From the NCBI GenBank assembly GCA_002496015.1, contig DAIF01000006.1, forward strand, positions 7,403 to 71,402: a DNA stretch of 64,000 nt, written 5' to 3'. The translations under genes and the position numbers were made by a program. Under the pieces are notes generated by a model. That model had not been told where the DNA came from, did no database searches, and saw only the letters and a list, made by a program, of their open reading frames with translations. Origin of the DNA: Candidatus Pacearchaeota archaeon UBA73 (GTDB lineage Archaea > Nanobdellota > Nanobdellia > Pacearchaeales > GW2011-AR1). Each line of letters starts with the position of its first letter. The stretch's first letter is position 1. Positions 1 through 64,000 of the stretch are shown piece by piece.

Positions 1-249
1 GAGCTGCAGGCGGCAGTTGATTCGGCGTGCGAGAAATGCGGGTTCGCGCGGGAAAAGAGGTTCATGTCTCATCTGACTGTTGTCCGCGTGAAGTATGCTA
101 AGGCGAAACGCGAGTTTGTTGAATATGTGCGCAAGATTGGAATCAGGAAGGTGGAGTGGAAAGTTGAAAATTTTAAGTTGATGAAAAGTGAGTTGAGGCC
201 GACGGGTCCGGTTTATACAGTGATTGAGGAGTTTGGGTTGAGAGAATAG
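1..249 (+). CDS. 3' end of a CDS that starts upstream of the window; function unknown
   Basis: Frame 1 is open from nt 1 to the stop at 247-249, and track ORF 64..249 is its internal-Met tail. The C-terminus is basic with no recognisable motif. Confidence 0.35.
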   Translation, partial: ELQAAVDSACEKCGFAREKRFMSHLTVVRVKYAKAKREFVEYVRKIGIRKVEWKVENFKLMKSELRPTGPVYTVIEEFGLRE

Positions 250-405
250 TTCTTTAAATGAGGGTAACATGAATTTTTTACGAAGGAAACTAGTGTCTCG
301 GAATTATATGTGCGGGGCTTTTGATTTTGGGGAGGCGGTGAGGGATTTGCAAGTGGGAATCGAAAAAGCAACCAAAAAGATAATTCCGAACAACGTCATT
401 CTACC

Positions 406-667
406 GGTTCTGTTGAAAATCTTTCAGAAATGTCTGCGCCCAGATAGTCTGATTTGCTTCGCAAATCAATAATTGATAGCAGACATTTCGAGTTTTGCGC
501 AGGTTTCAGATTCCCACTTTGGATTCTCCTACGGAGAAAAACCCTGCTCGCAGACACGAACGTAAACATATTTATTCAACTCGGTTCGTACCATGCTCGC
601 CCTGTCCACCCCAAATCCCTTCGCCCAAATTTTAGTAAACTGCAATTTTCGGTTTTTTCAACAGAGC
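406..667. mobile_element. MITE-like element copy 1, bounded by terminal inverted repeats GGTTCTGTTGAAAAT ... TTTTTTCAACAGAGCC
   Basis: 5' end GGTTCTGTTGAAAATC at 406 and 3' end TTTTCAACAGAGCC ending at 667 are reverse complements of each other. The internal 'module A' (GAAATGTCTGCGCCC...TGATTTGCTTCGCAAATCA...GCAGACATTTCGAG...GCGCAGGTTTCAGATTCCCACTTTGGATTCTCCTACGGAGAAAAACC) is shared nearly verbatim with copies at 14049 and 49544. Confidence 0.6.
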
Positions 668-712
668 CTATTCTACCAATAAACATATAACCTCAAGGTT
701 TTTCTCACATTT

Positions 713-2266
713 ATGAAAGAGATATCTCTAAGTCCAAGAGACTACCAGCAAAAAATATTCGAAACGGCTAAAGACAATAACACTCTAGTCGTCCTTCCAA
801 CCGGCCTTGGAAAAACGCTCATCGCCTTGATGCTTTCAGTAGAACGCCAAAAAAAGTTTCCGGGCAAAAAAGTCCTTATGCTCGCTCCTACGCGACCTCT
901 AGTAGATCAGCACTACAAAAGCTATCAAAAAAATCTTCCGGAACTCTTTGCAGACCTCCAGTTGTTCACCGGCGAGATTCCCGCAAAGCAACGCCAAAAA
1001 ATTTTTCAGACTGCAGACATAATTTTCTCGACTCCGCAATGCATAGCAAACGATCTCCGTTCCGGGTTATACTCTTTAAGTGATGTCTCGCTACTGATAA
1101 TCGACGAAGCCCATCGTTGCCTGAAAAACTATGATTATACAAAAGTCGTAGATTTTTACAAGCGCCAAACTCCGGATGACCTCAGGAGAATACTCGGTCT
1201 TACTGCCTCTCCGGGAAGCGAACAGGAGAATGTCAAGGAAATTTGTAAACACCTCGATGTTTCAGAGATAGAAATCCGCTCCCGCGATTCTCCGGACGTT
1301 AAGCCCTATCTTCAGGAACTTGAGTTCGAGAAGGTCGTAGTTCCTTTCCCGCCGGAGTTTCTGGAAATTAAACTCTTACTAAAAAAAATATTCGATTCTA
1401 AAATAGAAGAACTCCGCCGGCGCAATTTGCTTTTCGGACCGCCAAATAAGTTCTCCCTGCTTAAACTTCAGGGTCAACTCGCAGCTCGTTACACAAACGC
1501 AAAAGACTTCAACGCGATGATTGGCATGTCCCTTACCGCAACCGCGATAAAAATTGCTCATGCTCTCGAACTTCTCGAAACCCAAACTCTATCCGGCGTT
1601 AACGAATATTTTAATTCATTGATAGAACAGGCAAGCCAGAAAAAATCAAAGGCGGTTCAGAATCTTGTCAAGTCTGCGGAATTCAACGCTGCAAAAATCG
1701 CTGTCCAAAATCTCCTAACAAAACAGGTTGAACATCCGAAAATCGAAGAGACTGCGGTCCTCGTGGAAAACCAATTTAAAGAAAAACAAAACTCGAAGGT
1801 CATAATTTTCACTCAATTCCGCGAAACAGGCACGACCCTCACCCGTCGATTGAATCTCATTCCCGGAATAAACGCTCAGGCATTCTTTGGCCAAGCCAAA
1901 AAATCTGGCACGGGCTTGTCGCAAAAAGAACAAAAAGTAATAATCCAAAAACTCAACGGCGGAGAGATTAACGTCCTCGTAGCAACTTCCATAGGCGAAG
2001 AAGGCCTCGACATCGCAGAAGTCTCCACAGTCATTTTCTATGAACCAATACCGAGCGCGATAAGAAAAATCCAGCGCACAGGCAGAACCGCGAGACTAAA
2101 GCCCGGCAAGTTGATTATATTGGTTACAAAAGACACTCGGGATGTGATAAATCACTATGCTTCAACTGCCCGCGAAAAGAAAATGTACGATGTTCTCAAA
2201 AACGTCAAGGCAGACATCAAAGAAGAGAACTACAAAAAAATAAAAACCTTCAATGACTTCAAATAA
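713..2266 (+). CDS. hef: Hef-type SF2 helicase, stand-alone helicase domain (DEAH box, ERCC4-like helicase)
   Basis: Walker A LPTGLGKT, DEAH box IIDEAHRC and a helicase C-terminal domain. The N-terminal ~120 aa align with the P. furiosus Hef helicase from memory (VLPTGLGKTLIA, LMLAPT.PLV.QH, TASPGS). The ORF ends where the Hef nuclease domain would begin. Confidence 0.8.
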   Translation: MKEISLSPRDYQQKIFETAKDNNTLVVLPTGLGKTLIALMLSVERQKKFPGKKVLMLAPTRPLVDQHYKSYQKNLPELFADLQLFTGEIPAKQRQKIFQTADIIFSTPQCIANDLRSGLYSLSDVSLLIIDEAHRCLKNYDYTKVVDFYKRQTPDDLRRILGLTASPGSEQENVKEICKHLDVSEIEIRSRDSPDVKPYLQELEFEKVVVPFPPEFLEIKLLLKKIFDSKIEELRRRNLLFGPPNKFSLLKLQGQLAARYTNAKDFNAMIGMSLTATAIKIAHALELLETQTLSGVNEYFNSLIEQASQKKSKAVQNLVKSAEFNAAKIAVQNLLTKQVEHPKIEETAVLVENQFKEKQNSKVIIFTQFRETGTTLTRRLNLIPGINAQAFFGQAKKSGTGLSQKEQKVIIQKLNGGEINVLVATSIGEEGLDIAEVSTVIFYEPIPSAIRKIQRTGRTARLKPGKLIILVTKDTRDVINHYASTAREKKMYDVLKNVKADIKEENYKKIKTFNDFK

Positions 2267-2669
2267 AATGTCTCAGAAAATAGCTGACGGGAATACAAAA
2301 ATATTCTATTTTATTGGAATCCTTTTTATAACTGTGTTGATTACTCGCGGCCTTTCATTAATAACTGACCCGGATCCGATTTTTATGGGTTTTGAATTGC
2401 ATCATTTTCATTACGGAATAGTCTTGCTGATTATTATAAACTTGGCAATGCTCTTTGGCAAAAGCCATCCTCGTTTATACTTAATTCTTTCTGCGATCTC
2501 AATCGGACTTATTATAGATGAACTGATCTATATTGCAAACCATATAGAGGGTCCGGTACGTTATGATGCAACGATAAAATCCGCATTCATTTTTGCGCTA
2601 ATCATTGTAATAATAATTTTAATCATTTTCTACGACGTCGTAGGAAAAATCAAAGGCAAAATAAAATGA
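2253..2669 (+). CDS. small polytopic membrane protein (about 4 TM), unknown function
   Basis: Four hydrophobic segments. Its start overlaps the hef stop and its stop overlaps the nuclease start (ATGA), so it is wedged inside the hef-xpf operon. Confidence 0.5.
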   Translation: MTSNKMSQKIADGNTKIFYFIGILFITVLITRGLSLITDPDPIFMGFELHHFHYGIVLLIIINLAMLFGKSHPRLYLILSAISIGLIIDELIYIANHIEGPVRYDATIKSAFIFALIIVIIILIIFYDVVGKIKGKIK

Positions 2670-3322
2670 AATCTCTCTACAATATTTTCTCCGCAAAAAA
2701 AATTCCGGAACAAAAAATAAAAATCCTCATTGACCACCGCGAAAAAAACTCCCTCGTCCCTTCTCTGCTTGCAAAGCACGGCTTCCAACTCGAATGGAAA
2801 CAACTCCCGGTAGCAGACTATATTGTAAGAGAAACCGCAGTCGAGAGAAAAACAGTCTCCGATTTAAATTCGTCTATAATAAACAAACGCATTATCTCCC
2901 AGCTGCTTGAATTAAAACAATATCCAAAACATCTCTTGCTCATCGAGGGAGTCCTCGAAGAAGATTTGTATAATTCCGGAATTCACGAGAACGCCATCCG
3001 AGGTTTTCTCCTTTCAGTCGCACTTGAATTTCAAACTCCTTTAATTTTCACGCACAACGAAGAAGATACTGCAAAATACCTCGAAGTCCTTGCAAAAAAA
3101 GACAAACCTTCAGAGTTCTCACTTAGAGCTTCGAAAATAACATTTTCAAAGGAAGAACAAGTTCAATTTATTCTGGAAGGCTTCCCGCACATCGGGCCGG
3201 TCAAAGCAAAAAAACTTCTTGAAAAATTTCACACACTAAACAATATTTTCAACGCGAGCAAAGAAGAGTTATCTCAGATACTTGGAATAAGAGCAAAAGA
3301 ATTCAAGGATCTTTTGGATTAG
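2666..3322 (+). CDS. ERCC4/XPF-family nuclease domain with C-terminal HhH2 (Hef/XPF nuclease)
   Basis: ILIDHRE ... VERKTVSDL (the ERK catalytic motif). The C-terminal EGFPHIGPVKAKKLLEKF...GIRAKEFK segment is a helix-hairpin-helix pair. Confidence 0.8.
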   Translation: MKSLYNIFSAKKIPEQKIKILIDHREKNSLVPSLLAKHGFQLEWKQLPVADYIVRETAVERKTVSDLNSSIINKRIISQLLELKQYPKHLLLIEGVLEEDLYNSGIHENAIRGFLLSVALEFQTPLIFTHNEEDTAKYLEVLAKKDKPSEFSLRASKITFSKEEQVQFILEGFPHIGPVKAKKLLEKFHTLNNIFNASKEELSQILGIRAKEFKDLLD

Positions 3323-3372
3323 CATATATTAATAAAAGACGGTCCGGAGTTTGTTATGCTGTCTATACAGTT

Positions 3373-4980
3373 CTATCGTCCTCCGCCCCCGCCTCCGCCA
3401 ACCCCTCCTCCACCCACACCTCCGCCGCCCGCCGCCCCGGAAGAAACTGCGAAAGAAGTAGCCGAATAATGAACTCCTATATAAAGATGGTATTCATTCT
3501 CGTTAATCAAATGTCTTGCCTTAAGTTCCCTGATGACTTTTGATGAGACTCCAAGAGCCGTAGAGTAAACTAAATAATGCTCCCAAAGTTTGACTGCCTG
3601 CGAGCCTTCGTGCTTCATTGCAAAACTGCCCGCCAGCCATTTCTTGAACGCCTGCCAATGCTGGTATTCACGATAAAAGTCGCCCTTAAATCTTGTGAAC
3701 AATGCTGAACTGGAAAGCGCGATCAGAAACACAAAAATAAAAACTCCCCATGGGATAAGGACGATAAGGTTTTCAAAAGAATATGCTACTACTAAACCTG
3801 CCGCCACCACAATCACAAAAGACAAATAAAAAACATTCATCGATAAATAGTTCTTGCCTTCCTCCTTAACTTCTTTCTTTAGTTCATTAAATCTTTTCTT
3901 CAATTCAAAACTAATCATGAATTGCTCTGAAGTTTTCTGTAGATTGAAATATTTTCCATCGCGATTCTTATCTTTCGCATTCGCTTGCAGGTAGGAAAGT
4001 ATTTCATAAAATTTTGTTTCTACTTCATCAAGCTTCTTCGGCTCATTTAATTTCACCATCACCTGCTTTTCATCTTTTAACTTTATGTCAATAATCTTCT
4101 TATGATAGAACTCTATCAACAAAGCAGATATGAAATCTTTGTCTATTGTGGAGAAGGGTGGGTTGAAATACGCCGCGATCTGCCAGGCTTTTCTTTCTTG
4201 TGGATAAGAACTCATTTGGCTCGGAAAATCGGTATGCGTCTTTTCCCTTCCAAAAATATACCACATCCCAAAAAATAAAAATGCAGGTAAAATTAATAGA
4301 ATGAACTTCAATATCCTTTGGGAGCTATCAAACTCAAAATTCTCGAGATTATTAACGTTAAACATTGAAGTCTCACCTTCATACGGTGCATAAACAATCA
4401 CGTCTTCATCCGGATAATAAACCTCCTTCCTGACAACTTCTTGGCTGGTCACAAAATTATCTCCCATTCGTTTATGATTTCCCGCAGAATAAACAATGAA
4501 CTTGATGTAATTCCTGCCGTCAATCTCGAAAAGACTGGTCGGGTGAAGATCGTATCTAGCAGATAGCCAATAATTCTGTCCTTCAAAAAAACCGTATTCT
4601 GCCCCGAATGTGCATCCATATTCGTTACTCTCTGTGTATGGAAGACAATTTAATATTTCAGTTCCGTCTTCAAAAAAAGTGCAAGTCCCATCATAGTCTT
4701 GTAGATATGCTATTCCAGCTTCGCATTCCACCTCTTTCACTAAAATATATTGAGGATGCGGAGGGGCTATTGCAAAGGCAGGGTCTTTGAAATCCCTAAA
4801 AAACGTATGATAACTTTTGTCAGGTTCATAAAAAAGTTTCTCCTCGACGCTTAATCCCTCAATGCTCAACTCTGCCCTGTAAAAATTAAACTCCCATGAC
4901 TCTCCGTCGAAGTAATAAACCCCGACCCCGATAGCAAAAAGTATAATTGAGATAATGATGGCAACATTCATTTCCTTCAT
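3373..4980 (-). CDS. DUF2207-like membrane protein (N-terminal exported domain, TM helices, C-terminal Gly-rich tail)
   Basis: N-terminal TM/signal, internal TM helices, and a C-terminus SGAAGGGGVGGGGVGGGGGGGR typical of the DUF2207 architecture. The family assignment is from memory. Confidence 0.45.
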   Translation of the reverse strand: MKEMNVAIIISIILFAIGVGVYYFDGESWEFNFYRAELSIEGLSVEEKLFYEPDKSYHTFFRDFKDPAFAIAPPHPQYILVKEVECEAGIAYLQDYDGTCTFFEDGTEILNCLPYTESNEYGCTFGAEYGFFEGQNYWLSARYDLHPTSLFEIDGRNYIKFIVYSAGNHKRMGDNFVTSQEVVRKEVYYPDEDVIVYAPYEGETSMFNVNNLENFEFDSSQRILKFILLILPAFLFFGMWYIFGREKTHTDFPSQMSSYPQERKAWQIAAYFNPPFSTIDKDFISALLIEFYHKKIIDIKLKDEKQVMVKLNEPKKLDEVETKFYEILSYLQANAKDKNRDGKYFNLQKTSEQFMISFELKKRFNELKKEVKEEGKNYLSMNVFYLSFVIVVAAGLVVAYSFENLIVLIPWGVFIFVFLIALSSSALFTRFKGDFYREYQHWQAFKKWLAGSFAMKHEGSQAVKLWEHYLVYSTALGVSSKVIRELKARHLINENEYHLYIGVHYSATSFAVSSGAAGGGGVGGGGVGGGGGGGR

Positions 4981-5270
4981 AAAAAAATAAGGTCAGCCCA
5001 GATTAAAAAACTATTCTTTAGATTTGCTCGTTGAAAATACTTTTTGGGTTCGGATTATATTGAAAGTGGAGTCTGCAATTTCTGGTTTTTTCAATAATGC
5101 CACAGTATAGGAGCATTTATATAGCCAGGATTTTTCATTTTTTTGACTAGCGGAAGGTTATCTTCGATGCGGTCAGTAAATGGAACGGTATAGTTTAACG
5201 CGGAAATTACGCGCATCGAATGGAAACAGTTTTTTCTTAATGTTAATTAAAGATTCGGGAGGTAAAATAT

Positions 5271-5495
5271 ATGGGTAATTTTGGAGAGCGAGGCGGTGGA
5301 CGAGGCGGTTTCGGAGGCGGACGCGGTGGCGGTGGCAGGGGTGGCGGATTTGGCGGACGAAGAAACTTCGGACCACGAGAAATGCACAAAGCTACTTGCG
5401 ATGAATGTAAGAAAGAATGCGAAGTTCCATTCAAACCTACAGAAGGCAAGCCGGTTTATTGCAAAGAATGTTACGCGAAGCATAAGAAATTTTAA
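5271..5495 (+). CDS. small RGG/Gly-Arg-rich protein with C-terminal CxxC-x17-CxxC zinc ribbon (putative RNA-binding)
   Basis: N-terminus is GERGGGRGGFGGGRGGGGRGGGFGGRR, followed by CDECKKECEVPFKPTEGKPVYCKECY. AGGTAAAATATATG RBS-like context upstream. Confidence 0.6.
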   Translation: MGNFGERGGGRGGFGGGRGGGGRGGGFGGRRNFGPREMHKATCDECKKECEVPFKPTEGKPVYCKECYAKHKKF

Positions 5496-5581
5496 TTTCT
5501 TATAATTCTTTTATTTGTTTTTTATTCTATTTTAATTGATGTTAAACACGAATTTATAAATAACTTCTACTTCGGATTTTT

Positions 5582-6709
5582 ATGAAAGTCTGGACCGTGG
5601 TTGTTGTGAGTTTAGTCGTAGTGGGTTCTGTGATGCTTTTTTCTTTTCTTAATGGAAATAATGGAAGAGGATTTGGGGGATTGAGAAATGAGCGCGGCTG
5701 CTTAGTCGCGGCAGGTTATGAGTGGAATGAAAGCGAGCAAGAGTGCATGAGGGGCGGGGGGTATCAGGTCAGAGATTTTCAGTCTTGCGTTGACGCAGGT
5801 TATTCTGTCGGAGAATCTTTTCCAAGGAAATGCAGTACGCCCGGTGGGAGGAGTTTTGTAGAAGGCGTTGATTTTTTCGCGATATTCAGTGAGCAGTTGA
5901 GAGTAAGGGCAATCGCTAATCTTGGGGCGATACCGATAGAGGGGTTTGATGCTGATATGTATATGGACGTTTTTCCCGGACTGATGCGTAGTGATTTCAA
6001 CGGAAGCGGGGCGATCGGGGGTAGGTGGTTGTATGAAAACGACGAACTGACTTTTGTCAGAGAAGATTATACGCAGATTAGTTCTGCTGACGGGACTTTA
6101 ACTAATGCAGGAATAATGCAATTATACAAGAATCTGATAGAGAGATTAGGGATTGACATCCAGAGAATATCTGATATTGAGGAGATATTTAGGGTGATTG
6201 AGGGTGGGGAGAATTGGAATGAGGATGAAATTATCTTGATGAGGAATATGCAAACTGGAGAGTATATGTGTTTTGGTTGTGATGGTGAATTGTGTATTGA
6301 TCCTGCGCAGGTGATGAAACTCGTCGCTGAAACTCCTTCGATTCATTGCACGATAGGTTTTGATGTGGTTGGGGCGGTTGAAGAGTATGTGCCTGTGCCA
6401 CAATTTTTCCCGGGAGACTCGAATTGTCCTGCAGGACAAACAGGAAGGTATGAATATGGTGGTTTTATCTTTAAGCTGGTTGATTGCAAGCCGTTTCCGT
6501 TTGATTTGGGGAACATTTGTGGCAGTGATGCTGAGTGCGAATTCGGGTGTGTTACAACCAAAACCGATTTGTCGAATGTTGGCTGTGCTTTGGATTTCTG
6601 TCAGAATAGCTCGGTGTTCTGCGAAGGAATTCGTGGGCGGTGCGGACCTTATGGAGATGAAGAATTTAGAATTTTTGCGCCAGGTCAAGTGAAATGGGTT
6701 TGTGGATGA
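5582..6709 (+). CDS. secreted cysteine-rich protein, unknown function
   Basis: N-terminal signal/TM MKVWTVVVVSLVVVGSVMLF. About 20 Cys, several in CxxC or paired arrangements. No enzymatic motif recognised. Confidence 0.55.
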   Translation: MKVWTVVVVSLVVVGSVMLFSFLNGNNGRGFGGLRNERGCLVAAGYEWNESEQECMRGGGYQVRDFQSCVDAGYSVGESFPRKCSTPGGRSFVEGVDFFAIFSEQLRVRAIANLGAIPIEGFDADMYMDVFPGLMRSDFNGSGAIGGRWLYENDELTFVREDYTQISSADGTLTNAGIMQLYKNLIERLGIDIQRISDIEEIFRVIEGGENWNEDEIILMRNMQTGEYMCFGCDGELCIDPAQVMKLVAETPSIHCTIGFDVVGAVEEYVPVPQFFPGDSNCPAGQTGRYEYGGFIFKLVDCKPFPFDLGNICGSDAECEFGCVTTKTDLSNVGCALDFCQNSSVFCEGIRGRCGPYGDEEFRIFAPGQVKWVCG

Positions 6710-6886
6710 TCATTCGTCTTCGAGATCTTCGAATTTGACTTTCCATTGATTGTCCCACATTTTTTTGCGCTTTTTGCTGCAGGCGTCGCAGTATTTTCTT
6801 TGGAAACGGGCGCGAGGGTTGGTTTCGAACTCTTTGCCGCAGTCAAAGCATTTTATTTTTTTGGGTTTCGGAGATATTTCTATCAT
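6710..6886 (-). CDS. 58-aa zinc-ribbon protein (CxxC...CxxC), unknown function
   Basis: Minus-strand ORF MIEISPKPKKIKCFDCGKEF...YCDACSKKRKKMWDNQWKVKFEDLEDE. It is below the 60-aa cut-off of the ORF track and sits immediately downstream of the 6888..7550 gene. Confidence 0.4.
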   Translation of the reverse strand: MIEISPKPKKIKCFDCGKEFETNPRARFQRKYCDACSKKRKKMWDNQWKVKFEDLEDE

Positions 6887-6887
6887 T

Positions 6888-7550
6888 TTAGTTGATGTAT
6901 GTTATGTTTGCGTTTTGGCGCAAGTTTTCTAGGTATTTTAAGATCGCTTCCTGCTCTTCCTTTCTTTCTAGCGCTAATCTAAGCTGTTCTGAGATCTGCT
7001 CATAAGAAAGCGCGACTTCGCCAGTAAACAATTTATCTTTGTTTTCGTTATAGTAAGCTAATGCTTGGGCATTGGTTACATTAGGTCTTGTTATCGCGTT
7101 ATTTAGATATTTTTCAATCAAAAGTTGTTTTCTGTAATATTCTATTTCTTCTTCATAACTTTCATTTTGCGATTCAACTTGCGCCCTGAAATCCTCTAAT
7201 GTTTGATTTCTGGTTACAAGGATTTTCCCAATTTCCAATTCTGTTTCCTGCGTTGTCTGGGCAAATCCGTGTTTTTGTGCGTCGTCAAGAATCAGCTTTT
7301 CATCAATCATGCGCTGGATTGCTTCGGTGCGATTGACCATTCTTTCGGATTGGGCTTCAAGATATTCTTGGGCTTTTTGCACTTCTTCTTCTGTTATAGG
7401 ATGATCGTTTACGTAGGCAACTATTTTCTCGGCGGTTTGGGAAATTGTTTCTCCGGTTATGGTTTGTGAAAAATCTTTTTGTGTTAAATGGATTACGGTC
7501 AGGGCAATTAGGGTGATTGCAATAATACTAAACAATATTTTTCCAATCAT
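6888..7550 (-). CDS. membrane-anchored SurA-N/PpiC-like chaperone-type protein
   Basis: N-terminal TM, then a helical domain resembling SurA N-terminal/trigger-factor-like chaperone domains. The assignment is weak. Confidence 0.4.
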   Translation of the reverse strand: MIGKILFSIIAITLIALTVIHLTQKDFSQTITGETISQTAEKIVAYVNDHPITEEEVQKAQEYLEAQSERMVNRTEAIQRMIDEKLILDDAQKHGFAQTTQETELEIGKILVTRNQTLEDFRAQVESQNESYEEEIEYYRKQLLIEKYLNNAITRPNVTNAQALAYYNENKDKLFTGEVALSYEQISEQLRLALERKEEQEAILKYLENLRQNANITYIN

Positions 7551-7649
7551 TAGAGAGGTGAACAGTCTGGCTATTTAATTGTTGTGGATGTATGTTTTGG
7601 AACTTTACTTCGTTCTCTGTAAAGCGTAATTTTGAATATTCTTTTATGA

Positions 7650-8645
7650 TTAGATAAATTGTGATATTATGAAGTATGTTGCGGCGCCGATTAGCGCAGA
7701 GATCGGAATTGTAAGAATCCATGCCCAGACTATTTTTCTTGCAATGCCCCAGCGGACTGCGGACATTCTTTGAGCTGTACCGACACCCATAATCGCGCCG
7801 GAGATAACATGGGTTGTGCTAACAGGGATTCCGAGCAGGGAGGCGGTGATGATTGTTCCAGCGCCGGCGGTTTCTGCAGCGAATCCGTGAATTGGTTTTA
7901 ATTTAGTAATTTTCAATCCCATTGTTTTCACTACCTTCCAGCCGCCCATTAATGTGCCCAAGGCGATAGTTGCGTGAGAGATAATTACTACCCAAAACGG
8001 AACGTATAATGTCGAGCCCAATAGGCCTGCAGTGAATAATGTGATTGCAATGATGCCCATTGTCTTTTGAGCGTCGTTTGTTCCGTGACCGAGATTGTAA
8101 ACTGATACTGAAATTAATTGGAGTCTTTTGAACCAGTTGCTTAATTTCCTTTCCGGAGTTTTTCTTACTAGGGCGATGATAAAGATAAAGAACAGATGGG
8201 CCACTGCAAATCCGATTAATGGTGCGATGAAAATGAAAGCTATAATTTTTATGACTCCTGTCCAGATTATTCCGTTTGCGCCGACTGCAATTAAGGCTGC
8301 CCCCACGTATCCTCCGATAAGGGCATGGCTTGCTGAGATAGGCAGACCGAGAAATGTTGCGGCATAAACCAAGAGTATTGCGCCGATTAGACCGCTTAGA
8401 ATTATCCAGAGGGAAACTATGGATGGATCGATAAGTCCGCTAGCGATTGTTGTTGCCACTGCTACTCCAAAGACAAATGCTGCAACGAAATTTGCGATGG
8501 CAGCGAGAAATACTGCCTGGCGTAAGGTAAGAACCCGCGTAGCTACGATTGTTGAGATTGCATTTGCAGCGTCATTAAAACCGTTGCCGAAATCAAAAAT
8601 TAGAGCCAGGAGGATTATAACTGCAACTAAGATAAATTCAACCAT
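7650..8645 (-). CDS. pit: inorganic phosphate transporter, PiT (PHO4) family
   Basis: Duplicated signature GNGFNDAANAI ... GHGTNDAQKTMGII and about 10 TM segments. Confidence 0.85.
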   Translation of the reverse strand: MVEFILVAVIILLALIFDFGNGFNDAANAISTIVATRVLTLRQAVFLAAIANFVAAFVFGVAVATTIASGLIDPSIVSLWIILSGLIGAILLVYAATFLGLPISASHALIGGYVGAALIAVGANGIIWTGVIKIIAFIFIAPLIGFAVAHLFFIFIIALVRKTPERKLSNWFKRLQLISVSVYNLGHGTNDAQKTMGIIAITLFTAGLLGSTLYVPFWVVIISHATIALGTLMGGWKVVKTMGLKITKLKPIHGFAAETAGAGTIITASLLGIPVSTTHVISGAIMGVGTAQRMSAVRWGIARKIVWAWILTIPISALIGAATYFIISQFI

Positions 8646-9279
8646 GTTTGATTACTATATTTTCAATGATGACAGAGATGTCTTCAATTTTGTCTGTAAC
8701 TAGCTCCAGGTTGTAGTAAACGTCTTTTAACTTTATCATTTCAGGAGCGTTTATTTTTTTCGCATAGAGTTCAGCCATAGCTTTTTCAAATAAGTCGTCA
8801 GCTTCATTCTCAAGCTGATGAATTTTTATTCCGTTTTTCTTTGGGAAGTCTATTTTCTTTAAATGAATTAAAATGATTATTATTTCTTTCATTCCTTCTT
8901 TGATGATTTTTGAGAGTTCTGTTATACACTTGTCTGTTTTTTTCAGGTCATAGAGAACTATTTGTTTTGTGGTGCTGTGGATGAGGTCTATTACGTCGTC
9001 TAGTAATACTGAAAGTTTGTTTATGTCTTCTTTGTCAAGAGGTGTGATGAAGACTTTGTTAAGGCTTTCGTTGATAAAGTGGGTTATGCGGTCGCCGCGG
9101 TGTTCAAGTTCTTCTATTTTTTTGAGATATTCCAGTTTTTGTTCTTTTTTTAATTGGGGATATTTTCCGATGAACTCTAGGAAAACGTCTATGCCTTGTA
9201 AGGCGTTTTTTCCCTGGTCTTCAAGCATATTGAAGAACTTGTGTTCTCTTGGGACGAAGAAATCTAGTAGACCTCCCAT
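8638..9279 (-). CDS. PhoU-like/DUF47 phosphate-transport regulator (PiT partner)
   Basis: Helical protein encoded directly upstream of PiT. The start is trimmed to the internal Met (MGGLLDFFVPREHKFF) because the longer ORF-track N-terminus runs into the repeat element at 9325..9469. Confidence 0.7.
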   Translation of the reverse strand: MGGLLDFFVPREHKFFNMLEDQGKNALQGIDVFLEFIGKYPQLKKEQKLEYLKKIEELEHRGDRITHFINESLNKVFITPLDKEDINKLSVLLDDVIDLIHSTTKQIVLYDLKKTDKCITELSKIIKEGMKEIIIILIHLKKIDFPKKNGIKIHQLENEADDLFEKAMAELYAKKINAPEMIKLKDVYYNLELVTDKIEDISVIIENIVIKHG

Positions 9280-9324
9280 TATTGGAAAAAAATAATGGTT
9301 GTTTTTAAGTATTGTTGTATAAGA

Positions 9325-9469
9325 GGCTCTGTTGAAAATTTTCGCCTCAGATAATTGGACTTGCCGATTTTGTAATAATATCTCTGCGTTCGTAAATTGG
9401 ACTTGCCGTTGAGTGCGGCGCAAGTCAAATAATAGCGGCTCGGCGCGTTTTTGGCTTTTTCAACAGAGC
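9325..9469. mobile_element. short MITE-like element (subtype 2) with the same terminal inverted repeats but a different core
   Basis: GGCTCTGTTGAAAATT at 9325 and TTTTCAACAGAGC ending at 9469. The core contains two direct copies of AATTGGACTTGCCG plus GCAAGTCAAATAATAG. The same core motifs recur at 46095..46354 and 59390..59608. Confidence 0.5.
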
Positions 9470-9482
9470 ATGTATAAGAAGA

Positions 9483-10502
9483 CTACTTTTGAGGATAAGC
9501 TGCTTTGTGTAATTTCCATAGTTTTGCGTTTTCTCGGATTGGTTTGAGTAATAAATTAAGTTCTTTTGCAAGCGCGTTTTTTAAATCCATTGGATGGAGT
9601 TTTTTATCTACGAAGTCTCTTTCCAGTTCGTCACAGGAGCTGTAAGAAACATTACCGCCGAATTTTTCCGGGCGGGTGACTGTGAACTTTTGTTTTTTGT
9701 CTTCTTTGAGCACAAAGATTACGTATTTTAGGAAACCAATTAAACCGTTGTTAGGGTCGCCTTCAACACAGTTTGCTTTGTTGATTTTCTTTTCAACTGT
9801 TTTTTCATCGTCAAGCAGATCAATCTTTGAACCCTCAATGCTAGAGGACATTTTTTCTCCAATTAGTCCTGCAATCATCGGGTTCATCAGCTCTACTCTA
9901 GGAGTGTAGCCTATTTTGGGGAGGAATTCGCGAGCGAAGACTAAAATTTTTCTCTGATCTACACCGCCAAATTGAATGTCTGTTTCCAGATATACTTCGT
10001 CTAAAGATTGCATAATGGGATAAATTAGATTTCCTAGCTTTGGATTTTCTGTCATTTTCACGACTTCAGAAGCGGCTTTTGTTACGTCTCTAGTTGAAGC
10101 TAACATGCTCAGCTTGAGAACATCTTCAAAATATTTTGGTTTGAATTGAAATGTTGAACCTTTTACAAATTCTAATCTTTCTAGAGGAACATCTATGGAG
10201 TGTAGCATTTCTTTTATTAATTCGGCATAGTATTTTTCTCTTTTTTCCAGAATCTCCCACGGAACGCCATCAAGTGCGGCGTGCAAATCTGCAATTAATA
10301 CCTTTACTTTCAGATCTGCTTTAAGGAAGTCTCCGAGTTTCAGTAATGGAAAATAGTATGAGATATGCGGGCTGCCAGTAGGCATTGTTCCCCAGTAGAC
10401 TGCCGGGTTTTTCTTTTTATTTAGTAGTTCCTTGAGTTCAGTTTCAGAAATAACTTCTTGCAGATTACGGGTTATAAGTCTGAATTTTTCTTCGTTGTTC
10501 AT
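9483..10502 (-). CDS. tyrS: tyrosyl-tRNA synthetase, archaeal/eukaryotic type
   Basis: Class I HIGH-like motif PTGSPHISY and KMSKS motif KMSSS. It aligns with archaeal TyrRS from memory (IYPIMQ, QFGGVDQRKI). Confidence 0.85.
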   Translation of the reverse strand: MNNEEKFRLITRNLQEVISETELKELLNKKKNPAVYWGTMPTGSPHISYYFPLLKLGDFLKADLKVKVLIADLHAALDGVPWEILEKREKYYAELIKEMLHSIDVPLERLEFVKGSTFQFKPKYFEDVLKLSMLASTRDVTKAASEVVKMTENPKLGNLIYPIMQSLDEVYLETDIQFGGVDQRKILVFAREFLPKIGYTPRVELMNPMIAGLIGEKMSSSIEGSKIDLLDDEKTVEKKINKANCVEGDPNNGLIGFLKYVIFVLKEDKKQKFTVTRPEKFGGNVSYSSCDELERDFVDKKLHPMDLKNALAKELNLLLKPIRENAKLWKLHKAAYPQK

Positions 10503-10513
10503 TTTTAACGGAA

Positions 10514-10861
10514 TTGGATAAAGGATATAAAGGTTTTGTTGTTATTAGTCCAATGAGGAGATGGGCGTTTGTAATTTTCATAGTTGGGATTTTTTTGATG
10601 TTTGTTTTTTTGAATTTGTCACCTGTGGAAACTAACGAGATTGCGAGTTTGGAATTAAACACGCGAGTTAGTGTAAGTGGGAAAGTGATTGGGGAGAGAA
10701 TTATATACGCGGGAACAAAAATTTTGGAATTGGACAACGGAGTGATTGTTTTGTGTGAATGCGGTGAAAGCTTTAAGGGGAAAGAAATTAAAGTTGTCGG
10801 GAAGGTTTCAGATTATGAGGGAACCCGACAGGTTGTGGCAGAGGAGATTTTATTTCAGTGA
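10514..10861 (+). CDS. membrane-anchored OB-fold-like small protein
   Basis: N-terminal TM, then a beta-rich ~70-aa domain (KVIGERIIYAGTKILELDNGVIVL). Confidence 0.4.
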   Translation: MDKGYKGFVVISPMRRWAFVIFIVGIFLMFVFLNLSPVETNEIASLELNTRVSVSGKVIGERIIYAGTKILELDNGVIVLCECGESFKGKEIKVVGKVSDYEGTRQVVAEEILFQ

Positions 10862-11386
10862 GCTCTTGAGTTTCTTGACTCTGTTGATTCTGGGGGAGGA
10901 AATCCTTGCAGGTTGCGGCTGCTTTGGAACGGGGCGAGGCTGAGTTTCGACGTATCTGACAGGAATTATGTTTTCTTCGGCGGACCAAGCTGCTACACCG
11001 AGGAGTATGAGAGTTATCAGCCATCCTGCAGACGGTATCAACGAAAAGAGTATCCACCAACCTGGTTTTCCGACCTTTTCAAATATCTTCCAGAACCAGA
11101 TAAAGTTGAAGACGGTGAATGCGATAAGTGAAAGGAAACCGATGTATGGTATGAACATCCCTGCAAGAAGAAAGATTGGCCACCAGTGCATTCCAGCCAT
11201 TTGACTGTAAAGGTAAAAGTTCGCTAACGGGATCCATGCAAGCCAGCCGTATTTGGTTTGAGTTTTTTTGGCGAGGCGCATAGTTGCTAGCGATAAATAG
11301 ACGTAAATCGCTATTGCGATAATAATCAAAATTGCGGCTATTCTTGAAATAAACGCAAGAAATTCTATTAGTTCCACCTCTGCCAT
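10850..11386 (-). CDS. integral membrane protein, unknown function
   Basis: Four to five hydrophobic helices, Trp-rich loops, Pro-rich C-terminus. Confidence 0.45.
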   Translation of the reverse strand: MAEVELIEFLAFISRIAAILIIIAIAIYVYLSLATMRLAKKTQTKYGWLAWIPLANFYLYSQMAGMHWWPIFLLAGMFIPYIGFLSLIAFTVFNFIWFWKIFEKVGKPGWWILFSLIPSAGWLITLILLGVAAWSAEENIIPVRYVETQPRPVPKQPQPARISSPRINRVKKLKSSLK

Positions 11387-11439
11387 CTTTTTACGTGGAA
11401 AAAATTATTTAAATATGTTGTGATAGTAGCTTTTGAGAT

Positions 11440-11838
11440 ATGCACGAAATTAATATTGCAGATAGAGTCTTGAGGGAAGCGAGGGACGCTGGAGCCAGCC
11501 ATTTTTTTAGGGTAGAAGTAGGTGAGTTGTGTGAAATAACTGCTGAGGAGTTAGAGGAGGGTTTGAAGAGGCTGACTGAAGTTGCAGTGCTTGATAATTT
11601 TAATTCTTTTGGGAATGTTGTTTTGCAGAAATCTGGTGAGCCAGATTTTAGCGAGATGAAATTTGAAGTGGGTTTTGTTGAAAGCAAGATAAAATGTTCC
11701 TGTGGTTTTTTGGGGCGGGCGAGGGTTGCTGACAGAGGACACGGGTATTGCGTATGGGATTGTCCATTGTGCGGGGCGAGCGGTTCGAGGGTGGAGGTTG
11801 TCTGGGGTGGGGAGATTAAAATCATCGAGGTTGAGTGA
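11440..11838 (+). CDS. hypA: hydrogenase nickel-insertion protein HypA
   Basis: Begins MHE and carries two CxxC pairs (CSCG ... CPLCG) in a zinc-finger arrangement, sitting next to hypC and the hydrogenase genes. Confidence 0.7.
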   Translation: MHEINIADRVLREARDAGASHFFRVEVGELCEITAEELEEGLKRLTEVAVLDNFNSFGNVVLQKSGEPDFSEMKFEVGFVESKIKCSCGFLGRARVADRGHGYCVWDCPLCGASGSRVEVVWGGEIKIIEVE

Positions 11839-11880
11839 TGAAATTTTTCGGGAAACAAATTTAAAGTTGTTTTAATTGAT

Positions 11881-13338
11881 TTGATAATGGTAAGGACAGA
11901 GCCAAGGCCGTTGTTTCCTAAAGGTCGAAAAGCAGAGCCGAAAGATTTAGCTGCGGGGAGGTATGGCACTGCCGAGATGGTTGATATATGGGGACCTGAA
12001 AGAACATTTGAATATATACTAAGGGCGCAAGGCATTTCTGCGTTGGTATTGTCGAGATTGCATCCAGAAATTTTGCCTGCTGATATAGCTGGGGAAATTG
12101 CTGAAAGAGCAACTTTGAAATACTGTGATCCGGCAAAAATTCGCGCAGAAGAGGAGCGCACGGGACATGATGTTATTGCTGTAAATAATGTTTTAGAGGA
12201 GGCGTTAAGTGAAAGGGCAAGGCCGTTTGTAAATATGGCAAAAACTAGTGCAGACAGCACGCAACCTGCCAGGGCATTGCAACTTAGAGCTTCTTTGGAA
12301 GTAATTGCCGAAAGCGTTGAGAATTTGAGGGATATTTTAATTGATAGAGCTGTGGAGTGGAAAGATGTTCGGTTCATGGTTGGGACTCATTTGTATGATG
12401 CTTTGCCAAGCTCTGCCGGAAGGGCGTTTGCGCATTATGCGGAAATGCTGCAAACCGGTTTGGACTTTTTAGCTTTTGTTCATTCTCATTCTATTGTCGG
12501 AAAATGGGCTGATGCTACGGGGGACCATCATTCGGCTAAGGCATTAGGGATTGATGGAATTGCATTGCAGGAAGCGTATTGTAGGGAGTTGGGGGTTGGC
12601 TGGATGGATGCGCCAGCGCAAGTTCCCGGACTGGAGTTTGAAGCAGATGTAACGTATGCCCTGGCGCGATTGGCAGAAACAGGTAATAATGTCGCGAGAT
12701 TTATTGCTTGGGGAAGAGGTGATGATGTAAATATTTTTGTTAACGGATCTCCTCAAAGGAAAAAAGGGTCTTCGGCGATGCCGCATAAGGATGCCAAGAA
12801 TGGAAATCCGACAGTGGAAGAACAGTTTATGTCAGTGGGGAATTATATGCGTGGAAACATGGTTACTGCTTTGGCTAATTGTGAAATGCCTTATGCAAGA
12901 AATTTAGCAGCTTCAGCGAATTCCCGAATTAATTTTGAGGATGGTTTCAAGTTTTTGGATCATGGGGTACGAAGGTTAGCCGGCACGACGTATTGGCTGA
13001 ATTTGAGGGGAGACAGGAGTGTTGAAAGGGTGCAGAGGAGTTTTGGGGTGGTTACGGCACAGCAAGTTATGACTTATTTGACTGATCCGAGGAGGACGAG
13101 CGAACCAATGGCGCGGAGCAGAGCGCATGATTTGACGGGGCGGCTGGCGACTTATGCGTGGGAGAATGGTAGGCCATTTGGGAAAATTCTTTTTGGCAGT
13201 TCGGAAGTTGTGAGGCGGTTGGGGGAAGAGACGATTAGTGAGATTACTAATCCTATTGGGTATGTGGGGGAGAGTGTAAAAATTGTGGAGATGATTGCGG
13301 AGAAATATCATTACAAACAGACATTTCCAAAAGAATAA
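11881..13338 (+). CDS. purB: adenylosuccinate lyase (class II fumarate-lyase family)
   Basis: N-terminal RYGTAEMVDIWGPE and lyase signature SSAMPHK. Confidence 0.8.
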   Translation: MIMVRTEPRPLFPKGRKAEPKDLAAGRYGTAEMVDIWGPERTFEYILRAQGISALVLSRLHPEILPADIAGEIAERATLKYCDPAKIRAEEERTGHDVIAVNNVLEEALSERARPFVNMAKTSADSTQPARALQLRASLEVIAESVENLRDILIDRAVEWKDVRFMVGTHLYDALPSSAGRAFAHYAEMLQTGLDFLAFVHSHSIVGKWADATGDHHSAKALGIDGIALQEAYCRELGVGWMDAPAQVPGLEFEADVTYALARLAETGNNVARFIAWGRGDDVNIFVNGSPQRKKGSSAMPHKDAKNGNPTVEEQFMSVGNYMRGNMVTALANCEMPYARNLAASANSRINFEDGFKFLDHGVRRLAGTTYWLNLRGDRSVERVQRSFGVVTAQQVMTYLTDPRRTSEPMARSRAHDLTGRLATYAWENGRPFGKILFGSSEVVRRLGEETISEITNPIGYVGESVKIVEMIAEKYHYKQTFPKE

Positions 13339-13362
13339 ATAGGTTAAATCTTAGAGGAAAAT

Positions 13363-13575
13363 ATGTGCTTAGCTGTTCCGGGCAAGATTGTGGGGATTGA
13401 AGGCGATGTCGCGACAGTAGATTATGGGAGCGAGAGGCGAGTGGCGCGAATAGTTTCCGGGGAATATTCCATTGGAGATTATGTAATTGTGTCTGCTAAG
13501 GTGGTGTCGGAGAAGGTTGACGAGGAACAGGTGAAAGGTTGGATGGAACTTTTGAATGCTGGAGAAAATTGTTGA
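13363..13575 (+). CDS. hypC: hydrogenase maturation factor HypC
   Basis: MCLAVPGKIVGI start (Met-Cys N-terminus) and C-terminal GDYVIV motif. 70 aa. Confidence 0.8.
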   Translation: MCLAVPGKIVGIEGDVATVDYGSERRVARIVSGEYSIGDYVIVSAKVVSEKVDEEQVKGWMELLNAGENC

Positions 13576-13576
13576 T

Positions 13577-14059
13577 ATGGAGCCGGAAGTTCTTTTTTTG
13601 AGATGCGCTTTTCCTTGCACGGAAGGGAAGGTACATAGGAATGAAATAACACGGGATGATTTTGATTATCTGGAGGAAGCTGCGAGAGAAGGTAGGGTTG
13701 TTAAGCATGAGATGTTAGGAAGGGTTTATTCCTTTGCGGTTGCTGAAATGACTAAAGTTGCTGATGAATTGGGAAAGTCTCTTTGGGATAAGGCTGTTGT
13801 CGAGGAGTATTTCTTTGTTAGGCATAATCAAGTTATTGATGCACGGGAGGGACCGTATTCTGCGGCGCCAGAAGTAATGTGCGAGTATTGCAAGGTTTAT
13901 GATGCGGAAGTAATTGATGTCGGAAAGAGAGATTTATTGGTGAGGTATGGCGATAAAACCAGGCACGTTCTGAAAGATTTTGTGCAAGACGCAAAAGAAG
14001 GGGACAGGGTTAAGATTCATCAAGGTTATGCAGTGATGATTGAGGATGGGTTCTGTTGA
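13577..14059 (+). CDS. HypC-like C-terminal domain protein with ~100-aa N-terminal extension
   Basis: The last ~60 aa (MCEYCKVYDAEVIDVGKRDLLVRYGDKTRHVLKDFVQDAKEGDRVKIHQGYAVMIEDG) mirror HypC (MC.., VDFG..R.V.L.LV.DAKxGDxVLVHVGFA). An internal ATG at 13877 would give a stand-alone 60-aa HypC paralogue. The start is chosen just after the hypC stop. Confidence 0.5.
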   Translation: MEPEVLFLRCAFPCTEGKVHRNEITRDDFDYLEEAAREGRVVKHEMLGRVYSFAVAEMTKVADELGKSLWDKAVVEEYFFVRHNQVIDAREGPYSAAPEVMCEYCKVYDAEVIDVGKRDLLVRYGDKTRHVLKDFVQDAKEGDRVKIHQGYAVMIEDGFC

Positions 14060-14260
14060 AAATCTTTCCGAAATGTCTGCGCCCACCCGGATAATCTGAT
14101 TTGCGAAGCAAATCAGTAATTGATAGTAGACATTTCGAGTTTTGCGCAGGTTTCAGATTCCCACTTTGGATTCTCCTACGGAGAAAACCCTCCCTTTCCA
14201 CCTCTCCGCCCTTCGCCCCAAATTCTAGTAAACCTGCAGTTTGCGACTTTTTCAACAGAA
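14049..14260. mobile_element. MITE-like element copy 2 (module A hairpin plus short module B)
   Basis: GGTTCTGTTGAAAATCTTTCCGAAATGTCTGCGCCCACCC... at 14049. It ends ...GTAAACCTGCAGTTTGCGACTTTTTCAACAGA at about 14260. Confidence 0.6.
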
Positions 14261-14309
14261 CATTGAGGATGAAAAAGAATAAAAACTAACTTTTCTTTTT
14301 TTCGGCGAG

Positions 14310-14984
14310 GTGAAAATGAAAGCCAATATTGAAAGTTTTGAGTGGCTTACTAAAAACACTTTTTTTATGAAGGTTAAACCTGAAGAAAGGGTGGATTTCA
14401 AAGCAGGACAGTTTATGATGATAAAGGCAGGAGGGAATGAGAAGCCGTTTTCGATAGCATCGTTTCCTGGTGAGGAGACGATTGATTTTTTGATAAGCGT
14501 GCATCCGGACGGGACCGTGACGCCGAAGCTGGCGAAGATGAAAAAGGGAGATGCTCTGGAGATTGGAGGACCTTATGGAGTTTTTACGGTTAGGGATACA
14601 ACGGCGAAGGAGATTGTTTTTGTTGCGGCTGGTACGGGGATTGCGCCTTTTCGGAGTATGATAATGGATGCGCTGCAGAGGTTTCCGAAGAAGAAGATAA
14701 AGCTGATGTTTGGATTCAGGGAGAATTTTTATTTTGAGAAGTACTGGAGGGAGCTTGAGCATAGTTATGGTAATTTCAAGTTGTGCTTGTGCTGTTCGGC
14801 TCCGAAGGGTGGATGGACGGGCAGGGCGGGAAGAGTAACTGCGTGTCTTGAGGAAGAGATTAAAGATGCGAAGGACAAGGAGGTTTATGTTTGCGGACCG
14901 CCGCAGATGGTGCAGGACACGAGAGAGACTCTGGAAAAGAGATTGGGTTTTGGACATGAAAAAATTCATGTGGAGAAATGGTAA
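14310..14984 (+). CDS. hydrogenase gamma subunit / FNR-like FAD-NAD(P)-binding oxidoreductase
   Basis: FAD-binding RPFSIAS and NAD-binding GGPYG ... FVAAGTGIAPF. RBS GAGGTGAAAATG. Confidence 0.7.
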   Translation: MKMKANIESFEWLTKNTFFMKVKPEERVDFKAGQFMMIKAGGNEKPFSIASFPGEETIDFLISVHPDGTVTPKLAKMKKGDALEIGGPYGVFTVRDTTAKEIVFVAAGTGIAPFRSMIMDALQRFPKKKIKLMFGFRENFYFEKYWRELEHSYGNFKLCLCCSAPKGGWTGRAGRVTACLEEEIKDAKDKEVYVCGPPQMVQDTRETLEKRLGFGHEKIHVEKW

Positions 14985-15020
14985 ATAAAACTCAAGACAT
15001 GTTGTGCTAGGAATTTCATA

Positions 15021-15536
15021 ATGGTAAAGAAAAAAATAAAACAAAAAAAGGTTGAAGGCAAGAAGTTAAAAATTGGGTGGTTTAGTTTTTCGTGCTGTGA
15101 GGATTCGACGATTGTTTTTACAGAGTTGTTGAACGACCATTTTGAAGAGTGGAGCAAGGTTGTTGATTTTCAATATATTAGAGTTTTGAGGGGGAAGAAC
15201 AAACTTGAGGGGTTGGATGTTGCGTTTGTCGAGGGGGCGATTGCGTCTGATAGGGAGAAAAAGAAACTCTTTGAGATAAGGAAGAATTGCAAGAAACTTG
15301 TGGCGATTGGCTCTTGCGCCTGTACGGGAGGACCTTCTGCGCAAAGAAATATTTTTCCTAAAGAGCTTGAGAAGGAAATTGAATTTTTGTTGAGGAAGTT
15401 TCATCATTCGGATAAGGTGCATAAGTTGGAAGATTTAGTTCGGGTTGATGCGAAGGTGCCGGGATGTCCGATGAATGAAGAAAAGTTCCTGGAAGTTCTG
15501 GGAAAGATGCTTGTGGAGTTTGGAGTGAATAGATGA
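15021..15536 (+). CDS. [NiFe]-hydrogenase small (delta) subunit, group 3-like
   Basis: FSCCEDS, GSCACTGG and VPGCP cysteine motifs for the proximal FeS cluster (NuoB/20-kDa fold). Confidence 0.8.
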   Translation: MVKKKIKQKKVEGKKLKIGWFSFSCCEDSTIVFTELLNDHFEEWSKVVDFQYIRVLRGKNKLEGLDVAFVEGAIASDREKKKLFEIRKNCKKLVAIGSCACTGGPSAQRNIFPKELEKEIEFLLRKFHHSDKVHKLEDLVRVDAKVPGCPMNEEKFLEVLGKMLVEFGVNR

Positions 15537-15927
15537 AAATAGAACAGATAAAAAGTGTTATGAGAAAATATGGAAAGACTTGGGAGAAGAGAGATGCTAA
15601 TTTAATTTTAGAGTGCTTTGCTAAAAATGGAGTATGTCAAGATATGCCCCTAAAAAAACCGTTTAAAGGACGTAAAGAAATCAAGAAGTATTGGGACTTT
15701 TCTGTTATCAAGAGCGTGAGGGGGGCGAAATTTACTTTAGGGAAGTGCTATGTTTCATCTGATGAGAATATTGGTTTTGCTGAGTGGAAATGTCGGTCAC
15801 CGAAAGATGGAAAATGGAGAAAGGCACAATGGTTGGGGTGATGATTCTTAAGATGAGGGGAGACGAGATTGTCTATTTGAATGAATATTATAATTCGATG
15901 CGAAATGAGCGGGGGAGATTGAAATGA
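15533..15927 (+). pseudogene. SnoaL/NTF2-like small protein, apparently frameshifted
   Basis: Track ORF 15533..15841 (102 aa) has an NTF2-like N-terminus. The expected C-terminal strands (MRGDEIVYLNEYY) lie in the +1 frame up to TGA at 15925-15927, which forms an ATGA overlap with the hydrogenase large-subunit start. An A4 run at about 15811-15814 is the likely slip site. Confidence 0.4.
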
Positions 15928-17210
15928 CAGTTAAAAAAGTAGACATATCGATACAGAATATTTCTAAAATTGAAGGGCACGCGGATTTAGATGTGAAAGT
16001 GCGGGACGGGAGAGTGCAGAGTGTGAATTTGAAGTTTACGGATAACAAAAGATTTTTTACGCAGGCGATTCGAGGGCAGAGTGTTGAGACGCTGCCGCAG
16101 GCAGTTTCGAGAATTTGTGGGACGTGTTCGATTGCGCATACGATGTGCTGCATTGAGGCGATTGAAAGGGCTCTGAATGTGCCTGTTTCGGAACAGGCGC
16201 GGGCGCTGAAGAAATTGACGATGTATGGAATGATGATTAGAGATCATGCACTGCATATTTATCTTTTTGCTTTGCCGGATGTTTTTGAGAAAGACTCTGT
16301 TTTGGATTTTACCGGAGAGGAAACTCAGTATTTGAAAGATTCTTTTGATGTTAAACGAGCGGGGAATAAATTAACGACGATTGTTGCTGGGAGAGCGGTG
16401 CATGCGCCTTATCCGGTGCCCGGAGGATTTAGTGTTATTCCTGATATTAAAGAACTTAGAGCGTTGATTCCAGAATTGAAACTTGCGCGAGAGAAAGTAA
16501 TGAAGATTTTGGGAGTGTATGCGCGGTGCGACAGGAAATATGAAAGAGAGACAAAATTTGTCGCTTTGGGAGGGGAGGAGTTTAATTTTCTTGGAGATTA
16601 TATTTTAACTTCTAGCGGAGATGAGATTAAAGAAGAAAATTATTTTGAGCATTTAGATAAAGTTGTGATTCCGTATTCGCAGGCGGTTGGATATGAATTT
16701 GGGGACGATACTTATATGCTTGGGGCTTTAGCCAGACTGAATTTGAACAAAACGAATTTACATGCGCAGACCCGAAGGGATTGCGCGAAATATCTGAAAC
16801 TGTTTCCGTCGAATAACATTTTCCTGAATAATCTGGCGCAGGGAATTGAGATTGTGCATGCGATTGATCACTCGATTGAGATAATTTCGAACTTGAAGTT
16901 GAAGCCAGAGGAACCGCCTAAGCTTGAGTATAAAGATTGTCAAGGAATCGGGGTGATTGAGGCGCCCAGAGGAATTTTGTTTTACCGGATTGCGTTGAAT
17001 AAGGACGGGGCTGTGAAGGATGGGACGATAATTACACCGACGCAGCAGAATCAGATAAACATGGAATTGGATATTAAGAAAATTGTGCAGGCGGAGATTG
17101 AACGCGGGACTTCGAAGGAAGTGATACAATACGAACTTGAGAAGTTGGTTAGGAGTTATGATCCGTGCATTTCGTGTGCAGTGCATTTTTTGAGAGTGAA
17201 TTGGATTTAG
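15924..17210 (+). CDS. [NiFe]-hydrogenase large (alpha) subunit, group 3-like
   Basis: N-terminal RICGTCSIAH (RxCGxCxxxH) and C-terminal DPCISCAVH Ni-Fe ligand motifs. 428 aa. Confidence 0.85.
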   Translation: MTVKKVDISIQNISKIEGHADLDVKVRDGRVQSVNLKFTDNKRFFTQAIRGQSVETLPQAVSRICGTCSIAHTMCCIEAIERALNVPVSEQARALKKLTMYGMMIRDHALHIYLFALPDVFEKDSVLDFTGEETQYLKDSFDVKRAGNKLTTIVAGRAVHAPYPVPGGFSVIPDIKELRALIPELKLAREKVMKILGVYARCDRKYERETKFVALGGEEFNFLGDYILTSSGDEIKEENYFEHLDKVVIPYSQAVGYEFGDDTYMLGALARLNLNKTNLHAQTRRDCAKYLKLFPSNNIFLNNLAQGIEIVHAIDHSIEIISNLKLKPEEPPKLEYKDCQGIGVIEAPRGILFYRIALNKDGAVKDGTIITPTQQNQINMELDIKKIVQAEIERGTSKEVIQYELEKLVRSYDPCISCAVHFLRVNWI

Positions 17211-17297
17211 TATTATCGAAATATTTCTTTTGCGCGGAGACTTGAAGAAGTACGAGTCAGTAAAGAGAAGTTAGCGATTTCCTCAAACTGTGGAAGA

Positions 17298-17873
17298 TTA
17301 AATTTCGTCGTCTAAAATTTCTATGTCTTTGCCGACGAGATCTTTTGATAAATCGTCTTTTGAGCTTTTTGTGGGGGCAGGGCTTTTTGATGTAGCTGCC
17401 TTGTGCATAAGTTCTTCTGCAGAAATGTCAAACTCTCTACCGTCTTTTCTGAGATTGATGCCGAGAGTTTTTTGGACTTTGTTTATTAGGACGAAGTCGT
17501 TTGAGGGTAGGCGGCCTGATTCGAGAATCTGTAGTTCTTCATCAGAGACGTCCATCATTCTTGCGAGTTGTTTTCTTGTCAAGCCGAGGCGTCTTCGGTT
17601 ATAGCGAATCTGCCAGTTGAAATTGTCAACGAGTTCTGAGATGACTTGTTTTTCGCGCCAGTCGGGGCGGGAGCGGATGTATTCACTGAGAGGTTTAGTT
17701 CTATCTGAGCGATCTTTTTTTTCTGTGAGGTAAGAAGGCGGTTGTTGTTTTTGCAGTTGCATGGGAGATTTTTTTAGAATGAGCAGACCTTCTCTTTTTG
17801 CGTAGCTTTCCGGAACTTTTACTATTCTGCCTTCTTCTATTGCTTCAACAAGGTCTTTTTGTCCGTAATCCAT
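17298..17873 (-). CDS. XRE-family helix-turn-helix protein (MBF1-like)
   Basis: HTH_3-like segment LTRKQLARMMDVSDEELQILESG with an acidic C-terminal tail. Confidence 0.55.
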   Translation of the reverse strand: MDYGQKDLVEAIEEGRIVKVPESYAKREGLLILKKSPMQLQKQQPPSYLTEKKDRSDRTKPLSEYIRSRPDWREKQVISELVDNFNWQIRYNRRRLGLTRKQLARMMDVSDEELQILESGRLPSNDFVLINKVQKTLGINLRKDGREFDISAEELMHKAATSKSPAPTKSSKDDLSKDLVGKDIEILDDEI

Positions 17874-17897
17874 CGTGAAAAATGGTAAGTTCGCTTT

Positions 17898-18647
17898 TTA
17901 TTGTTTATTGGTGTTCAATATAATCTTTTCCTGTCGGGATAGGTCGACGATGTTGTAAACACTGCCCGCAAGCGCATGGAAATTGTTCTGTTCAAATATT
18001 ATGTCTTCCATTTCAGAGAGAGTGACATCTTTTGTTACGACTTTTCTTTCATCGATTATTATCGCGGGAGCCCGAGAGATTCCATATTTCGATTTGATTA
18101 GTTCGATGGATTCCAGTTCGAGATTTGAAGCTATTGGAATAAGAAGTATTGAACCGCCGTGCCTCATTTTTAAGTCTGAAAGCATTCGGGATATTGCGGC
18201 TTGCCTGGCTCTTTGGTCTATATCTTCTGTGCCGTAATCAAACAAATATACGACTGTATGGAACTGGCTTGCACATTTTCTGTTAATTTCGATGGTGTGT
18301 GCCCAAAGGAGGGTTCTAAGAAGATCGTATCTTTTGTGGGCTGTGAGAAGTTCGCTTGTGAATTTATTTGATGAGTCATACTTTTCCAGCAAGCGGGCTT
18401 CTTCGTATGTTCGGTCCGCGAATTTGAATGTGCTTTCGATGGCGAGATCGCAACTGATGTTAAATGCTCCGATGTTCAGATTGCGTATCTGTTCATCTAG
18501 CAGACTCATCTCGGCATTTGTCAAAGCCAGTTGGGCTCTGTCGACACGATTGCTCTCTATTGCGAAACCTATTACTAAGCCTGTTAGGAAGATTATTATT
18601 GTCACTGCTAAGGATTGGATGAATACATTTTTGTTTTGAGTTACCAT
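17898..18647 (-). CDS. membrane-anchored (N-terminal TM) extracytoplasmic protein, unknown function
   Basis: Single N-terminal TM. Its start overlaps the stop of the downstream GT2 gene, which suggests an operon. Confidence 0.45.
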   Translation of the reverse strand: MVTQNKNVFIQSLAVTIIIFLTGLVIGFAIESNRVDRAQLALTNAEMSLLDEQIRNLNIGAFNISCDLAIESTFKFADRTYEEARLLEKYDSSNKFTSELLTAHKRYDLLRTLLWAHTIEINRKCASQFHTVVYLFDYGTEDIDQRARQAAISRMLSDLKMRHGGSILLIPIASNLELESIELIKSKYGISRAPAIIIDERKVVTKDVTLSEMEDIIFEQNNFHALAGSVYNIVDLSRQEKIILNTNKQ

Positions 18648-19879
18648 GAGTATTTTCCTCGGATTAATTTTATGACTGCGACCAGCGTGATAATCGGATA
18701 GATTGTCAGATAAACTAATTGAAAGAACAGGATATTAAAAGTATTCGCTTTTTTGAACTCATTGTCTTTTACACTTAAAAGTGAAAAAAGAGTGAAGCCG
18801 ATGCCTAAGAAGAACAGAGCTGCTCCGAAGAAGTTGAGTATTGATGGCACGAATGTCAGCTCTTCAAGGCGGAGGATCGTGGCCTGAGCGGCTATCGAAT
18901 ACTGTGTTGAGAGATAACTTACGATGAGATTTCGCGCCATGAGGTAGACGAAGAGGCATAAGCCGAAAAGTCCGAGGAACAGCGAGACTGTGAAGAAAGG
19001 GATTATGAAGAAACCGAACATTCCGCCTTTTGTTGTGTCCTTTAAGTATTTGATGTTCGTTTGTGTTCCGCCGATGGACCAGCGAATTCTTTGTCGCCAC
19101 CATTGCCTGAATTTGGGCGGGGATTCGGAGTGGACTTGGGTGGCGAGACACATGCGCGCGCGATATCCGTGGGCGCGGAGACGCCAGACAATCTCAATGT
19201 CTTGAGTGAGATTTTTTGTGTCAAAATAACCTACTTCGACTATTGCTTTTTTTCTATATAACGCGAATGGTCCCGGGGTGACGTAGACTGCGTCGATGAG
19301 GTCTAGGAGTTTTCTTGTGAATGCAATTATTTTATATTCTATGGCTTGGATTGTTTGGAACCATTTTTTAGGATTCTTTACCAGGACTGAGCAGGTAACG
19401 GCTGCGGTTTTTGGGTCTTGTTGGATAAAGCCAATCATCTTTTTCAGCGCGTCTTTCTGCGGGAACGAGTCTGCGTCGGTAACTGCGATGTAGTCAAACT
19501 TTGCCGCTTTGATGCCGATGTTTGTCGGCTCGGCTGCTCCGCCGGAATTACGGGAATTGACGATGACTTTTACATTCTTGTATTTTTTCTCGTATTGTTT
19601 TGCTACTTCTACTGAATTGTCTTTTGATTTGTCGTCTACGACAATTATCTCTAACATTTCTTTTGGGTAATCTAATTCTAACAAGGATTGGATTGTGCGG
19701 CCTATAGTTTTGCCTTCATTATAACACGGGACGATGATACTGACTGGCTCTGGTTTGAATGGGGGATAAGAGAAAAGCTTTTTGCGGTTTGGCAGATAGA
19801 TAAGTATCATCAGGACTGACATGTAAAGTCCGATGAACATATAAACTAAGAATATTACATCAATTGTTGTTAGGTTCAT
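18641..19879 (-). CDS. family-2 glycosyltransferase, processive type (cellulose/chitin-synthase-like)
   Basis: DDKSKD, TDADS, and QRIRW (the QxxRW motif), with N- and C-terminal TM helices. Confidence 0.8.
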   Translation of the reverse strand: MNLTTIDVIFLVYMFIGLYMSVLMILIYLPNRKKLFSYPPFKPEPVSIIVPCYNEGKTIGRTIQSLLELDYPKEMLEIIVVDDKSKDNSVEVAKQYEKKYKNVKVIVNSRNSGGAAEPTNIGIKAAKFDYIAVTDADSFPQKDALKKMIGFIQQDPKTAAVTCSVLVKNPKKWFQTIQAIEYKIIAFTRKLLDLIDAVYVTPGPFALYRKKAIVEVGYFDTKNLTQDIEIVWRLRAHGYRARMCLATQVHSESPPKFRQWWRQRIRWSIGGTQTNIKYLKDTTKGGMFGFFIIPFFTVSLFLGLFGLCLFVYLMARNLIVSYLSTQYSIAAQATILRLEELTFVPSILNFFGAALFFLGIGFTLFSLLSVKDNEFKKANTFNILFFQLVYLTIYPIITLVAVIKLIRGKYSW

Positions 19880-20408
19880 TTTCTTCTATGGTGGCGAGCG
19901 GGTCGCCTTTGTTGAGGTGGAAGTATTCGTAGAATTTTTCTGTGAGTGACAGCTCGGATGTGTGCCCCATTTTTTTCTTGTTGACAAGGCCTAGTTCGAC
20001 GAAGCGTTTAATATGGTCGTAAGCTTTGTTTCCGCGTATTTTTATTACCACTGATTGTTTCATCGGCTGTTTGTAGGCAATCATTGCGAGGGTTTCCTGT
20101 TCGGCTTTTGTGAATTCGCTTGCGCCGGTTGCGAGTTTGTTTACCATCTCGACAAAGTCCTCGGCGATGTCCATCTTCCAGGTGTTTTCCTGACGGAGGA
20201 TAGTTATTCCGGCATCTTTGTACTTGAATTCCAGATCGGCTAGCAGTTTCTTTAATAGGATCGGGTTTATGTCTGTGATGGCAATGAGTTCCTGAAGAGT
20301 CATGAACCTGCCGGAGAGGAAAAGCGCGGCTTCTATTTTTCTGAGGTTTTGGGTTTCAATTTCGCTGTCCAGTTCTTCAACGTTTCTTTCTGTGAGATGG
20401 GAGTCCAT
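19860..20408 (-). CDS. scpB: segregation and condensation protein B-like (ScpB, winged helix)
   Basis: EAALFLSGRFMTLQEL ... LTEKFYEYF pattern typical of ScpB tandem winged helices. Confidence 0.65.
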   Translation of the reverse strand: MDSHLTERNVEELDSEIETQNLRKIEAALFLSGRFMTLQELIAITDINPILLKKLLADLEFKYKDAGITILRQENTWKMDIAEDFVEMVNKLATGASEFTKAEQETLAMIAYKQPMKQSVVIKIRGNKAYDHIKRFVELGLVNKKKMGHTSELSLTEKFYEYFHLNKGDPLATIEENEPNNN

Positions 20409-20616
20409 TGATTTATCTGGGAAGGCAGGGTTTTAAGTTTTGTTGTAGGATAATTATGTTGGGGATTGGTATAACTTTTTATGGCGGTTACCAGACTGCA
20501 GCCATGAAATTGGGTGAGAGTGAATCATAAATTGTTAGATTGTATTCTTTTGTTAATTAAATCATCTTTTTTAACTCACTCGATGACTTTGAATTTTTGG
20601 GAAACTGCTAGGGTAA

Positions 20617-21201
20617 TTATCTTAATAATCCAATCAAAATTCCTTCGATGATTGCGGCGAGAATCAGGAGGGGAATGATTATCATAAGGAAGACGTTTAT
20701 GGAGTTGTAGAATCTTCTTTTGAATTCTTTCCATCGGCGTTTTTGGGGAATGAACCAGGACAAGCCGAGTTTTATGCCCAAGCCAAATGAGACGAAAATT
20801 GCCGGGAGCTCGAAGATGCCATGGGGCAGGAGGCGCCACCATTCGGTTATGCCTGATATTTCGGTGACTTTTGAGAGGACGTAGCCGAGGACGATGCCAT
20901 TTGTCAGCCCGCTGATAATTGGGAAAATGCCGAGAAATATTCCGCCGATGATTGTCAGGAAGGAACTTTGAAGATTGTTTTGTAGGATAAAGAACACCAT
21001 CTCTGGAGTGTTAAGCCCGGCTGTTTTGTTGAGTAGGTCTTTAAGGATTTCGTTTATCATGGCAGAGAATTCGTTCTGGAAGAGAAAACCGATGAGCGCG
21101 CCAAAGATGAATATAAAGATTGAGACGATGATGTAGTATCTTGATTCGTTTACGTAAGAGGTTGCTTCTTTGAATTGAGTTTTTATTTTTAGAGATTTCA
21201 T
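20617..21201 (-). CDS. SpoIIM-like/DUF95 membrane protein
   Basis: Five to six TM segments and LLPHGIFELPAIFVSFGLG, the conserved H-G...ELPA motif of the family. Confidence 0.55.
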   Translation of the reverse strand: MKSLKIKTQFKEATSYVNESRYYIIVSIFIFIFGALIGFLFQNEFSAMINEILKDLLNKTAGLNTPEMVFFILQNNLQSSFLTIIGGIFLGIFPIISGLTNGIVLGYVLSKVTEISGITEWWRLLPHGIFELPAIFVSFGLGIKLGLSWFIPQKRRWKEFKRRFYNSINVFLMIIIPLLILAAIIEGILIGLLR

Positions 21202-21409
21202 CTTCTTATCTGGAGAGGGATGTATAAAAGGATTTGGGATTAGTTCTATTAAAGATTAACTCTCGTCTCGCCACTCTAGACAATTCGCCCAAGCTAAATA
21301 ACTCACGGACTTTGCCCGCTTTTTTCGTAACCTGTTGTCGGCGAAGTTATTCTGTTACTATTTGAAAATTAACATAAACTTATATAAATAAATTTTTAAA
21401 TTTTAAGTT

Positions 21410-22102
21410 ATGTTTTTCGGAAAAAAAGAGGAGAAGGCTCAATTGCCTGATTTACCGCCGTTGCCTCCCTCAGACCAAAAGTCTTTGCCGCAAGCGATGC
21501 CAGTTTTTCCAGAGTCACCTGAGAAGAGGCGGGCTTATGAAGGAATGAGTGGTTCGGTCCAACCGGTTGGGAGGAATGAATTGTATTTGAATAGTCCGCA
21601 GCCGATGGCTGAAAAGAAGGTTAAGGTCGTTGAGATGCAGGAGTGGCAGCCGCAGAACCCACAGTACAACCTGCCGACATTGTCATCCAAGGAACGTTCA
21701 GAGTTGGAAGAAGATTATGAAGAAGAAATACCTGAGCTTCCGCGTATGCCACAGATTTCTGAGCCTGAAGAAATTGAGGAAGAGATATCGCCTCCGAAGC
21801 CAAGAGAGCTTTCCAACTTACCTTCTTCTAAAGGAAGATATGTTCATCGGAAGGCGTCTTTGAAGATTACTCAACCTCAACAGACGGCGGATGTTTTTGT
21901 AAGGATTGATAAATTCCATGCGGCTAGGAAGTCTCTGAGTGAGATAAAGAATAGACTTAATGACATGGACGAGCTTGTCCGACGGATTAGAGATACAAAG
22001 CTGAAAGAGGAGCAGGAGCTTGCGGGTTGGGAGAAGGAGTTGTTACAGATAAAAACTCGCGTGCAGACTGTCGCAGAGAATATTTTTGAGAAGGTGGAAT
22101 AA
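21410..22102 (+). CDS. Pro/Glu-rich protein with C-terminal coiled coil, unknown function
   Basis: Low-complexity P/E-rich N-terminal half and a heptad-like C-terminal ~90 aa. Confidence 0.45.
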   Translation: MFFGKKEEKAQLPDLPPLPPSDQKSLPQAMPVFPESPEKRRAYEGMSGSVQPVGRNELYLNSPQPMAEKKVKVVEMQEWQPQNPQYNLPTLSSKERSELEEDYEEEIPELPRMPQISEPEEIEEEISPPKPRELSNLPSSKGRYVHRKASLKITQPQQTADVFVRIDKFHAARKSLSEIKNRLNDMDELVRRIRDTKLKEEQELAGWEKELLQIKTRVQTVAENIFEKVE

Positions 22103-22445
22103 AATGGTAGGGTCTGAATATGTGCTGCTCTCTCCGCCGGAGAAGAACTTTGGACATAAAAATCTTTTAGGGGCGCAGCTTCAGCTTTTGAGATTGACAC
22201 AAAGTTTTCATAAGTTTAGAGTCTTAAGAGATGAAGAGCTCATTTTGAAGATAACTTTGAAGAATTATATCGAGGAGACGCATCGGGAAATTCAACGGCT
22301 CGAGAGATTTTTGCCGAAAGCAACTTACAAAGAGGAGAAAGAAGAAGATGGCGAAGACAAGGAAGACAAGGCTAAGAAATTGTCGTTAGAAGAAGAGATC
22401 GCGAAAGTGCGGGCGAAGTTAAGCAAGCTGCAAGAGAGCATGTAA
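22086..22445 (+). CDS. small coiled-coil protein, unknown function
   Basis: Start overlaps the stop of the upstream gene. Helical with a Lys/Glu-rich C-terminus. Confidence 0.4.
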   Translation: MRRWNKMVGSEYVLLSPPEKNFGHKNLLGAQLQLLRLTQSFHKFRVLRDEELILKITLKNYIEETHREIQRLERFLPKATYKEEKEEDGEDKEDKAKKLSLEEEIAKVRAKLSKLQESM

Positions 22446-22733
22446 TTTATTGCAATAACTTTTATACATCTTTTGATAGTTGATTTGATTGGCAAGCATG
22501 TTGTTGTGACTGTGGGAGCAATGACGCGGGAGGAAACTGTGCGTAGATTGTTTTTAGTCATAATAATAGATGTCTTGTCTGGAGTTTGTTGATTTTGTTT
22601 AAGTTGTGTCGGTGATGAGCAACTTTTAAAATATCTGCGCGCGTGGCTGCGAGCAGGGTGCAGACATCTCGAAAAATTCTAACAGAGCAGGCTACACCGT
22701 CAAAAATAAATAGTCTCCTCTCTTAAATAAAAA

Positions 22734-23825
22734 ATGTCCCCAATAAAAGTAGCGATAACTGGCATTGGCAACTGCGCCTCATCTTTAATTCAGGGTATTC
22801 ATTACTACAAAGGCTCTTCTCTCGAGTCGATTGGACTAATGCACCACAATCTCGCAGGTTATCTTCCAGAAGATATCAAAATCGTTGCTGCCTTCGATAT
22901 CGATAAAAGAAAAGTCGGTAAAGATCTTTCCCAAGCAATTTTTGCTCCTCCAAACTGCACAAAAATCTTCCAAAAAGAAATTCCGCATTTAGGTGTAACA
23001 GTAAAGATGGGCAAAATTCTGGACTCTTTCTCGGAACACCTGGAAGAATTTCCCCACGAAGAACGCTTCTTGCCTTCATTTATTCCAGAACCAACAAAAC
23101 AAGAAATAATTGAAGAACTAAAAAATTCTCAGACAGAAATCCTGATAAACTACCTTCCCGTTGGCAGCGAAGAAGCTGTAAAATTTTACGCCGAATGCGC
23201 GCTTGAAGCAAACTGCGCTTTCATAAACTGCATGCCTGTTTTCATCGCTTCAAATCCTGAATGGGCTACCCGCTTTGAACAAAAAAATCTCCCGATTATT
23301 GGAGATGACATTAAATCGCAGCTTGGCGCAACCATAGTTCACCGTGTTCTTTCTAACTTATTCAAAAAACGCGGCATCAAACTCGAAAGAACCTATCAAC
23401 TAAACACTGGCGGCAACACCGACTTCCTTAATATGCTAAACCGTTCAAGATTAAAATCAAAAAAAATCTCAAAAACAGAAGCAGTCAAATCCGTCTCAGC
23501 CCCGATAGAAAACAGAAACATTCACGTCGGTCCTTCCGACTACGTCCCTTGGCAGAAAGACAATAAAATCTGCTATATCAGAATGGAAGGCAAACAATTT
23601 GGCGACATTCCAATGGAACTCGATCTGAAACTTTCGGTAGAAGACTCGCCAAATTCTGCCGGAATTGTCATCGATGCAATTCGTTGCTGTAAACTCGCTC
23701 TCGATCGCAGCCAGGGAGGCATCCTCCACGCCCCTTCCGCTTACTTCATGAAACATCCACCAAAGCAAATTCCTGACGACATCGCACACGACATGGTTGA
23801 AAAATTCATTCACTCGGAAGTTTAG
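22734..23825 (+). CDS. ino1: myo-inositol-1-phosphate synthase
   Basis: Very close to bacterial/archaeal MIPS from memory: VGNCASSL.QG, LPVGSEEA.KFYA.CA, IGDDIKSQ.GATI.HRVL, GPSD.V.W. Confidence 0.85.
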   Translation: MSPIKVAITGIGNCASSLIQGIHYYKGSSLESIGLMHHNLAGYLPEDIKIVAAFDIDKRKVGKDLSQAIFAPPNCTKIFQKEIPHLGVTVKMGKILDSFSEHLEEFPHEERFLPSFIPEPTKQEIIEELKNSQTEILINYLPVGSEEAVKFYAECALEANCAFINCMPVFIASNPEWATRFEQKNLPIIGDDIKSQLGATIVHRVLSNLFKKRGIKLERTYQLNTGGNTDFLNMLNRSRLKSKKISKTEAVKSVSAPIENRNIHVGPSDYVPWQKDNKICYIRMEGKQFGDIPMELDLKLSVEDSPNSAGIVIDAIRCCKLALDRSQGGILHAPSAYFMKHPPKQIPDDIAHDMVEKFIHSEV

Positions 23826-23941
23826 GGTTTGTCCAAGGACTTAGAGACGAGCGCACTTCGCCCTAACACTAGGCAAAATCAATAAATTCCAGACAGAACA
23901 AAAACAGAAAGTTTTTTAATCCCCTTTTTTCAAAAGAATGT

Positions 23942-24691
23942 ATGCAGGAGAGACTTCTTAAAAAAATCATAACTGAATTCGCAGGAATCGAAGCTGAAAA
24001 GCTAGTTGACCTTCTCTACAAGAAACAGAATGTCAACGAGTTCCTCATCGCGAAAAAAATGAACCTTACCATAAATCAGACACGAAACATGCTCTACAAA
24101 CTCGCCGATTCCGGTCTTGTCCAATTTATCCGGAAAAAGGATAAGAAGAAAGGCGGATGGTATACTTACTTCTGGACCCTAAAAGTTAAGAGAGTCCTCC
24201 AGAAATACAAAGAGAAGCTCGAAGAAGAATCAAAGAAACTTGAAGAACAAGTTAACAAAAGACAGAACGAAAGATTCTATTACAGTCCGCTTGCAGATTT
24301 GGAATACACTGAAGAGGAAGCGATACTCAACGATTACATCTGCCCAGAGACCGGCGAGGTCCTACAACTCAAAGACAACACTCCCGAAATCGAGAAGATG
24401 AAAAATGGGATAAAAGACATTCAGAAACAGATAGTACTTATCGATGAAGATATTCTGGAAATAGAAAAGAAAGAGGAAAAGGTGAAAGAGAAAAGACTAC
24501 AGGAAGAAAAAAAGCAAAAGGATGAGGAGAGGCAAAAAAGAAAGGTGGAAAGGGAAAAACTCAAAGCAAAAGAATCAAAAAAGAAAGAACCAAAAAGAGA
24601 AGCAAAGAAAAAAACGCCTGCTAAAAAAGTTGCGGGAAAGAAATCCTCGTTTGTACAAAAGACGATAAAAAAATTCTCTAAGAAAAAATGA
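23942..24691 (+). CDS. tfe: transcription factor E alpha (TFE/TFIIE-alpha homologue) with Lys/Glu-rich tail
   Basis: N-terminal winged helix ending KKKGGWYTYFWTL, matching the TFE-alpha KDSGWFIYYW signature. No clear zinc ribbon. Confidence 0.65.
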   Translation: MQERLLKKIITEFAGIEAEKLVDLLYKKQNVNEFLIAKKMNLTINQTRNMLYKLADSGLVQFIRKKDKKKGGWYTYFWTLKVKRVLQKYKEKLEEESKKLEEQVNKRQNERFYYSPLADLEYTEEEAILNDYICPETGEVLQLKDNTPEIEKMKNGIKDIQKQIVLIDEDILEIEKKEEKVKEKRLQEEKKQKDEERQKRKVEREKLKAKESKKKEPKREAKKKTPAKKVAGKKSSFVQKTIKKFSKKK

Positions 24692-25392
24692 ACCGCGCAA
24701 GATTCCAAAAAAAGAAGAAAGGTCTTCTTTCGGTACTGAATTCCTTCTCAACAATAGCATGGCTAATCGCAATAACTATTTTGACATCCATCATCGGTCT
24801 TGTGATATTTTGGTTCTTTCCAGAGTATGCAGACTACATAGCCCTAAAACCATCAAATATTATGCAAGGAAAATATCTTTGGACAATCATTACACATATG
24901 TTCGTCCACGGTGGCATTGGTCACTTACTAATAAATATGTTCGTCCTCTTTTCACTTGGCAGTTTGTGCGAGAGAATAATTGGTAGAAAAAGATTCATTT
25001 GGTTCTATTTGCTTTCAGGAATTTTCGCGGGGCTGCTCTCGGTATTCCTTGCCGCTCAGTTTGGCGATACTGCATTGGGATCGAGGATTTTTGGCTCCCC
25101 GGACATTTCAATGGTCGGGGCTTCAGGTGCGATTTTTGCCATCGCTGGACTTTACGTAATGCTCCTCCCGCGATTAAAATTTATGATAATCTTCTTGCCA
25201 TTCTTCTCTCTGCCCGCCTACGTGATGGTGCCTCTAGTCCTTTTCGTCGTCTGGATAATCTCGGTAATCGGTGACTGGCCGATCGGCAATGTCGCTCACT
25301 TCGGCGGCTTCCTCGCAGGCATCATCTATGGTTTCTACCTTCGGACAAAATACAGTAGAAAAGTCGCAAAACTCCAAGGGATGTTCAGATAA
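24688..25392 (+). CDS. rhomboid-family intramembrane serine protease
   Basis: GASGAIFAIAG (the GxSG motif) and a catalytic His in AHFGGFLAGI. HMFVHGGIGHLLINM is also present. Six TM segments. Confidence 0.8.
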   Translation: MNRARFQKKKKGLLSVLNSFSTIAWLIAITILTSIIGLVIFWFFPEYADYIALKPSNIMQGKYLWTIITHMFVHGGIGHLLINMFVLFSLGSLCERIIGRKRFIWFYLLSGIFAGLLSVFLAAQFGDTALGSRIFGSPDISMVGASGAIFAIAGLYVMLLPRLKFMIIFLPFFSLPAYVMVPLVLFVVWIISVIGDWPIGNVAHFGGFLAGIIYGFYLRTKYSRKVAKLQGMFR

Positions 25393-25563
25393 TTTTCTTT
25401 GTGATTACAGCGCTTTTATATCTTCGAATTGTGTAGCAGGAAAATGGGATGTTTGGGAAAGGGTCAGATAATCTTTGGCAGCGAGGTAACAGGAGAGAAG
25501 ATTATTGTGAACACTGACTCGGGAAAATATGGTTTGCCAACAAATCCAATTCCAGACAGAATA

Positions 25564-27771
25564 TTACCCGCCCAATCCCCCGAGCGCAACACCTGCCAGA
25601 ACAGAGAGCACTGCGGTTGCCGCAAATGCGGTCAAAATATACAGGACAATTCCTATTCTCAAATTCCTTGCTAATTCATTTTTTTCTCTAAGGTTATCTC
25701 TCCCTGAATCTACAGTTACTAACGCGCCGGTCAAAATAAAGATTATCTCGATTATGTAAAGCCCGATGCTTAACTGGATATAATATGGCGGAATCATGTT
25801 TGGCAGACTGAATATTTCAAACAACCCTGCGAATCCTGTAGCTCCGAGGACATCACCACCAGTGTCTATCTGTAAGGTGTCAAGTTTGTTCAGGATGGCT
25901 GTGATCATAGCTGCAAGCCCTACAACGATTCCTGCCAAAAGAGGCGCCAGGAATGTCATGTTCGATTTCATATCGGATACTATTTCAGCAAGCAGGTCTC
26001 TTAGTCTTTCGTTTATCTTCTCAATGTTCTTGACATATTGTGAAATAGACATCAGAGATTGCGCTGCGATTTTCAAACCCTTCTTGGATGATTCTACTAA
26101 AATCCTTATTGAAGTCGCGATTAAAGCCGAAGGAAAGTAAATTATTGCGCCGCGCCTCGAATCAAAAACTGCCCCCTCAACACTCATCCCTCCCTGCTGA
26201 ATGTTCTGGCTCACATGCGAGAAGAACTCCGCGCTCTTCTGCCCTTGTGTCGAAGCCGCGACTCTCCCGAACGCAAGCTCTGCCGGCATCCCATCTCCTA
26301 GCCTATTTCCTAATTGAAACAGCGAATTCGCAAACTCCTTTTCTAATTGCTTCGTGCTATTTCTCGCTACAATAAGTTTCTTTGTCTTTTCTGAATACAC
26401 AAAATAAAACATCACTGCTAAACCTAGAGGAATAAACATACTTAGCAGTACCGCAAGCGTTCCAAACGGTCCCGTAGTTCTCCCTTCCTCAGTCTTAAAG
26501 TCAAATACTTTATCGTTCTCTCCCAAAAACCCAAGACTTAATTGAGCAAAGGTATAGTCGTTTTCAATTCCTAAAGAATTCGTTATGAAATCAATCTGCA
26601 AAATGAACGGCAGTGCGCCCAAAATGAAGAAAGGCAACGCGATAAGTATTCCCCAAATCCACGGCTTCTTTGAAGCATAGGTTCCATAATCTGGGTTCAG
26701 TTCAAGCGTGGACCCTTCACCGTAACCGCCAGGTCGCTTCAGCAAGACTTGCGACACCATATAAAACACGAAGAAAGGAATTATCACATTAAACAGCACA
26801 AATACGTGCGGCCAACGTATCATTCCCTGCAAAAGCGTCGAAGCCAGCGGCAGCATCGCAAGTCCCAGCGTCGGTAAAATAATTCCAAGCATATAAAGGT
26901 TAGTTAATGGTGATCGAATTTCTCGCGAATACTTCAGCATCTTCTCATAAACGCCGTCTAGGATAACTTCAAGCGCTCTCTCAAGGATTTCAATTCGTCG
27001 CGCCTCCGACGGTTCGACAAGACTGCTCTCGATCAGATGGAACGCCTCCACAAACTCCGGTGCGTAATCTCTCCAAATCAAAAGATAGTTCTCAAGCGAT
27101 TGTTTGACTGTGGAGAACTTGCCAATCTCGACGTCATAAAAAATCTTCTTAAAATCAAGAGCTAAGGGACCTTCGAGATGCTGGGAAGCGAATTGTATCG
27201 CTCTCTCAAGATTGGAAGTGTGTTTCATGTACACGACGACATAAAGTATCGCGGGCACCATCTGTGAAGACGCCTGCAGTTTCCATGTATTGGCTAACCT
27301 CTGAGGCAGAGTCGAAGTATAATAAAACACAAACAAGCTGGCGATCACTCCAAGAAAAAAGAGCAAGGCGACATCAGCAAAAGCCCTCGATGCCAAAAAA
27401 GCGTCTATGCTGGGAAAGCCAATCAGTACGTAGGCGACGATTAAAAGAAGCGTTCCAAAAAATACAAGAAACATCGACATCAGTGAGAGCGTCATCGCCT
27501 GTGACGGAGTCACATCAACGTGCGCTTCATCTAAATATCTCTGAAGTTTTATTCTGTCTTTCTCAGCGATTTTTATATTGACTATATTTCCTATTGACTG
27601 CGCCCATTTTTCATACGTACTGAGTTTAGGCTTCATGTCTCTCAAAAACTGTTCATACTCTCCGGAAACCCCTGCACTCCCCACAGACTTTTCTTCCATG
27701 TGAAGTTGCGACTCAAGCTTCTGGCTATATTTTTTCATAATGTCGCTCGCGGACGGTCTTTCAGATGCCAT
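25564..27771 (-). CDS. FlaJ/TadC-like polytopic membrane platform protein (two T2SS-F-like domains)
   Basis: Two repeats of a cytoplasmic helical domain followed by TM helices, e.g. LAFGRVAASTQGQKSAEFFSHVSQNIQQGGMSVEGAVFD. It diverges from the pilin gene array. Confidence 0.5.
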   Translation of the reverse strand: MASERPSASDIMKKYSQKLESQLHMEEKSVGSAGVSGEYEQFLRDMKPKLSTYEKWAQSIGNIVNIKIAEKDRIKLQRYLDEAHVDVTPSQAMTLSLMSMFLVFFGTLLLIVAYVLIGFPSIDAFLASRAFADVALLFFLGVIASLFVFYYTSTLPQRLANTWKLQASSQMVPAILYVVVYMKHTSNLERAIQFASQHLEGPLALDFKKIFYDVEIGKFSTVKQSLENYLLIWRDYAPEFVEAFHLIESSLVEPSEARRIEILERALEVILDGVYEKMLKYSREIRSPLTNLYMLGIILPTLGLAMLPLASTLLQGMIRWPHVFVLFNVIIPFFVFYMVSQVLLKRPGGYGEGSTLELNPDYGTYASKKPWIWGILIALPFFILGALPFILQIDFITNSLGIENDYTFAQLSLGFLGENDKVFDFKTEEGRTTGPFGTLAVLLSMFIPLGLAVMFYFVYSEKTKKLIVARNSTKQLEKEFANSLFQLGNRLGDGMPAELAFGRVAASTQGQKSAEFFSHVSQNIQQGGMSVEGAVFDSRRGAIIYFPSALIATSIRILVESSKKGLKIAAQSLMSISQYVKNIEKINERLRDLLAEIVSDMKSNMTFLAPLLAGIVVGLAAMITAILNKLDTLQIDTGGDVLGATGFAGLFEIFSLPNMIPPYYIQLSIGLYIIEIIFILTGALVTVDSGRDNLREKNELARNLRIGIVLYILTAFAATAVLSVLAGVALGGLGG

Positions 27772-27964
27772 CTCTTTTACCTACCGTCCAAAGACAAAAC
27801 TAAGTTATAAAGATTTACTTCGCAATGGCTTTGTTAAAAAAGTCTAAAAAACGCGTTGCGGGCAAAAATTTTGGCGTTACACGACATTGTTGAGGCCCAA
27901 ATCCTAAAATTCTGGTTTTAACATCTTTTCAAAAACTTTAATAACGTTCTTCACTAATTAAAAA

Positions 27965-28126
27965 TATGAAAAACAAAAAGGGTGATATCGAGTCCAGCAT
28001 ATTTGTATACGTTGTTGTCGCAATCCTTGTTCTTATTGCAGTCATATTAATCATAACCTATTTTAACAAAAGCGGCACTTCAGCCATGGAATTTATCAAG
28101 AACATCTTCAAATTCGGGAGTGGCTA
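27965..28126 (+). CDS. 53-aa pilin-like protein with class III signal peptide
   Basis: MKNKKG then a 22-residue hydrophobic stretch. First gene of the array and below the track size cut-off. Confidence 0.45.
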
Positions 28127-28957
28127 ATGCAAAATAGAACTGCCCAAATACAAACAAAATTTATCGCATGGCTCATTGCAATATTTGTTCTCATAATTTT
28201 AGTTATCACCGTATTCCTCTATCTTCAGAATAGCGCAGTTCTCCCTACGTTCAATAACACAAAACCTTTGGTTGAAGAATTGGGGATTATTCGTTACGAC
28301 ATAACAACCAGAAATGTAGAATATTTTACCGGCGAAGCATTTGTTGCACTTAAACCAAACGAAGATGTATTATTCAATCGCATTATAATTAATGAAAACA
28401 CCATAAAGATTGACTTTGAGAACTTTTGGTACGTAAGCGACAGAGAACAAAAAGAAATTCTCCTAAATTTCACTACCACAATGAAGATAGCAGAATGGTA
28501 TCAGGACAACCAGAGAGAACAAGCTTGCCTTCCCTTCACACTAAATGCAGTCGTAGTCCCGTATTACGCTCAAATAAATTCACCAAAGGGCCATGAAGTA
28601 TTATTAATTTTATTTAGCGGCGGAGATCCTGAAAAAATAAAAAGACTAGGGCTTTTTACAGTCACTCTAGAAAACAACCTCTGGATGAATAAAGTAGATT
28701 TTGATGAGTACTGTAATACTAAGCCGGAGGACGTTTGGAAGGACCTCTACCCTGAAAAGGACATGGTAATCTATAACGCAATAGTGCCGGAAGTGGTAGC
28801 TTGGAGAGACGCGGTCCTAAAAAAACCGCTTGCGGTAAGGTATGTAGATAGAGAAACAAACCAACGGGAAACAGTTTTCTTCTGCGTCACAAAGATGGAC
28901 TCTAAGTATCTGGTGATTGATTTCAGTAAACCAAAACAAGAGCATGACGTATGTTAA
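28127..28957 (+). CDS. N-terminally membrane-anchored protein in the pilin array
   Basis: N-terminal TM (FIAWLIAIFVLIILVITVFLYL). Its start abuts the stop of the upstream gene. Confidence 0.5.
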   Translation: MQNRTAQIQTKFIAWLIAIFVLIILVITVFLYLQNSAVLPTFNNTKPLVEELGIIRYDITTRNVEYFTGEAFVALKPNEDVLFNRIIINENTIKIDFENFWYVSDREQKEILLNFTTTMKIAEWYQDNQREQACLPFTLNAVVVPYYAQINSPKGHEVLLILFSGGDPEKIKRLGLFTVTLENNLWMNKVDFDEYCNTKPEDVWKDLYPEKDMVIYNAIVPEVVAWRDAVLKKPLAVRYVDRETNQRETVFFCVTKMDSKYLVIDFSKPKQEHDVC

Positions 28958-29076
28958 AAAATAATAAAGCCCAACTCGGAGAAAGCATCGTAAACTCTGC
29001 CCTTTGGTGGGCATTTATCGCAATACTGGTTGTCGTGCTCGGATTCATAATTTATTACCTGACGAAAATAACCTAA
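28951..29076 (+). CDS. 41-aa pilin-like mini-protein (MLKNNKAQ + TM)
   Basis: Overlaps the upstream stop by 7 nt. Hydrophobic stretch SIVNSALWWAFIAILVVVLGFIIYYL. Confidence 0.3.
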   Translation: MLKNNKAQLGESIVNSALWWAFIAILVVVLGFIIYYLTKIT

Positions 29077-29141
29077 TTTAACGTATGCCTAATTCCAGAC
29101 AGAGCCATAACTCTTATAAATTAGCCAAGATATATAATAAA

Positions 29142-30182
29142 ATGAAAAACAAAAGAGGTGAGCCTACTATGATGTTCTATATCGTTACAATCTCAGTTGC
29201 GATATTAGGATTTGTTATTTTACTTGCTTACCTCTTTACTTTAGATCCGCGCAGCCAGGAGGAAGATGTTCTTTGCAAACTCTCCGTTTTAACAAGGGCA
29301 ACTTCTCCCGATTTAGCCCAGTCATATATCCCTTTACGATGCTCGACAAAAAAAATTTGCTTAAGTGACAATTTTTTTGGCAGCGACTGTAAGGAATTTG
29401 CTGGAGAAAAAAACGTTATTTCAATTCGTCTTTCTGGAACAGAAGAGGATTTTGCTCGGACAATTGAAAAAACCTACACCGAAGCGATGTATGGTTGCTG
29501 GGATTCAATGGGCCAGGGAAAGCTTTCTCTGTTCACTAAAGGGGCGTCGGAAGTACTGGGTTTGGCAACAACGCAAGCAACCTGCGTAATCTGCTCCAGG
29601 ATCGCTATAGACATAAACGAACCTGAAAAAAAACAAAGGGTCTTGAATAAAGTTAATATAAATGAGTATATGCGAAGAACGCAAATACCTGGTCAGCAAT
29701 TTACTTTCTTGCAGGCATTTACAGATCGCTCAGTAAATTCATTCACCCCTATAAATAACGATGTACTTAATTCAGTATCAGAAATAGAAAAAGATTCGAA
29801 AGTAGAGTTTGGTCAAACAGATGAAATGGCTATTGTTTTCAGCCAAATCAAACCTCGGAGCTACACGGACACACTGAATAATCTCGGAACTGCAGGAGCC
29901 ACCGTCGCAGGAACTGCGTTCTTCACTCCGGGAATTGGTAGAATTGCAACACGGGCAATTTTTACCCTGCCAGGACTTGCAATTTCAGCAGCGGCAGCTG
30001 CAGGAGTCACCGCTTATTCTATGTCGACTGTTTACGAAGGCCGCGTCGCAGCTGCGGGTTATTGCGGAAAATTTACAACTGCCGATAGTGCAATGGATGA
30101 GGGATGCTCTGTCACCCAAATCGTCCCATATGACTTTAAATCGCTCAATCAAATATGTTATGCACTAGAGGGTAACTTTTAA
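29142..30182 (+). CDS. pilin-like protein (class III signal peptide, MKNKRG)
   Basis: Start chosen at the internal Met giving MKNKRGEPTMMFYIVTISVAILGFVILLAY. The track start at 29085 adds an unlikely N-terminal tail. Confidence 0.5.
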   Translation: MKNKRGEPTMMFYIVTISVAILGFVILLAYLFTLDPRSQEEDVLCKLSVLTRATSPDLAQSYIPLRCSTKKICLSDNFFGSDCKEFAGEKNVISIRLSGTEEDFARTIEKTYTEAMYGCWDSMGQGKLSLFTKGASEVLGLATTQATCVICSRIAIDINEPEKKQRVLNKVNINEYMRRTQIPGQQFTFLQAFTDRSVNSFTPINNDVLNSVSEIEKDSKVEFGQTDEMAIVFSQIKPRSYTDTLNNLGTAGATVAGTAFFTPGIGRIATRAIFTLPGLAISAAAAAGVTAYSMSTVYEGRVAAAGYCGKFTTADSAMDEGCSVTQIVPYDFKSLNQICYALEGNF

Positions 30183-30183
30183 A

Positions 30184-30825
30184 ATGAAAAACAAAAAAGC
30201 AAGTGTAATTCATGACAACCTTCTTGAAGTAATTCTCGCGGCATTGGGAATACTTTTAGTTGTAGGGGGAGGTCTCTGGCTTGCGTATAAAGTATGGACT
30301 ATCAACCAGGATCAAAGTGCAGAAAATGCGCAACAATTACTAAATGACATAGTAGCAAAAATTGAAGCAATCGAGGATGGGGACAACGCGACGATGCTTG
30401 CCCGTCGTATTAAGGGGGATTGGGGAATTATCGCGTACAAAAAAACAGATCCGATCCGCCCGGAAAAATGTTTCCTGCAAAATTGTATTTGTATTTTTCC
30501 ATTTGATTATTCTTGGTGGAAAGGACGCGGAAATGAATTTATCTTCAGCCCAGATTATCAAAAAATGGCGGAAAGCTGTCAGAAAGAAGGTTATGTCCGA
30601 TTATTCCAAGATAAAACAATAGAAGTCATAACCGTCGATGCCATTTCGGGCGTTCCGGATGGAATAGCACTTAGTTTACGGGGAGAAATAAAAACGAGGA
30701 CATATCCGCGTATTTATATCGGGGATAAAATGGGCGAAGGAGGGGTTTTACAACTGAACATAGATCGTAGGGAAAATTTAATTCAGGTTTGGTATGACAA
30801 AGCAACATATGATCCAACAAATTAA
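30184..30825 (+). CDS. pilin-like protein (MKNKKA signal)
   Basis: MKNKKASVIHDNLLEVILAALGILLVVGG. The start is 2 nt after the upstream stop. Confidence 0.55.
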   Translation: MKNKKASVIHDNLLEVILAALGILLVVGGGLWLAYKVWTINQDQSAENAQQLLNDIVAKIEAIEDGDNATMLARRIKGDWGIIAYKKTDPIRPEKCFLQNCICIFPFDYSWWKGRGNEFIFSPDYQKMAESCQKEGYVRLFQDKTIEVITVDAISGVPDGIALSLRGEIKTRTYPRIYIGDKMGEGGVLQLNIDRRENLIQVWYDKATYDPTN

Positions 30826-30826
30826 A

Positions 30827-31273
30827 ATGAATAAACGAGCAGTTCTTTCAAACACCCTCATTAGCACAGTAGTTGGGATAATGGCGATTGCAACAGTGGT
30901 TGCTGGGATATCAATTTTTCTGGTTTCCCAAAAAAATGCAGCAGCCGTCTGGGAAGATTATTACGCCAAAGAAATTTCTAGGGTTATTAATCTTGCCCGG
31001 CCCGGAGACGAAATTTCGCTCGATGTAACCAAGGCCGTCGGAATCGCAACAAAAAGTCAGGTAAGAAGTCAATCAGAAATATTCACATTTGACAATCCAA
31101 ACAATGAGGTTTGCGTGAAACTCGCTCCAAGCAGAAAAACCTGCTATCCGTTTTTCAACGATGTCGATGTTATAAATTATGAAACGCTCCCGGTAGGAGA
31201 CATAAAAGATGGAAAACCGGTTTCTTTGTTAAAATTTAAAGTTGCAGAAAGACCTGTTTTGGAGACAATATGA
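30827..31273 (+). CDS. pilin-like protein (MNKRA signal)
   Basis: MNKRAVLSNTLISTVVGIMAIATVVAGISIF. Start at the internal Met of track ORF 30794..31273. Confidence 0.5.
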   Translation: MNKRAVLSNTLISTVVGIMAIATVVAGISIFLVSQKNAAAVWEDYYAKEISRVINLARPGDEISLDVTKAVGIATKSQVRSQSEIFTFDNPNNEVCVKLAPSRKTCYPFFNDVDVINYETLPVGDIKDGKPVSLLKFKVAERPVLETI

Positions 31274-31746
31274 AAAATAAAAAAGCTCAAGTCGGAGAGC
31301 AAACAATGAACCTTTCACTCTTGCTCCAGTTAGGCTTTCTTGCTCTTGGAATCATCGCGGGTGTGTGGATTTTCTTTTACAACTCCGGATACGACTTTCG
31401 AAGTATTGACGCGGAACTGTTAAATTCGCGGCTTCAGAGCTGTTTCAGACAGAACAATCTTAATTTCTCGCTTCCTCGGGAGGAATTTTTCAAAGAGCTA
31501 TTCGAAACCTGTAAAATTGAACAGCAAGAGATTACAGATGACTGGGTAATCGCAATTTACATCGACGAACTGTCAGAGCCAAAATATAAACACGGAGACC
31601 CCCTATCTTGCCAGCTCCAAAGCAAAAATGAAGGTCTGCCACGCTGTGTCGAAAGCACTTTCCAGATAACGATAAACGAAAAAACCGCGACGATAACTCT
31701 CTACACTGGCACAAATCAGCGATCAATCGTCAGGAGGACAGTTTAA
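31270..31746 (+). CDS. pilin-like protein (MKNKKA signal)
   Basis: MKNKKAQVGEQTMNLSLLLQLGFLALGIIAGVWIF. ATGA overlap with the upstream gene. Confidence 0.55.
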   Translation: MKNKKAQVGEQTMNLSLLLQLGFLALGIIAGVWIFFYNSGYDFRSIDAELLNSRLQSCFRQNNLNFSLPREEFFKELFETCKIEQQEITDDWVIAIYIDELSEPKYKHGDPLSCQLQSKNEGLPRCVESTFQITINEKTATITLYTGTNQRSIVRRTV

Positions 31747-31748
31747 CA

Positions 31749-32396
31749 ATGAAAAATAAAAAAGCAGTTATGGGAAAAATCATCATGGGCATCCCGGTTT
31801 GGATTATTCTCTTAATTCTAATTTTGGTATATTTAACCCTAGCTGCTTGGGCGGCAGCATTGAAGGGCCCACAATTCGAGCACGCAGCCACAAGTATAAG
31901 CCAAACATTCATTCTGACTGAAATAATCGAATTTGAGGAAGAAAAAATGTTAATAATTGATGCCCTGATGTTGGCACAGCAAGGGCAGGAGAAATACGAA
32001 AGAGTTTACAACGATATTCAGAACAAGCCAATGTCTCCGGAACAACGTGAGCAGGCACAACAGGAGATTCAAAAATATGCAAATTATCCTTGGAAAATTA
32101 AAAATGCGATAAAAAATGCTCTCGAACAAGAAAATAAGAATAATCCTAAAAATATGTGCTTCATTGTTTTTCAAGGCCCGAAAGCATTGACCAAAACCAT
32201 TGAACTAAATGCAAATGAGAAAGATACATTTATCAAAATAGAAAACGGAATAGCTTCTATTCAAACTACCGGAGAATTAGATGTCCAATACTATGAAGAT
32301 AATAATTACCTTGCTCCCTTGACCCAGATTATCCTACCCGAAACTAATGAGCGCCTGTCTTTCAAATATTATTATGGAGAATGCATGCATGAATAA
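31749..32396 (+). CDS. pilin-like protein (MKNKKA signal)
   Basis: MKNKKAVMGKIIMGIPVWIILLILILVYL. Confidence 0.55.
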   Translation: MKNKKAVMGKIIMGIPVWIILLILILVYLTLAAWAAALKGPQFEHAATSISQTFILTEIIEFEEEKMLIIDALMLAQQGQEKYERVYNDIQNKPMSPEQREQAQQEIQKYANYPWKIKNAIKNALEQENKNNPKNMCFIVFQGPKALTKTIELNANEKDTFIKIENGIASIQTTGELDVQYYEDNNYLAPLTQIILPETNERLSFKYYYGECMHE

Positions 32397-32838
32397 AAAA
32401 GGTGATATTCCTTCGATAATTCTAATAATTGCAGCAGGAGCTTTAGTAATCACAGGAGCGGTAATATTTGCTTTATTTAATGGAGAACTAGCTGCCCGCT
32501 CCGGAGATTATGCCTCGCTCATGAATCAACTTGAGTTCAATTACCAATATGCCCTTAAAAATTTTGAGATGATTATCGAACAAGCTGGAATACAATGCAG
32601 CTCTTGCGATGAAAATCAATTCAAAGAAAAAATAATCGAAATAGCGGCCATTAGAGAATCACAATTCCGTTATGAAAATCTGGGCAACGCATATGGCAAA
32701 ATTAGAAGCGGAGAGTTTACAGTCCAACAAAAAGAGAATGAACTACAAGTAATAATTGAAGACCTCTTCGTAAAAGCAGAATCAGGCAATAACCTCGCAA
32801 TAAGAAGTTATTCTTTTGCACGCGAAGTAGATATCTGA
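32389..32838 (+). CDS. pilin-like protein (MNKKG signal)
   Basis: Internal Met of track ORF 32347 gives MNKKGDIPSIILIIAAGALVITGAVIFAL. Overlaps the upstream stop. Confidence 0.5.
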   Translation: MNKKGDIPSIILIIAAGALVITGAVIFALFNGELAARSGDYASLMNQLEFNYQYALKNFEMIIEQAGIQCSSCDENQFKEKIIEIAAIRESQFRYENLGNAYGKIRSGEFTVQQKENELQVIIEDLFVKAESGNNLAIRSYSFAREVDI

Positions 32839-32999
32839 TCCACATAGATTCTGTCTGGAATTTATTGAGTTACCTTTGGTTAAGTGAGCACGTCCCGTGA
32901 AAGGCATCCATTATTGTTTCGCGCGCAGAGCGTCAGGACGAGATTGGAGGCAAAGCGAAATGAAGAAACATTTATAAACAAAAATCATTTATCTAATGC

Positions 33000-33623
33000 A
33001 TGAAAAATAAGGTGAACAAAAAAGGTCAAGACCTTTCTATTGGCACATTAATATTAATAGTCCTTGGAATTGTCGTTCTCGTCCTTCTAGTCTTGGGCTT
33101 CTCGATGGGTTGGGAAAACCTTTGGGAAAAAATCAACATCTTCGGAGGCGGAAGCTCAATCGGCACAGTTGCCTCTGCTTGCGAACTCGCTGCTCAGCAG
33201 GACAACAAATACGGCTACTGCCAGGAATTCAAAAGAGTAAAAGTCGGTCAGACCAATGAATACGTTAATTGCCAAGATACAAGACTGCAATCAAGCATAG
33301 ACACTAGACTGAACTGCGATCTGAACGAAGTCAATAATGCAATCCAAATGCTCTGTGATGGATTCACCAGCGACAGCGACAGAATAAATATAAGAATAAA
33401 TGGAAATACATGCAAAGAAAGATTTGACACTATCTACGATGCAACAGGAAAGAGAATACCGACAGATCCGGCAGCAGAACAACAACTTACAGCATATACA
33501 ACTGAATGTATGAGCAAACAAGGAACTGTGGATGATACGATCACAGGCAATTGCCCAGCAGGAAAGACATTAGTCCAAGTAGACGCGACACGACCACAAG
33601 GAAAAGTCTGCTGCAGAGCTTAA
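33000..33623 (+). CDS. cysteine-rich pilin-like protein (MKNKVNKKGQ signal)
   Basis: KKGQ|DLSIGTLILIVLGIVVLVLL class-III-like N-terminus and 14 Cys in the exported domain. Confidence 0.55.
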   Translation: MKNKVNKKGQDLSIGTLILIVLGIVVLVLLVLGFSMGWENLWEKINIFGGGSSIGTVASACELAAQQDNKYGYCQEFKRVKVGQTNEYVNCQDTRLQSSIDTRLNCDLNEVNNAIQMLCDGFTSDSDRINIRINGNTCKERFDTIYDATGKRIPTDPAAEQQLTAYTTECMSKQGTVDDTITGNCPAGKTLVQVDATRPQGKVCCRA

Positions 33624-33632
33624 ATTCTCATC

Positions 33633-33959
33633 ATGAACAAAAAAGCATTTGAACTCGCGATTTCAACACTGATTATAATCGTTTTGGGAATCCTCGTTCT
33701 CATTGCCATCGTCTACGCTCTGACTGGCGGTTTCAAAAATTTCACAAGCGCTACAGACCCTTTCATAGACAGCACTCAGGCAACCGCAGTCACACAGAAC
33801 TGTAAGAACGCCTGCGAACAAAACTTAACAATCATCTATTGCTGTTCTGAGTATGAAATTGACGGCAGACCTGTTAATTGTGCCGATTCAAGATTAGGTA
33901 TTGGATGCTCACTAAACTGTGCGGGATTTGAATGCGGCTCCCCGGAAGACGGTCAATAA
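33633..33959 (+). CDS. cysteine-rich pilin-like protein (MNKKA signal)
   Basis: MNKKAFELAISTLIIIVLGILVLIAIV and 10 Cys in the C-terminal 60 aa. Confidence 0.55.
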   Translation: MNKKAFELAISTLIIIVLGILVLIAIVYALTGGFKNFTSATDPFIDSTQATAVTQNCKNACEQNLTIIYCCSEYEIDGRPVNCADSRLGIGCSLNCAGFECGSPEDGQ

Positions 33960-33971
33960 CTTTAGATTAAA

Positions 33972-34109
33972 ATGTCAAGCCAAGATTATTCCTCAAAAAG
34001 AAAGACCAAGAACGACAAAAGAGCGAAAGCTCGTTACAAAATTTACAAAAAGGGAGGCTCCCAGCGCTCGACAAACATCAAGCTGACAAATGAAAAACAA
34101 AGTTGTTAA
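33972..34109 (+). CDS. 45-aa highly basic small ORF (Lys/Arg-rich)
   Basis: MSSQDYSSKRKTKNDKRAKARYKIYKKGGSQRSTNIKLTNEKQSC, sitting in a 420-bp convergent intergenic region. Confidence 0.2.
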   Translation: MSSQDYSSKRKTKNDKRAKARYKIYKKGGSQRSTNIKLTNEKQSC

Positions 34110-34381
34110 AGTCCGATTTACGTTCGACGTTAATAGGAAGAAACCTTTAATAGAATAGAGAAAATAACACAAAAGCTAATCTGGTCACAGGAGATAATTT
34201 ATTATTATGAAATATTCTCTCGTGGGATGTACAAAATTGGATGCAGATGGATCCACAAGTCCAGTACACAAAAGAAATTTTGCTCCATGAAATACTCTAT
34301 TTTTAGGTTTACAAATATTTTTGAAATATTCTGAAAAATAATCTAACTTACAAAAATATAATACATCAAAACAGCCAATTC

Positions 34382-35914
34382 TCAAAACAAAATATTATTT
34401 ATATTAATAAAAGAAAATAGATTCGTTCTTACTTTACTTTTTTTGATATTCTTAGATAAGGCGACAGTAACTATAACAATCAGAATAACTAAGAGAATAA
34501 TCCCCCACAAAGAAGATTTATCTTTAGATATCTTCCTGTTTTCATCAAAAATTATTTCATCATCAGGCAACGTTTCTTTCTCTCTTTGAGAAAATTTTTG
34601 AATAAAAATTCTTGCTCTGCCATTTTCAATTCCATCATATCTCAATGAAATATCGTTTTCTCCGTCTCTGTTTAAATCAAATATGACAATTTCATTCTTG
34701 GTTAAATTTAAAACAACTGGTTCTGATTGAATTGTAACTCTCGCCGTTGTTGAATTAAAAAAATTCAATGTCAAAACGTGCCCGTCAAATCTTAATTTAT
34801 CCGTGACAAGCAAAAGTTCTGAATATCCTCCTTCTAAATCAGATTCGCTGACATTATATTCAATCGGAATCCTCCCGCCCCCTCCGTAACCACCTCCAGA
34901 ACTAGAACTGCCGCAGTTACTTGTTCTCATTGTCTGAGATACAGAAAAAATATTTCCTGCATTATCTTCTGCACTTACACTAATATCGTAATCACTCCCA
35001 CAATTCAATCCTGAGACTACGTTTCCAGAGACATCGCCAGAAGAACTTAAGAGAACACAACTTTTAATCCCGCTCAACTCATCAGCACAATTAAAACTAA
35101 CAGTAATAGAATCTCTCGCTGAACTTGAATGAGAAAGAGAAATTTCTGGCATAGTGTTATCGATTGTAAATGTAATAGATACAGAATCATTTATTTGACC
35201 TAATGTATCATTCGCGATTACAGAAAGATTATACTCTCCGTCTGAAAGAGTAGTCGTGTCAAAGATTGCATTATAAAGATTGTCATTTTTTGTCGCCTCT
35301 AAAATTTCTAATTGTTCCGAAGAGTTTGAAATATTAAATGCAACACTATCGACTCCCGAAGCATCAATTATCATTGCACTTAGGACAATCTCTCCTGAAA
35401 CATCTGCAAAAGCAACAGGGGAAATAATTTCTACTTGCGGTGCTGTATTGTCTATTATAATATTTTTTATTCCAAAAGGGAGAGGAGAATGTGTAATATT
35501 CCCTCCGTTTATTTCAATTACATTGATGGAAAAAGTTATTTCACCAGCGCTTTCATCGAGATTAATTTTTATTGTAAGATTTTGCTCTTCTTCAATATCC
35601 CAATTTAATGCAATAAAACCGCCAAAAGTAGCATTGGGAAAATATGGAAAATTTGAATTTGTTACAACATTTCCTGATGAAGAAGTTAAAGTAATATTAA
35701 TTAAGTCATCTTCAATTAAATCTCCTGTAAAGTTTATTGTGATTCTGCGGAGTATTCCGGTCTCAGTTGTATTCGTTATATTAAATTTAAGAACATCAAA
35801 GCTGTCTCCTGCCTTGACAAACTCAGGAGCAACGTCCCAAAATTCCGCACTCACAGTTCCTATAAATAAAAGCAGGAAAACCGCGCTAAAAAAAATATTC
35901 CGATTCCTCACCAT
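34382..35914 (-). CDS. large cell-surface protein with Ig-like/CARDB-type beta domains and C-terminal TM anchor
   Basis: N-terminal signal, repeated beta-rich Thr/Ser/Asn-rich modules, a Gly-rich stretch, and a C-terminal hydrophobic helix plus basic tail (LWGIILLVILIVIVTVALSKNIKKSK). Confidence 0.55.
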   Translation of the reverse strand: MVRNRNIFFSAVFLLLFIGTVSAEFWDVAPEFVKAGDSFDVLKFNITNTTETGILRRITINFTGDLIEDDLINITLTSSSGNVVTNSNFPYFPNATFGGFIALNWDIEEEQNLTIKINLDESAGEITFSINVIEINGGNITHSPLPFGIKNIIIDNTAPQVEIISPVAFADVSGEIVLSAMIIDASGVDSVAFNISNSSEQLEILEATKNDNLYNAIFDTTTLSDGEYNLSVIANDTLGQINDSVSITFTIDNTMPEISLSHSSSARDSITVSFNCADELSGIKSCVLLSSSGDVSGNVVSGLNCGSDYDISVSAEDNAGNIFSVSQTMRTSNCGSSSSGGGYGGGGRIPIEYNVSESDLEGGYSELLLVTDKLRFDGHVLTLNFFNSTTARVTIQSEPVVLNLTKNEIVIFDLNRDGENDISLRYDGIENGRARIFIQKFSQREKETLPDDEIIFDENRKISKDKSSLWGIILLVILIVIVTVALSKNIKKSKVRTNLFSFININNILF

Positions 35915-36036
35915 TTACCTCTTGAACTCATCATTATTACATAAAATTTAATATTTTAGGCATTTCATTTTTATTATTTTTTCAAGTATTCAATCTTTTT
36001 AAATGTTACGCTTATGTAACTCTTTGCTTTAAATTA

Positions 36037-36285
36037 ATGTTACGCTCTCAATACATGAAAAAAAGTAAATTAAAGAGAATGATCTTTCTTAAAAAAGGCC
36101 GCCTTAGGAGTAGGGTATATGAATCTCTGAACAAACCAAAAACAGCAACAGAAATTTCAAAAGAACTTAAGGTTCATAGAAGTGCAGTAAGCAGAGTTTT
36201 ACTTGATTTAGAAAGAGAGAACTTAGCTGAATGCGTCAACGCGGAAGATGCAAGTTTCAGACACTACATAAAAAAGCCGGTTTAA
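36037..36285 (+). CDS. small winged-helix transcription regulator (ArsR/TrmB-like)
   Basis: TATEISKELKVHRSAVSRVLLDLEREN recognition-helix pattern. Confidence 0.5.
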   Translation: MLRSQYMKKSKLKRMIFLKKGRLRSRVYESLNKPKTATEISKELKVHRSAVSRVLLDLERENLAECVNAEDASFRHYIKKPV

Positions 36286-36477
36286 ATTTCTGAATTTCTT
36301 TCAGTCCCGTCAATCCAATTTATGCCTGCTCCGCAGTCCGCGTGTTATTTTGAGCGCGCGCAGTTACCAATTACTATAAAACTAGTCAGAAGCAGCGAGT
36401 CTAACCACGACCATTTCACGAGAGCGAAGGGAGAACCCGGCTGAAAGCTGCCTCCTCAAAACAGAATACCAAAGTTT

Positions 36478-37461
36478 TTAGTCTCCAACAATTCCTTTCA
36501 ATATTTTGATAGCATAGATTAATATTAGGGGTCCTATAATAAATCCGAACAACCCAAACATCGCAATTCCCCCAAATATTCCCAAAAGCATTATCAGCGG
36601 ATTGATTCTTGTCTTCTTGCCTATCAAAATCCCCCTCAAGAAGAAGTCTATCCCGAACCCTAATATTAAGCCTACCGCAACTGTTCCAATAACCACTGGA
36701 TAATTCCCTATAATTATAAAGTATATCGCAAGAGGCATCCATACGAATCCCGGTCCAACTGCCGGAATAAACGCTGTGAAAAAAACCAAGGTTGCTAACA
36801 ATAAGGCAGAGTTTATACCCAGAAGAGAGAATCCTACAAACGCCACTCCAAATTCGATTAACCCGATGAGAAAAGTTCCAAATACTATCTCTTTGGTAGC
36901 TTCAGACAACTCATTTGCTATACCCTCTCTGTCTTTGAAAGGTATGAACTTCTTAAGCTCTGCCGCCAGATAGTCCCATTTAACGAGGACATAATAAAGC
37001 GCAAAGAACATTACAAGGATTGCTAAAAAGAAAGAGATTGCATTGGACACAAGCGGCCGAAGCAAAGATACCAAGAAGTTTAATCCTTCTCGGTTTATCA
37101 TGTCCAAAACCTGCGGGTCTAAACTCAATCCTATCTTGTCAAAAATTGTGTTCAGAACATTTCCAAAAGAATTTGTGTAACTATATGCGTCTTTAACCAA
37201 CGCTCCGGCAATTATTCCAAACGGAATAACGATTATCAAAATCAGAAGAACCATACAGATTCCTGCAGCGACGCGCTCGCCTGTCTTCTTGCTCATCGCG
37301 ACGTGAAGAGGTTTAATTAAGAATCCAAGAACAAAAGCTGAAAGCAATGCTATAATATATGGCTTCAAAATAAGATAAGATGCAACAACAAGCACAACTA
37401 TCAGCGTCAGAAAAGCGTATCTTTGTAATGTCCCCTTTTCAATCGCATAGCTCATCCTCAA
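36478..37461 (-). CDS. AI-2E/PerM (UPF0118) family transporter
   Basis: Eight TM segments and the characteristic N-terminal LLSAFVLGFLIKP plus C-terminal GLFGFIIGPLIL signatures. Confidence 0.75.
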   Translation of the reverse strand: MRMSYAIEKGTLQRYAFLTLIVVLVVASYLILKPYIIALLSAFVLGFLIKPLHVAMSKKTGERVAAGICMVLLILIIVIPFGIIAGALVKDAYSYTNSFGNVLNTIFDKIGLSLDPQVLDMINREGLNFLVSLLRPLVSNAISFFLAILVMFFALYYVLVKWDYLAAELKKFIPFKDREGIANELSEATKEIVFGTFLIGLIEFGVAFVGFSLLGINSALLLATLVFFTAFIPAVGPGFVWMPLAIYFIIIGNYPVVIGTVAVGLILGFGIDFFLRGILIGKKTRINPLIMLLGIFGGIAMFGLFGFIIGPLILIYAIKILKGIVGD

Positions 37462-37505
37462 AATAAAAAAGGAAACTTAATAAAACTTCTTCTCCTCAAA
37501 GAAAA

Positions 37506-38357
37506 ATGCAAGAATATTACTTTCTATTTGCTCTCGCTATAATCTACGCAATTTTTGCGACGTTCCAGGACCTACGCTCCAGAGAAGTAGCTAACTGGCT
37601 GAACTTCTCGCTCATTGCGTTCGCACTTGCATATCGCGCATTCTACTCCTCTTATTCAAACAATCCTTGGTTTTTTCTTTACGGGCTGCTGGCATTTGGT
37701 GTGATGTATCTTCTCGCATACGGATTTTACTATACCAAAGTATTCGCGGGTGGCGATGCAAAGCTCCTTATGGGCTTAGGAATAATTCTGCCGTATCAAT
37801 CTCCTATCCACCTCCTGACATTTCCGCTCCTCTTTGTCCTGACTCTCTTCGTTTCCGGCGCGATATGGAGTTTGTTTTACAGCATAATTATCGTAACAAA
37901 AAACAAGAAAAAATTCCTAAATGAATTCAGAAGAAGATATATTAGTTGGAGACCGGTAATAATACTCTCGCTCATAGCTTTAATTCTTTCGATTCTTGCG
38001 GGATTATTCTATCATCCGTTCGGCTATTTTGTGTCCATCCTCTCCCTAATCCCCCTTTTGTTTGTCTATACAAAATCCCTTGAGCAAAGCATGATTATTG
38101 TCCTCCCTCCAAGCAAGCTTACTGAAGGAGACTGGCTCGAAAAAGAAATAAAACTTCCCGGAGGAAAAACAATACGCAAGACTGTACACGGATTATCCTA
38201 CAAAGACATTCAGCTCCTTAAGAAATATCATCGTTCTGCTTTAATCAAAGAAGGAATTCCTTTTGTGCCAGCGTTTTTGATAACTGTCCTGCTCACGGTA
38301 CTCGTCTTGGCAACTTCACTACTTCCGTTTCCGCATTTTTTTTCACTGTTTTTTTAA
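37506..38357 (+). CDS. prepilin/preflagellin peptidase (A24 family, PibD/FlaK-like)
   Basis: First catalytic Asp in FQDLRSREV and second in the canonical FAGGDAKLLMGLG motif. Polytopic membrane protein. Confidence 0.65.
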   Translation: MQEYYFLFALAIIYAIFATFQDLRSREVANWLNFSLIAFALAYRAFYSSYSNNPWFFLYGLLAFGVMYLLAYGFYYTKVFAGGDAKLLMGLGIILPYQSPIHLLTFPLLFVLTLFVSGAIWSLFYSIIIVTKNKKKFLNEFRRRYISWRPVIILSLIALILSILAGLFYHPFGYFVSILSLIPLLFVYTKSLEQSMIIVLPPSKLTEGDWLEKEIKLPGGKTIRKTVHGLSYKDIQLLKKYHRSALIKEGIPFVPAFLITVLLTVLVLATSLLPFPHFFSLFF

Positions 38358-38922
38358 TAACTTCTTTTTTCGGTTTTTTTATAATTCTCAACAGTCCATG
38401 AACTTCCTTCAGTTCTTCTTCGCTTGCTTCATATGCCGGCGAATTTACGTCAACTCTTTTTTCATAAACCGGAATAACATTTAATATCACTTCGTCAAAC
38501 GCTCTTGAAGTCTGAATCTCCGTCGCTTTCGCTTTTAATTTAGAAACCATTTTTACTGCAACTTTCTTAGCCAACATCAAAGCCCCGGTAGGAACCTCTT
38601 TAGAATCTCTCGCCAAAGTCTTAGGAATCACAATCACATGCCCTTTCGAAACAGGCCTTATCGAAACGACTGCTATCGCATCTTTATTCTCGTCAATCTT
38701 CTTGCTTGGAATGCTCCCATCTATAATCATCCTGAAAACACTGCGTTGTTCCTTTGCCGCACCTTCGGGACCACGTTGCTGCTCCACCATCGCAGAAATT
38801 GCTTCGTCACTCATTCCTGCCAGCTGGTTTCGAGCCGCCTCTTTCTGCTGTCCCTCAGGTAACCGCTCAACCTGCTCGTTCAATTGCTTCCGCGCCAGCG
38901 CCAAATCCTCTTTTGACAACAT
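38293..38922 (-). CDS. HIT-like domain protein (degenerate histidine triad)
   Basis: SVFRMIIDGSIPS ... VVSIRPVSKGHVIVIPK resembles the HIT N-terminal half. The HxHxH triad is not intact. Confidence 0.35.
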   Translation of the reverse strand: MLSKEDLALARKQLNEQVERLPEGQQKEAARNQLAGMSDEAISAMVEQQRGPEGAAKEQRSVFRMIIDGSIPSKKIDENKDAIAVVSIRPVSKGHVIVIPKTLARDSKEVPTGALMLAKKVAVKMVSKLKAKATEIQTSRAFDEVILNVIPVYEKRVDVNSPAYEASEEELKEVHGLLRIIKKPKKEVIKKTVKKNAETEVVKLPRRVP

Positions 38923-39050
38923 CTTCCAAATAGAAAACGAGCGTTTATATAATTTCTTAAACTATCTCGCTTACCGGAGCGTTTGTAGATAAATAGTCGT
39001 TCGCTAGCGCCTTTATGCGTCATTTGACTTTTTCAACAAAGTCAAGACTA

Positions 39051-39399
39051 GGCTCTGTTGAAAATCTCTCTTGCGCAGGTTTCAGATTCCCACTTCGGAT
39101 TCTCCTGCGGAGAAAAACCTAACTCACGACCCCACACGCAATTGTATGCAAATTAATCTAGCATTTGATACCCTCCCACCCGCCCCACGGAATATTGTCC
39201 CCCAGTCACCCCGCCGCCCAGACAATATTCCATAACGCTAGATTAATCTGAACTTACTCGTGCGAAGTGCGCTCGCCCTGTCCGCCTCTCCGCCCTTCTG
39301 CTCGCAGCCACGCTCGAAATTAATCAACCTTTGCACTCGCGTAACGTGCTCGCCCCAAATGTTAGTAAACCTGCAGTTTGCGACTTTTTCAACAGAGCC
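39051..39399. mobile_element. MITE-like element copy 3 (no module-A hairpin; central nested palindromes; long module B)
   Basis: GGCTCTGTTGAAAATCTCTCTTGCGCAGGTTTCAGATTCCCACTTCGG... at 39051. Internal inverted repeats ATTAATCTAGC/GCTAGATTAAT and GGAATATTGTC/GACAATATTCC. Ends ...CTGCAGTTTGCGACTTTTTCAACAGAGCC at 39399. Confidence 0.6.
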
Positions 39400-39582
39400 C
39401 CAAGACTAATAATCTTCTTAAAGACAATACTTTCGCAGCGAAGGAGAACTAAAAAGGACTGGGCAATCCGGTCTTGGTTTCTTTTCAGAAGAACGTGTAA
39501 AACTCTGAGCAAGATTTAAAATTTCATCAGTTAAGATAGAGAAGAGAATAAAGATTATATACATTGTTTTTTTGAATGAGTT

Positions 39583-40041
39583 ATGAAAAAGGGGCAAGCG
39601 TGGGGATTTGATTTAGTTGTTGGAACAATCATTTTTTCAGTGGGTATCCTCTCGTTTTACATCTATACGACGAATATTTCGGGAACTGACGGGGTGCTAC
39701 AAAACCTGCAGAAGAACGGCGAGCTTGTGGCAGATAGTCTTATGTCTGAGGGAAGTCCTGTTGATTGGAATGAGACAAATGTTGTTAGAATAGGGTTGCT
39801 GTCGGAGAATAGGATTAATCAGAGTAAGCTGAATTCTTTCATGATCTTGGCGAACGCAGATTACGGTCGCACAAGGTCTCTGTTTCGGATAAACACAGAG
39901 TATTTTATTTTTTTTGATGCTGACCAAGAGAAGGGTATTGGGATAGAACCGAGCGAGGCGACTAATTTGATTAAGATAACGAGGGTGGTCGTGTACAACC
40001 AGAGCGTCACGACCTTGAATGTTTATTCATGGATAAAGTAA
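39583..40041 (+). CDS. pilin-like protein with class III signal peptide (KKGQ|AWGFDLVVG)
   Basis: MKKGQAWGFDLVVGTIIFSVGILSFYIY. First gene of a 3-gene overlapping operon. Confidence 0.5.
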   Translation: MKKGQAWGFDLVVGTIIFSVGILSFYIYTTNISGTDGVLQNLQKNGELVADSLMSEGSPVDWNETNVVRIGLLSENRINQSKLNSFMILANADYGRTRSLFRINTEYFIFFDADQEKGIGIEPSEATNLIKITRVVVYNQSVTTLNVYSWIK

Positions 40042-42671
40042 AGGATATTTATTTTGGTAAGAAAGGTTCTTTCTTTAGTACCGACGCTTTGATTGCGGTG
40101 CTGATAATTCTTTTTGTCGTTGTCGCCGTCCGCCCCTTGTTTCAGGAGACTCTTCCTGAATCTGATATTCATTCTGATATTTTGGTCGCGCTGTCGACAT
40201 TGAAAGTCTCGGAGATGAAGGACGCCAGCGTTCAAGCGATGATTGCAGACGGGACAATACGAGAACCCAACAAAACTCTACTTGAGCAGATTGGAGAGTT
40301 TTATGTTTTTGATTATCCGGATGTTTCGAGAGCGAGGAATATTGCCGCTGTGGCTTTGAGGGATGTTAATACTACTAATAATTTTGGTATCTGGTTTGGG
40401 GATACTTTGATTTTTTCAAACAATGTTACTTCGGTTGAGGCGGCGAGGGACGTTGACGTTGCCAGACAGATTATTTCAGGAATCGAAGCGGGACAAAACA
40501 TTTCCGGATTTGCTGCGCGTGCGTTTTTGTCGAGTGATTGGACCACGTTTTATTCATATCTTGGAGGGTATGTGGGTGATGGAAATATTTCTATGAGCAT
40601 TTATTATGAAGGAAATATTTCTGATGAGGCGGTTTTAGAAATTGCTATAAATGATGATTTTGATTTTTATATCAACGGCGTTTTGTATGACAATTTCGCT
40701 AAGTCGACCGACGATTCTTACGGGCCGGAGAGATATGTTCTTGAAAATATGTCTTCGTATTTCTCGGAGGGAGAAAATCTAGTCGAGTTTAAGGGGGAAA
40801 ATTTGTTCATAGCGGGAGGTTTTCTGAAAATAAATTATCGCGGTAGTTCTCAGTTTGGCGGCAAGAACAAGACGTATAATTTTCCCGGAATCGACGGATT
40901 GATAAATGTTTATGATGGTTTTTTTGTTCCGGGCAACCTGACGCGGATGGAAGTATATTTACATATGGACAGCAACTACACGACTTTTCTGAATATAGGA
41001 AATGTGACGGTTTATCGAAGAGCAACTTCCGGGGAGGAAGCTGTTTTTCTTGATGATGCGCTGCTTTCAAGCATGATAGATTACAGCTCACTGGAAGGAA
41101 GGACGACTCCGTTGAGGCTTGGACTTGAAAACGCTTCTTATCTAGGAATTGCGCAGCTGATTGATGTTTTTTCTGTGACGGATTTGTCTGGGAGCATGAC
41201 GGAGTGCGCGATTTATTCCCAGCCATATATCTGTAGTTATAGCTGCCTGCTTGGGGGAGCTAAGTCATGCCAGATTGCGAGTCCTTCTTTGTGCACAGGT
41301 AATCCATGCGGAGGAACCTGTTTGTTGGCTTACGATCACGCGTTGAGTTGCGAACGGGACAGGATGGCTCTGGCAAAGGAATCGAATAATGTTTTTATTG
41401 ATATAATCCTAAATTATAGCGGTAATAGAGTCGGCTTGGTTGGATATGCAGGGAGCGCGCCGGATTCACAGTTTCATGTTCTTTCAAACAATTCCGCATC
41501 TCTGAAGTCAAGAGTGAGCAGTTGGAGCGCGAGCGGTTCGACCTGTATTTGCTGCGGGATAAATAAAGGGGTTTCGAATTTGGTTTCTAGTTCCACTTCA
41601 GATAAATTTCGTTCTTTGGTGGTGATGAGCGATGGGGAAGCGAATGTTCAATGCGCTCAGCAAGGGACGGGGAATGCTGCGCAAGACGCGATAAAAGCTG
41701 CGCAAGACGCGTGCCTGAATTATGGGATTGTTACTCACACTATTGGATTTGGCGAGGCAGGAGAGTCAACGATGATTGAAATAGCCAACAAAGGTTGCAA
41801 TGGAACATATTATTATGCTGATGCTGAAGAACTGGCAGAGGTTTATCAGCAGATAGCGAATTCTATTTTGACGGAATATGTTGAGCAGACTTTGTATGCC
41901 GGAGGAGGAACATTGAACACAAAACTTTTTTCTGATTCTTACATTTCTTTTGAATACACTCCTTTAGAAATGCCTTACGGTCTGACGATTACTGCAGAGA
42001 AAAATTTTGATAATGTTTTCGGCGGCAGTTTCTATATTCCTCCGGGAGCGAGGCATGTGAAGACGGACATTATTTCTTACTCTGGTCCGCTTTGGACTTC
42101 TGTTGTTTCGATTAATGGAGAGAATGTGCTTGATTTGGACGGTTTTGGAGTGCCTTATATAGGTCTCGGGGATCCGTATCAGGTGACGGCGGCTGGTTCG
42201 ACTATTGTTCAGGGCATGAACGTTGTGAATGTGACACTTGGGGTCTCAAGCAGCAATCGGACTTCTGCGTCTTCTTCGGATAATAAAATCATTTACACTA
42301 TCGTGCAGAATGCGAGTTCTTTTTCAGATGTTTTACCGGTGGCTTCAGGGTGTTTATGGGATATTCAACTTGAAGATGGTGCTGTGCTGAGTGGGGTCCG
42401 GATACCGAATAGTTTTGTCGGAACGCAGAGTTGTCTTTTTGATGATACGACTTACAATGCAATGGCCGGTTCAAATGACTACGGGCAGATATCAAGCGTG
42501 AATGATGCATATCAAGTTGCGACCCTAAATCTGTTGAGGACATTGGATTTGAACGATAATGGGAGAGTGGATGTTTTGTTCACTCAACAGGATTTGCAGA
42601 TTACTTTAAGCGAGATAGAAGGAATTCCTTTCACCTATTATACGGAGGTGCAGTCAAGAACATGGCATTGA
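40029..42671 (+). CDS. 880-aa pilin-like surface protein with von Willebrand factor A (vWA) domain
   Basis: Class-III-like N-terminus KKG|SFFSTDALIAVLIILFVVVAV and MIDAS motif DLSGSM at about residue 380. Many N-x-S/T sequons. Confidence 0.6.
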   Translation: MDKVKDIYFGKKGSFFSTDALIAVLIILFVVVAVRPLFQETLPESDIHSDILVALSTLKVSEMKDASVQAMIADGTIREPNKTLLEQIGEFYVFDYPDVSRARNIAAVALRDVNTTNNFGIWFGDTLIFSNNVTSVEAARDVDVARQIISGIEAGQNISGFAARAFLSSDWTTFYSYLGGYVGDGNISMSIYYEGNISDEAVLEIAINDDFDFYINGVLYDNFAKSTDDSYGPERYVLENMSSYFSEGENLVEFKGENLFIAGGFLKINYRGSSQFGGKNKTYNFPGIDGLINVYDGFFVPGNLTRMEVYLHMDSNYTTFLNIGNVTVYRRATSGEEAVFLDDALLSSMIDYSSLEGRTTPLRLGLENASYLGIAQLIDVFSVTDLSGSMTECAIYSQPYICSYSCLLGGAKSCQIASPSLCTGNPCGGTCLLAYDHALSCERDRMALAKESNNVFIDIILNYSGNRVGLVGYAGSAPDSQFHVLSNNSASLKSRVSSWSASGSTCICCGINKGVSNLVSSSTSDKFRSLVVMSDGEANVQCAQQGTGNAAQDAIKAAQDACLNYGIVTHTIGFGEAGESTMIEIANKGCNGTYYYADAEELAEVYQQIANSILTEYVEQTLYAGGGTLNTKLFSDSYISFEYTPLEMPYGLTITAEKNFDNVFGGSFYIPPGARHVKTDIISYSGPLWTSVVSINGENVLDLDGFGVPYIGLGDPYQVTAAGSTIVQGMNVVNVTLGVSSSNRTSASSSDNKIIYTIVQNASSFSDVLPVASGCLWDIQLEDGAVLSGVRIPNSFVGTQSCLFDDTTYNAMAGSNDYGQISSVNDAYQVATLNLLRTLDLNDNGRVDVLFTQQDLQITLSEIEGIPFTYYTEVQSRTWH

Positions 42672-43570
42672 ATAGACGGGGAATATTTTTTATGATGATG
42701 GCTTTTGTAATCATATCTCTCTTTGTTTTGTCAGTCATGTTTTATTCAGAGTTTTCATCTAGGGCGAGCGTGCAGAAAAGAGTCGAGACCTTGAGTGATT
42801 TTGTTTCGGCTTCTGAAGCAGATTTGTCCCGCCAGTTGTTTATAACTGGGTATAGAGCGATATTTTACATGGAAAAAGAGATTGTGGACAGCGGAAGTTA
42901 TTTGGGGAAGGATGTTAATTCTGTATTGGAGGAGATTTTTTTTAATGGGACGATAAATGGCAGAGAGGAACCTCTGTTGCAGCAGATAACTTTTGATAGG
43001 ATGAATCGGCTTTTGTCTGAGCGCGCGGCAGTCATAAGTGCGGATGCTTATTTTTCAAATCCCCGGATAGCTGTTAGTCAGGATGATCCGTGGAATGTAA
43101 AGTTTACTTTCACGTCTGAACTTTTTGTTGCGGACAGGAATAATCTTGCTTTGTGGAATAAGACTCAGGTGACTGAGGTTCTGATTTCAATATCTAATTT
43201 TACGGACCCGGTTTATTTTGTTGAGACGGCAGGGAATATTGCGCCGCCGGTTTTTGTCAGGACGCCTTTTGAAGTCTTTGATTCTTCTAGCCTTAATCAG
43301 CATATTCAAGGCAAATATTATCGGGCGCACGATGATGCGCCGAGTTTTCTTGACAGGTTAGAAGGTAATCTTTTTGCCGGCTCTTCGCAGGGAATTGAAT
43401 CTTTGGTTTATGTGGAAGATATTCCGATGGAGTATAGGGGGGATGGTTCAATCGTGGATTATATGTATTTTTCCGGAGCAGTTTCGCCGCATTGTCACAT
43501 TTCCGGGATGCAGTCGTGGGTGAGACTTGATGAAGCGCACTGGAATTATTATGGAGTTAGCTGCGGTTAG
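42662..43570 (+). CDS. pilin-like protein (RRG|IFFMMMAFVIISLFVL)
   Basis: N-terminal basic-Gly-hydrophobic signal. Overlaps the vWA gene stop. Confidence 0.5.
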   Translation: MALNRRGIFFMMMAFVIISLFVLSVMFYSEFSSRASVQKRVETLSDFVSASEADLSRQLFITGYRAIFYMEKEIVDSGSYLGKDVNSVLEEIFFNGTINGREEPLLQQITFDRMNRLLSERAAVISADAYFSNPRIAVSQDDPWNVKFTFTSELFVADRNNLALWNKTQVTEVLISISNFTDPVYFVETAGNIAPPVFVRTPFEVFDSSSLNQHIQGKYYRAHDDAPSFLDRLEGNLFAGSSQGIESLVYVEDIPMEYRGDGSIVDYMYFSGAVSPHCHISGMQSWVRLDEAHWNYYGVSCG

Positions 43571-44196
43571 AAGCAGACTTCTTTTTTAGGTGCGCTGCCT
43601 ACTTCGAAGTTGCAGGTTATTTCTCTTGAGGCGTCGGCGCCGGAGAGGATTGCGGAGTTAGAGAATTTTTCTGTTTCTCTTTGTGGGACGTTTTTTGTTT
43701 CGGAGGTTGTTGAATATGTTTCTTGAGAATCTTCAAAAGTATATTTGAATATTATTTCGAATTCGCCGGAGGTTTCGTAGTCTAAGTTTTTTACGGATAC
43801 GGCACAGTCTATTGTTTTTTCAATGCAATTTGTGTCTTGGTACGTTTTACATATTGAGTTTTTCTCGAAGTTTTTTAGGCCGTATGAAATAGTTCTTAGT
43901 TCACACCCCTGAAAGGGCAAGGGGTTTTGTGAGGATTGACTGCCGCTTTCTGAACCGCCTGTGGCGCTGCTTGCACTTTTTGTGGAGGAATCTTGGGGCG
44001 GGACTGCCGGTGGAGGGAGAGTTTTCTTATTTTGAGTAATTGCCTCAGATATTTTCTGAGGAACTTCCAGTCTGGTTGAAATGTAAATGGATCCTAAAAG
44101 AATTATGAAAACAAGAGCGATTGTCGTGTGTAGTTTATTCATTTCTTTTATAAACGAGAATTTTATATAAATGTTGTTAGCGTAACATTTTTTCAT
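43567..44196 (-). CDS. secreted/membrane-anchored protein with Ser/Pro-rich linker, unknown function
   Basis: N-terminal TM (LHTTIALVFIILLGSIYI), an S/P-rich low-complexity segment, and 6 Cys in the C-terminal domain. Confidence 0.45.
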   Translation of the reverse strand: MKKCYANNIYIKFSFIKEMNKLHTTIALVFIILLGSIYISTRLEVPQKISEAITQNKKTLPPPAVPPQDSSTKSASSATGGSESGSQSSQNPLPFQGCELRTISYGLKNFEKNSICKTYQDTNCIEKTIDCAVSVKNLDYETSGEFEIIFKYTFEDSQETYSTTSETKNVPQRETEKFSNSAILSGADASREITCNFEVGSAPKKEVCF

Positions 44197-44213
44197 TTTT
44201 GAAATATCATAAT

Positions 44214-44221
44214 ATTTATAA
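44214..44221 (+). promoter_or_regulatory. putative TATA box (TTTATAAA) for the major pilin gene
   Basis: AT-rich TATA-like octamer about 52 nt upstream of ATG 44273, with a consensus RBS AAAGGAGGT 7 nt before the ATG. This comes from sequence inspection only. Confidence 0.3.
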
Positions 44222-44272
44222 AGTATTAAATCCTTTGGAAATTAGACACCTAATAATCAAAAGGAGGTAAAC

Positions 44273-44719
44273 ATGAAGACAAAAGGACAGGCAGCGATGG
44301 AGTTCCTTATGACTTATGGTTGGGCTATTTTAGCCGCGATTATTGTCATCGGAGTTTTAGCTGTATATTTCCGACCAGGCCAGACAATTTCCGACCAAGT
44401 GATTGTGGGCGCACCGTTTTATGGCGTCGGCGCAGTCGTCGGGGCAGACCAAGTTCAGGTGGAGGTTAGAAATAACGGTGGGGAAGACCTGAGAATTACG
44501 GCTGCAGCATTGAGTTTTAACACTCCTGATAGCGCACTTTGTGGTGCTGGAGCAGGTATCGGAGATATTGCTGCCGGAGCATCTCGAATCTTAACTTTTG
44601 CAGATTGCGACGGTTTAACCGGAGGAAGTACAGTCAATGCTGATATAGCCATCTCTTACGAGAGACCTGGAAGCGAATTGACTTTAACCTCTACGGGTTC
44701 GGTCACTGGTTCAGCATAA
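44273..44719 (+). CDS. candidate major archaeal type IV pilin (class III signal peptide KGQ|AAMEFL)
   Basis: MKTKGQAAMEFLMTYGWAILAAIIVIGVLAV matches the archaeal pilin (DUF361-type) signal KGQ-x-x-x-EF. Gly/Ala/Val-rich, 148 aa, with a perfect GGAGGT RBS. Confidence 0.65.
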   Translation: MKTKGQAAMEFLMTYGWAILAAIIVIGVLAVYFRPGQTISDQVIVGAPFYGVGAVVGADQVQVEVRNNGGEDLRITAAALSFNTPDSALCGAGAGIGDIAAGASRILTFADCDGLTGGSTVNADIAISYERPGSELTLTSTGSVTGSA

Positions 44720-44810
44720 AACTAATTTGTTTTTTATTTTTTATTTATTGGAAAGAAGCCAATGAAATGAGGCACAAAAAGTATAAAAAGTAGTTCTATT
44801 TGAATTTTTT

Positions 44811-45101
44811 ATGAGTGAAAAATTATCTGAGATTAAGCCGAAGATTGTTGCAGTGTTGAGAAAACACGGGATAACTAAGGCAGGCATCTTCGGTAGTTAT
44901 GCAACTGGGAAACAGAATAAATCGAGCGACATTGATATTTTGATAGATGTGAACGGGCTGAATTTCAGCTTGTTTGATTTGGTTGGGCTGGAGCAGGAGC
45001 TTGAGGAAGAGATTGGAATGAAAGTTGATTTATTGACTTACAACAGTCTGAATCGGCTGTTGAAGAAGAGGATTCTTGCGGAGGAGATTAGGGTAATATG
45101 A
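44811..45101 (+). CDS. mntA: minimal nucleotidyltransferase (MntA-like antitoxin)
   Basis: GIFGSYATGKQNKSSDIDILIDV (GS...SD.D NTase motif). Confidence 0.75.
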   Translation: MSEKLSEIKPKIVAVLRKHGITKAGIFGSYATGKQNKSSDIDILIDVNGLNFSLFDLVGLEQELEEEIGMKVDLLTYNSLNRLLKKRILAEEIRVI

Positions 45102-45436
45102 AAATTCCGACGGTCTTTCTTGAGTACATTGTTGAGAGCATAGAAATTATCGAGGGGTATTGTTTAGGGGTTGATGAAAAGAAGTTTATGTCTGACCAGA
45201 AGCTTCAGGATGCGGTCGTTAGGAGAATTGAAATAATTGGTGAGGCTGCAAAAAATGTTCCAGATGATTTTAGAGGGGCTTATCCAGAGGTTCCGTGGAA
45301 AAAAATGTCCGGGACAAGGGATAAAATAACGCATCATTATTTTGGGATAGATTTGGAGTTGACTTTTCGAATAGTTCAAGAGGAGTTGCCTAAATTGAAA
45401 AAACAAATAAAGGAGATTCTAAAAAATGAGCGATAA
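45098..45436 (+). CDS. hepT: HEPN/DUF86 toxin (HepT-like)
   Basis: R-x4-HxY motif RDKITHHY. ATGA overlap with the upstream MNT gene. Confidence 0.75.
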   Translation: MKIPTVFLEYIVESIEIIEGYCLGVDEKKFMSDQKLQDAVVRRIEIIGEAAKNVPDDFRGAYPEVPWKKMSGTRDKITHHYFGIDLELTFRIVQEELPKLKKQIKEILKNER

Positions 45437-45764
45437 AATTCCTTACAGTGATTTTGCGAAGTTGGATTTGCGAGTCGGGGAAATAAAAAGTGTTGAGGCG
45501 CATCCGAATGCGGACAAGCTTTATGTGATGAAAGTTGACTTGGGTGAAGGAGAAGACCGGACGATTGTTGCAGGATTGAGGAAATATTATTCTGTTGAGG
45601 AGCTGGTGGGCAAGAAAGCGATTTTTGTTGCGAATCTTGAGCCGGCGGTTTTGAGGGGGGTTGAGAGCAATGGCATGATTTTGGCGGCGGTTTCAGAGGA
45701 TCATTCTGAGGTGAAGATATTGAAAATAGACGGAGAGATGGAGTCCGGGACTAGGATTAGTTAG
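45426..45764 (+). CDS. tRNA-binding domain protein (Trbp111/CsaA-like, MetRS C-terminal-domain fold)
   Basis: FAKLDLRVGEIKSVEAHPNADKLYVMKVDLGEGEDRTIVAGL is the classic OB-fold tRNA-binding domain. Confidence 0.75.
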   Translation: MSDKIPYSDFAKLDLRVGEIKSVEAHPNADKLYVMKVDLGEGEDRTIVAGLRKYYSVEELVGKKAIFVANLEPAVLRGVESNGMILAAVSEDHSEVKILKIDGEMESGTRIS

Positions 45765-45768
45765 TTTT

Positions 45769-46095
45769 ATGCGCTCGGATGACGAGGACAGGAGTTTAAT
45801 CGGAAGGGTTTTTGGTAGATTATTTTTTGCAGATAGGGTGTTGTCTATGCGGACCCGAGCATTGGTTTGTGACAAAGAAGAACTTGTTGAACTCGTTGAG
45901 TTAGGTGATGATATGTTTGAAGACTGGGGGTTTGTTCGCCGTCTGCAGAGAAGGTATGACTCTGGTGTGAAAAGCCGATTTTATGCTTTGAGTTCGCGAG
46001 ATGCAAGGCATCGGTATGATAAAGCTTGGCATTATTTAGGTTTTATTCTTAAAGAAAATAAGGATTATATTCGGGCGGTGCGGGAACTGTTTTAG
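45769..46095 (+). CDS. hypothetical protein
   Basis: 108-aa ORF with no recognisable motifs. Confidence 0.35.
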   Translation: MRSDDEDRSLIGRVFGRLFFADRVLSMRTRALVCDKEELVELVELGDDMFEDWGFVRRLQRRYDSGVKSRFYALSSRDARHRYDKAWHYLGFILKENKDYIRAVRELF

Positions 46096-46354
46096 GATCC
46101 TATTGAAAATCTTTTGAAATGTCGGCTATCATTTACCTGTTGCGTAGCAAACTAATTTGGTGGGCGTAGGTTTTGTGTAAACTTCCTTACTACGCGAGTC
46201 GGGATAATAAACGCAATCTTGCTTACTGGAAAATTGGATGCCTGACTTTGCGGCGGCATCGAAGAATATGTAATTTCGTTTATTGGAAATTGGACGCGCA
46301 GTTTCTCACAGAGTCTTTGTGAGTCAAATTTGTAGACAACTTTTTCAACAGAGC
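46095..46354. repeat. degenerate MITE-like element (subtype 2 core)
   Basis: 5' end GGATCCTATTGAAAATCTTTTGAAATGTCGGC, a degenerate TIR plus module A start. Core has AAATTGGATGCC / AAATTGGACGCGCAG. 3' end CTTTTTCAACAGAGC at about 46354, adjacent to the minD stop. Confidence 0.45.
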
Positions 46355-46358
46355 AGTT

Positions 46359-47117
46359 TTAATATCTTCTTAGAAGTTTATCGAAGAAACTAGGGCGTTC
46401 GTTGTATTCAATTCCTTCTAGTTTTGCAGCAATTCTTTTGTAAGCAAGAGCCGGGCGGGATTTTGGAAATGTGTGCACGAGCGCGTCTTTCATAACAAGG
46501 GATTGCTGTACGCGTTCGTCTTCAGGAACGACGCCGAGAATCGGAAGTTCTAACATTTCAGAAATATTTTTTAAGGGCATTTGGGTTTTTGATCTTGGGT
46601 TGACTCTGGTGACGATGACGCCTCTGATCTGTTTTCCGAGTTGTTCAATAAGCTTTGAAGTCTTAAGCGCGTCAGTAACTGCGGGGATTTCAGGATTTGT
46701 CACTATAATCAGTTCGTCTGCAGATTCCATTGCAGTAATCGCTTCTTCTCCGAGTCCTGCCGCGGAGTCAAAAATTACGATGTCAGCCATTTTTCTTAGT
46801 TTTTTGCCGACTTCTTTTAGCCTCTTGTGATTTATTCTGCGGAGTTCGTTGACGGAAAGAGAGGAAGGAATTATTTTTGTGCCAGATTCGTGTTCATAGA
46901 TTGCATCTTCAATCTTGGCTTTTCCCAGCAGAACGTGATTGAGGCTGATTGGGACTATGGGTGCTCCCAGATGGAGACCTACATTAGGAGTGGTCAAGTT
47001 CGCATCGACAATAATCGCATCCTTCCCAAACGAGTTGAGGGCTGTTGCGAGATTAATTGATGTCGTTGTTTTTCCCACGCCACCCTTACCGGATGTAATA
47101 GTTATTAGTTTGCTCAT
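46359..47117 (-). CDS. minD: MinD/ParA-family P-loop ATPase
   Basis: Deviant Walker A SGKGGVGKTT and MinD-like length of 252 aa. Confidence 0.8.
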   Translation of the reverse strand: MSKLITITSGKGGVGKTTTSINLATALNSFGKDAIIVDANLTTPNVGLHLGAPIVPISLNHVLLGKAKIEDAIYEHESGTKIIPSSLSVNELRRINHKRLKEVGKKLRKMADIVIFDSAAGLGEEAITAMESADELIIVTNPEIPAVTDALKTSKLIEQLGKQIRGVIVTRVNPRSKTQMPLKNISEMLELPILGVVPEDERVQQSLVMKDALVHTFPKSRPALAYKRIAAKLEGIEYNERPSFFDKLLRRY

Positions 47118-47153
47118 TTTGTGTGCCGCTATTTAATTGTGAAGTAGAACAAA

Positions 47154-47708
47154 TTATTTGATATAGCTTATAAACCTTTCTAGCGTCGCTGCGTAGTCTT
47201 TGAGTTGATTTAGATTTATATTGATGACCTTGCCTTTGAATGTGACTTTCAGGTTCACTCCTTTGCGAAACTCGTTCTCTCGGACTTTTTCCAGTTTGTT
47301 AATGTCGCGGAATAATTCGTAGAGCTCCAGCGCGTCCATGACTTCCGGTACTTTTGCATATATCTGCTTTAGTTGTATGAGTTTTGCGAGCGGGGCTTCT
47401 GGGACCTGCTTCCACTTTTTGTCTTTTTTTGCTTTTGCGACTAGTCTGTCTGTGCCTTGTTCGATCATATTCTTCCAGCGAGAGAGAAGGTTTATGATAA
47501 CGTCACAAGTTTTTGTATACTTCAAACTGACATAGAGAAGGTGGTCAGCACTAATCTTTTCTTTTATTATTGCCTCCATTAAAAAGATGTGTCTACGAAA
47601 AGTCCATTTTAGGTAATGTAAGCTAAGCGGGGGCTCTTTAAATATCTTTCTAGGTGTATGTTCTGTTTGGAATTTTGAGTTGTTAGTTCTGTTAAAAATC
47701 ATTGGCAA
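47154..47708 (-). CDS. hypothetical helical protein upstream of minD
   Basis: Probably starts at the internal Met (MEAIIKEK...). No motif recognised. Confidence 0.35.
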   Translation of the reverse strand: MPMIFNRTNNSKFQTEHTPRKIFKEPPLSLHYLKWTFRRHIFLMEAIIKEKISADHLLYVSLKYTKTCDVIINLLSRWKNMIEQGTDRLVAKAKKDKKWKQVPEAPLAKLIQLKQIYAKVPEVMDALELYELFRDINKLEKVRENEFRKGVNLKVTFKGKVININLNQLKDYAATLERFISYIK

Positions 47709-47847
47709 TAAGTTGGTTGGGTTTCATTAATAAAAAGCATCGCAGGTTTAGGAATGTTACTTGGTCGGCTTTCAGCCCCTGTAAGACAGCGAAACCTACC
47801 GAAAAGATTTTTAACAAGCCTAATCAATTTATAAACTTAGAATAATT

Positions 47848-48612
47848 TTGATGAGGATGAAAAAAAGAGGGTTAAGCAACGTGATTGCAACTGTTTTAAT
47901 AATCTTTTTAGTTTTACTTGGAATAATCTTGGTTTGGGTTTACTTTAATTCTTCAATTACACAATCTTCAGAAAGAATCGAAATGCAGGAAAGATGTTAT
48001 GCGCTGGATACTGAATTACAAAGTTGCGAATATGGGAAATTACAAGATATCATTTTTGTCTCAGGTTTAGTAAAACACAAACGGGGAAGCCCTACAAACA
48101 TCAGACTGGCTTTCTACGCGGAAGATGGTTCATCTGTAATAAGGGATTTACAACCAATTGAAGTTTTAGAATCAAAAAAGATTCTGCCTCCGACAAGAAT
48201 GACCGGTATTCCGGTATATGCTATTGCCTCTCCGATAGTTTACAGCCGCGATGAATCTGGAAATCTTGTTTGTCCAATTTCCAAAAAAATGATTTGTAAC
48301 GAAGTAGCTATCCCGGGAAACCTCTGTGAAATTCCGACCTCTGTAGAAGACATTGGTCCTTTTGTTATAGCCCTGACACAACCTCTAAACTACACTATGC
48401 AATTTCCAAATTGTCCTAAAAACAGCGCGGATTTTAATTGCGATGGTGAAGTTAACATTTTTGATATTGATAAATTCGTTACAGTTATAGAATCAGGATG
48501 GGTTTTATGCAATCAATCAATGATTTGCGATTACGATCCTGCTCCGGGGAACCAATCTTGTTGGGACTCGCCGGAAAGCTTGCAATATTGTAACACAACA
48601 CTTTGTGTTTAA
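47848..48612 (+). CDS. cysteine-rich pilin-like protein (KKRG|LSNVIATVLIIFLVLLG)
   Basis: Class-III-like signal and 16 Cys in the exported domain. Confidence 0.5.
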   Translation: MMRMKKRGLSNVIATVLIIFLVLLGIILVWVYFNSSITQSSERIEMQERCYALDTELQSCEYGKLQDIIFVSGLVKHKRGSPTNIRLAFYAEDGSSVIRDLQPIEVLESKKILPPTRMTGIPVYAIASPIVYSRDESGNLVCPISKKMICNEVAIPGNLCEIPTSVEDIGPFVIALTQPLNYTMQFPNCPKNSADFNCDGEVNIFDIDKFVTVIESGWVLCNQSMICDYDPAPGNQSCWDSPESLQYCNTTLCV

Positions 48613-48861
48613 TTACTTCTTAACGGATTTAGAAATCAAATCAAGATCTTTCTTGATTGCTTTGATTGCATTAGAGACATCCTTCCTGACATCTTTGCTC
48701 TGAATTTTCATAACCACTGGCCTGTCAGGGTGTTCTCTTTTCCAAGCCACAAAATCAACTCCTTCTTTATTCAAGTAAACCCTTAGGATTTCTACAAGGG
48801 TAACATCATTAGTTTTCACCTCAACATCAGTTTTTTCGTGCTTTATAATTTCCATTTCCAT
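48613..48861 (-). CDS. rpoL: DNA-directed RNA polymerase subunit L (Rpb11 homologue)
   Basis: 82 aa. MEMEIIKHEKTDVEV...NDVTLVEILRVYL...HP resembles the RpoL consensus (E.E.H.T.GN.LR..L...V.FAGY...HP). Confidence 0.55.
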   Translation of the reverse strand: MEMEIIKHEKTDVEVKTNDVTLVEILRVYLNKEGVDFVAWKREHPDRPVVMKIQSKDVRKDVSNAIKAIKKDLDLISKSVKK

Positions 48862-48917
48862 ATTTATTACTCTCGAACACGGTTTTTAAATCTTTCTCGT
48901 TGTTCGGGTTCAGCCAA

Positions 48918-48992
48918 CGGACCCGACAGGATTTGAACCTGCGACCTACGGATTAGAAGTCCGTCGCTCTATCCAAACTGAGCTACGGGTCC
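48918..48992 (-). tRNA. tRNA-Arg (anticodon TCT)
   Basis: Manually folded cloverleaf: GGACCCG acceptor, GCTC/GAGC D-stem, ACGGA-CTTCTAA-TCCGT anticodon arm, GCAGG-TTCAAAT-CCTGT T-arm. No encoded CCA. Confidence 0.75.
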
Positions 48993-49073
48993 ATAAGGTA
49001 AGGACAAGAAGTTCCTTTTTAAGTATATCTCCCAACAATATCTTTAAATAACATTTGCCTTTTGCTAAGCCAT

Positions 49074-49184
49074 GCACGGATGGCGAAATCGAAACGAAGT
49101 TTCTCAATCGCCATCTTCAAACAACGCACGGATGGCGAAAAGCAAAACGCAAAACGTTTTTCATGCTCGCCATCTTTAGACCCT
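49074..49184 (+). repeat. two tandem ~52-59-bp hairpin repeats, each beginning with the first 14 nt of tRNA-Cys (GCACGGATGGCGAA)
   Basis: Repeat 1 starts at 49074 and repeat 2 at 49126. In each, GATGGCGA pairs with TCGCCATC downstream to give an 8-bp stem and a 21-28-nt loop. They lie immediately upstream of tRNA-Cys. Confidence 0.6.
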
Positions 49185-49257
49185 GCACGGATGGCGAAGT
49201 GGTTAACGCGCTCGGCTGCAGCCCGAGTATCCCCCGGTTCGAACCCGGGTCCGTGCT
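49185..49257 (+). tRNA. tRNA-Cys (anticodon GCA)
   Basis: GCACGGA acceptor, CTCGG-CTGCAGC-CCGAG anticodon arm, CCCGG-TTCGAAC-CCGGG T-arm, TCCGTGC 3' acceptor. No encoded CCA. Confidence 0.75.
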
Positions 49258-49543
49258 TAACTTAAAATGGTTGAAATAAGCCCAGAAGAATTCAGAGAAG
49301 AAAGAATGAGTCATAATGGCGTCGAAGAATATTTTAGATAGATAGGCGAAAATCCTGAGAGATTTCAACCAATTCACTTATCCGTTGCTTACGTCCGTGC
49401 AGGTAACGACGACGCTAGAATCCGCGACACAGAACTAAAACTTGCCAGAGAAGCCATGGCTAAAAATGTGAGTATGTAACAAACATAGATTACTGCGGAC
49501 ATTGCATCGCAGCCACAGGTCAGAAACCTAGAAACTCATGATA

Positions 49544-49883
49544 GGCTCTGTTGAAAATCTTTCCGAAATGTCTGTCTGCGCCCACCCGCTCGGATAGTCT
49601 GATTTGCTTCGCAAATCAATAATTGATAGCAGACATTTCGAGTTTTGCGCAGGTTTCGGATTCCCACTTCGGATTCTCCTGCGGAGAAAACCCCCCCTTT
49701 CCACCTCTCCGCCCTTCGCCCCAAATTCTAGTAAACCTGCATGCATGCGCAGCCCAATCTGAGCGGGTGGCGAGCGCACTTCGCACTAGTAAATTAAGCA
49801 AAGATTGATTGCGTTCGGGGTAGCGAGCAGGGGCGCAAGCGCGACAAATTCAGCTGCGCATTTAAGACTTTTTCAACAGAGCC
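49544..49883. mobile_element. MITE-like element copy 4 (module A hairpin plus extended 3' module)
   Basis: GGCTCTGTTGAAAATCTTTCCGAAATGTCTG... at 49544 and ...GACTTTTTCAACAGAGCC at 49883. Long-range inverted repeat CCCACCCGCTC / GAGCGGGTGG inside. Confidence 0.6.
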
Positions 49884-49943
49884 CCCATAATAAATAACTT
49901 TATAACCCCTTATTTCTTAAATAAATTACCAAAGGAGGATGCA

Positions 49944-50138
49944 ATGGCAATCCAAGGATACAGCGTAAAAGCAAAGAAGAAAGTAGACATCCAAGACCCT
50001 GTTGTAGAAAAGACTGCGAAAGGCGGCTACATAGCAAAAGGAAAATGCCCTGAAACAGGCATAACAGTCTGTGCAATGATGTCTGAAGAAAACGCAAATA
50101 AGGCCATCCAGGCCGGCGAAGCAAAGAAAGGTTTCTAA
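49944..50138 (+). CDS. 64-aa basic small protein (possible SH3-like nucleic-acid-binding protein)
   Basis: Strong RBS AAAGGAGGATGCAATG. Lys-rich beta-type sequence KAKKKVDIQDPVVEKTAKGGYIAKGKCPETG. The fold assignment is speculative. Confidence 0.4.
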   Translation: MAIQGYSVKAKKKVDIQDPVVEKTAKGGYIAKGKCPETGITVCAMMSEENANKAIQAGEAKKGF

Positions 50139-50171
50139 CCTACCAGTTTATTTTTTCACTAATTTTAAATA

Positions 50172-51725
50172 TTGGCATTTCTAGAATCTAGGATGTCAAA
50201 CCACCAAAAAGAAGATACACAAGAAAGAGAATTTCTCTCATTTATTAAAGAAGCCGGGCTTGTTTGGGGTCCATCTCCCGAAATCTACGGCGGCTTCGCT
50301 GGTTTTTACGAATACGGACCATTAGGCAAGTTACTAAAAAACAAAGTCGAGAATTCCATAAGAAGAGTATTTAACTCCCAAGGATTGAGAGAAGTAGAAG
50401 CCCCGACGATTTTGCCAGATGTTGTCTGGAAAGCCTCAGGTCATCTTGAGACATTTCAGGATAGGATAATAAAATGTTCGAAATGCAAATCTGCTTTTCG
50501 TGCTGATAAACTCATCGAAGAAAAACACGACGTTCCAGCTGACTCGTTCTCAGATAAAAAAATCCTTGATTTTATAGAAGAACACGATATTAAATGCCCT
50601 AGCTGTAAGGGTCTTCTCGAAAAAAACATCGAACAGCAAAGCCTCATGATGAAAACAAAAGTCGCCGGCGAAGACGCTTCTCTCCGCCCCGAAACCGCTA
50701 CAACAACTTATCTCCCTTACCAAAGATTCGTCTCTTACTTCCGAAAAAGACTTCCATTCGGCGTTTTCCAAATCGGTAAGGCATATCGAAATGAAATCTC
50801 TCCCCGGCAGCACGTCCTTCGCGGCCGCGAATTCACCCAAGCCGAAGGCCAAATCTTCCTCGATCCAAAAACAAAAAATAATTGGGAAAAGTACCCCGCG
50901 ATTGCCAAAGAAATCCTCCCGTTCTGGGATTATAAAAGCCAGGAAAAAAACGCCCAAGTCAAACCAATCTCCATCGAAGAAGCTCTAAAAAAGAAATTCA
51001 TAAACTCTCAGGCTTACGGCTGGTGCATTTATCTTGCTTACACACAATTTGTAAAGTTCGGAATCCCAAAAGAAAAAATCAGACTCAGACAGCACCATCC
51101 GGACGAAAAGGCATTCTATGCCGATGACGCTTGGGATATCGAAGTGAAATTAGAAAATTATGGCTGGTTCGAAATGTGCGGAGTCCACGACCGAACAGAC
51201 TACGATCTAAAACAACACGCAAAATTTTCCGGTCAAAAACTGGAATTCAAAAACGAAGCAGGTGAAACATTCGTTCCTCACATTCTGGAAATCGCGTTCG
51301 GCTCAGACCGTCCCACTTACGCACTTATGGATTTATTCTACGAAAAGAAAGCTGAAGGCGAGGGCAAAACAACTTTCTCAATCCCTTATCACATGGCTCC
51401 GATAGACGTCTCAGTCTTTCCCTTGATAAAAAAACCCGAACTGATAAAAGTTGCTCAAGGCGTTAAAGAAGAGCTGGAGCGCGACTTCATCGTTGATTAT
51501 GATGAGTCAGGAAGCATCGGCCGCCGCTATCTGCGCTCATCCACTCAAGGCACTCCCTTTGCAATCACAGTCGATTTCGACTCGATAGAAAAAAAGAGCG
51601 TTACAATCCGCGACCGTGATACAGAAAAACAAATCCGCGTCCCGGTCATCTCATTAAATCACGTTATCCGCCAGCTCATCAACGGCGACATTGAATTCGA
51701 ACGCGCTGGCGAGGTTGTAAAATAA
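50172..51725 (+). CDS. glyS: glycyl-tRNA synthetase, archaeal/eukaryotic alpha2 type
   Basis: EIYGGFAGFYEYGPLG class II motif region and a C-terminal anticodon-binding domain. Confidence 0.8.
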   Translation: MAFLESRMSNHQKEDTQEREFLSFIKEAGLVWGPSPEIYGGFAGFYEYGPLGKLLKNKVENSIRRVFNSQGLREVEAPTILPDVVWKASGHLETFQDRIIKCSKCKSAFRADKLIEEKHDVPADSFSDKKILDFIEEHDIKCPSCKGLLEKNIEQQSLMMKTKVAGEDASLRPETATTTYLPYQRFVSYFRKRLPFGVFQIGKAYRNEISPRQHVLRGREFTQAEGQIFLDPKTKNNWEKYPAIAKEILPFWDYKSQEKNAQVKPISIEEALKKKFINSQAYGWCIYLAYTQFVKFGIPKEKIRLRQHHPDEKAFYADDAWDIEVKLENYGWFEMCGVHDRTDYDLKQHAKFSGQKLEFKNEAGETFVPHILEIAFGSDRPTYALMDLFYEKKAEGEGKTTFSIPYHMAPIDVSVFPLIKKPELIKVAQGVKEELERDFIVDYDESGSIGRRYLRSSTQGTPFAITVDFDSIEKKSVTIRDRDTEKQIRVPVISLNHVIRQLINGDIEFERAGEVVK

Positions 51726-52010
51726 TGGAACTCCAAGACGCCATAAATTCTAGGCGCAGCATCAGAGCTTTCGAAAATAAAAAGTTCCAAAGAAGATAAT
51801 CCTCAAACTGATAGACAGCACAACTAAAGCTCCCTCGGCCTGCAACAGACAACCCGGGATCTATTGGAGTTATGGTCCTTACTGCAACTTGTGTAAAACT
51901 CTAATAAACAAACTTGATGACAACCTCTTTATCCCGGTTTTCGCTGGTTTCAACGGCCAAATCGTTCTAACAATTCTAAAGATTATTAATTAACTTTAAA
52001 TAAGTGCACT
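51726..52010 (+). pseudogene. degraded nitroreductase-family gene (multiple frameshifts/stops)
   Basis: The ATG follows the glyS stop and encodes MELQDAINSRRSIRAFENKKF, a canonical nitroreductase N-terminus, then a stop. A shifted frame encodes TKAPSACNRQPGIYW (compare APSAGNxQPW). No intact ORF remains. Confidence 0.5.
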
Positions 52011-52023
52011 TCTTAGAAATTGC

Positions 52024-52254
52024 ATGGCAGTTGAACTAGCCGGAATTTTGCTAATAATGTTGATAGTGCTCTTGATAGTAGCGATAGCAATTCTGGGCAC
52101 AGTCTTCTGGATATGGATGATAATCGACTGCGCAAAACGCGACTTCAAAAAAGACAATGACAAAGTCATCTGGATTCTTGTGATTGTCCTCCTCCAGCTC
52201 ATCGGGGCGATAATTTATTATTTCACTATAAAAAAATCCGACAAGAAGAAATAA
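52024..52254 (+). CDS. PLDc_N-family small membrane protein
   Basis: Two TM helices with WIWMIIDCAKRD between them. Confidence 0.6.
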   Translation: MAVELAGILLIMLIVLLIVAIAILGTVFWIWMIIDCAKRDFKKDNDKVIWILVIVLLQLIGAIIYYFTIKKSDKKK

Positions 52255-52257
52255 TTT

Positions 52258-53013
52258 ATGGAACAGATTTGGTTTTACTCCATTGCAAGTGTCTTGCTCG
52301 TTTCAATAGTTTCCTTAATCGGGATTCTTACACTTTCGCTTAAAACTAAAATCGTCCGCACAATTCTTATCTACCTAATCAGCTTTTCAGCCGGGACTCT
52401 CCTCGGCGACGCGTTCATTCACCTTCTTCCCGAGACCGTCGAAAACCACGGCTTGACTCTGAGTATTTCTCTTTATATTCTAACCGGAATAGTTATATTC
52501 TTTATCCTTGAAAAATTCATCCGCTGGCAGCACTGCCATGGCGCAATCACTGAAAAAGACCACATTCACCCGTTTGCTTATATCAATCTAGTAGGAGACG
52601 CACTTCATAACTTTCTTGACGGAATAATAATTGCTATTTCTTATATGATTTCAATGCCTGTAGGCATCGCAACAACCCTTGCTGTTTTGTTCCACGAAAT
52701 CCCTCAGGAAATAGGAGACTTTGGCGTCCTCCTCCACGGAGGATTCTCCCGTGGAAAAGCCCTTGCCCTTAACTTTCTCTCAGCTTTGGCGGCAGTACTC
52801 GGTGCTATCCTCACACTTTTGATGGGTAATTTGATTCAGAACCTAGAAGTCTTTCTAGTTCCAATCGCAATCGGTGGTTTCATTTACATAGCTTCTTCTG
52901 ACTTAATTCCGCAACTCCACAAACACTCTGATAAAATTAGTAAATCTCTGCTCCAACTTCTCGCATTTATAATTGGGATAGTTGTTATGGCTGCCCTCCT
53001 GTTTTTGGGATAA
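52258..53013 (+). CDS. zupT: ZIP-family metal (zinc) transporter
   Basis: HEIPQEIGDFGVLLHGG signature and 8 TM segments. Confidence 0.8.
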   Translation: MEQIWFYSIASVLLVSIVSLIGILTLSLKTKIVRTILIYLISFSAGTLLGDAFIHLLPETVENHGLTLSISLYILTGIVIFFILEKFIRWQHCHGAITEKDHIHPFAYINLVGDALHNFLDGIIIAISYMISMPVGIATTLAVLFHEIPQEIGDFGVLLHGGFSRGKALALNFLSALAAVLGAILTLLMGNLIQNLEVFLVPIAIGGFIYIASSDLIPQLHKHSDKISKSLLQLLAFIIGIVVMAALLFLG

Positions 53014-53041
53014 TTGTTATGGGCGAGGACAGAACGGTTGA

Positions 53042-53113
53042 TGGACCCGCCGAGAATCGAACTCGAATCTCCCGAATGCCATTCGGACATACTAACCGTT
53101 GTACTACGGGCCC
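53042..53113 (-). tRNA. tRNA-Ala (anticodon GGC)
   Basis: GGGCCCG acceptor with a G3:U70 wobble pair (Ala identity), anticodon arm TCCGA-ATGGCAT-TCGGG, T-loop TTCGATT. No encoded CCA. Confidence 0.7.
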
Positions 53114-53332
53114 TTTCTCCTTTCAAAAATTTTAGAGTTATAAATCTTCGCAACAAAACTGTTCTGTCCGGAATTGGTTTTTGGTGGAGCTTACTCTTTT
53201 AGGAGATCTCCCTACAATACTGCTCAAGTCTGGTGTCGAATATTTCTACTCGTCTCAGATTGGGCTTCAGATCGGGACTGGATTGCAAATGCTTAAAAAT
53301 AACGCTGTTTACATTATTTTAGGAGGTGAATC

Positions 53333-53548
53333 ATGACGTGCTCAAATTGGATCTTGACGGTGCTTGCTGTAGTGATTTTTATGTTCACTATGTGGCCAGA
53401 GACGATCGGTCTGACTGCTTCTAAGTGGGTGATAGGTATTGCGGTAATCGCCATCCTGGTCGTCGCTTGGACTGGGGTTAGGTGTTCATATTGTGAGATT
53501 ATGCCTAAGACAGAAGTCAAACAGACGAGACCTAAGAAAATGAGGTAA
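53333..53548 (+). CDS. small two-TM membrane protein
   Basis: RBS AGGAGGTGAATCATG. Two hydrophobic helices and a basic C-terminus. Confidence 0.45.
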   Translation: MTCSNWILTVLAVVIFMFTMWPETIGLTASKWVIGIAVIAILVVAWTGVRCSYCEIMPKTEVKQTRPKKMR

Positions 53549-53590
53549 TCAAAGATTCTTTGTTTTGATTAATTTTATATATTTGTTTTA

Positions 53591-54295
53591 TTGTGGGTTT
53601 TAATGGCAAAACTATCTGCGGGGAGTTATGATTTGAATACTTGGTTGTATGGAGGGTATGAGACAGATATTGTTACAGTGATTTATGGCGGGGCGGGAAG
53701 CGGAAAAACTAATTTTTGTTTACTCGCCGCAGTTTCACAGGCTAAGAAAGGGAAGAAAGTGATTTTTATTGATACTGAAGGAGGTTTCAGTGTGGAGAGA
53801 ATTAAACAAATGGTTGGTGAGAAAGACGGGGTTGAAGCTGTTCTGGAAAGTATTTTTCTTTTGAAGCCGACGAATTTTGAAGAGCAAAAAAAAGCTTTTG
53901 TTGAGTTAAATAAAAGGTTGAGGGATCAGGTGGATTTGATTGTTGTTGATGGGATGACTATTTTATACAGGTTGGATTTTGCTGATGCCAGGGACAAAGG
54001 TGATGGGGCGCTGCAAATGATTAATTCTGAATTAGCAAAGCAAATGAAAACATTGGCGGAAATTGCTAGAAAGAAGGAAATTCCGGTGCTGGTGACGAAT
54101 CAAGTTTATCATTGGGAGGATGAAGACAGGATGGTGGGCGGGGACATTTTGAAATATTGGGGGAAGTGCCTGATTGAGCTTGTGAACGATAAAGGGCGCA
54201 GGACGGCTTATCTGAGAAAGCATCGGTCGCTGCCGGAGAAAAGCTTGGACTTTGTGATTGATAATCGCGGAATTAAGAAACGCGGGTGGATTTAA
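53591..54295 (+). CDS. radB: RadB (archaeal RecA/RadA paralogue)
   Basis: LYGGYETDIVTVIYGGAGSGKTNFCL is the Walker A in RadB context. Walker B LIVVDG. 234 aa. Confidence 0.75.
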   Translation: MWVLMAKLSAGSYDLNTWLYGGYETDIVTVIYGGAGSGKTNFCLLAAVSQAKKGKKVIFIDTEGGFSVERIKQMVGEKDGVEAVLESIFLLKPTNFEEQKKAFVELNKRLRDQVDLIVVDGMTILYRLDFADARDKGDGALQMINSELAKQMKTLAEIARKKEIPVLVTNQVYHWEDEDRMVGGDILKYWGKCLIELVNDKGRRTAYLRKHRSLPEKSLDFVIDNRGIKKRGWI

Positions 54296-54794
54296 CTGTG
54301 TCATATTCTTGATGTTTTTTTATCCATTTTGAGATTTTCTCGTTTGAAGAAGTAAATGTGGTTTCGTCCCAGGTTTTGCCGAACTCTTTGTTGATATGAT
54401 ATGCGGCTTCGCGGCAGAGAATGAAATAACTTTTGTTTGGATTATTATGGTGATGATCAATCGCTTTGTGATAGTCGATGCAGATAAGGCAATTTCCGAG
54501 GGATTTCTTTGTTTTAAAATCGTAGCATTTTGTTTCTTCAATGTTGTATATGCCCTCTCTTTTTCTTAGCTTGTTGAGTTCCAGGGCGCTTATTTCGAAG
54601 AGTACGCCGTTGAAGAAACTGTTTCTTGATTTTTTTAGATTTAATACATCGGGGTTTTTTAACTGGTAATCTCTGACGTTGAATATTCTTTTATAGCCCT
54701 TTACGACGACGGGGTGGAATTGTTTGTTTGAAAATGTTTTCCTTAAGGATTTGTGGCTTAAGAGACTGCCGTAGCCGACAATTGAGAATTTCAT
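54273..54794 (-). CDS. gamma-glutamyl cyclotransferase-like (AIG2/ChaC fold) protein
   Basis: N-terminal IVGYGSLLS matches the GGCT/ChaC YGS motif. The call is moderate. Confidence 0.45.
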   Translation of the reverse strand: MKFSIVGYGSLLSHKSLRKTFSNKQFHPVVVKGYKRIFNVRDYQLKNPDVLNLKKSRNSFFNGVLFEISALELNKLRKREGIYNIEETKCYDFKTKKSLGNCLICIDYHKAIDHHHNNPNKSYFILCREAAYHINKEFGKTWDETTFTSSNEKISKWIKKHQEYDTVKSTRVS

Positions 54795-54835
54795 CTTTAT
54801 TTAATGCGGGAAATGGTTAAATACCTTACTTTCTT

Positions 54836-56572
54836 TTGGGTTTAATGGTAAAGAGGGAAATGCATTATTCTGAATTTGTGGATGTTTATGAGGGACTTTT
54901 TGCGACGACGAAGAGACTGGAGAAGGAAGCGATAATTGCGGAGTTTTTGAAGAAGCTTGCGAGGGAGGGCGAGCCGGATTGGATTTATCTTTTGCGAGGG
55001 AAGGTGACGCCGGATTACGATGATAGGATTCTTGGAATAAGTGAGAAGCTGGCGATGAAATCGATTGGAAAAACTTTTGGGATTAAGGATGAAGAGATTG
55101 CGAAGAGGTATAGGAAGATAGGGGATATTGGAGAGTTGGCTGAAGAGTTTGCTGAGAAGAAAAGGCAGACGAGTTTGTTTTCTAAGAAGTTGAGTGTTGA
55201 CAAGGTTTTTAGCAATTTGAGAAAAGTAATGGGGATTGAGGGCAAGGGAGCTGTGAGCGGGAAGATAGCTTTAATTTCGGAGTTGCTCGGGCAGGCGAGC
55301 GGGAAGGAGGCGAAGTATATTGTTAGAACTTTAGTGGGGCAGTTGAGGGTTGGGGTGGCGGATGCGACTGTGCGGGATGCGATTGCGACGGCGTTGTTTC
55401 CGGATGAGAAATATGAAATGGCTAAGAAAATTGAAATTGCTTATGACATGGCAAATGATTTTGCAGTTATCTTCGATGCAGCGTCGAAGGGGAAGAAAGA
55501 ACTGGATAAAATTGATATTGTTCTTGGCAGACCGATGAATGTTATGCTGCCTGTGAAGGTGACGGAGATTGGGGAAGCATTTAGGATATGCGGGAAACCG
55601 GCGGCGATTGAGCACAAATATGATGGATTTAGGGTTGTGATAAACAAGGTTGGGAATGACGTGAAGCTTTTCACGCGCCGTTTGGAAAATGTTACGAATC
55701 AATTTCCGGATGTTGTTGCTACGGTAAGGAAGTTTATTAAGGTGAAGGACGTGATTTTAGATAGCGAGGTTGTAGGTTATGATCCAAAAACGAAAAGGCA
55801 AAAACCGTTTGAAGCGATTTCGCAGAGGATAAAGAGGAAGTACGATATTGAGAAGCTGGAGAGAGAGCTGCCTGTTGAGGTGAATGTTTTTGATGTGATT
55901 TATTATAATGGGGAGAGCTTGATGCAGAAGCCATTTCATGAACGAAGAAAACTTCTTGAGAAAATTATTCCGCATGAGAAGTGGAAAATTCGCCCTTCGA
56001 TGCAAATCGTTACGGATAAAGAGGAGGTGGCGTTGAAGTTTTATAATGAGGCGTTGAAGTCGGGGGAAGAAGGAATTATGATTAAGAAACTTGATGCTCC
56101 GTACCAGCAAGGTCGTCGCGTGGGTTACATAGTTAAGATGAAGCCGGCGGCGAATGATTTGGATTTGGTGATTACGGGGGCGGAGTATGGGAGCGGAAAG
56201 CGAGGAGGGTTGCTGACTTCGTATATTGTTGCTTGTCGCGATGGGGACAAATATCTCGAAGTAGGTAAAGTTTCTTCAGGGTTGAAAGAATTAGAACAGG
56301 AAGGCGGAACGACTTATGAAGAGATGACTGCCTTGCTGAAGCCGTTGATTGTTTCGGAAAAGGGGAAGGTTGTGAAGGTCAAGCCGAGGATAATTGTTTC
56401 CGTGACGTATCAGAATATTCAAGGTTCGCCTTCTTACGACTCGGGGTATGCGATGAGATTTCCGAGAATTACAGCTTATAGGCCGGACTATCATTTGAAG
56501 GATATTGCGACTTTGGGAGATATTAAAGTGGAAGTTGAGAAGGCGAAGAAGGGGATGAGTCATTTGGGATAA
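54836..56572 (+). CDS. lig: ATP-dependent DNA ligase
   Basis: Adenylation motif I AIEHKYDGFR (KxDG) and N-terminal DNA-binding domain. 578 aa. Confidence 0.85.
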   Translation: MGLMVKREMHYSEFVDVYEGLFATTKRLEKEAIIAEFLKKLAREGEPDWIYLLRGKVTPDYDDRILGISEKLAMKSIGKTFGIKDEEIAKRYRKIGDIGELAEEFAEKKRQTSLFSKKLSVDKVFSNLRKVMGIEGKGAVSGKIALISELLGQASGKEAKYIVRTLVGQLRVGVADATVRDAIATALFPDEKYEMAKKIEIAYDMANDFAVIFDAASKGKKELDKIDIVLGRPMNVMLPVKVTEIGEAFRICGKPAAIEHKYDGFRVVINKVGNDVKLFTRRLENVTNQFPDVVATVRKFIKVKDVILDSEVVGYDPKTKRQKPFEAISQRIKRKYDIEKLERELPVEVNVFDVIYYNGESLMQKPFHERRKLLEKIIPHEKWKIRPSMQIVTDKEEVALKFYNEALKSGEEGIMIKKLDAPYQQGRRVGYIVKMKPAANDLDLVITGAEYGSGKRGGLLTSYIVACRDGDKYLEVGKVSSGLKELEQEGGTTYEEMTALLKPLIVSEKGKVVKVKPRIIVSVTYQNIQGSPSYDSGYAMRFPRITAYRPDYHLKDIATLGDIKVEVEKAKKGMSHLG

Positions 56573-56753
56573 TTGTTTCTTTTTAGTAGTTACTTTGAAA
56601 GGTTTAAATAAGGCCTCTTTCTGGATTTTTTATGACAAATATTGGAATGATTGGTCGGAGGAGCAAGGAAGGCCATATGGAATTTATAACAGCCATTGCA
56701 GATAGTCAAGGAACGGATATAAAGAATGGACTAAGGGAGATGCTCTTTTTAAG

Positions 56754-57749
56754 ATGTATATGATTGGCGGAGACATTTTATTTTTGGGAACGGGTGATGG
56801 GGAAGTCATTGATGGGACAGCGAGGGATTTGCGGAATCAAAAAGGTATTGCTACGATTGAAGAAGCTTCGCAAGCGGCTTTGGACATGACTCATGCGAGG
56901 TATGTTAATGCTACTCGTGGCAAACCGGAGACTCTTCCACGGAAGGGATTTGGGGTTGATTTTTTAATTGGAGGACCGGGTAGGAATGACCTGGGAATAT
57001 TTGAAATCAATACGACTGGTTTTAGAGGGCCCAAAGCACATAACAAGTATGCTGATAGAGGCGCAAATTTGGTAGAACTTCCGAAAGGTAATTGGGGCGG
57101 GAGTTTTAAAGGATCAGCTTGGGGGCATATTAACCGGTATTTAGATGGTCAGTTTGAGTCCGGAAGACCAATCATTATTGAAACTCTCGCCGATGCGCTT
57201 ATTGAAATGCACGATTTAAGTTTGAGGGGAGCAAGAGATATTGGAGTAAACGACCGGTTGCATTATGGGATTATTACTCCGAGCAGAACTGTTAGGTTGG
57301 TTCATCCAAGTGTTTGGGAGGGAGATACTCAAGCACACATAGAGCAGGTCGTTAATTTAACCGGCCTGAATGTTGCGGAGGTTCTGAACGGAATGGATGC
57401 TGATGAGTGCGAGAGGAATTCTGCAGCAATAGATTTGTATTCGGATATTCGTTTATTTACTGGAGGATTTTATTTTGCTCTTGCTTCGGAACTGACAAGT
57501 TCTTCCAATCTTAAGCGTGAGTATACGCGACTTTCTGAGAAATCCCTAAGGGATGAAAGCTATAAACCAAGATTTAAAGAAATCGGGAGACGGAGACTTG
57601 AGTCGCATGCTCGCATACAGGAAGGAGTTGATGTTTTGATTTCCAGAGATCCTCATAAGTTAAGAAGTTTTATAATGGGTGCAGAGGATAGAAGAAGAGA
57701 AACTATAGGCAAATTATTTGAGCGCTATGCTTCGCCGGAGAGCAGTTAA
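56754..57749 (+). CDS. hypothetical protein (331 aa), possibly missing its true N-terminus
   Basis: No motif recognised. A 43-codon ORF (56632..56763, MTNIGMIGRRSKEG...) lies in another frame directly upstream and may be a frameshifted N-terminus. Confidence 0.4.
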   Translation: MYMIGGDILFLGTGDGEVIDGTARDLRNQKGIATIEEASQAALDMTHARYVNATRGKPETLPRKGFGVDFLIGGPGRNDLGIFEINTTGFRGPKAHNKYADRGANLVELPKGNWGGSFKGSAWGHINRYLDGQFESGRPIIIETLADALIEMHDLSLRGARDIGVNDRLHYGIITPSRTVRLVHPSVWEGDTQAHIEQVVNLTGLNVAEVLNGMDADECERNSAAIDLYSDIRLFTGGFYFALASELTSSSNLKREYTRLSEKSLRDESYKPRFKEIGRRRLESHARIQEGVDVLISRDPHKLRSFIMGAEDRRRETIGKLFERYASPESS

Positions 57750-57845
57750 TTTTCTACATCTTTGTTTGATTTTTGAACTGGCTTATCGCGTCTGAAGGGT
57801 GCGTCTTGCTATGGGAAATTATATTGCCAGTTTTTCTTTTGGCAG

Positions 57846-58253
57846 TTATCTTTTAGGTTTTTCGTTCTTAGTAATGGTTTTTAGCAGGCGTATTGCCTGA
57901 TTTGCGAGTCTTGATTCTTCACCTCTGCTTGGGATGCCGATGATTGTAACCTTCTGAATTTTATTAAGCTTTTTCATTAACTTGAGCTGGAAGCCAAGGT
58001 CGAAGTCGTGGAGGGAGTAGTTCGGAGAAGATTGAATTTTGTCCAGGTCTTTTTCTGTAAGGAGTCTGACTTCATTGGTATTGATGATTGTATCGATGAG
58101 GATTAGACGTTCCTGTTCGGGGAGGTTTTCGGTTGGGTCGAGATGCTGAAAAGTAAATCGGGGAAATTCTTTTTGAAGTTTGGGTAATAGTTTTGTCGGA
58201 AAGGAGTCTTGCTCAAACTTCGGGTTGCCGAGGACGTAGATGATTGGTTTCAT
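57846..58253 (-). CDS. hycI: hydrogenase maturation endopeptidase (HycI/FrhD family)
   Basis: YVLGNPKFEQD...LILIDTI...HDFDLGF...KVTIIGI matches the Ni-dependent C-terminal-processing protease family pattern. 135 aa. Confidence 0.6.
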   Translation of the reverse strand: MKPIIYVLGNPKFEQDSFPTKLLPKLQKEFPRFTFQHLDPTENLPEQERLILIDTIINTNEVRLLTEKDLDKIQSSPNYSLHDFDLGFQLKLMKKLNKIQKVTIIGIPSRGEESRLANQAIRLLKTITKNEKPKR

Positions 58254-58433
58254 TTTTTGGGTAAATTTAGAATTTTCTTTGATTCTTTTTCTGTGTAAAA
58301 CTTGCCTTTTTGAGTGTTCTCTCTAGCTTTACTTAAATCTCTAAGGGTTTTTTTACTTAATTTTTCCATTTTATTAATAAGTGTTGTTTAATTATAAAAT
58401 TAGTTATTATTCCAGACTTGAAAGATAGATTTT

Positions 58434-58655
58434 TTATACAATCTTCTTGCCGGTTTCGTCGTAGATTTCAATCGCATGGGCGGGGCAGGATTTGGCGGCT
58501 TTGACTTGTTTGTCTAGTTCTTCGTCAGCGAATTCTTTTTTTAACTGAACGGCTAGGCCCTCGTCATCAAGCTTCCATGTATCCGGAGCGAACTTAACGC
58601 AAGATGCTGCACCGATACATTTGCTTCTGTCATATTTTATTGTATATTTTGCCAT
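58434..58655 (-). CDS. small single-cluster ferredoxin (Fer4_13/15-like)
   Basis: Cys at KCIGAASC and at SCPAHAI. 73 aa. Confidence 0.6.
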   Translation of the reverse strand: MAKYTIKYDRSKCIGAASCVKFAPDTWKLDDEGLAVQLKKEFADEELDKQVKAAKSCPAHAIEIYDETGKKIV

Positions 58656-58659
58656 CTTT

Positions 58660-59232
58660 TTATTTTTGGTCTTCTAGTGAACCGTAATCAGTATAATTCG
58701 GAGAGTTTTTAATTCTTTTGATGATGTTTATCGCGGCGTGGCAGCCGTCGCCGACGTCTTTGGCGATTTGGCGGGTGCGGGTGCAGCAGTTTCCTGCGGC
58801 GTAGACTTTTTCGTGAGAAGTTTGGTTGTCACAGTTAACTTTTATTAACTTGTCTTCTGTCTTGAGGTTTAGCGAATTTGCAAAATCGATTGAGGAGAGC
58901 ATTCCGCAGGCGATGATGATGTAGTCTGAAGTGTGAGACAGACCTCCGCTAAAGAAAACTTCTAATTTGTCTTTTTTCTGGATTATCTTCGTTGCGTTTG
59001 TTTGTATCATCGAGGCGCCGGCTTGCTTTGCTTGTTTTGTTCCGGAGCGGAGCAGCTCGCGTCCGGTTACCCTGTCGGGGAAGCCCAAATAATTCTCGAT
59101 TTCGAACGCTGAGGTTAGCTGAGAAGTTTTTTGATCGCCCAGAACGAGCGTATTCAGGTTGGCGCGGGCGAGATAGATTGCCGCGGAGAGTCCTGCTACT
59201 CCCGAGCCAATGATTATGACATCATAGTGCAT
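58660..59232 (-). CDS. short thioredoxin-reductase-like FAD-binding flavoprotein lacking the NADPH domain
   Basis: MHYDVIIIGSGVAGLSAAIY is the FAD GxGxxG motif, and ENYLGFP and VYAAGNC match the TrxR FAD-domain halves. No inserted NAD(P)H domain, no CxxC. Only 190 aa. Confidence 0.55.
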   Translation of the reverse strand: MHYDVIIIGSGVAGLSAAIYLARANLNTLVLGDQKTSQLTSAFEIENYLGFPDRVTGRELLRSGTKQAKQAGASMIQTNATKIIQKKDKLEVFFSGGLSHTSDYIIIACGMLSSIDFANSLNLKTEDKLIKVNCDNQTSHEKVYAAGNCCTRTRQIAKDVGDGCHAAINIIKRIKNSPNYTDYGSLEDQK

Positions 59233-59325
59233 TTTTAAAAGATGAAATATGGGTTATTAAGGTTTAGGTTAACGGACGTTGTTGTCATGGTTTCTTGACA
59301 TTCTGGCTTTTCAACAAAGCGGAAG

Positions 59326-59608
59326 AGTTCTGTTCTTTCCGAAATGTCTTACTCGCGGTCACGCGCGGATTTGTTGGGAGTAATTTGGATGTTGGAGGCG
59401 GGTAAAAATTGGACTTGCCGCTTTCATAACAATAACAAACTATTTTTGTTCTTAAATTGGACTTGCCGCTTTCGAGAGGTGCAAGTCAAATAATAGGCAA
59501 CTTCGCTTTTTCTTAAATTGGACGCCCTTCTTAGCGACTGGCGTCTTAATAATAGCCGCTCGCTGCGCTCGCTTGTTGCTCGGTGCGTTTTGGTTTTTTC
59601 AGCAGAGC
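59326..59608. repeat. degenerate composite MITE (module-A-like 5' end, subtype-2 core, 3' TIR)
   Basis: GAGTTCTGTTCTTTCCGAAATGTCT at 59326 is a degraded 5' end. The core has AAATTGGACTTGCCGCTTTC twice plus GCAAGTCAAATAATAG. It ends GGTTTTTTCAGCAGAGCC at 59608. An orphan 3'-TIR-like GGCTTTTCAACAAAGC sits at 59305-59320. Confidence 0.45.
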
Positions 59609-59680
59609 CGGTTCGTGACGCGCCCGCTCTTTCGCCTCAATATTCGGAAAATCAACAAACTCCGGACAGAGTTATATTAA

Positions 59681-59878
59681 GGGTTCTGTTGAAAATCTCT
59701 CTTGCGCAGGTTTCAGACTCCCACTTTGGATTTCTCCTATGGAGAAAAACCCGCCCTGTCCGCCACCCCGCCCTTCTGCTCGCAGCCACGCTCGAAATTA
59801 ATCAACCTTTGCACTCGCGTAACGTGCTCGCCCCAAAATTTAGTAAACCTGCTAATTCTGACTTTTTTCAACAGAGTC
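59681..59878. mobile_element. MITE-like element copy 5 (no hairpin module; long module B)
   Basis: GGTTCTGTTGAAAATCTCTCTTGCGCAGGTTTCAGACTCCCACTTTGG at 59681. It ends ...CTGACTTTTTTCAACAGAGTCC at about 59878. Confidence 0.6.
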
Positions 59879-59962
59879 CCGGCTTCAATAAATTTATATA
59901 TATTCCGGACGTGTTTTGGGGGAAGGAGGGAAATGGCATTAAGTCCGTTTTGTTTATAAAAA

Positions 59963-60529
59963 ATGGTGCACTGGCTTGAGGTTGAGACTAAGGTTAAGGT
60001 AGGAGATGTTGAAGGTTTGCGGGAGAAGATAAAGAAGATTGCGGTATTGAATAAGAAAGAAACTCGGGGAGATTATTATTTTGCCTTGCGGAAAGATGAA
60101 TATCCCCGGAAAGCTTTCAGGATAAGGTTTGATGGGAAGAAGTATGTTGTTAATTTTAAAAGGCCCCTGAAGCGGTTTTCTAAAAGTTCGGTTGTTGTTA
60201 AGGAAGAGTATGAATTCGAGCTGAACGATGTGAGACATATCGATAATTTTCTTGCTTTGCTGAAGGAGTTTGGATTTAAGAAATGGGTAAAGAAGAAGAA
60301 ATTAACGGAGAGTTATTCTTATAAAAAAGACGGGAATATTACGATTGAACTCAGCAAGGTGGAGCATCTGGGAAATTATATGGAAATTGAGTGTCTTGTG
60401 GAGCCGCGGAAGCTGAACTCAGCAAGGAAGAAGATTTTTGAGATCCTTAAAATTTTAGGTGTGAATGAAACGGACGTTGATAACACCGGTTACACGAAAG
60501 CTCTCTGGAAAAAAGGATTTAAAATATGA
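59963..60529 (+). CDS. CYTH-domain protein (triphosphate tunnel metalloenzyme, CyaB/ThTPase-like)
   Basis: N-terminal LEVETKVKV (the ExExK motif) and EIECLVE later. Confidence 0.65.
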   Translation: MVHWLEVETKVKVGDVEGLREKIKKIAVLNKKETRGDYYFALRKDEYPRKAFRIRFDGKKYVVNFKRPLKRFSKSSVVVKEEYEFELNDVRHIDNFLALLKEFGFKKWVKKKKLTESYSYKKDGNITIELSKVEHLGNYMEIECLVEPRKLNSARKKIFEILKILGVNETDVDNTGYTKALWKKGFKI

Positions 60530-62430
60530 AACAAGATTTTTCGAGAAAGGTTTATTGGCCCAGTAAAAAAGTTAGCCGGGAAGCATGGGTTAATCGGGAG
60601 TCTGTTTATGTGGCGGCTGAGAGGAATCCTCTGAAGTTTTGGGAAGGGCAAGCCGAGAATCTTGCGTGGTTTAAGAAATGGAGAAAAGTTTTTGTGCAAG
60701 GACCGAACGGATTTAAGTGGTTTGTCGGGGGGAAGCTGAATATGAGTTATAATTGTCTTGAGAGGAATATTTCCGCGGGCTTGGGGAATAAGGTCGCCTT
60801 AAGGTGGATTCCTGAACCGAAAAATGAAAAAATTGTTGAACTTAGTTATCGTGAGCTTTTGGAGAAGACTAATCGGTTTGCGAACGCTTTGAGAAGGTTG
60901 GGCGTGAAGAAAGGAGATGTGGTCGGAATATATTTACCGATGATTCCGGAGGCCGTGATTTCGATGCTTGCTTGTGCCCGTATAGGGGCGGTGCATATTG
61001 TGATATTTTCTGCATTTGCTTCAGATGGTTTGAATCAACGGCTGAAGGTAACTCGCGCAAAGGTATTGATAACTTCAGATGGATATTACAGAAAGGGCAG
61101 TAAGATTGATTTAATTGAGAAAGTTTCTGCGGGAATTGAAGGAACTAATATCAAGAAGGTCATTTGTGTCGGGCGGCAGGGGTTCGGGAGAAATAGACGC
61201 GGCTGGATATCATTTGAGGGATTGTTAAAGAATGAAAGTGATATGTGCGAGGTTGAAGAAATGGATTCTGAGGATTTGTTTTTTATTTTGCCGGAGAGCG
61301 GGACCGGTGGGGAGTTTATCCCGATAATGCACACGTGCGGCGGATATGCTGTTCAAGCGCTTACGAGCGGGAGGTTTGTTTTTGATTTTCATGAAGGTGA
61401 TGTTTATTGGTGTACCGGCGATATCGGGTGGATAACTGGGCACACTTACGGAGTTTATTCTCCTCTTTTGAATGGGGTTACTTCTGTTTTTTATGAGGGT
61501 GCCTTGAATTATCCGAATAAGGAAAGATGGGCCGAAATAATCGAGGAAAACCATGTTAATATTTTTTATACTTCTCCGACGGCGGTGAGAATGTTTGAGC
61601 AGGAAGCCGGCAGGAAAATTGATTCATTTTTGTTTAAGAATCTGAAAGTTATTGCGACTGTTGGTGAGCCGATTGATGAATATGCCTGGAAGTGGTTTTT
61701 CGAAAAAATCGGGAAGAAGAAGGCGAGTGTTTTGGATACTTACTGGCAGACGGAGACCGGCGGGGTTGTGATTAGCTCGCTGCCAGGGGTTGGACCATTC
61801 AGACCGACGTTTGCCGGGAGAGTTTTTCCGGGCGTGAAAGTTGGAATTTTGAATGAACGCGGGGGAAGGACTAAATTGAATGAGACCGGAAAGCTTGTGA
61901 TGTTTTCTCCTTTTTGTCCGGGAATGATGAGAGGGGTTTACAGAGATGAGAAAAGATATCGACGGTATTTCGCTAAGGGAATGAAGGTTTATTCGCTGGA
62001 TGATCTGGCGTTTAAATGTCCTGATGGGATGATTAAAATTGTTGGAAGGGCTGATGATTTGATTAAGATCTCAGGGCACAGAATGTCGACTGTGGAAATT
62101 GAAAATGCTGTGAGCTCTCTGTCTGGGATTGAGGAGTGTGCGATTGTTGGCAGGAGCGATACATTGAAGGGAACGGTGCCAGTGGTTTTTGTTAAGGCGA
62201 AATCAGGAATCACGGAAGAGCAGATTGTCCGACGGATTGTGGAGAAGGTCGGTCCGATTGCGAAACCGAGCAGGGTTTATTTCGTGGAGGATCTGCCTAA
62301 GACGAAGAGCGGGAAGATTGTGCGGGGGATTTTGAGGAAGTTGGTGGAGGGGGAGGAGGCAGTGGACGTGGATGTATTGAGTAATCCGGAGAGTTTGGCA
62401 GGGATTAGGAAATTGATTAAAGAAGATTAG
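60526..62430 (+). CDS. acs: acetyl-CoA synthetase (AMP-forming)
   Basis: AMP-binding signature (TSGTTG-like region YTSPTAVR, GEPI, YWQTETGG). 634 aa, typical Acs. Confidence 0.8.
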   Translation: MKQDFSRKVYWPSKKVSREAWVNRESVYVAAERNPLKFWEGQAENLAWFKKWRKVFVQGPNGFKWFVGGKLNMSYNCLERNISAGLGNKVALRWIPEPKNEKIVELSYRELLEKTNRFANALRRLGVKKGDVVGIYLPMIPEAVISMLACARIGAVHIVIFSAFASDGLNQRLKVTRAKVLITSDGYYRKGSKIDLIEKVSAGIEGTNIKKVICVGRQGFGRNRRGWISFEGLLKNESDMCEVEEMDSEDLFFILPESGTGGEFIPIMHTCGGYAVQALTSGRFVFDFHEGDVYWCTGDIGWITGHTYGVYSPLLNGVTSVFYEGALNYPNKERWAEIIEENHVNIFYTSPTAVRMFEQEAGRKIDSFLFKNLKVIATVGEPIDEYAWKWFFEKIGKKKASVLDTYWQTETGGVVISSLPGVGPFRPTFAGRVFPGVKVGILNERGGRTKLNETGKLVMFSPFCPGMMRGVYRDEKRYRRYFAKGMKVYSLDDLAFKCPDGMIKIVGRADDLIKISGHRMSTVEIENAVSSLSGIEECAIVGRSDTLKGTVPVVFVKAKSGITEEQIVRRIVEKVGPIAKPSRVYFVEDLPKTKSGKIVRGILRKLVEGEEAVDVDVLSNPESLAGIRKLIKED

Positions 62431-62771
62431 CAAATTTCCCGACAATTCCATTGGCCTGTTTGTTGGGCGTTGAAAATTGCCTTGCAGTCAGGGGTTGTGG
62501 TGACGACCTTACAGGAAAAGGTTGTGCCGTCGCGATGATGATAGATTGTGCCGTCGCTTGATAAAGAGGTTTTAACTTCTATTACTTGATTGTTACAGAT
62601 TGAGACGGATTCTACGTTTGTCTGGTCGCAAAATTCCAGTGCCCTGTTTTCTAATGTAAGTTTCCGTGAATTTGATGAGGTTTGGATGTAAAGGATTAGT
62701 AGGACGATGATAGCAAGAATGAGGATGATTATTGTGATAATTGAACGAATGAATTTGTTTCTTTCTTTCAT
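62427..62771 (-). CDS. membrane-anchored small Cys-containing protein
   Basis: N-terminal TM (IITIIILILAIIVLLILYI) and 6 Cys in the exported part. Confidence 0.4.
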   Translation of the reverse strand: MKERNKFIRSIITIIILILAIIVLLILYIQTSSNSRKLTLENRALEFCDQTNVESVSICNNQVIEVKTSLSSDGTIYHHRDGTTFSCKVVTTTPDCKAIFNAQQTGQWNCREIC

Positions 62772-62857
62772 TTTATTGAAAATGGAAAGATGTTTATAAG
62801 ATTATTGTTCTATTTTGTGAGCGCAAACTATAAATTGACAGTTTGTGATGTTAAATT

Positions 62858-63673
62858 ATGCCAGGAAAGAAAAAGCAAAAAAAGGAGAAGAGCGAAGAGC
62901 GAAATTTATTCCTGAGTGTATTGTGGTTTATAATCCGGATTCCGTATTTTATTGTCAAGGGTATTATCTGGCTTGTCAGGCGGTTTAGGCGGGAGAGGCA
63001 GGAGAAAATTGTCGAGGAGGTGCGAGAGGCGAGAGGGGCGAAGTACGAGGATTTTGTGGTTCTTGAAAGCGAGGCTGGAAGCTTGTTCGACTGGGAAAAG
63101 AAAATTCAGACTAAGAATAAGATTGGGATTATTCTTGGCTCCAGAGGGTCTGGGAAGACAGCGTTTGGGGTTAAGTTAATGGAAAATATTTACGCGAAGA
63201 CAAAGAAGAAATGCTTTGCAATGGGATTCAAGAGCGAGGATTTACCTTCTTGGATTACTGCTGTTGCGAACATAAATGAGATTCATAATGATTCAATCGT
63301 TTTAGTGGATGAAGGGGGTATTTTCTTTAGTTCGAGGGATTCTATGTCGATTGCAAATAAGCTTCTTTCGGATTTGATTTTTATTTCAAGGCACAAGAAT
63401 TTGACAATTCTTTTTATCTCACAGAATTCTTCTAATTTGGATGTGAATATTATCCGGCAGGCAGACTTTTTGGTGCTGAAGCCTTCGTCTTTACTGCAGA
63501 AGGATTTTGAAAGAAAGATAATCAGAAATCTTTATGTTGAGCTTGAATCCAAGTTTAAGAAATATAAACTGAAGAACGGACTAACTTATATCTATTCAGA
63601 TGATTTTAGAGGATTTGTGACGAATCCTTTGCCGTCGTTTTGGTCGCAGAAGCTAAGCACGAGTTTTAGGTAA
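62858..63673 (+). CDS. membrane-anchored P-loop NTPase (Zot/KaiC-like small ATPase)
   Basis: N-terminal TM, Walker A GSRGSGKT, Walker B IVLVDEGG. Confidence 0.5.
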   Translation: MPGKKKQKKEKSEERNLFLSVLWFIIRIPYFIVKGIIWLVRRFRRERQEKIVEEVREARGAKYEDFVVLESEAGSLFDWEKKIQTKNKIGIILGSRGSGKTAFGVKLMENIYAKTKKKCFAMGFKSEDLPSWITAVANINEIHNDSIVLVDEGGIFFSSRDSMSIANKLLSDLIFISRHKNLTILFISQNSSNLDVNIIRQADFLVLKPSSLLQKDFERKIIRNLYVELESKFKKYKLKNGLTYIYSDDFRGFVTNPLPSFWSQKLSTSFR

Positions 63674-64000
63674 TTATTCTCTGAGAATTACTACATTTGT
63701 CATTCCTCTGCGTTTTCTTTCTATTAATTCGCGGTTTTCAAGCCGGTCGAGAATTCTTGACATTTTAGCTTTGCCGAAGCCGAGTTTATCTGTTAGGTCT
63801 GCTTGGAAGATTGTTTTTGATTCTCGTATAAGGTCGAAGACCTGTTTGTCTTCTTTTCTTAATCCTTCTACGTTAAATTGTTTTTTAGGGATTTTTTCTT
63901 TTATTCTTTTGACGATTATTTTTTCCTTTGGTTTTGTTGTTATGAGAACTACCGAGGCGATGATTAGAATAGCGACGATTCCGAACGAGAGATAGGTTTG
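63674..64000 (-). CDS. membrane-anchored winged-helix (MarR/TrmB-like) regulator, 5'-truncated by the window end
   Basis: Minus-strand frame is open from 64000 to the stop at 63674-63676. It encodes ...IVAILIIASVVLITT (TM) then ...ADLTDKLGFGKAKMSRILDRLENRELIERKRRG (wHTH). Confidence 0.45.
   Translation of the reverse strand, partial: QTYLSFGIVAILIIASVVLITTKPKEKIIVKRIKEKIPKKQFNVEGLRKEDKQVFDLIRESKTIFQADLTDKLGFGKAKMSRILDRLENRELIERKRRGMTNVVILRE

Follow-up and report, generated by a model that had tools for sequence, protein, structure and literature searches.

The elements and their termini

The window, which is the whole 64-kb stretch of DNA analysed here, encodes proteins that include Hef, GlyRS, PurB, a group-3-like NiFe hydrogenase and acetyl-CoA synthetase. 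The closest named homologues of the GlyRS, at 70-82% identity, all belong to Nanoarchaeota or Pacearchaeota MAGs, indicating that the host, which comes from anaerobic digesters, is a DPANN archaeon. A host among the Bathyarchaeota, considered since a close relative of the window (see below) stems from the metagenome of a paper on Bathyarchaeota, was rejected on the strength of these GlyRS homologues. Dispersed over the window are short elements with a common terminus. The 14-nt sequence GGCTCTGTTGAAAA is found 17 times on the two strands when up to two mismatches are allowed; dinucleotide shuffles contain it 0.80 times on average and 4 times at most. [quoted passage not shown] An initial reading of the letters alone (the sequence-only reading) had described the same seven elements, with right-hand coordinates that were 1-2 nt short.

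The seven copies, all on the + strand, are located at 406-668 (copy 1), 9325-9470 (copy 2), 14049-14262 (copy 3), 39051-39399 (copy 4), 46095-46355 (copy 5), 49544-49883 (copy 6) and 59682-59878 (copy 7); the left terminus of copy 5 is degenerate (GGATCCTATTGAAAA). The family also includes a degenerate composite (59308-59609, +), a degenerate fragment (22629-22688, -) and solo ends, among them an IRL-type right-end remnant at 5070-5101 (+) and an older end at 39030-39043, 7 nt from copy 4. The composite and the fragment had likewise been recognized as degenerate relatives in the sequence-only reading, the latter at 22567-22679, and both are real. Taken together, the seven pairs, the composite, the fragment and the solo ends amount to 2,180 nt, or 3.4% of the window, and the density of about 8 elements per 64 kb is equivalent to approximately 125 per Mb.

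The two ends of an element are not equivalent past the first 14 nt. The left end, GGCTCTGTTGAAAATCTCTC, is of the IRR type and runs on beyond the 14-nt terminus as GAAAATCT(C/T)T, while the right end, GGCTCTGTTGAAAAAGTC, is of the IRL type and runs on as GAAAAAGTC. All eight elements (starting at 406, 9325, 14049, 39051, 46095, 49544, 59326 and 59682) lie the same way round, opening on the + strand with the IRR-type end and closing with the IRL-type end. The probability of such an arrangement by chance is about 0.8%, and the shared orientation may reflect the direction of replication or the history of the elements. Twice, a right end of the GGCTTTG variant (TTTTCAACAAAG..) stands alone 4-7 nt ahead of the left end of another element (39030-39050 and 59308-59330), an arrangement indicating that new copies went in beside an older terminus.

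The elements are present, or contigs break at them, in independently assembled data (the NCBI contig, Logan and, for a close relative, ENA). The same contig is found in the Logan assembly of SRR5037222, in which contigs break at the elements.

Target-site duplications and neighbouring genes

The flanks of 16 elements, drawn from the window, the close relative and other DPANN assemblies, were compared for direct repeats of 9 bp. A match of at least 7/9 is seen in 11/16 elements and is perfect in 7/16; only 0.24% of control 9-mers reach 7/9. Thus 9-bp duplications flank most copies, and the check for target-site duplications (TSDs) that had been proposed together with the sequence-only reading has a positive outcome. 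Copies from metagenomes (see below) add three further perfect 9-bp TSDs.

For the window copies alone, 5/7 have a TSD match of at least 7/9. The duplications are perfect for copy 2 (TGTATAAGA on both sides) and copy 3 (TTGAGGATG on both sides), match at 8/9 positions for copy 1 (CATTCTACC and TATTCTACC) and copy 4 (TCAAGACTA and CCAAGACTA), and match at 7/9 for copy 6 (CTCATGATA and CCCATAATA). Copy 5 has only a shifted 6-nt duplication, GTTTTA, and copy 7 has none (1/9).

The lack of a duplication at copy 7 is expected if this copy was made by recombination or deletion between two elements, and the corresponding region of the close relative suggests just such an event. There (L125, 8102-9900, compared with 59308-59878 of the window), a methyltransferase gene and a HIT-family gene lie between two MITE parts, whose counterparts in the window are positions 59308-59439 and the right end of copy 7. 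The two extra genes make the window arrangement at 59308-59878 look like a recombinational deletion from one MITE to another, which would explain the missing TSD.

Two copies touch the ends of open reading frames. Copy 3 sits in the final codons of the ORF at 13556-14059, changing ...IEDEKE* to ...IEDGFC*, and the close relative is arranged alike; the stop codon TGA (14057-14059) is provided by the left terminus of the element. The first base of copy 5 is also the final base of the TAG stop codon (46093-46095) of the ORF at 45769-46095.

Interior modules

The interiors are mosaics built on a shared non-coding core, and two subtypes can be distinguished. Five copies contain the core, which consists of ATTCCCAC followed by a 7-bp hairpin; it occupies positions 498-555 (+) of copy 1, and the other four are at 14145-14199, 39074-39131, 49648-49704 and 59705-59761. 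The second subtype features AATTGGACTTGCCG units, each a GACTTGC...GCAAGTC hairpin; these are found in copy 2 and in the composite at 59308, and more weakly in copy 5, whose interior is divergent.

A long nested hairpin, denoted module A, with the arms CGAAATGTCTG and CAGACATTTCG, is present in the subtype-1 copies 1 (425-492), 3 (14070-14139) and 6 (49565-49642), and is missing from copies 4 and 7, which have a 3' module in common. Copy 4 consists of the basic element with a nested palindromic module at approximately 39139-39262 (arms AATTAATCTAGC and GGAATATTGTC), and copy 6 holds an inverted partial subtype-1 segment (49739-49862). Copy 7, at 197 bp, has neither module A nor the palindromic module of copy 4. 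The composite starts with a solo end (59308-59321) and a left end that is truncated; a segment of subtype 1b and three units of subtype 2 lead from there to a right terminus. The layout given by the sequence-only reading, with a 5' hairpin module in copies 1, 2 and 4 and a 3' module in copies 3 and 5, agrees with this arrangement if its copy numbers are taken to mean the five subtype-1 copies.

The basic element was traced in metagenomes with a pattern consisting of the terminus, a gap of 10-40 nt and then ATTCCCAC, which returned 24 loci; no match was obtained in metagenomes with the lineage-specific core TTGCGCAGGTTTCRGAYTCCCAC. Where the second end was located, the elements measure 138-204 bp, and it is three of these that have the perfect 9-bp TSDs mentioned above. 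One of them, L139 (141 bp), aligns with window subtype 1 from end to end. The parts of the body follow one another in the order terminus, T-rich spacer, (G)GATTCCCAC, hairpin, AAAACCC with a C-rich tract, GCCCCAA, GTAAACCTGCA and terminus, and this basic element of about 140 bp recurs across DPANN metagenomes. Since these short elements match subtype 1 without the additional modules, what had been described as a precise deletion of the 5' module from two copies is better read as a nested insertion in the other three: the absence of the module from two subtype-1 copies is correct, but nesting into a basic element of about 140-200 bp is simpler than deletion. Module A is not flanked by an unambiguous duplication, and so its nested insertion remains an inference from the comparison of these sequences.

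The inner hairpin of module A (444-470, 14095-14121 and 49612-49638) has an 8-bp stem, TGATTTGC/GCAAATCA. Copies 1 and 6 have TTC as the loop, where copy 3 has GAA, an exact inversion that is a signature of template switching in a quasi-palindrome. A search of the 64-kb window for canonical G-quadruplex-type motifs (four runs of G3+ with loops of up to 7 nt) returned only two, at 600-626 and 39171-39186 on the minus strand, both within MITEs; the motif in copy 4 is GGGGCGGGTGGGAGGG (39171-39186).

Cognate insertion sequences

The window itself contains no cognate transposase, in keeping with the sequence-only reading, in which no transposase gene was seen: tblastn with the transposases of the cognate insertion sequences (ISs) described below gave nothing, the best E value being 0.76. 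This supports the reading of the elements as MITEs. An autonomous partner with the same TIRs, which the sequence-only reading had expected, does exist in other DPANN assemblies (L118, L031, L130, L131 and J144), but none is found in the 72 kb of the host genome that the analysis covered (the window and a further 8.4 kb).

A scan of species genomes with a 17-nt terminus, for which about 280 chance matches are expected by arithmetic and in which the host genome lies outside the matches listed, returned among the matches listed mostly chance occurrences in bacterial coding sequence. Among these same matches are many loci from Woese-, Pace- and Nanoarchaeota MAGs, several of which contain an IS of about 0.9 kb. 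The IS in L118 is 895 bp long and is flanked by a perfect 9-bp TSD (GTTTTGGGC), and that in L031 measures about 0.88 kb. The complete IS of L130 has as its IRL (GGCTCTGTTGAAAAAGTC) and IRR (GGCTCTGTTGAAAATCTCTC) precisely the sequences that form the right and the left end, respectively, of the window elements, and an IS end from Pacearchaeota J144 is identical to the left end of copy 4 over 26 nt. An internally deleted IS of 528 bp (L069) represents an intermediate form. Three matches were obtained when viral contigs were scanned with the terminus; these seem to be coding sequence and are without a second end, indicating no link to viruses.

The proteins encoded by the cognate ISs are about 264-300 aa long and match the Pfam family DDE_Tnp_1; two of them score 151 and 141 bits on the NCBIfam model NF033579, for which the cut-off is 140, and the motif Y-x2-R-x3-E-x6-K is visible. 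At E<=1e-10, a homologue search yielded 769 proteins, of which the best 120 are about 264 aa long and are mostly encoded on contigs of about 1 kb, as would be expected for a collapsed multicopy IS; among these 120, many have a C-terminus translated from the IS terminus, which gives ..ERFSTEP or ..EIFNRA according to the frame. In many members of this clade (the homologues, L130 and L131) the transposase ORF crosses IRR, so that the terminus encodes the C-terminal residues. On the IRL side, 5'-UTR hairpins are seen, one of them over a GAGGTG ribosome-binding site.

The termini, the target duplication and the transposase model together assign these elements to the IS903 group of the IS5 family. 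The termini start with GGC and resemble GGCTTTGTTGAA. Compared with the end of IS903, GGCTTTGTTGAATAAATCG, which was confirmed in at least 5000 plasmid records, the first 12 nt are identical at 11/12 positions in the window MITEs and at 12/12 in the IS L131. The 9-bp target duplication is that of the IS903 group, and is perfect in L118. A DDE transposase of the IS5/IS903 type is encoded by the cognate ISs and not by the window. The IS903-type transposase of pSC101 scores 352 bits on NF033579, and aligns with the DPANN transposase at 22% identity (E 2e-10). The DPANN elements thus resemble IS903 and IS102 of enterobacterial plasmids and Tn903 in the terminus GGCT(T/C)TGTTGAA, the 9-bp target duplication and an NF033579 transposase. 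They differ in being archaeal and in the sizes of the IS (about 0.9 kb compared with about 1.05 kb) and of the transposase (about 264 aa compared with 307-322 aa); the window, moreover, carries only short non-autonomous derivatives.

Comparison with related genomes

A relative that is about 90-94% identical to the host is present in a biogas-biofilm metagenome (ERZ925065). At all five sites that can be compared (copies 1, 2, 3, 6 and 7) the relative is occupied too, and it shares both the junction and the duplicated 9-mer with the window. Judged from these shared junctions, the insertions at the five sites predate the split of the two digester lineages. The interiors at the shared sites differ. 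At the sites of copies 1 and 3, the relative has extra subtype-2 units nested at ...GTAAACCTGCA^. At the site of copy 2 (L124, 4663-4779, where the lineages are 94% identical), it has a 117-bp subtype-1b element in the opposite orientation with the same TSD, TGTATAAGA, which implies either that a composite ancestor underwent inversion and deletions or that gene conversion replaced the element. The site of copy 6 contains tandemly amplified palindromic pieces: in L135 (1-200), a unit of about 28 nt (ACCACCCCGCGCGATATTGTCTCCCGCC) occurs three times in tandem and one of about 29 nt twice, one arm of a nested palindrome having expanded here in the manner of a minisatellite.

The relative has two further copies of its own, both with perfect TSDs (TTACTTAAC and AGTCTGACC). 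Their locations were considered as empty sites in the window and rejected, neither being clean: one lies in a strain-specific segment of 1.17 kb (L122) and the other beside a gene that has decayed in the window (L125). Among the sites compared there is no clean empty site; one candidate is strongly diverged.

More distant relatives, at about 77% identity, are represented by sampled regions of 4.4 kb (L134) and 19.7 kb (L133; GCA_018817405.1), in which neither the terminus nor the core is found. L134 and the window become homologous again 4 nt past the right end of copy 6, and at this site the homology is confined to the right flank. Copy 6, the sole site comparable in that lineage, therefore appears from this alignment to have been inserted after the split from L134.

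The internal hairpin

In an alignment of 16 distinct copies from the window and the metagenomes, the 7-bp helix that follows ATTCCCAC is paired in 93.7% of cells, and both partners have changed in 6/7 of its base pairs. The alignment scores 0.78 for covariation, compared with 0.26 in shuffled alignments (0/500 as high) and with values of up to 0.165 when the partners are slid; the same helix is predicted independently by RNAalifold. The stems read TCTCC/GGAGA in the window, and TCACT/AGTGA, TTGACC/GGTCAA, CTCAGAC/GTCTGAG and CTCGTCT/AGACGAG outside it. A covariance model built from the 16-copy alignment has exactly five matches in the window, which together with the modules common to different copies demonstrates a shared non-coding interior in dispersed elements; the model has no match in the relatives at about 77% identity (L133 and L134). 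The invariance of ATTCCCAC is by construction, as it belonged to the search pattern, and the aligned copies are kin, so that the covariation counts do not represent independent events. Short DNA palindromes can also stay complementary through template-switch repair, without selection.

Whole copies fold much better than shuffled sequences (z -6.5 and -6.7). A scan of the window with Rfam 15, at gathering thresholds and at E<=1, found nothing on the elements, the only matches being three tRNAs and two weak antisense matches on tRNAs. The hairpin is followed by an A-run on one strand and preceded by a T-run on the other, and hence is not a hairpin-plus-T terminator on either strand. Readings of the core as a CRISPR repeat, a tRNA-derived (SINE-like) sequence or a C/D-box sRNA were rejected by eye, as the diagnostic motifs are all missing.

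Origin of the elements

The elements are best explained, with a probability of about 0.88, as MITEs, that is, as non-autonomous derivatives or hitch-hikers of the small (about 0.9 kb) IS903-type ISs of the IS5 family that are widespread in DPANN archaea. The suggestion of the sequence-only reading that they are mobilised in trans is supported by the TIRs, the 9-bp TSDs, the dispersed copies with a shared non-coding interior and the absence of a cognate transposase from the window. Each element keeps both distinct ends of the IS, of the IRR type to the left and of the IRL type to the right. By analogy with the family, a DDE transposase of about 264 aa, acting in trans, would bind these ends and insert the element at a 9-bp staggered cut, giving rise to the 9-bp duplications. 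The interior is not transposase sequence; it is unrelated to the IS, with which the family shares only the ends, and corresponds to the non-coding body of about 140 bp, with its conserved 7-bp hairpin, that is common to MITEs of other DPANN lineages. This basic element would then have been enlarged and scrambled by nested palindromic modules, tandem amplification of units, inversion, and events of recombination or deletion that involved two copies. Most insertions would be older than the split from the relative at about 90-94% identity, and copy 6 younger than that from the relative at about 77%; as the insertions mostly precede the closer split, current activity is probably low or episodic.

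The conserved ends and scrambled interiors could also be produced if each copy were a full-length IS that had decayed independently in situ, rather than a member of a family amplified in its short form. Such decay has at least one tangible counterpart in the internally deleted IS of L069, and the solo ends and scrambled remnants of the window are what it might leave behind. It is, however, very improbable here, given that five window copies have the same non-IS core, that many unrelated contigs contain the body of about 140 bp, flanked there by separate TSDs, and that transposase coding sequence can be traced by tblastn in no copy. A shared non-IS core and a body with TSDs of its own mean that the short form must have been amplified. 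There is scarcely any likelihood that the elements are instead a palindromic mosaic of the REP/BIME kind, spread by a tyrosine transposase (RAYT, IS200/IS605-like) and not by a DDE enzyme, even though they share with such repeats a mosaic of short hairpin modules in variable numbers, and one Pacearchaeales genome is reported to contain a RAYT (bioRxiv 10.64898/2026.05.13.725050). REP/RAYT systems produce no 9-bp duplications, and their palindromes are without termini identical over 14-26 nt to the IRL and IRR of a DDE IS; in the elements described here, TSDs are present and the termini are those of DDE ISs.

It would be quite another matter if the elements were primarily structured-RNA or regulatory modules of the host (sRNA genes, terminators or insulators), with inverted termini that are incidental. 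The strong folding, the compensatory changes and covariation of the hairpin, and the positions kept between the window and the close relative all speak for a role of this kind. The 9-bp TSDs and the identity of the termini to IS ends are difficult to reconcile with it, as are the interiors that differ between close relatives at orthologous sites and are even inverted, the absence of any copy from L133 and L134, and the lack of an Rfam match even at E<=1. An insertion after the split at about 77% identity and before that of the digester lineages likewise argues against a conserved, syntenic RNA gene. The sequence-only reading had held that compensatory mutations at syntenic positions in other genomes would point to such genes; compensatory changes are indeed present, but the copies that differ by them are mobile and belong to separate loci and organisms, not to a syntenic RNA gene. 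A primary function as RNA or regulatory modules is accordingly very unlikely, although individual copies might have been exapted.

Within the MITE interpretation, it is conceivable, if rather unlikely, that the body of about 140 bp has been kept by selection across DPANN lineages since the core of ATTCCCAC and hairpin is a functional module, such as a cis-acting enhancer of transposition, a binding site for the transposase or a host factor, or a co-opted RNA or DNA structure; the fixed sites would then be cassette-like hot spots, whose contents are swapped by gene conversion.

Relation to known elements

MITEs are an ordinary kind of element, and what is notable here is their density, their mosaic interiors and the conserved internal hairpin. 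Prokaryotic MITEs with an interior unrelated to that of the parent IS are exemplified by the SM elements of Sulfolobus and are known as 'type II' MITEs in the IS literature. The window family resembles these in being short, non-coding, multi-copy and intergenic, with the termini and the TSD of an IS; it differs in extending over several DPANN lineages with a homologous body of about 140 bp and a covarying hairpin, and in being heavily nested and mosaic in this genome. Modular mosaics of hairpin units between conserved ends are also characteristic of the Correia elements of Neisseria, the BOX elements of pneumococci and the BIMEs of E. coli, the last of which depend on a tyrosine transposase and produce no TSD. 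Here the similarity lies in the modularity, the variable number of hairpin units, the strong secondary structure and the proximity to genes, while the termini, the length of the TSD and the presumed transposase are different; the window family, furthermore, is known from sequence alone.

A survey of MITEs (Nucleic Acids Res 2024, PMC11602168) found that DPANN have the highest densities among archaea, with 105 MITEs/Mb in 'a Woesearchaea genome'. The density of about 125/Mb in the window is in line with this catalogue, which offers counts only. In the searchable literature on the terminus sequence and on DPANN MITEs, there is no description of the window family, of its IS partner or of its structure, the survey having been compared by its counts.

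The genomes of DPANN archaea are tiny and are usually called streamlined, and yet about 3.4% of these 64 kb is non-coding mobile DNA of a single family. The elements mark nearly every structural difference seen between the two close lineages, including a probable deletion of two genes, the swap or inversion of an element, the amplification of units and an altered 3' end of a gene. Through its terminus, duplication length and transposase model, the family ties an archaeal mobile element to the enterobacterial IS903 group, and its family-wide covarying hairpin is a concrete candidate cis element for studies of MITE recognition. The repeats break short-read assemblies of genomes such as this one, and the covariance model or the terminus pattern could be used to flag and count them.

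Other features of the region

The Hef gene of the window (713-3322) is split into a helicase of 517 aa, an ORF of 138 aa and an ERCC4 nuclease of 218 aa, and the same split is seen in the close relative (L123). Downstream of the GlyRS gene, a nitroreductase-like gene is reduced in the window to a short, frame-broken remnant (51726-52020, compared with 2156-2670 of L135); the relative has a longer nitroreductase-like gene, which is followed by a composite MITE of 468 bp. Finally, a 43-nt direct repeat with 77% identity (49108-49150 and 49167-49209) is located immediately upstream of tRNA-Cys, with an overlap into the 5' part of the tRNA, and may be a partial duplication of the tRNA flank.

Follow-up and report, generated by a model that had tools for sequence, protein, structure and literature searches.

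What could a run of eleven genes encode whose products start with similar basic leaders and continue into mostly unrelated domains? The array occupies positions 27966–33959 (+ strand) of the window, by which we mean the whole 64-kb stretch of DNA analysed here, and we consider it likely that its products are together the substrates of a type IV filament (TFF) system specific to one lineage, the DPANN archaea of the Pacearchaeota/Nanoarchaeota type. The eleven consecutive same-strand genes are real: each is present in the list of open reading frames and is also among the genes called independently for this contig in a public assembly, and only the first start had to be moved from 27965, as given in an earlier note on this DNA, to 27966. 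In gene order, the junctions measure −1, −7, +65, +1, +1, −4, +2, −8, +161 and +9 nt. Stop and start codons abut or overlap at eight of the ten junctions, as had been described for the whole series; at the other two, the genes are separated by true intergenic gaps, 65 and 161 nt long.

Each of the eleven proteins begins with a leader of 5–9 residues followed by an uncharged stretch of 20–34 residues, rather than the hydrophobic segment of 18–25 residues proposed earlier. Position −1 relative to the predicted cleavage site is occupied by glycine in four and by alanine in seven proteins, and position −2 by lysine or arginine in 10/11. The description of the leaders as near-identical is correct for this [K/R][G/A] end, but gene 2 has threonine at −2 and genes 3 and 10 carry looser variants of MKNKK. 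An acidic residue within +1 to +5, claimed for ten genes, was counted in eight, and glutamine occupies +1 in four of the eleven. In archaeal class III signal peptides the cleavage site precedes the H-domain, position −1 is G, A or S and position −2 is charged (PMC4371748). The N-termini of the array agree with this published pattern, which supports the assignment, already made in the earlier note, to class III (prepilin-type) signal peptides with predicted cleavage. Among 432 orthologues drawn from other genomes, G or A directly follows the last K or R before the hydrophobic stretch in 389 (90%), against a G+A background of 13.5%. The orthologue leaders have the consensus M-N-K-[KR]-[GA]|[QED] with N at −4 in 56% and a modal length of five residues (442 orthologues). 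A strict scan of all six frames of the 64 kb for M..[KR][KR][GA] plus a hydrophobic stretch recovered nine array genes out of the eleven, together with four genes from a second cluster on the + strand; a rhomboid protease was the single false positive. The scan had no match on the − strand or in spurious open reading frames. Judged from these sequences, the leader pattern in the array is not chance.

Beyond the N-termini, known families were of little help. None of the eleven proteins matched a family of Pfam or NCBIfam above cut-off, pilin and archaellin families included, 131 orthologues from groups 2 and 5–9 likewise gave no match to such families, and ten long relatives of gene 10 had no family-profile match above cut-off in either library. 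Profiles built from the array families found nothing among PDB sequences, and a domain-profile search detected no substrate-binding or enzyme domain in any array member. The archaellum was rejected as a candidate, as there were no matches to Arch_flagellin or to the Fla accessory proteins FlaH, FlaF and FlaG among the array and its neighbours. AlphaFold2 models place N-terminal helices at residues 9–33 and 36–54 in gene 4 and at 14–44 in gene 10, as would be expected of pilins, although this is a weak test because any hydrophobic N-terminus gets predicted as helical. The modelled heads of both proteins gave no matches in the PDB and are unlike solved pilins or archaellins. The term pilin-like from the earlier note is therefore justified by the N-terminus and the genomic neighbourhood and not by the modelled globular parts.

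By profile comparison, the array comprises ten or eleven mutually unrelated families, in agreement with the earlier view of the exported domains, with genes 10 and 11 as the one related pair. The order 1-2-...-10(-11) is kept in about 45 of the 57 loci with enough upstream sequence, all in species-level genomes of the Pacearchaeota/Nanoarchaeota type, and 11 of the 12 remaining loci hold the same genes elsewhere in the locus. Typically, the highly conserved platform gene adjoins the array, an A24 peptidase gene stands at its end and a T2SSE ATPase gene lies nearby. The earlier note had called the genes paralogues; they are not a paralogue expansion of recent origin but old families, each conserved separately and in a fixed order.

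Two of the families are tiny. Gene 1 (27966..28127, 53 aa, MKNKKG|DIESS) is made up of a leader and a single helix with a short amphipathic tail and has no globular domain, a size similar to that of Flp and Epd pilins, and group 1 comes first in nearly all arrays (consensus M.KRG|..WD.L.PWIIA...GK...KN..RFG). Gene 3 (28951..29076, 41 aa, MLKNNKA|QLGES) is a leader with a single helix, and group 3 is kept in 36–44 arrays with the consensus KKG|..G....LWIIF. Gene 2 (28127..28957, 276 aa, MQNRTA|QIQTK) has the sole atypical leader, but its orthologues are canonical (e.g. MNKKA| or MNNKG|), and group 2 varies most in length (190–532 aa mature). In gene 4 (29142..30182, 346 aa, MKNKRG|EPT; group 4) the N-terminal helix leads into an alpha/beta domain that has 10 conserved cysteines. 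Gene 5 (30184..30825, 213 aa, MKNKKA|SVIHD) belongs to group 5, whose members have a median of 7 cysteines, and gene 6 (30827..31273, 148 aa, MNKRA|VLSNT) to group 6 with its conserved VWEDYYAKEISRVIN motif; a weak match of gene 6 to DUF7262 (E 7.8e-4) covers the N-terminus only and was not reproduced in 22 orthologues. Genes 7 (31270..31746, 158 aa, MKNKKA|QVGEQ), 8 (31749..32396, 215 aa, MKNKKA|VMGKI) and 9 (32389..32838, 149 aa, MNKKG|DIPSI) represent groups 7, 8 and 9, respectively.

The last two genes stand apart. Gene 10 (33000..33623, 207 aa, MKNKVNKKG|QDLSIGTLILIVLGIVVLVLL) has about 45 nearly invariant N-terminal residues and a variable, cysteine-rich C-terminal domain (10 Cys). Gene 11 (33633..33959, 108 aa, MNKKA|FELAISTLIIIVLGILVLI, 8 Cys) was found in only about a quarter of the arrays; aligning groups 10 and 11 with hhalign gave a probability of 92% and an E-value of 7.5e-7, and by sequence gene 11 is a paralogue of gene 10. 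Both are Cys-rich as had been noted, a property shared by gene 4. In Haloferax volcanii, the major PilA pilins are marked by a conserved H-domain (PMC4371748). Because its N-terminus is nearly invariant while its C-terminus is variable and Cys-rich, gene 10 is our candidate for the major filament subunit.

Which machinery could process and assemble these proteins? Divergent from the array lies a gene (25564..27771, − strand) for a 735-aa polytopic membrane protein, for which the earlier note suggested a FlaJ/TadC-like platform. The window copy had no match in Pfam or NCBIfam and its profile none among PDB sequences, but 6 of 21 orthologues with at least 64% identity match PF00482 (T2SSF; best E 2.8e-7). 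More than 3400 relatives were found, of which those listed are 62–90% identical and some are labelled TadB by JGI. These matches support the earlier suggestion, and we regard the protein as T2SSF-like, that is, as a putative diverged platform of the FlaJ/TadC/PilC type. Its linkage to the array is near-universal across related loci. An A24 (FlaK/PibD-type) prepilin peptidase of 283 aa is encoded at 37506..38357 (+), 3.5 kb downstream of the array with three unrelated genes in between; in related loci the peptidase gene stands at the array end, on the same strand, in 35/54 cases. It matches PF01478 above cut-off (E 3.4e-12) and the NCBIfam model FlaK_Arch (E 7.5e-13), and alignment to FlaK (PDB 3S0X) shows both catalytic Asp motifs retained (FQDLRSRE, AGGDAKLL). 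The enzyme looks functional, and removal of the leaders is predicted. A T2SSE ATPase was absent by tblastn from the 64-kb window, and none lies in the 10 kb past its right edge. Since 72 of 85 related loci contain such an ATPase, convergent and at most 3 kb from the platform in 58/85, that of the present genome probably lies outside the window, elsewhere in the genome. The best PDB matches of the related-locus ATPases are archaeal GspE2, CpaF and FlaI.

Reading the intergenic sequences directly, we found elements that could drive expression. The divergent region (27772..27965), for which promoter function is predicted, contains a TATA-like TTAATAAC (27938–27945), whose midpoint lies 24.5 nt before the ATG of gene 1, and, on the other strand, TTTATAAC with its midpoint 36.5 nt before the ATG of the platform gene. 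Further TATA-like elements are TTATAAAT (29114–29121), with its centre 24.5 nt ahead of the gene 4 ATG, and TTTATAAA (32971–32978), with its centre 25.5 nt ahead of the gene 10 ATG. The latter lies in the 161-nt gap between genes 9 and 10 (32839..32999, +), which may therefore hold an internal promoter and provide a leaderless start for gene 10. Genes 1–3, 4–9 and 10–11 would then form three leaderless transcription units.

According to the model that we favour, the N-terminal hydrophobic helix would insert each of the eleven proteins into the membrane, and the A24 aspartyl peptidase would remove the basic leader after [K/R][G/A]. The T2SSF-like platform would lift the freed helices from the membrane and bundle them into a helical fibre, powered by the T2SSE ATPase whose gene adjoins that of the platform in most relatives. 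The major subunit would most likely come from gene 10 and its paralogue gene 11, and genes 1 and 3 would provide helix-only subunits. Genes 2 and 4–9 would supply minor subunits whose heads differ from one another and are largely stabilised by disulfides; the tasks we propose for these subunits are to start assembly, to cap the fibre or to decorate it. The leader motif with its conservation, the gene order, the linkage to platform, peptidase and ATPase genes, the helices of the two models and the catalytic motifs of the peptidase are observed, whereas cleavage, polymerisation and the division into major and minor subunits are inferred. An adhesive or host-contact role, including the cell–cell contact machinery suggested earlier, is pure inference.

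The processed class III proteins might instead assemble into a short pseudopilus or a complex embedded in the envelope rather than a long fibre, much as in the pseudopilus of type II secretion or in the bindosome of Sulfolobus. The ten heads would then serve, in set stoichiometry, in a device for secretion, for uptake or for bridging the envelope. Ten unrelated families that occur in fixed order and once per locus would suit a defined complex better than a homopolymer, the modelled heads of genes 4 and 10 lack pilin-like folds, and non-pilus systems such as the bindosome also use class III signal peptides (PMC4371748; 10.64898/2026.04.22.720090). We nevertheless consider this unlikely, given that no member has a detectable substrate-binding or enzyme domain and that a conserved core with a variable head, as in gene 10, is typical of a polymerising major pilin. 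Pili-like appendages have also been observed on ultrasmall groundwater cells, although these were not assigned to the Pacearchaeota-type lineage (PMC7906910). A bolder proposal, which we hold to be quite improbable, is that the ten families do not make up a pilus with accessories but, in fixed stoichiometry, a new contact or transfer structure that spans the envelope and is specific to Pacearchaeota-type DPANN. If true, type IV filament machinery would assemble a structure from folds without solved relatives, which could be a device for attaching to a host and drawing on it.

The fibre could also be real and function chiefly in taking up DNA, as the ComG competence pilus does in Firmicutes, rather than in host attachment. 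The architecture, in which a peptidase, a platform and an ATPase accompany a run of small pilin-like genes whose stops and starts overlap, parallels that of comG operons. Competence genes and type IV pilin-like genes are commonly found together in ultrasmall groundwater genomes (PMC9938205). Against this reading, which we find very doubtful, no large multi-pass ComEC-like gene was evident among the window's open reading frames of at least 110 aa, most of which have a Pfam result from scans or precomputed gene tables, and ten heads, including large Cys-rich ones, exceed the known needs of a DNA-uptake pilus. That the proteins are plain signal anchors, unprocessed single-pass proteins unrelated to the platform, would fit the missing pilin-family matches and the two non-pilin heads but is extremely unlikely, because the positive-inside rule leaves unexplained the G/A at −1, the modal leader length with its frequent N at −4 and the linkage to prepilin peptidase and platform.

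A filament system as the favoured reading would matter for several reasons. Pacearchaeota-type DPANN, which are abundant and uncultured, are believed to need hosts. With a platform relative in 567 species genomes and a fixed array order, the locus ranks among the most conserved multi-gene surface systems of the lineage. It offers named candidates, namely gene 10 as a fibre subunit and the variable heads of gene 2 and the gene 10 C-terminus for possible host recognition. Further, ten protein families would be added to the class III substrates that current profile libraries miss, two of which give predicted folds without a solved relative.

In bacterial type IV pili, type II secretion and ComG systems, different pilin-like genes lie side by side, frequently with overlapping stops and starts, and the minor pilins or pseudopilins share only the processed N-terminal helix, with priming or capping of the fibre as their presumed role. 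These bacterial sets have a conserved Glu at +5, N-methylation and known alpha-beta folds, whereas the array has an acidic residue within +1 to +5 in part of its members and the modelled heads of genes 4 and 10 match no solved pilin. As in Tad/Flp systems, some of the pilins are very small and consist of a helix only (about 47 and 34 aa for genes 1 and 3 if processed) and the ATPase of related loci matches CpaF, but the G|xxxxEY motif is absent and groups 1 and 3 have a consensus of their own.

One close archaeal comparison is the Epd cluster of Methanococcus with 11 genes and five pilins, EpdA–E (PMC4371748; 10.64898/2026.04.22.720090). Both Epd (TFF System 1 of M. maripaludis, with EppA as peptidase) and the array are large operon-like clusters with several different class III signal-peptide proteins. 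Each is accompanied by its own A24 peptidase, by an ATPase, which for the array is placed by related loci, and by a platform, which for the array is putative. Epd cleavage sites are of the K-G|Q type (KGQV, KGQL and KGQI in EpdB–E) and those of the array are similar; the major Epd pilin lacks a globular head, like genes 1 and 3. System 1 itself was rejected as an assignment: it is characterised by two platform genes and by pilins with Q at +1 (EppA substrates), whereas the window and its relatives have a single platform gene and Q at +1 is limited to the four array proteins mentioned above. Also unlike Epd, no array protein matches Class_IIIsignal/DUF361 or another pilin family, and ten or eleven contiguous pilin-like genes compare with five Epd pilins. 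Given that multi-pilin operons are known and pilin islands of DPANN had been predicted, calling this operon unusual, as the earlier note did, was an overstatement. A type IV filament system in DPANN is already anticipated by the literature in general terms: 'dark matter' islands of unannotated signal-peptide proteins beside TadC and an ATPase were predicted to encode pilins (PMC6393860). As presented for the islands in Fig. 2A of Makarova, Wolf and Koonin (2019), this was a general prediction for example loci, read from context, and the array is very probably the same kind of locus. To that prediction, our analysis adds the division into ten or eleven families, their fixed order in about 45 genomes, statistics on the leaders, a candidate for the major subunit and structure models of two members.

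The eleven consecutive plus-strand open reading frames at 27966-33959, which are numbered genes 1-11 in order and encode proteins of 53, 276, 41, 346, 213, 148, 158, 215, 149, 207 and 108 aa, are real: the same eleven were called on this contig by others' gene caller in the public assembly. Abutting or overlapping stop and start codons, claimed in the earlier note for the whole array, hold at eight of the ten junctions (gaps in order of -1, -7, +65, +1, +1, -4, +2, -8, +161 and +9 nt); the other two are true intergenic gaps ahead of genes 4 and 10. Only genes 1, 4 and 10 of the array have a non-coding gap upstream, and each is preceded by a TATA-like octamer, centred 24.5 nt upstream of the ATG for gene 1 (27938-27945) and gene 4 (29114-29121) and 25.5 nt upstream for gene 10 (TTTATAAA, 32971-32978, in the 161-nt gap). 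Several internal array genes instead have GGAG-like motifs 5-17 nt upstream. From this pattern we infer three leaderless transcription units, comprising genes 1-3, 4-9 and 10-11.

The array proteins start with basic leaders of 5-9 residues (MKNKKG, MKNKRG, MKNKKA, MNKRA, MNKKG, MNKKA, MLKNNKA, MKNKVNKKG) whose final residue is G or A preceded by K or R, with gene 2 (MQNRTA) as the sole exception. In all of them an uncharged run of 20-34 residues follows the leader, within the first ten mature residues. Archaeal prepilin criteria place the processing site before the H-domain, with G, A or S at -1 and a charged residue at -2, and a Glu at +5 is not needed (PMC4371748). Judged by their sequences, the array N-termini conform to these general criteria, in line with the class III signal peptides first proposed; an acidic residue at +1 to +5, however, occurs in eight of the eleven proteins and not in ten genes as had been counted. 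Four of the eleven carry Q at +1, which is a mark of EppA peptidase substrates such as the KGQV and KGQI of Epd pilins (PMC4371748).

The motif is specific and conserved. All six frames of the 64 kb were scanned for a strict pattern: a Met, a pair of basic residues plus G/A no more than 14 residues on, and a hydrophobic window after that. It matched nine array genes, four genes of a second plus-strand cluster and a rhomboid protease, with no further matches. The rhomboid match is a false positive, the only one in the scan; this gene (24688-25392, plus strand; N-terminus MNRARFQKKKKG followed by LLSV) adjoins the platform gene. Across 442 orthologues the leader consensus is M-N-K-(K/R)-(G/A) followed by Q, E or D, with five residues as the commonest length. 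Since the rule used to set gene starts in orthologues relied on the motif itself, we added a motif-independent test, the identity of the residue after the last basic residue ahead of the hydrophobic stretch. Of 432 orthologous proteins, 305 have G and 84 have A at this place (90% together), compared with a G+A background of 13.5% in the remainder of the same proteins.

Two components of the machinery that would process and assemble such proteins are encoded nearby. The divergent 735-aa gene at 25564-27771 (minus strand) has no Pfam or NCBIfam match in its window copy, but it has more than 3400 relatives (62-90% identity among the 120 listed), and Pfam T2SSF is matched by 6 of 21 listed relatives (best E 2.8e-7), some relatives being labelled TadB by JGI. 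We accept it on this homology as a probable diverged FlaJ/TadC/PilC-type platform protein, much as first read. At 37506-38357 lies an A24 prepilin peptidase (PF01478, E 3.4e-12) that can be aligned to the solved FlaK structure 3S0X and retains both catalytic aspartate motifs. Between the array and this peptidase gene stand three unrelated genes, which encode an Ig-domain surface protein, a TrmB-type regulator of small size and an AI-2E transporter. The first (510 aa, 34382-35914, minus strand) combines bacterial Ig-like domains (Big_7, Big_13) with a signal sequence and a membrane anchor at the C-terminus. Its gene breaks the array-peptidase adjacency usual in relatives and lies in the window's region of lowest GC (34001-36000, 32.5% against about 41%); the product is possibly an acquired protein of surface or S-layer-like type. 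No T2SSE ATPase was found in the window or in the 10 kb beyond its right edge.

A relative of the platform gene is present in 567 species-representative genomes, and we compared 80 loci from that search and three obtained before. In 57 loci the sequence upstream of the platform gene reaches 7.5 kb or more, and in about 45 of these an array of 9-14 divergently oriented ORFs, their products starting with a helix, directly adjoins that gene. Iterated profile searches seeded with the eleven window proteins sorted these ORFs into eleven ortholog groups, which nearly always follow the order 1-2-3-4-5-6-7-8-9-10, group 11 being present in about a quarter of arrays. In 11 of 12 loci without an adjacent array, groups 4, 6, 7 and 10 occur in the same order elsewhere in the locus. 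In 35 of 54 loci the peptidase gene shares the array's strand and closes its far end. Of 85 loci, 72 have a T2SSE ATPase of 757 aa, which among solved proteins best matches archaeal GspE2, CpaF and FlaI; in 58 its gene is convergent to the platform gene and no more than 3 kb away. The standard locus thus consists of the ATPase, the platform gene, ten or eleven substrate genes and the peptidase, and the window holds a slightly rearranged copy. The substrates evolve much faster than the machine: mean pairwise identity within substrate groups is 14-37%, whereas platform identity across the same genomes (80 species-level; loci L002-L084) is 56-84%. Gene 4 orthologues are only 28-46% identical.

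Once the N-terminal helix is removed, profile-profile comparison relates only groups 10 and 11 (92% probability). Apart from this pair, the exported domains, which the earlier note called unrelated in size, are unrelated in sequence too, and its eleven paralogues are not borne out; the array is therefore a set of ten old families kept side by side rather than a recent paralogue expansion. No family of Pfam or NCBIfam matches the array proteins of the window, 131 orthologues from groups 2 and 5-9 or the long gene 10 relatives. A pilin-like N-terminal helix, whose absence would have counted against the first reading, is predicted in the AlphaFold models of genes 4 and 10, two of the eleven proteins, and the modelled heads of these two show no recognisable pilin fold. 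Cysteines are abundant in the last two proteins, as noted earlier (10 and 8), and equally in gene 4 (10).

Gene 10 is the clear candidate for the main subunit, as far as conservation can indicate. In 65 family members the stretch that runs from the predicted cleavage site to around position +45 (QDLSIGTLILIVLGIVVLVLLILGFS.GW.NLWEKINIFGGGSS) is invariant or nearly so, and the remainder towards the C-terminus differs in both length and sequence, with the cysteines alone kept. The mature N-termini of groups 10 and 11 are the best conserved (mean pairwise identity 0.35 and 0.37 versus 0.14-0.27 in other groups). In Haloferax volcanii, where 47 substrates are predicted, the six major PilA pilins stand out by a near-identical H-domain (PMC4371748). 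Genes 1 and 3 are conserved and helix-only, about 47 and 34 aa after predicted processing, a size similar to that of head-less Epd and Flp major pilins (10.64898/2026.04.22.720090); by this analogy gene 1 is an alternative candidate.

We propose that the array proteins are inserted into the membrane, lose their leaders to the A24 peptidase and would then be extracted and polymerised through their helices by the platform and ATPase. Gene 10 (with 11) would form the shaft, the other families would prime, cap or decorate it, and disulfide bonds would keep the heads stable outside the cell; the fibre might serve in adhesion, in contact with a host or in taking up DNA. Instead of a long fibre, the locus might build a short pseudopilus or an envelope complex with a fixed set of subunits, which would suit the unrelated heads, fixed order and single copy of each gene; but the gene 10 pattern resembles a major pilin and we consider this reading improbable. 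That the locus builds a competence-type pilus for DNA uptake seems to us more doubtful still. Plain signal anchors are unlikely because of the G/A statistic at the leader end and the linked peptidase.

Further genes with class III-like leaders lie just downstream of the peptidase, all on the plus strand. Three overlapping genes at 39583-43570 encode proteins of 152 aa (MKKG followed by QAWG), 880 aa with a von Willebrand A domain (...FGKKG, then SFFS) and 302 aa (MALNRRG, then IFF), and separate genes encode proteins of 148 aa (44273-44719; MKTKG, then QAAMEFLMTYGWAIL) and 253 aa (47851-48612; MKKRG, then LSNVIATVLII). The last has a sub-threshold match to TIGR02537, the archaellin/pilin N-terminal domain (E 0.0045), and the 880-aa protein may act as a modular adhesin-pilin. 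Of roughly 65 genes in the window, about 16 may encode prepilin peptidase substrates. Amid this set lies a MinD/ParA-type ATPase (46359-47117, minus strand); ATPases of the FleN/MinD type are among the components listed for archaeal pilus loci of clade 1, the Epd type (PMC4858521). A HepT-like (HEPN) ribonuclease gene (45098-45436, plus strand) overlaps the start of a tRNA-binding-domain gene (45426-45764), with no obvious MNT antitoxin partner identified.

The window encodes archaeal markers (TFE/TFIIE-alpha, ATP-dependent DNA ligase and others), and its proteins have their close relatives in metagenome-assembled genomes that carry the labels Pacearchaeota, Woesearchaeota or Nanoarchaeota; the source organism is therefore a DPANN archaeon, on this evidence, and its host-attached life is an assumption. 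The presumed metabolically minimal genome also carries a NiFe-hydrogenase large-subunit-like gene (15924-17210, plus strand; PF00374, E 9e-28).

Type IV filament systems in which several minor pilins accompany a major one are well documented in archaea. Pilins are known to evolve rapidly and to be missed in annotation, and the cognate pilins of some nanoarchaeal ATPases were not found in one survey (PMC4858521). A 2019 paper explicitly predicts a pilin identity for the unannotated signal-peptide proteins that are encoded in runs next to TadC and the ATPase in DPANN genomes (PMC6393860). Ultrasmall groundwater cells have been imaged joined to hosts by pili-like appendages (PMC7906910), and nothing ties these appendages to the present locus. 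According to a 2026 survey, some DPANN carry System 1 (Epd-type), Aap-like and subsystem 4A loci, and two platform genes are the mark of System 1 (10.64898/2026.04.22.720090), a mark that the present locus does not show; it also matches none of the pilin families. The locus fits a general kind already described, the archaeal type IV filament system, and is not surprising in principle; its interest lies in its strict conservation, its ten unannotated families and a clear candidate subunit.

Follow-up and report, generated by a model that had tools for sequence, protein, structure and literature searches.

The window, meaning the whole stretch of 64,000 nucleotides that was analysed, contains the exact 14-mer GCACGGATGGCGAA at three positions (49074, 49126 and 49185) and nowhere else, where shuffled sequence gives a mean of 0.32 matches even with two mismatches tolerated. 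Of these, the last forms the start of tRNA-Cys (GCA), and the first two each open a stable hairpin as part of units of 52 nt (unit 1) and 59 nt (unit 2). The locus comprises the following parts:

48917-48993, minus strand: divergent tRNA-Arg (TCT), called by ARAGORN.
49016-49023, plus-strand coordinates: TATA box CTTAAAAA of tRNA-Arg, its own promoter, at -31 to -24.
49043-49050, plus strand: TATA box TTTAAATA, at -31 to -24 from the opening G of unit 1 (49074), from sequence and a scan.
49074-49125, plus strand: unit 1, type A, from folding, homologous units and a covariance model (64 bits).
49074-49087, plus strand: sense copy of tRNA nt 1-14 in unit 1, followed by AAUC.
49091-49103, plus strand: upper stem-loop of unit 1, followed by UCAA.
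49108-49116, plus strand: antisense segment of unit 1, with the linker at 49117-49125.
49126-49184, plus strand: unit 2, type B, from folding, type-B relatives and a covariance model (46 bits).
49126-49139, plus strand: sense copy in unit 2, followed by an AAA bulge and a GCA/UGC helix.
49142-49159, plus strand: inner stem-loop of unit 2, with a T5 run at 49157-49161.
49167-49175, plus strand: antisense segment of unit 2, with the linker at 49176-49184.
49185-49257, plus strand: intact tRNA-Cys (GCA), from ARAGORN and the Rfam tRNA model (61.5 bits).
49258-49401, plus strand: downstream module whose last 7 nt (TCCGTGC, 49395-49401) copy the acceptor 3' strand.
49544-49883, no strand assigned: MITE copy with perfect 14-nt terminal inverted repeats, the right boundary of the locus.

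The threefold occurrence of the 14-mer with the tRNA as its last copy, the setting between a minus-strand tRNA-Arg and a MITE, and an echo of the tRNA 3' end placed at about 49397 had all been described in the original prediction, and each is borne out by exact matching or by the gene calls listed above. The tRNA-Cys gene was overlooked by a faster, default Rfam run at gathering thresholds and obtained its score in the Rfam search with E up to 10; its discriminator is U and CCA is not encoded. TTTAAATA is the sole TATA-like site upstream of tRNA-Cys on the plus strand. Scans for intrinsic terminators and sigma-70 promoters are uninformative for an archaeon. The MITE family accounts for 17 matches to the terminal inverted repeat in the window, against 0.8 expected, and the copy at the locus is not part of the leader element. 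Over the whole region, L003, which is a separate assembly of this organism made independently, has the identical sequence; contigs of a related strain (L001, L002) end inside the MITE, short of the tRNA. Genes around the locus encode an archaeal-type pilin, a MinD-like ATPase, RpoL, a RadB-like ATPase and a DNA ligase. Given this archaeal gene content and the closest relatives of GlyRS, which come from Pacearchaeota, Woesearchaeota and Nanoarchaeota MAGs, the host is a DPANN archaeon (Pacearchaeota/Woesearchaeota-like).

In unit 1, nt 5-13 of the sense copy (49078-49086) pair with the downstream UCGCCAUCU (49108-49116) over 9 bp including one G.U, one pair more than the 8 bp predicted originally, and an upper stem is formed by 49091-49095 with 49099-49103. 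The fold has an energy of -17.3 kcal/mol (z = -4.4). Unit 2 pairs 49130-49138 with 49167-49175 at -18.3 kcal/mol (z = -3.9), and for either unit none of 200 shuffles folded as well. A common plan underlies all units, consisting of tRNA nt 1-14, a loop, a variable stem-loop, a second loop, the antisense segment and a linker, after which the tRNA follows. The first loop is AAUC in type A and AAA plus a short GC helix in type B; the second is UCAA or UUAA. The antisense segment complements the tRNA from nt 13 down to nt 3-6, frequently with a C11.A mismatch (UCACC), and the linker is A/C-rich, 7-15 nt long and ends in a pyrimidine. The inserts between repeat copies measure 38 and 45 nt in the window and 35-54 nt across loci. 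An Rfam covariance search of 48880-49950 with E up to 10 returned only the two tRNAs and matches at chance level, and neither ARAGORN nor Rfam made a call on the units themselves. K-turn, C/D box, H/ACA, hammerhead and integron attC were considered; none fits the units by inspection, and Rfam is likewise empty. The AUCACC of the antisense segment resembles the 16S rRNA 3' end, a likeness that we take to be coincidental.

The gene order RpoL, tRNA-Arg, tRNA-Cys, DUF5679 and GlyRS is kept in six loci including the window, and in five of these a unit lies directly upstream of tRNA-Cys (two units in the window, one each in L004, L005, L017 and L021); the remaining locus, L006, is an empty site. 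The repeats were to be regarded as neutral debris if absent from all relatives and not transcribed, and this distribution speaks against that. The two repeats are a maintained leader element and not random debris, and such an element is so far undescribed in Rfam or in the literature searched. A metagenome scan, which required a unit and hence sampled loci selected for bearing one, added five distinct loci with one to three units: three tandem 49-nt units in L023, two units in L029, and one each in L026, L028 and L031. Units 2 and 3 of L023 are identical, indicating a recent tandem duplication. The further hits L022, L024 and L032 are repeats of L004 or L005, and L025, L027 and L030, chance or bacterial matches without a unit, were set aside. 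Homologues of unit 1 are found in L004, L005, L017, L023, L026, L028 and L031; type-B relatives of unit 2 are the two units of L029 and possibly that of L021. When the covariance model was run over 261 kb (window and loci), it recovered units upstream of tRNA-Cys only, in agreement with BLAST.

The acceptor 5' strand of tRNA-Cys differs by lineage (GCACGGA, GCGUACG, GCGCAGA and GCGCGGA), and the sense copy in the unit matches the acceptor strand of its own lineage, with the antisense segment changing in parallel. The five acceptor positions at which L017 departs from the window type are all compensated, so that GUACGUGGCGA pairs with UCACCACGUAC. Alignment of 12 distinct units leaves 83.7% of cells paired, compared with 29-42% when the partners are slid by 1-3 columns, and two-sided changes occur in 8 of 16 pairs, a value reached by none of 500 shuffles. 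The inner stem is wholly replaced yet paired in close relatives (GAAAC/GUUUC in the window, GAAUG/CAUUC in L004 and GAAUGC/GCAUUC in L005), and the loop letters that flank it are constant among these three. Across lineages, too, the loop sequences are conserved, whereas linkers and promoter spacers have diverged freely. Divergence in the variable parts of the unit is similar in extent to that of the promoter spacer, which is consistent with vertical inheritance under constraint in the conserved parts.

Promoter geometry places the units at the start of the transcript. A perfect TTTA[AT]A[AT]A 8-mer starts 31 or 30 nt ahead of the first unit in eight of the nine promoter-bearing loci (window, L004, L005, L017, L023, L026, L028 and L029), with the TATA of L021 at -38; the 8-mer TTTAAATA recurs at equal spacing in L004, L005, L017, L028 and L029, and TTTATATA is found at -30 in L023 and L026. 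Between any unit and its tRNA, no TATA site matching at least 7 of the 8 positions was detected. Among 23 further tRNA genes in these loci, the TATA start is most often at -31 or -30 from the tRNA +1, and in L006, which has no unit, it is at -31 from the tRNA itself. The units occupy the place of a leaderless tRNA 5' end and so should form the 5' end of the primary transcript, which makes them, judged by sequence, probably the 5' end of pre-tRNA-Cys. In L031 there is no promoter between the genes, and the first base of the unit comes 1 nt after the discriminator of a tRNA-Arg in the same orientation, which implies that it is co-transcribed with the tRNAs. L028 has two tRNA-Ala genes 1 nt apart; in tandems such as those of L031 and L028, an endonuclease is needed to make the downstream 5' end.

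The precursor can adopt two folds, one combining the unit hairpin with the cloverleaf and the other building the acceptor stem from the unit copy while the antisense segment binds the real 5' strand. Under constrained folding, these alternatives lie about 0.4-3.7 kcal/mol apart at every tRNA-Cys locus; when no constraint is set, the minimum is the swapped fold at 6 of 10. No locus has a change in the proximal copy, whereas three units deviate from it, at A1 in L005, at G5 in L028 (still G.U-paired with the antisense segment) and at nt 11-12 in L021. Selection thus acts more tightly on the proximal copy, so that it is considered the functional 5' strand and the units the part that is removed. 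Removal by BHB splicing is excluded. The motif calls for two 3-nt bulges on opposite strands, a 4-bp helix between them and a splice site in each bulge, 3' of its helix strand; with both junctions of the same sense, the central helix could form only from a palindromic 4-mer, which GCACGGATGGCGAA does not contain. No BHB was found, by hand or by fold search, in the folds of the units, the precursors, the swapped arrangement or a T-loop duplication in L028, and the bulges of type B have the opposite handedness. The same tRNA results when 49088-49198, or 111 nt in any equivalent register, is deleted, but trivially so, the proximal gene being already intact. The usual means of such removal is RNase P, whose proteins are reported from most archaeal phyla examined, including Nanoarchaeota, N. 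equitans being the known RNase P-free case (PMC4919917, PMC6380272, PMC10941002). They were not found among the 20 ORFs scanned of the roughly 80 in the window, and the strict leaderless promoter geometry of the clade is compatible with an RNase P that is weak or absent.

We put at about one half the probability that the repeats are cis-acting structured leader modules of pre-tRNA-Cys, conserved in a DPANN clade, which fold on themselves and are removed by RNase P. Judging from the TATA spacing, transcription would start at or beside the G of unit 1 (49074). Each unit would then fold as it is transcribed, the copy of tRNA nt 3/5-13 pairing with its own downstream antisense; the hairpin structure is established by folding and covariation, the order of folding is what we infer. 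The decoy 5' strand and the anti-tRNA strand would in this way neutralise each other, leaving the real tRNA free to form the cloverleaf. Cleavage by RNase P between 49184 and 49185 would finally release a 111-nt leader of two hairpins. Start site, cleavage and stability of the leader are put forward here as predictions from sequence; in the same sense, from sequence only, the locus shows the co-transcription from an upstream promoter that is expected of a pre-tRNA leader. The proposal offers a reason for the pairing to be kept: the sense copy can replace the real 5' strand at near-equal energy, hence either strand, if left unpaired, would invade and disturb the tRNA. Co-transcriptional folding would favour the local unit hairpin. 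The number of units (one to three) probably shifts when the 14-nt direct repeats slip or undergo unequal exchange, and the match between sense copy, antisense segment and tRNA may be kept by selection or, alternatively, by template switching or gene conversion between close repeats.

Several observations weigh against the leader proposal. A discarded leader has no obvious need for conserved AAUC and UCAA loops, nor for identity to the tRNA outside the hairpin (nt 1-4, window type), and apparent compensatory changes could be produced by template switching without selection on the RNA. Direct repeats should favour loss of the unit; for it to be retained nonetheless, there must be some benefit, or else template switching or gene conversion must keep homogenising the copies (PMC8794818), and the retention suggests a benefit that the leader explanation does not name.

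Self-copies are not confined to the 5' side of tRNA-Cys. The tRNA-Arg of L004 has a unit of its own, made of 13 nt of the tRNA, 37 nt, the antisense segment GCGAGGCC and a 9-nt linker, which is absent from L005, L017 and the window. Downstream of tRNA-Cys, L004, L017, L023 and L028 carry modules 47-118 nt long, each closed by 12-23 nt copied from the tRNA 3' end and followed by a T-run, the copies lying 60-253 nt downstream. The start of the module is antisense to the distal 3' copy in L017, L023 and L028 (in L028, for example, UUGAACCC with GGGUUCGA) and forms a bulged helix with it in module m1 of L004. In sequence terms, these 3' modules are the mirror image of the 5' unit. The module of the window (49258-49401) is unstructured (z = +0.4) and is probably a degenerate counterpart of those of its relatives; its 7-mer TCCGTGC is weak evidence when taken alone, and the longer copies of the relatives sit at the equivalent place. 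The tRNA-Arg unit and the 3' modules together indicate that self-copies with neighbouring antisense arise repeatedly at these tRNA genes. Native flanks remain with the distal copies, that is, the promoter before the first unit and the T-runs after the 3' copies. Two sources fit this arrangement: the initial sense-antisense-sense order may go back to a local template-switch duplication, or to an ancient integration at the tRNA 5' terminus through an attP composed of the tRNA terminus and an inverted repeat. Such an ancient origin is possible, given that copies of the tRNA 3' end are also found downstream. Derivation from an internally deleted tRNA copy was rejected, interior similarity relative to 1000 shuffles not being significant (p = 0.03-0.93); by the same local alignment, only the unit interiors of L023 are suggestive of tRNA interior.

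Integration scars, processed leader elements and small structured RNAs had been offered together as readings of the repeats. The transcribed structured leader fits best, with its promoter upstream and its conserved hairpin, and the scars have lost ground, no integrase having been found in the 20 window ORFs scanned. In their fuller form, the repeats would be scars of serial site-specific integration at the tRNA 5' terminus without a role as RNA: the attP would have held the first 14 nt of the tRNA and an inverted repeat, and later deletion of the interiors would have left attL, a remnant and attR. We regard this as unlikely. In its favour, archaeal elements do use tRNA 5' or 3' termini and leave the tRNA end directly repeated, a 5' fragment upstream of an intact gene included (PMC3293823), and the 14-nt direct repeats equal tRNA nt 1-14, with 3' copies in the relatives. 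The promoter before the first unit and the T-runs after the distal 3' copies agree with displaced native flanks, as does the differing cargo downstream of tRNA-Cys in L005 and L017 with integration. The antisense segment beside the proximal copy, moreover, resembles the inverted repeat of an attP core, in type A, in type B, in the Arg unit and in the 3' modules. Against all this stands the small size of the inserts (only 35-54 nt, 38-45 nt in the window). An integrase or an att-flanked island nearby was to have lent support, but a Pfam search of 20 window ORFs detected neither an integrase nor a transposase, two IMG/VR scans with exact patterns gave 0 matches to unit-like or attP-like sequence, and no unit-like sequence occurs elsewhere in the 261 kb of window and loci. 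L006 offers an empty site and copy number ranges from one to three, yet the unit is inherited across four acceptor variants; scars would decay, and what is observed is an architecture kept across four acceptor stems with the inner stem compensated.

Three further explanations are each less probable again. One takes the near-equal folds at every tRNA-Cys locus at face value, in a DPANN clade whose tRNA genes are otherwise leaderless: the 5' end of the transcript would form the acceptor stem while the antisense segment holds the real 5' strand, either as a switch gating tRNA-Cys maturation or as a means to have the 5' end defined by the start site, bypassing RNase P. The prevalence of the swapped minimum (6 of 10) is in its favour, as are the identity of the sense copy to the tRNA even outside the hairpin, the TATA-to-unit spacing equal to that of leaderless tRNAs, and the position of the L031 unit where a tRNA 5' end would be. 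If strand exchange were used, the mirror-image 3' modules would share the same logic. However, the archaeal endonuclease cannot splice out the intervening segment, for lack of the palindromic 4-mer in GCACGGATGGCGAA; the deviant units of L005 (A1) and L021 (nt 11-12) would harm a tRNA built on the unit copy; and the hairpin is favoured as the RNA emerges, with no ligand or factor known.

Neutral origin is another doubtful account, in which the units are harmless by-products of slippage and template switching at a highly transcribed, structured gene and their covariation is mutational. Template switching makes and maintains perfect hairpins and introduces multi-base compensatory changes in a single event (PMC8794818); sense-antisense-sense is its expected outcome, and the similar unit gained recently by tRNA-Arg in L004, together with the identical tandem units of L023, is in keeping with such activity. 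But streamlined DPANN genomes keep the unit in five of six loci although the 14-nt repeats favour easy and irreversible loss, and the loops stay conserved as linkers and promoter spacers diverge.

We think it equally doubtful that the released hairpins are themselves the product. In that case they would be stable, trans-acting RNAs, about 50-60 nt in length, which imitate the 5' portion of tRNA-Cys and might, for instance, be decoys for a protein that binds this portion; the tRNA would serve as a processing handle. The conservation of AAUC and UCAA/UUAA while the stems vary suggests sequence-specific recognition, and the hairpins are very stable. Small RNAs linked to tRNAs and freed by tRNA-processing enzymes are established in other systems. 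Here, however, neither Rfam (E up to 10) nor inspection yields a match to a known RNA family or motif, and both copy number and unit type vary among close relatives, which is unusual for the gene of a trans-acting RNA.

Other candidates are disfavoured: a MITE or dispersed repeat by the lack of copies at unrelated sites in 261 kb (covariance model, BLAST), a CRISPR-like array by "spacers" that are homologous between organisms and fold with the "repeat", with no cas genes seen, and a casposon by the lack of terminal inverted repeats, Cas1 or PolB between the repeats or in the 20 window ORFs scanned. The casposon duplication of 14-15 bp was compared with the copies found, which span 14 nt in most units; in L017 and L026 the identity goes on to nt 15 and nt 16, respectively, and the copies in the Arg unit and in L021 are 13 nt and 10 nt long. 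Apart from the reminiscent length, no trait of the locus agrees with that family.

Should the leader proposal hold, the locus would represent a conserved cis-RNA, a pre-tRNA leader with a decoy of the tRNA 5' strand locked by antisense and co-evolving with the tRNA, and it would provide a testable handle on tRNA maturation in DPANN archaea with a Nanoarchaeum-like, seemingly leaderless promoter geometry. The locus further bears on the origin and persistence of partial tRNA duplications, and on the share of apparent RNA covariation that is due to template switching as opposed to selection. For annotation it holds a warning, since it could be taken for integration scars, a mini-CRISPR array or a tRNA gene with an interruption.

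Mechanistic analogies to known systems are several, and each goes part of the way. Casposon or Cas1-type integration, with its 14-15-bp target duplication at tRNA genes (PMC5137440), shares the 14 nt, the tRNA-adjacent position and the tandem arrays; the duplication considered here lies inside the 5' end of the gene, its inserts are homologous across lineages, and terminal inverted repeats, Cas1 and PolB are missing. BHB introns at non-canonical positions (D-loop, T-loop) likewise present extra sequence after nt 14 when the gene is read from unit 1, but the tRNA-Cys units are without the motif, which cannot form between same-sense repeats. The leaderless and split tRNAs of Nanoarchaeum equitans have in common with the locus a DPANN host, a fixed TATA distance that sets the start at +1, and a short 5' fragment of a tRNA with a complementary segment after it. 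The difference is that the downstream tRNA-Cys is complete, that the complement pairs with its own fragment and not with a partner transcript, and that no BHB junction is possible. Archaeal integrative elements (SSV-type, pNOB8-type; the tRNA-Thr 5' fragment of Caldiarchaeum subterraneum, PMC3293823) also give a direct copy of a tRNA terminus beside the intact gene, with the native flank staying with the displaced fragment and with both 5' and 3' termini affected. The tRNA-Cys locus departs from them in having 38-45 nt between copies and no recombinase found, and in that its units are common to diverged lineages, show compensatory changes and pair the fragment with a local antisense. Template-switch hairpins (PMC8794818, PMC10710096) resemble the units in the close sense-antisense-sense order and in arms that change together; template switching is, however, a mutational mechanism and not an element, and although it would explain how the units arose and changed in concert, it leaves their retention unexplained. 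With 5' leaders removed by RNase P, the units share the strand, the position between promoter and tRNA +1, an unstructured linker and a pyrimidine at -1. To our knowledge, ordinary archaeal pre-tRNA leaders are not conserved structures; the leader of tRNA-Cys, by comparison, holds an exact copy of the first 14 nt of its tRNA together with the antisense to it, and evolves with the tRNA that it precedes.

Downstream of tRNA-Cys, the window and four loci from relatives or metagenomes (L004, L017, L023 and L028) carry modules of 47-137 nt, each of which ends in a 7-23-nt copy of the tRNA 3' end followed by a T-run. The regions are as follows.

L004:5075-5340, downstream module region
L017:4990-5122, downstream module region
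L023, +1 to +98 after tRNA-Cys, reverse strand, downstream module region
L028:9588-9657, downstream module region
window:49258-49401, downstream module region

The distal tRNA 3'-end copy finds its antisense at the module start in L017, L023 and L028, and in bulged form in the first module (m1) of L004. With antisense at the start and copy at the distal end, these 3' modules are the mirror of the 5' units, the hairpin modules that precede tRNA-Cys. L004 has two downstream modules, homologous to each other, in which the internal hairpins vary compensatorily (GACGC/GCGTC, CCAGC/GCTGG, GATTGC/GCAATC). A 38-nt block (GTTTTTGATGCGCCAAAACTTTTTTCTAAAAAGTTT...) within the downstream modules is 100% identical between L004:5282-5319 and L017:5061-5098, unusually strong conservation for intergenic DNA; the GlyRS of each of these loci is only ~85-88% identical to that of the window.

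On the 5' side, unit 2 of the window, which is of type B, contains a T5 run (CGTTTTTC) at 49157-49161 within its inner stem, and T4-T5 runs are likewise present in the two type-B units of L029 and in the L021 unit, which is possibly of type B. Because oligo-T is a termination signal in archaea, units of this type might reduce the transcription that reads through to the tRNA.

The neighboring tRNA-Arg(TCT) of L004 has a 67-nt unit of its own (L004:4787-4853, minus strand), with a folding energy of -29.2 kcal/mol (z = -3.7). In this unit tRNA nt 1-13 come first; after a further 37 nt stands the antisense GCGAGGCC, which a 9-nt linker follows. Since the tRNA-Arg genes of the window, L005 and L017 are without such a unit, that of L004 was gained separately and more recently. 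Among relatives, several tRNA-Arg genes reach 90-93 nt and seem to harbor introns:

L021:4047-4139, long tRNA-Arg, in the same orientation as tRNA-Cys, not divergent
L029, +40 to +150 downstream of tRNA-Cys, minus strand, long tRNA-Arg
L011:2461-2550, long tRNA-Arg

The window tRNA-Cys (49185-49257) was missed when all 64 kb went through Rfam under default gathering settings, and scored 61.5 bits when the region was searched with laxer filters, a filter loss that could hide the gene from automated annotation.

Cargo around the tRNA pair varies in a manner that fits a recombination hot spot: L005:5200-5650 holds an additional ~150-aa ORF between tRNA-Cys and DUF5679, while in L017 a 330-nt insertion (4490-4800) separates tRNA-Arg from the Cys promoter and an additional minus-strand coding sequence lies downstream (5125-6000). 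The MITE family is abundant: its terminal inverted repeat (GGCTCTGTTGAAAA) matches the 64-kb window 17 times, where chance would give 0.8, and copies lie at these window positions, among others:

406-668
9325-9470
14049-14262
39030-39399
49544-49883
59308-59878

In the related assemblies L001, L002 and L003, contigs break within the MITE. The closely related strain L001 encodes a DUF5679 protein identical to the window's; upstream of it, L001:1-130 starts with three tandem ~29-nt copies (ACCACCCCGCGCGATATTGTCTCCCGCC) and also has a 32-nt repeat present twice, a variant MITE end following the repeats.

Two loci contain tandem tRNAs with 1-nt spacers (Ala-Ala in L028, Arg-unit-Cys in L031), which need endonucleolytic 5' processing. 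In most tRNA genes of the clade (window, L005-L031), a TATA-like 8-mer begins at -31 or -30 from tRNA +1, those of the window being:

48917-49023, tRNA gene with TATA-like 8-mer
53042-53150, tRNA gene with TATA-like 8-mer

This TATA spacing, the tandem tRNAs of L028 and L031 notwithstanding, is a leaderless geometry of the type described in Nanoarchaeum equitans.
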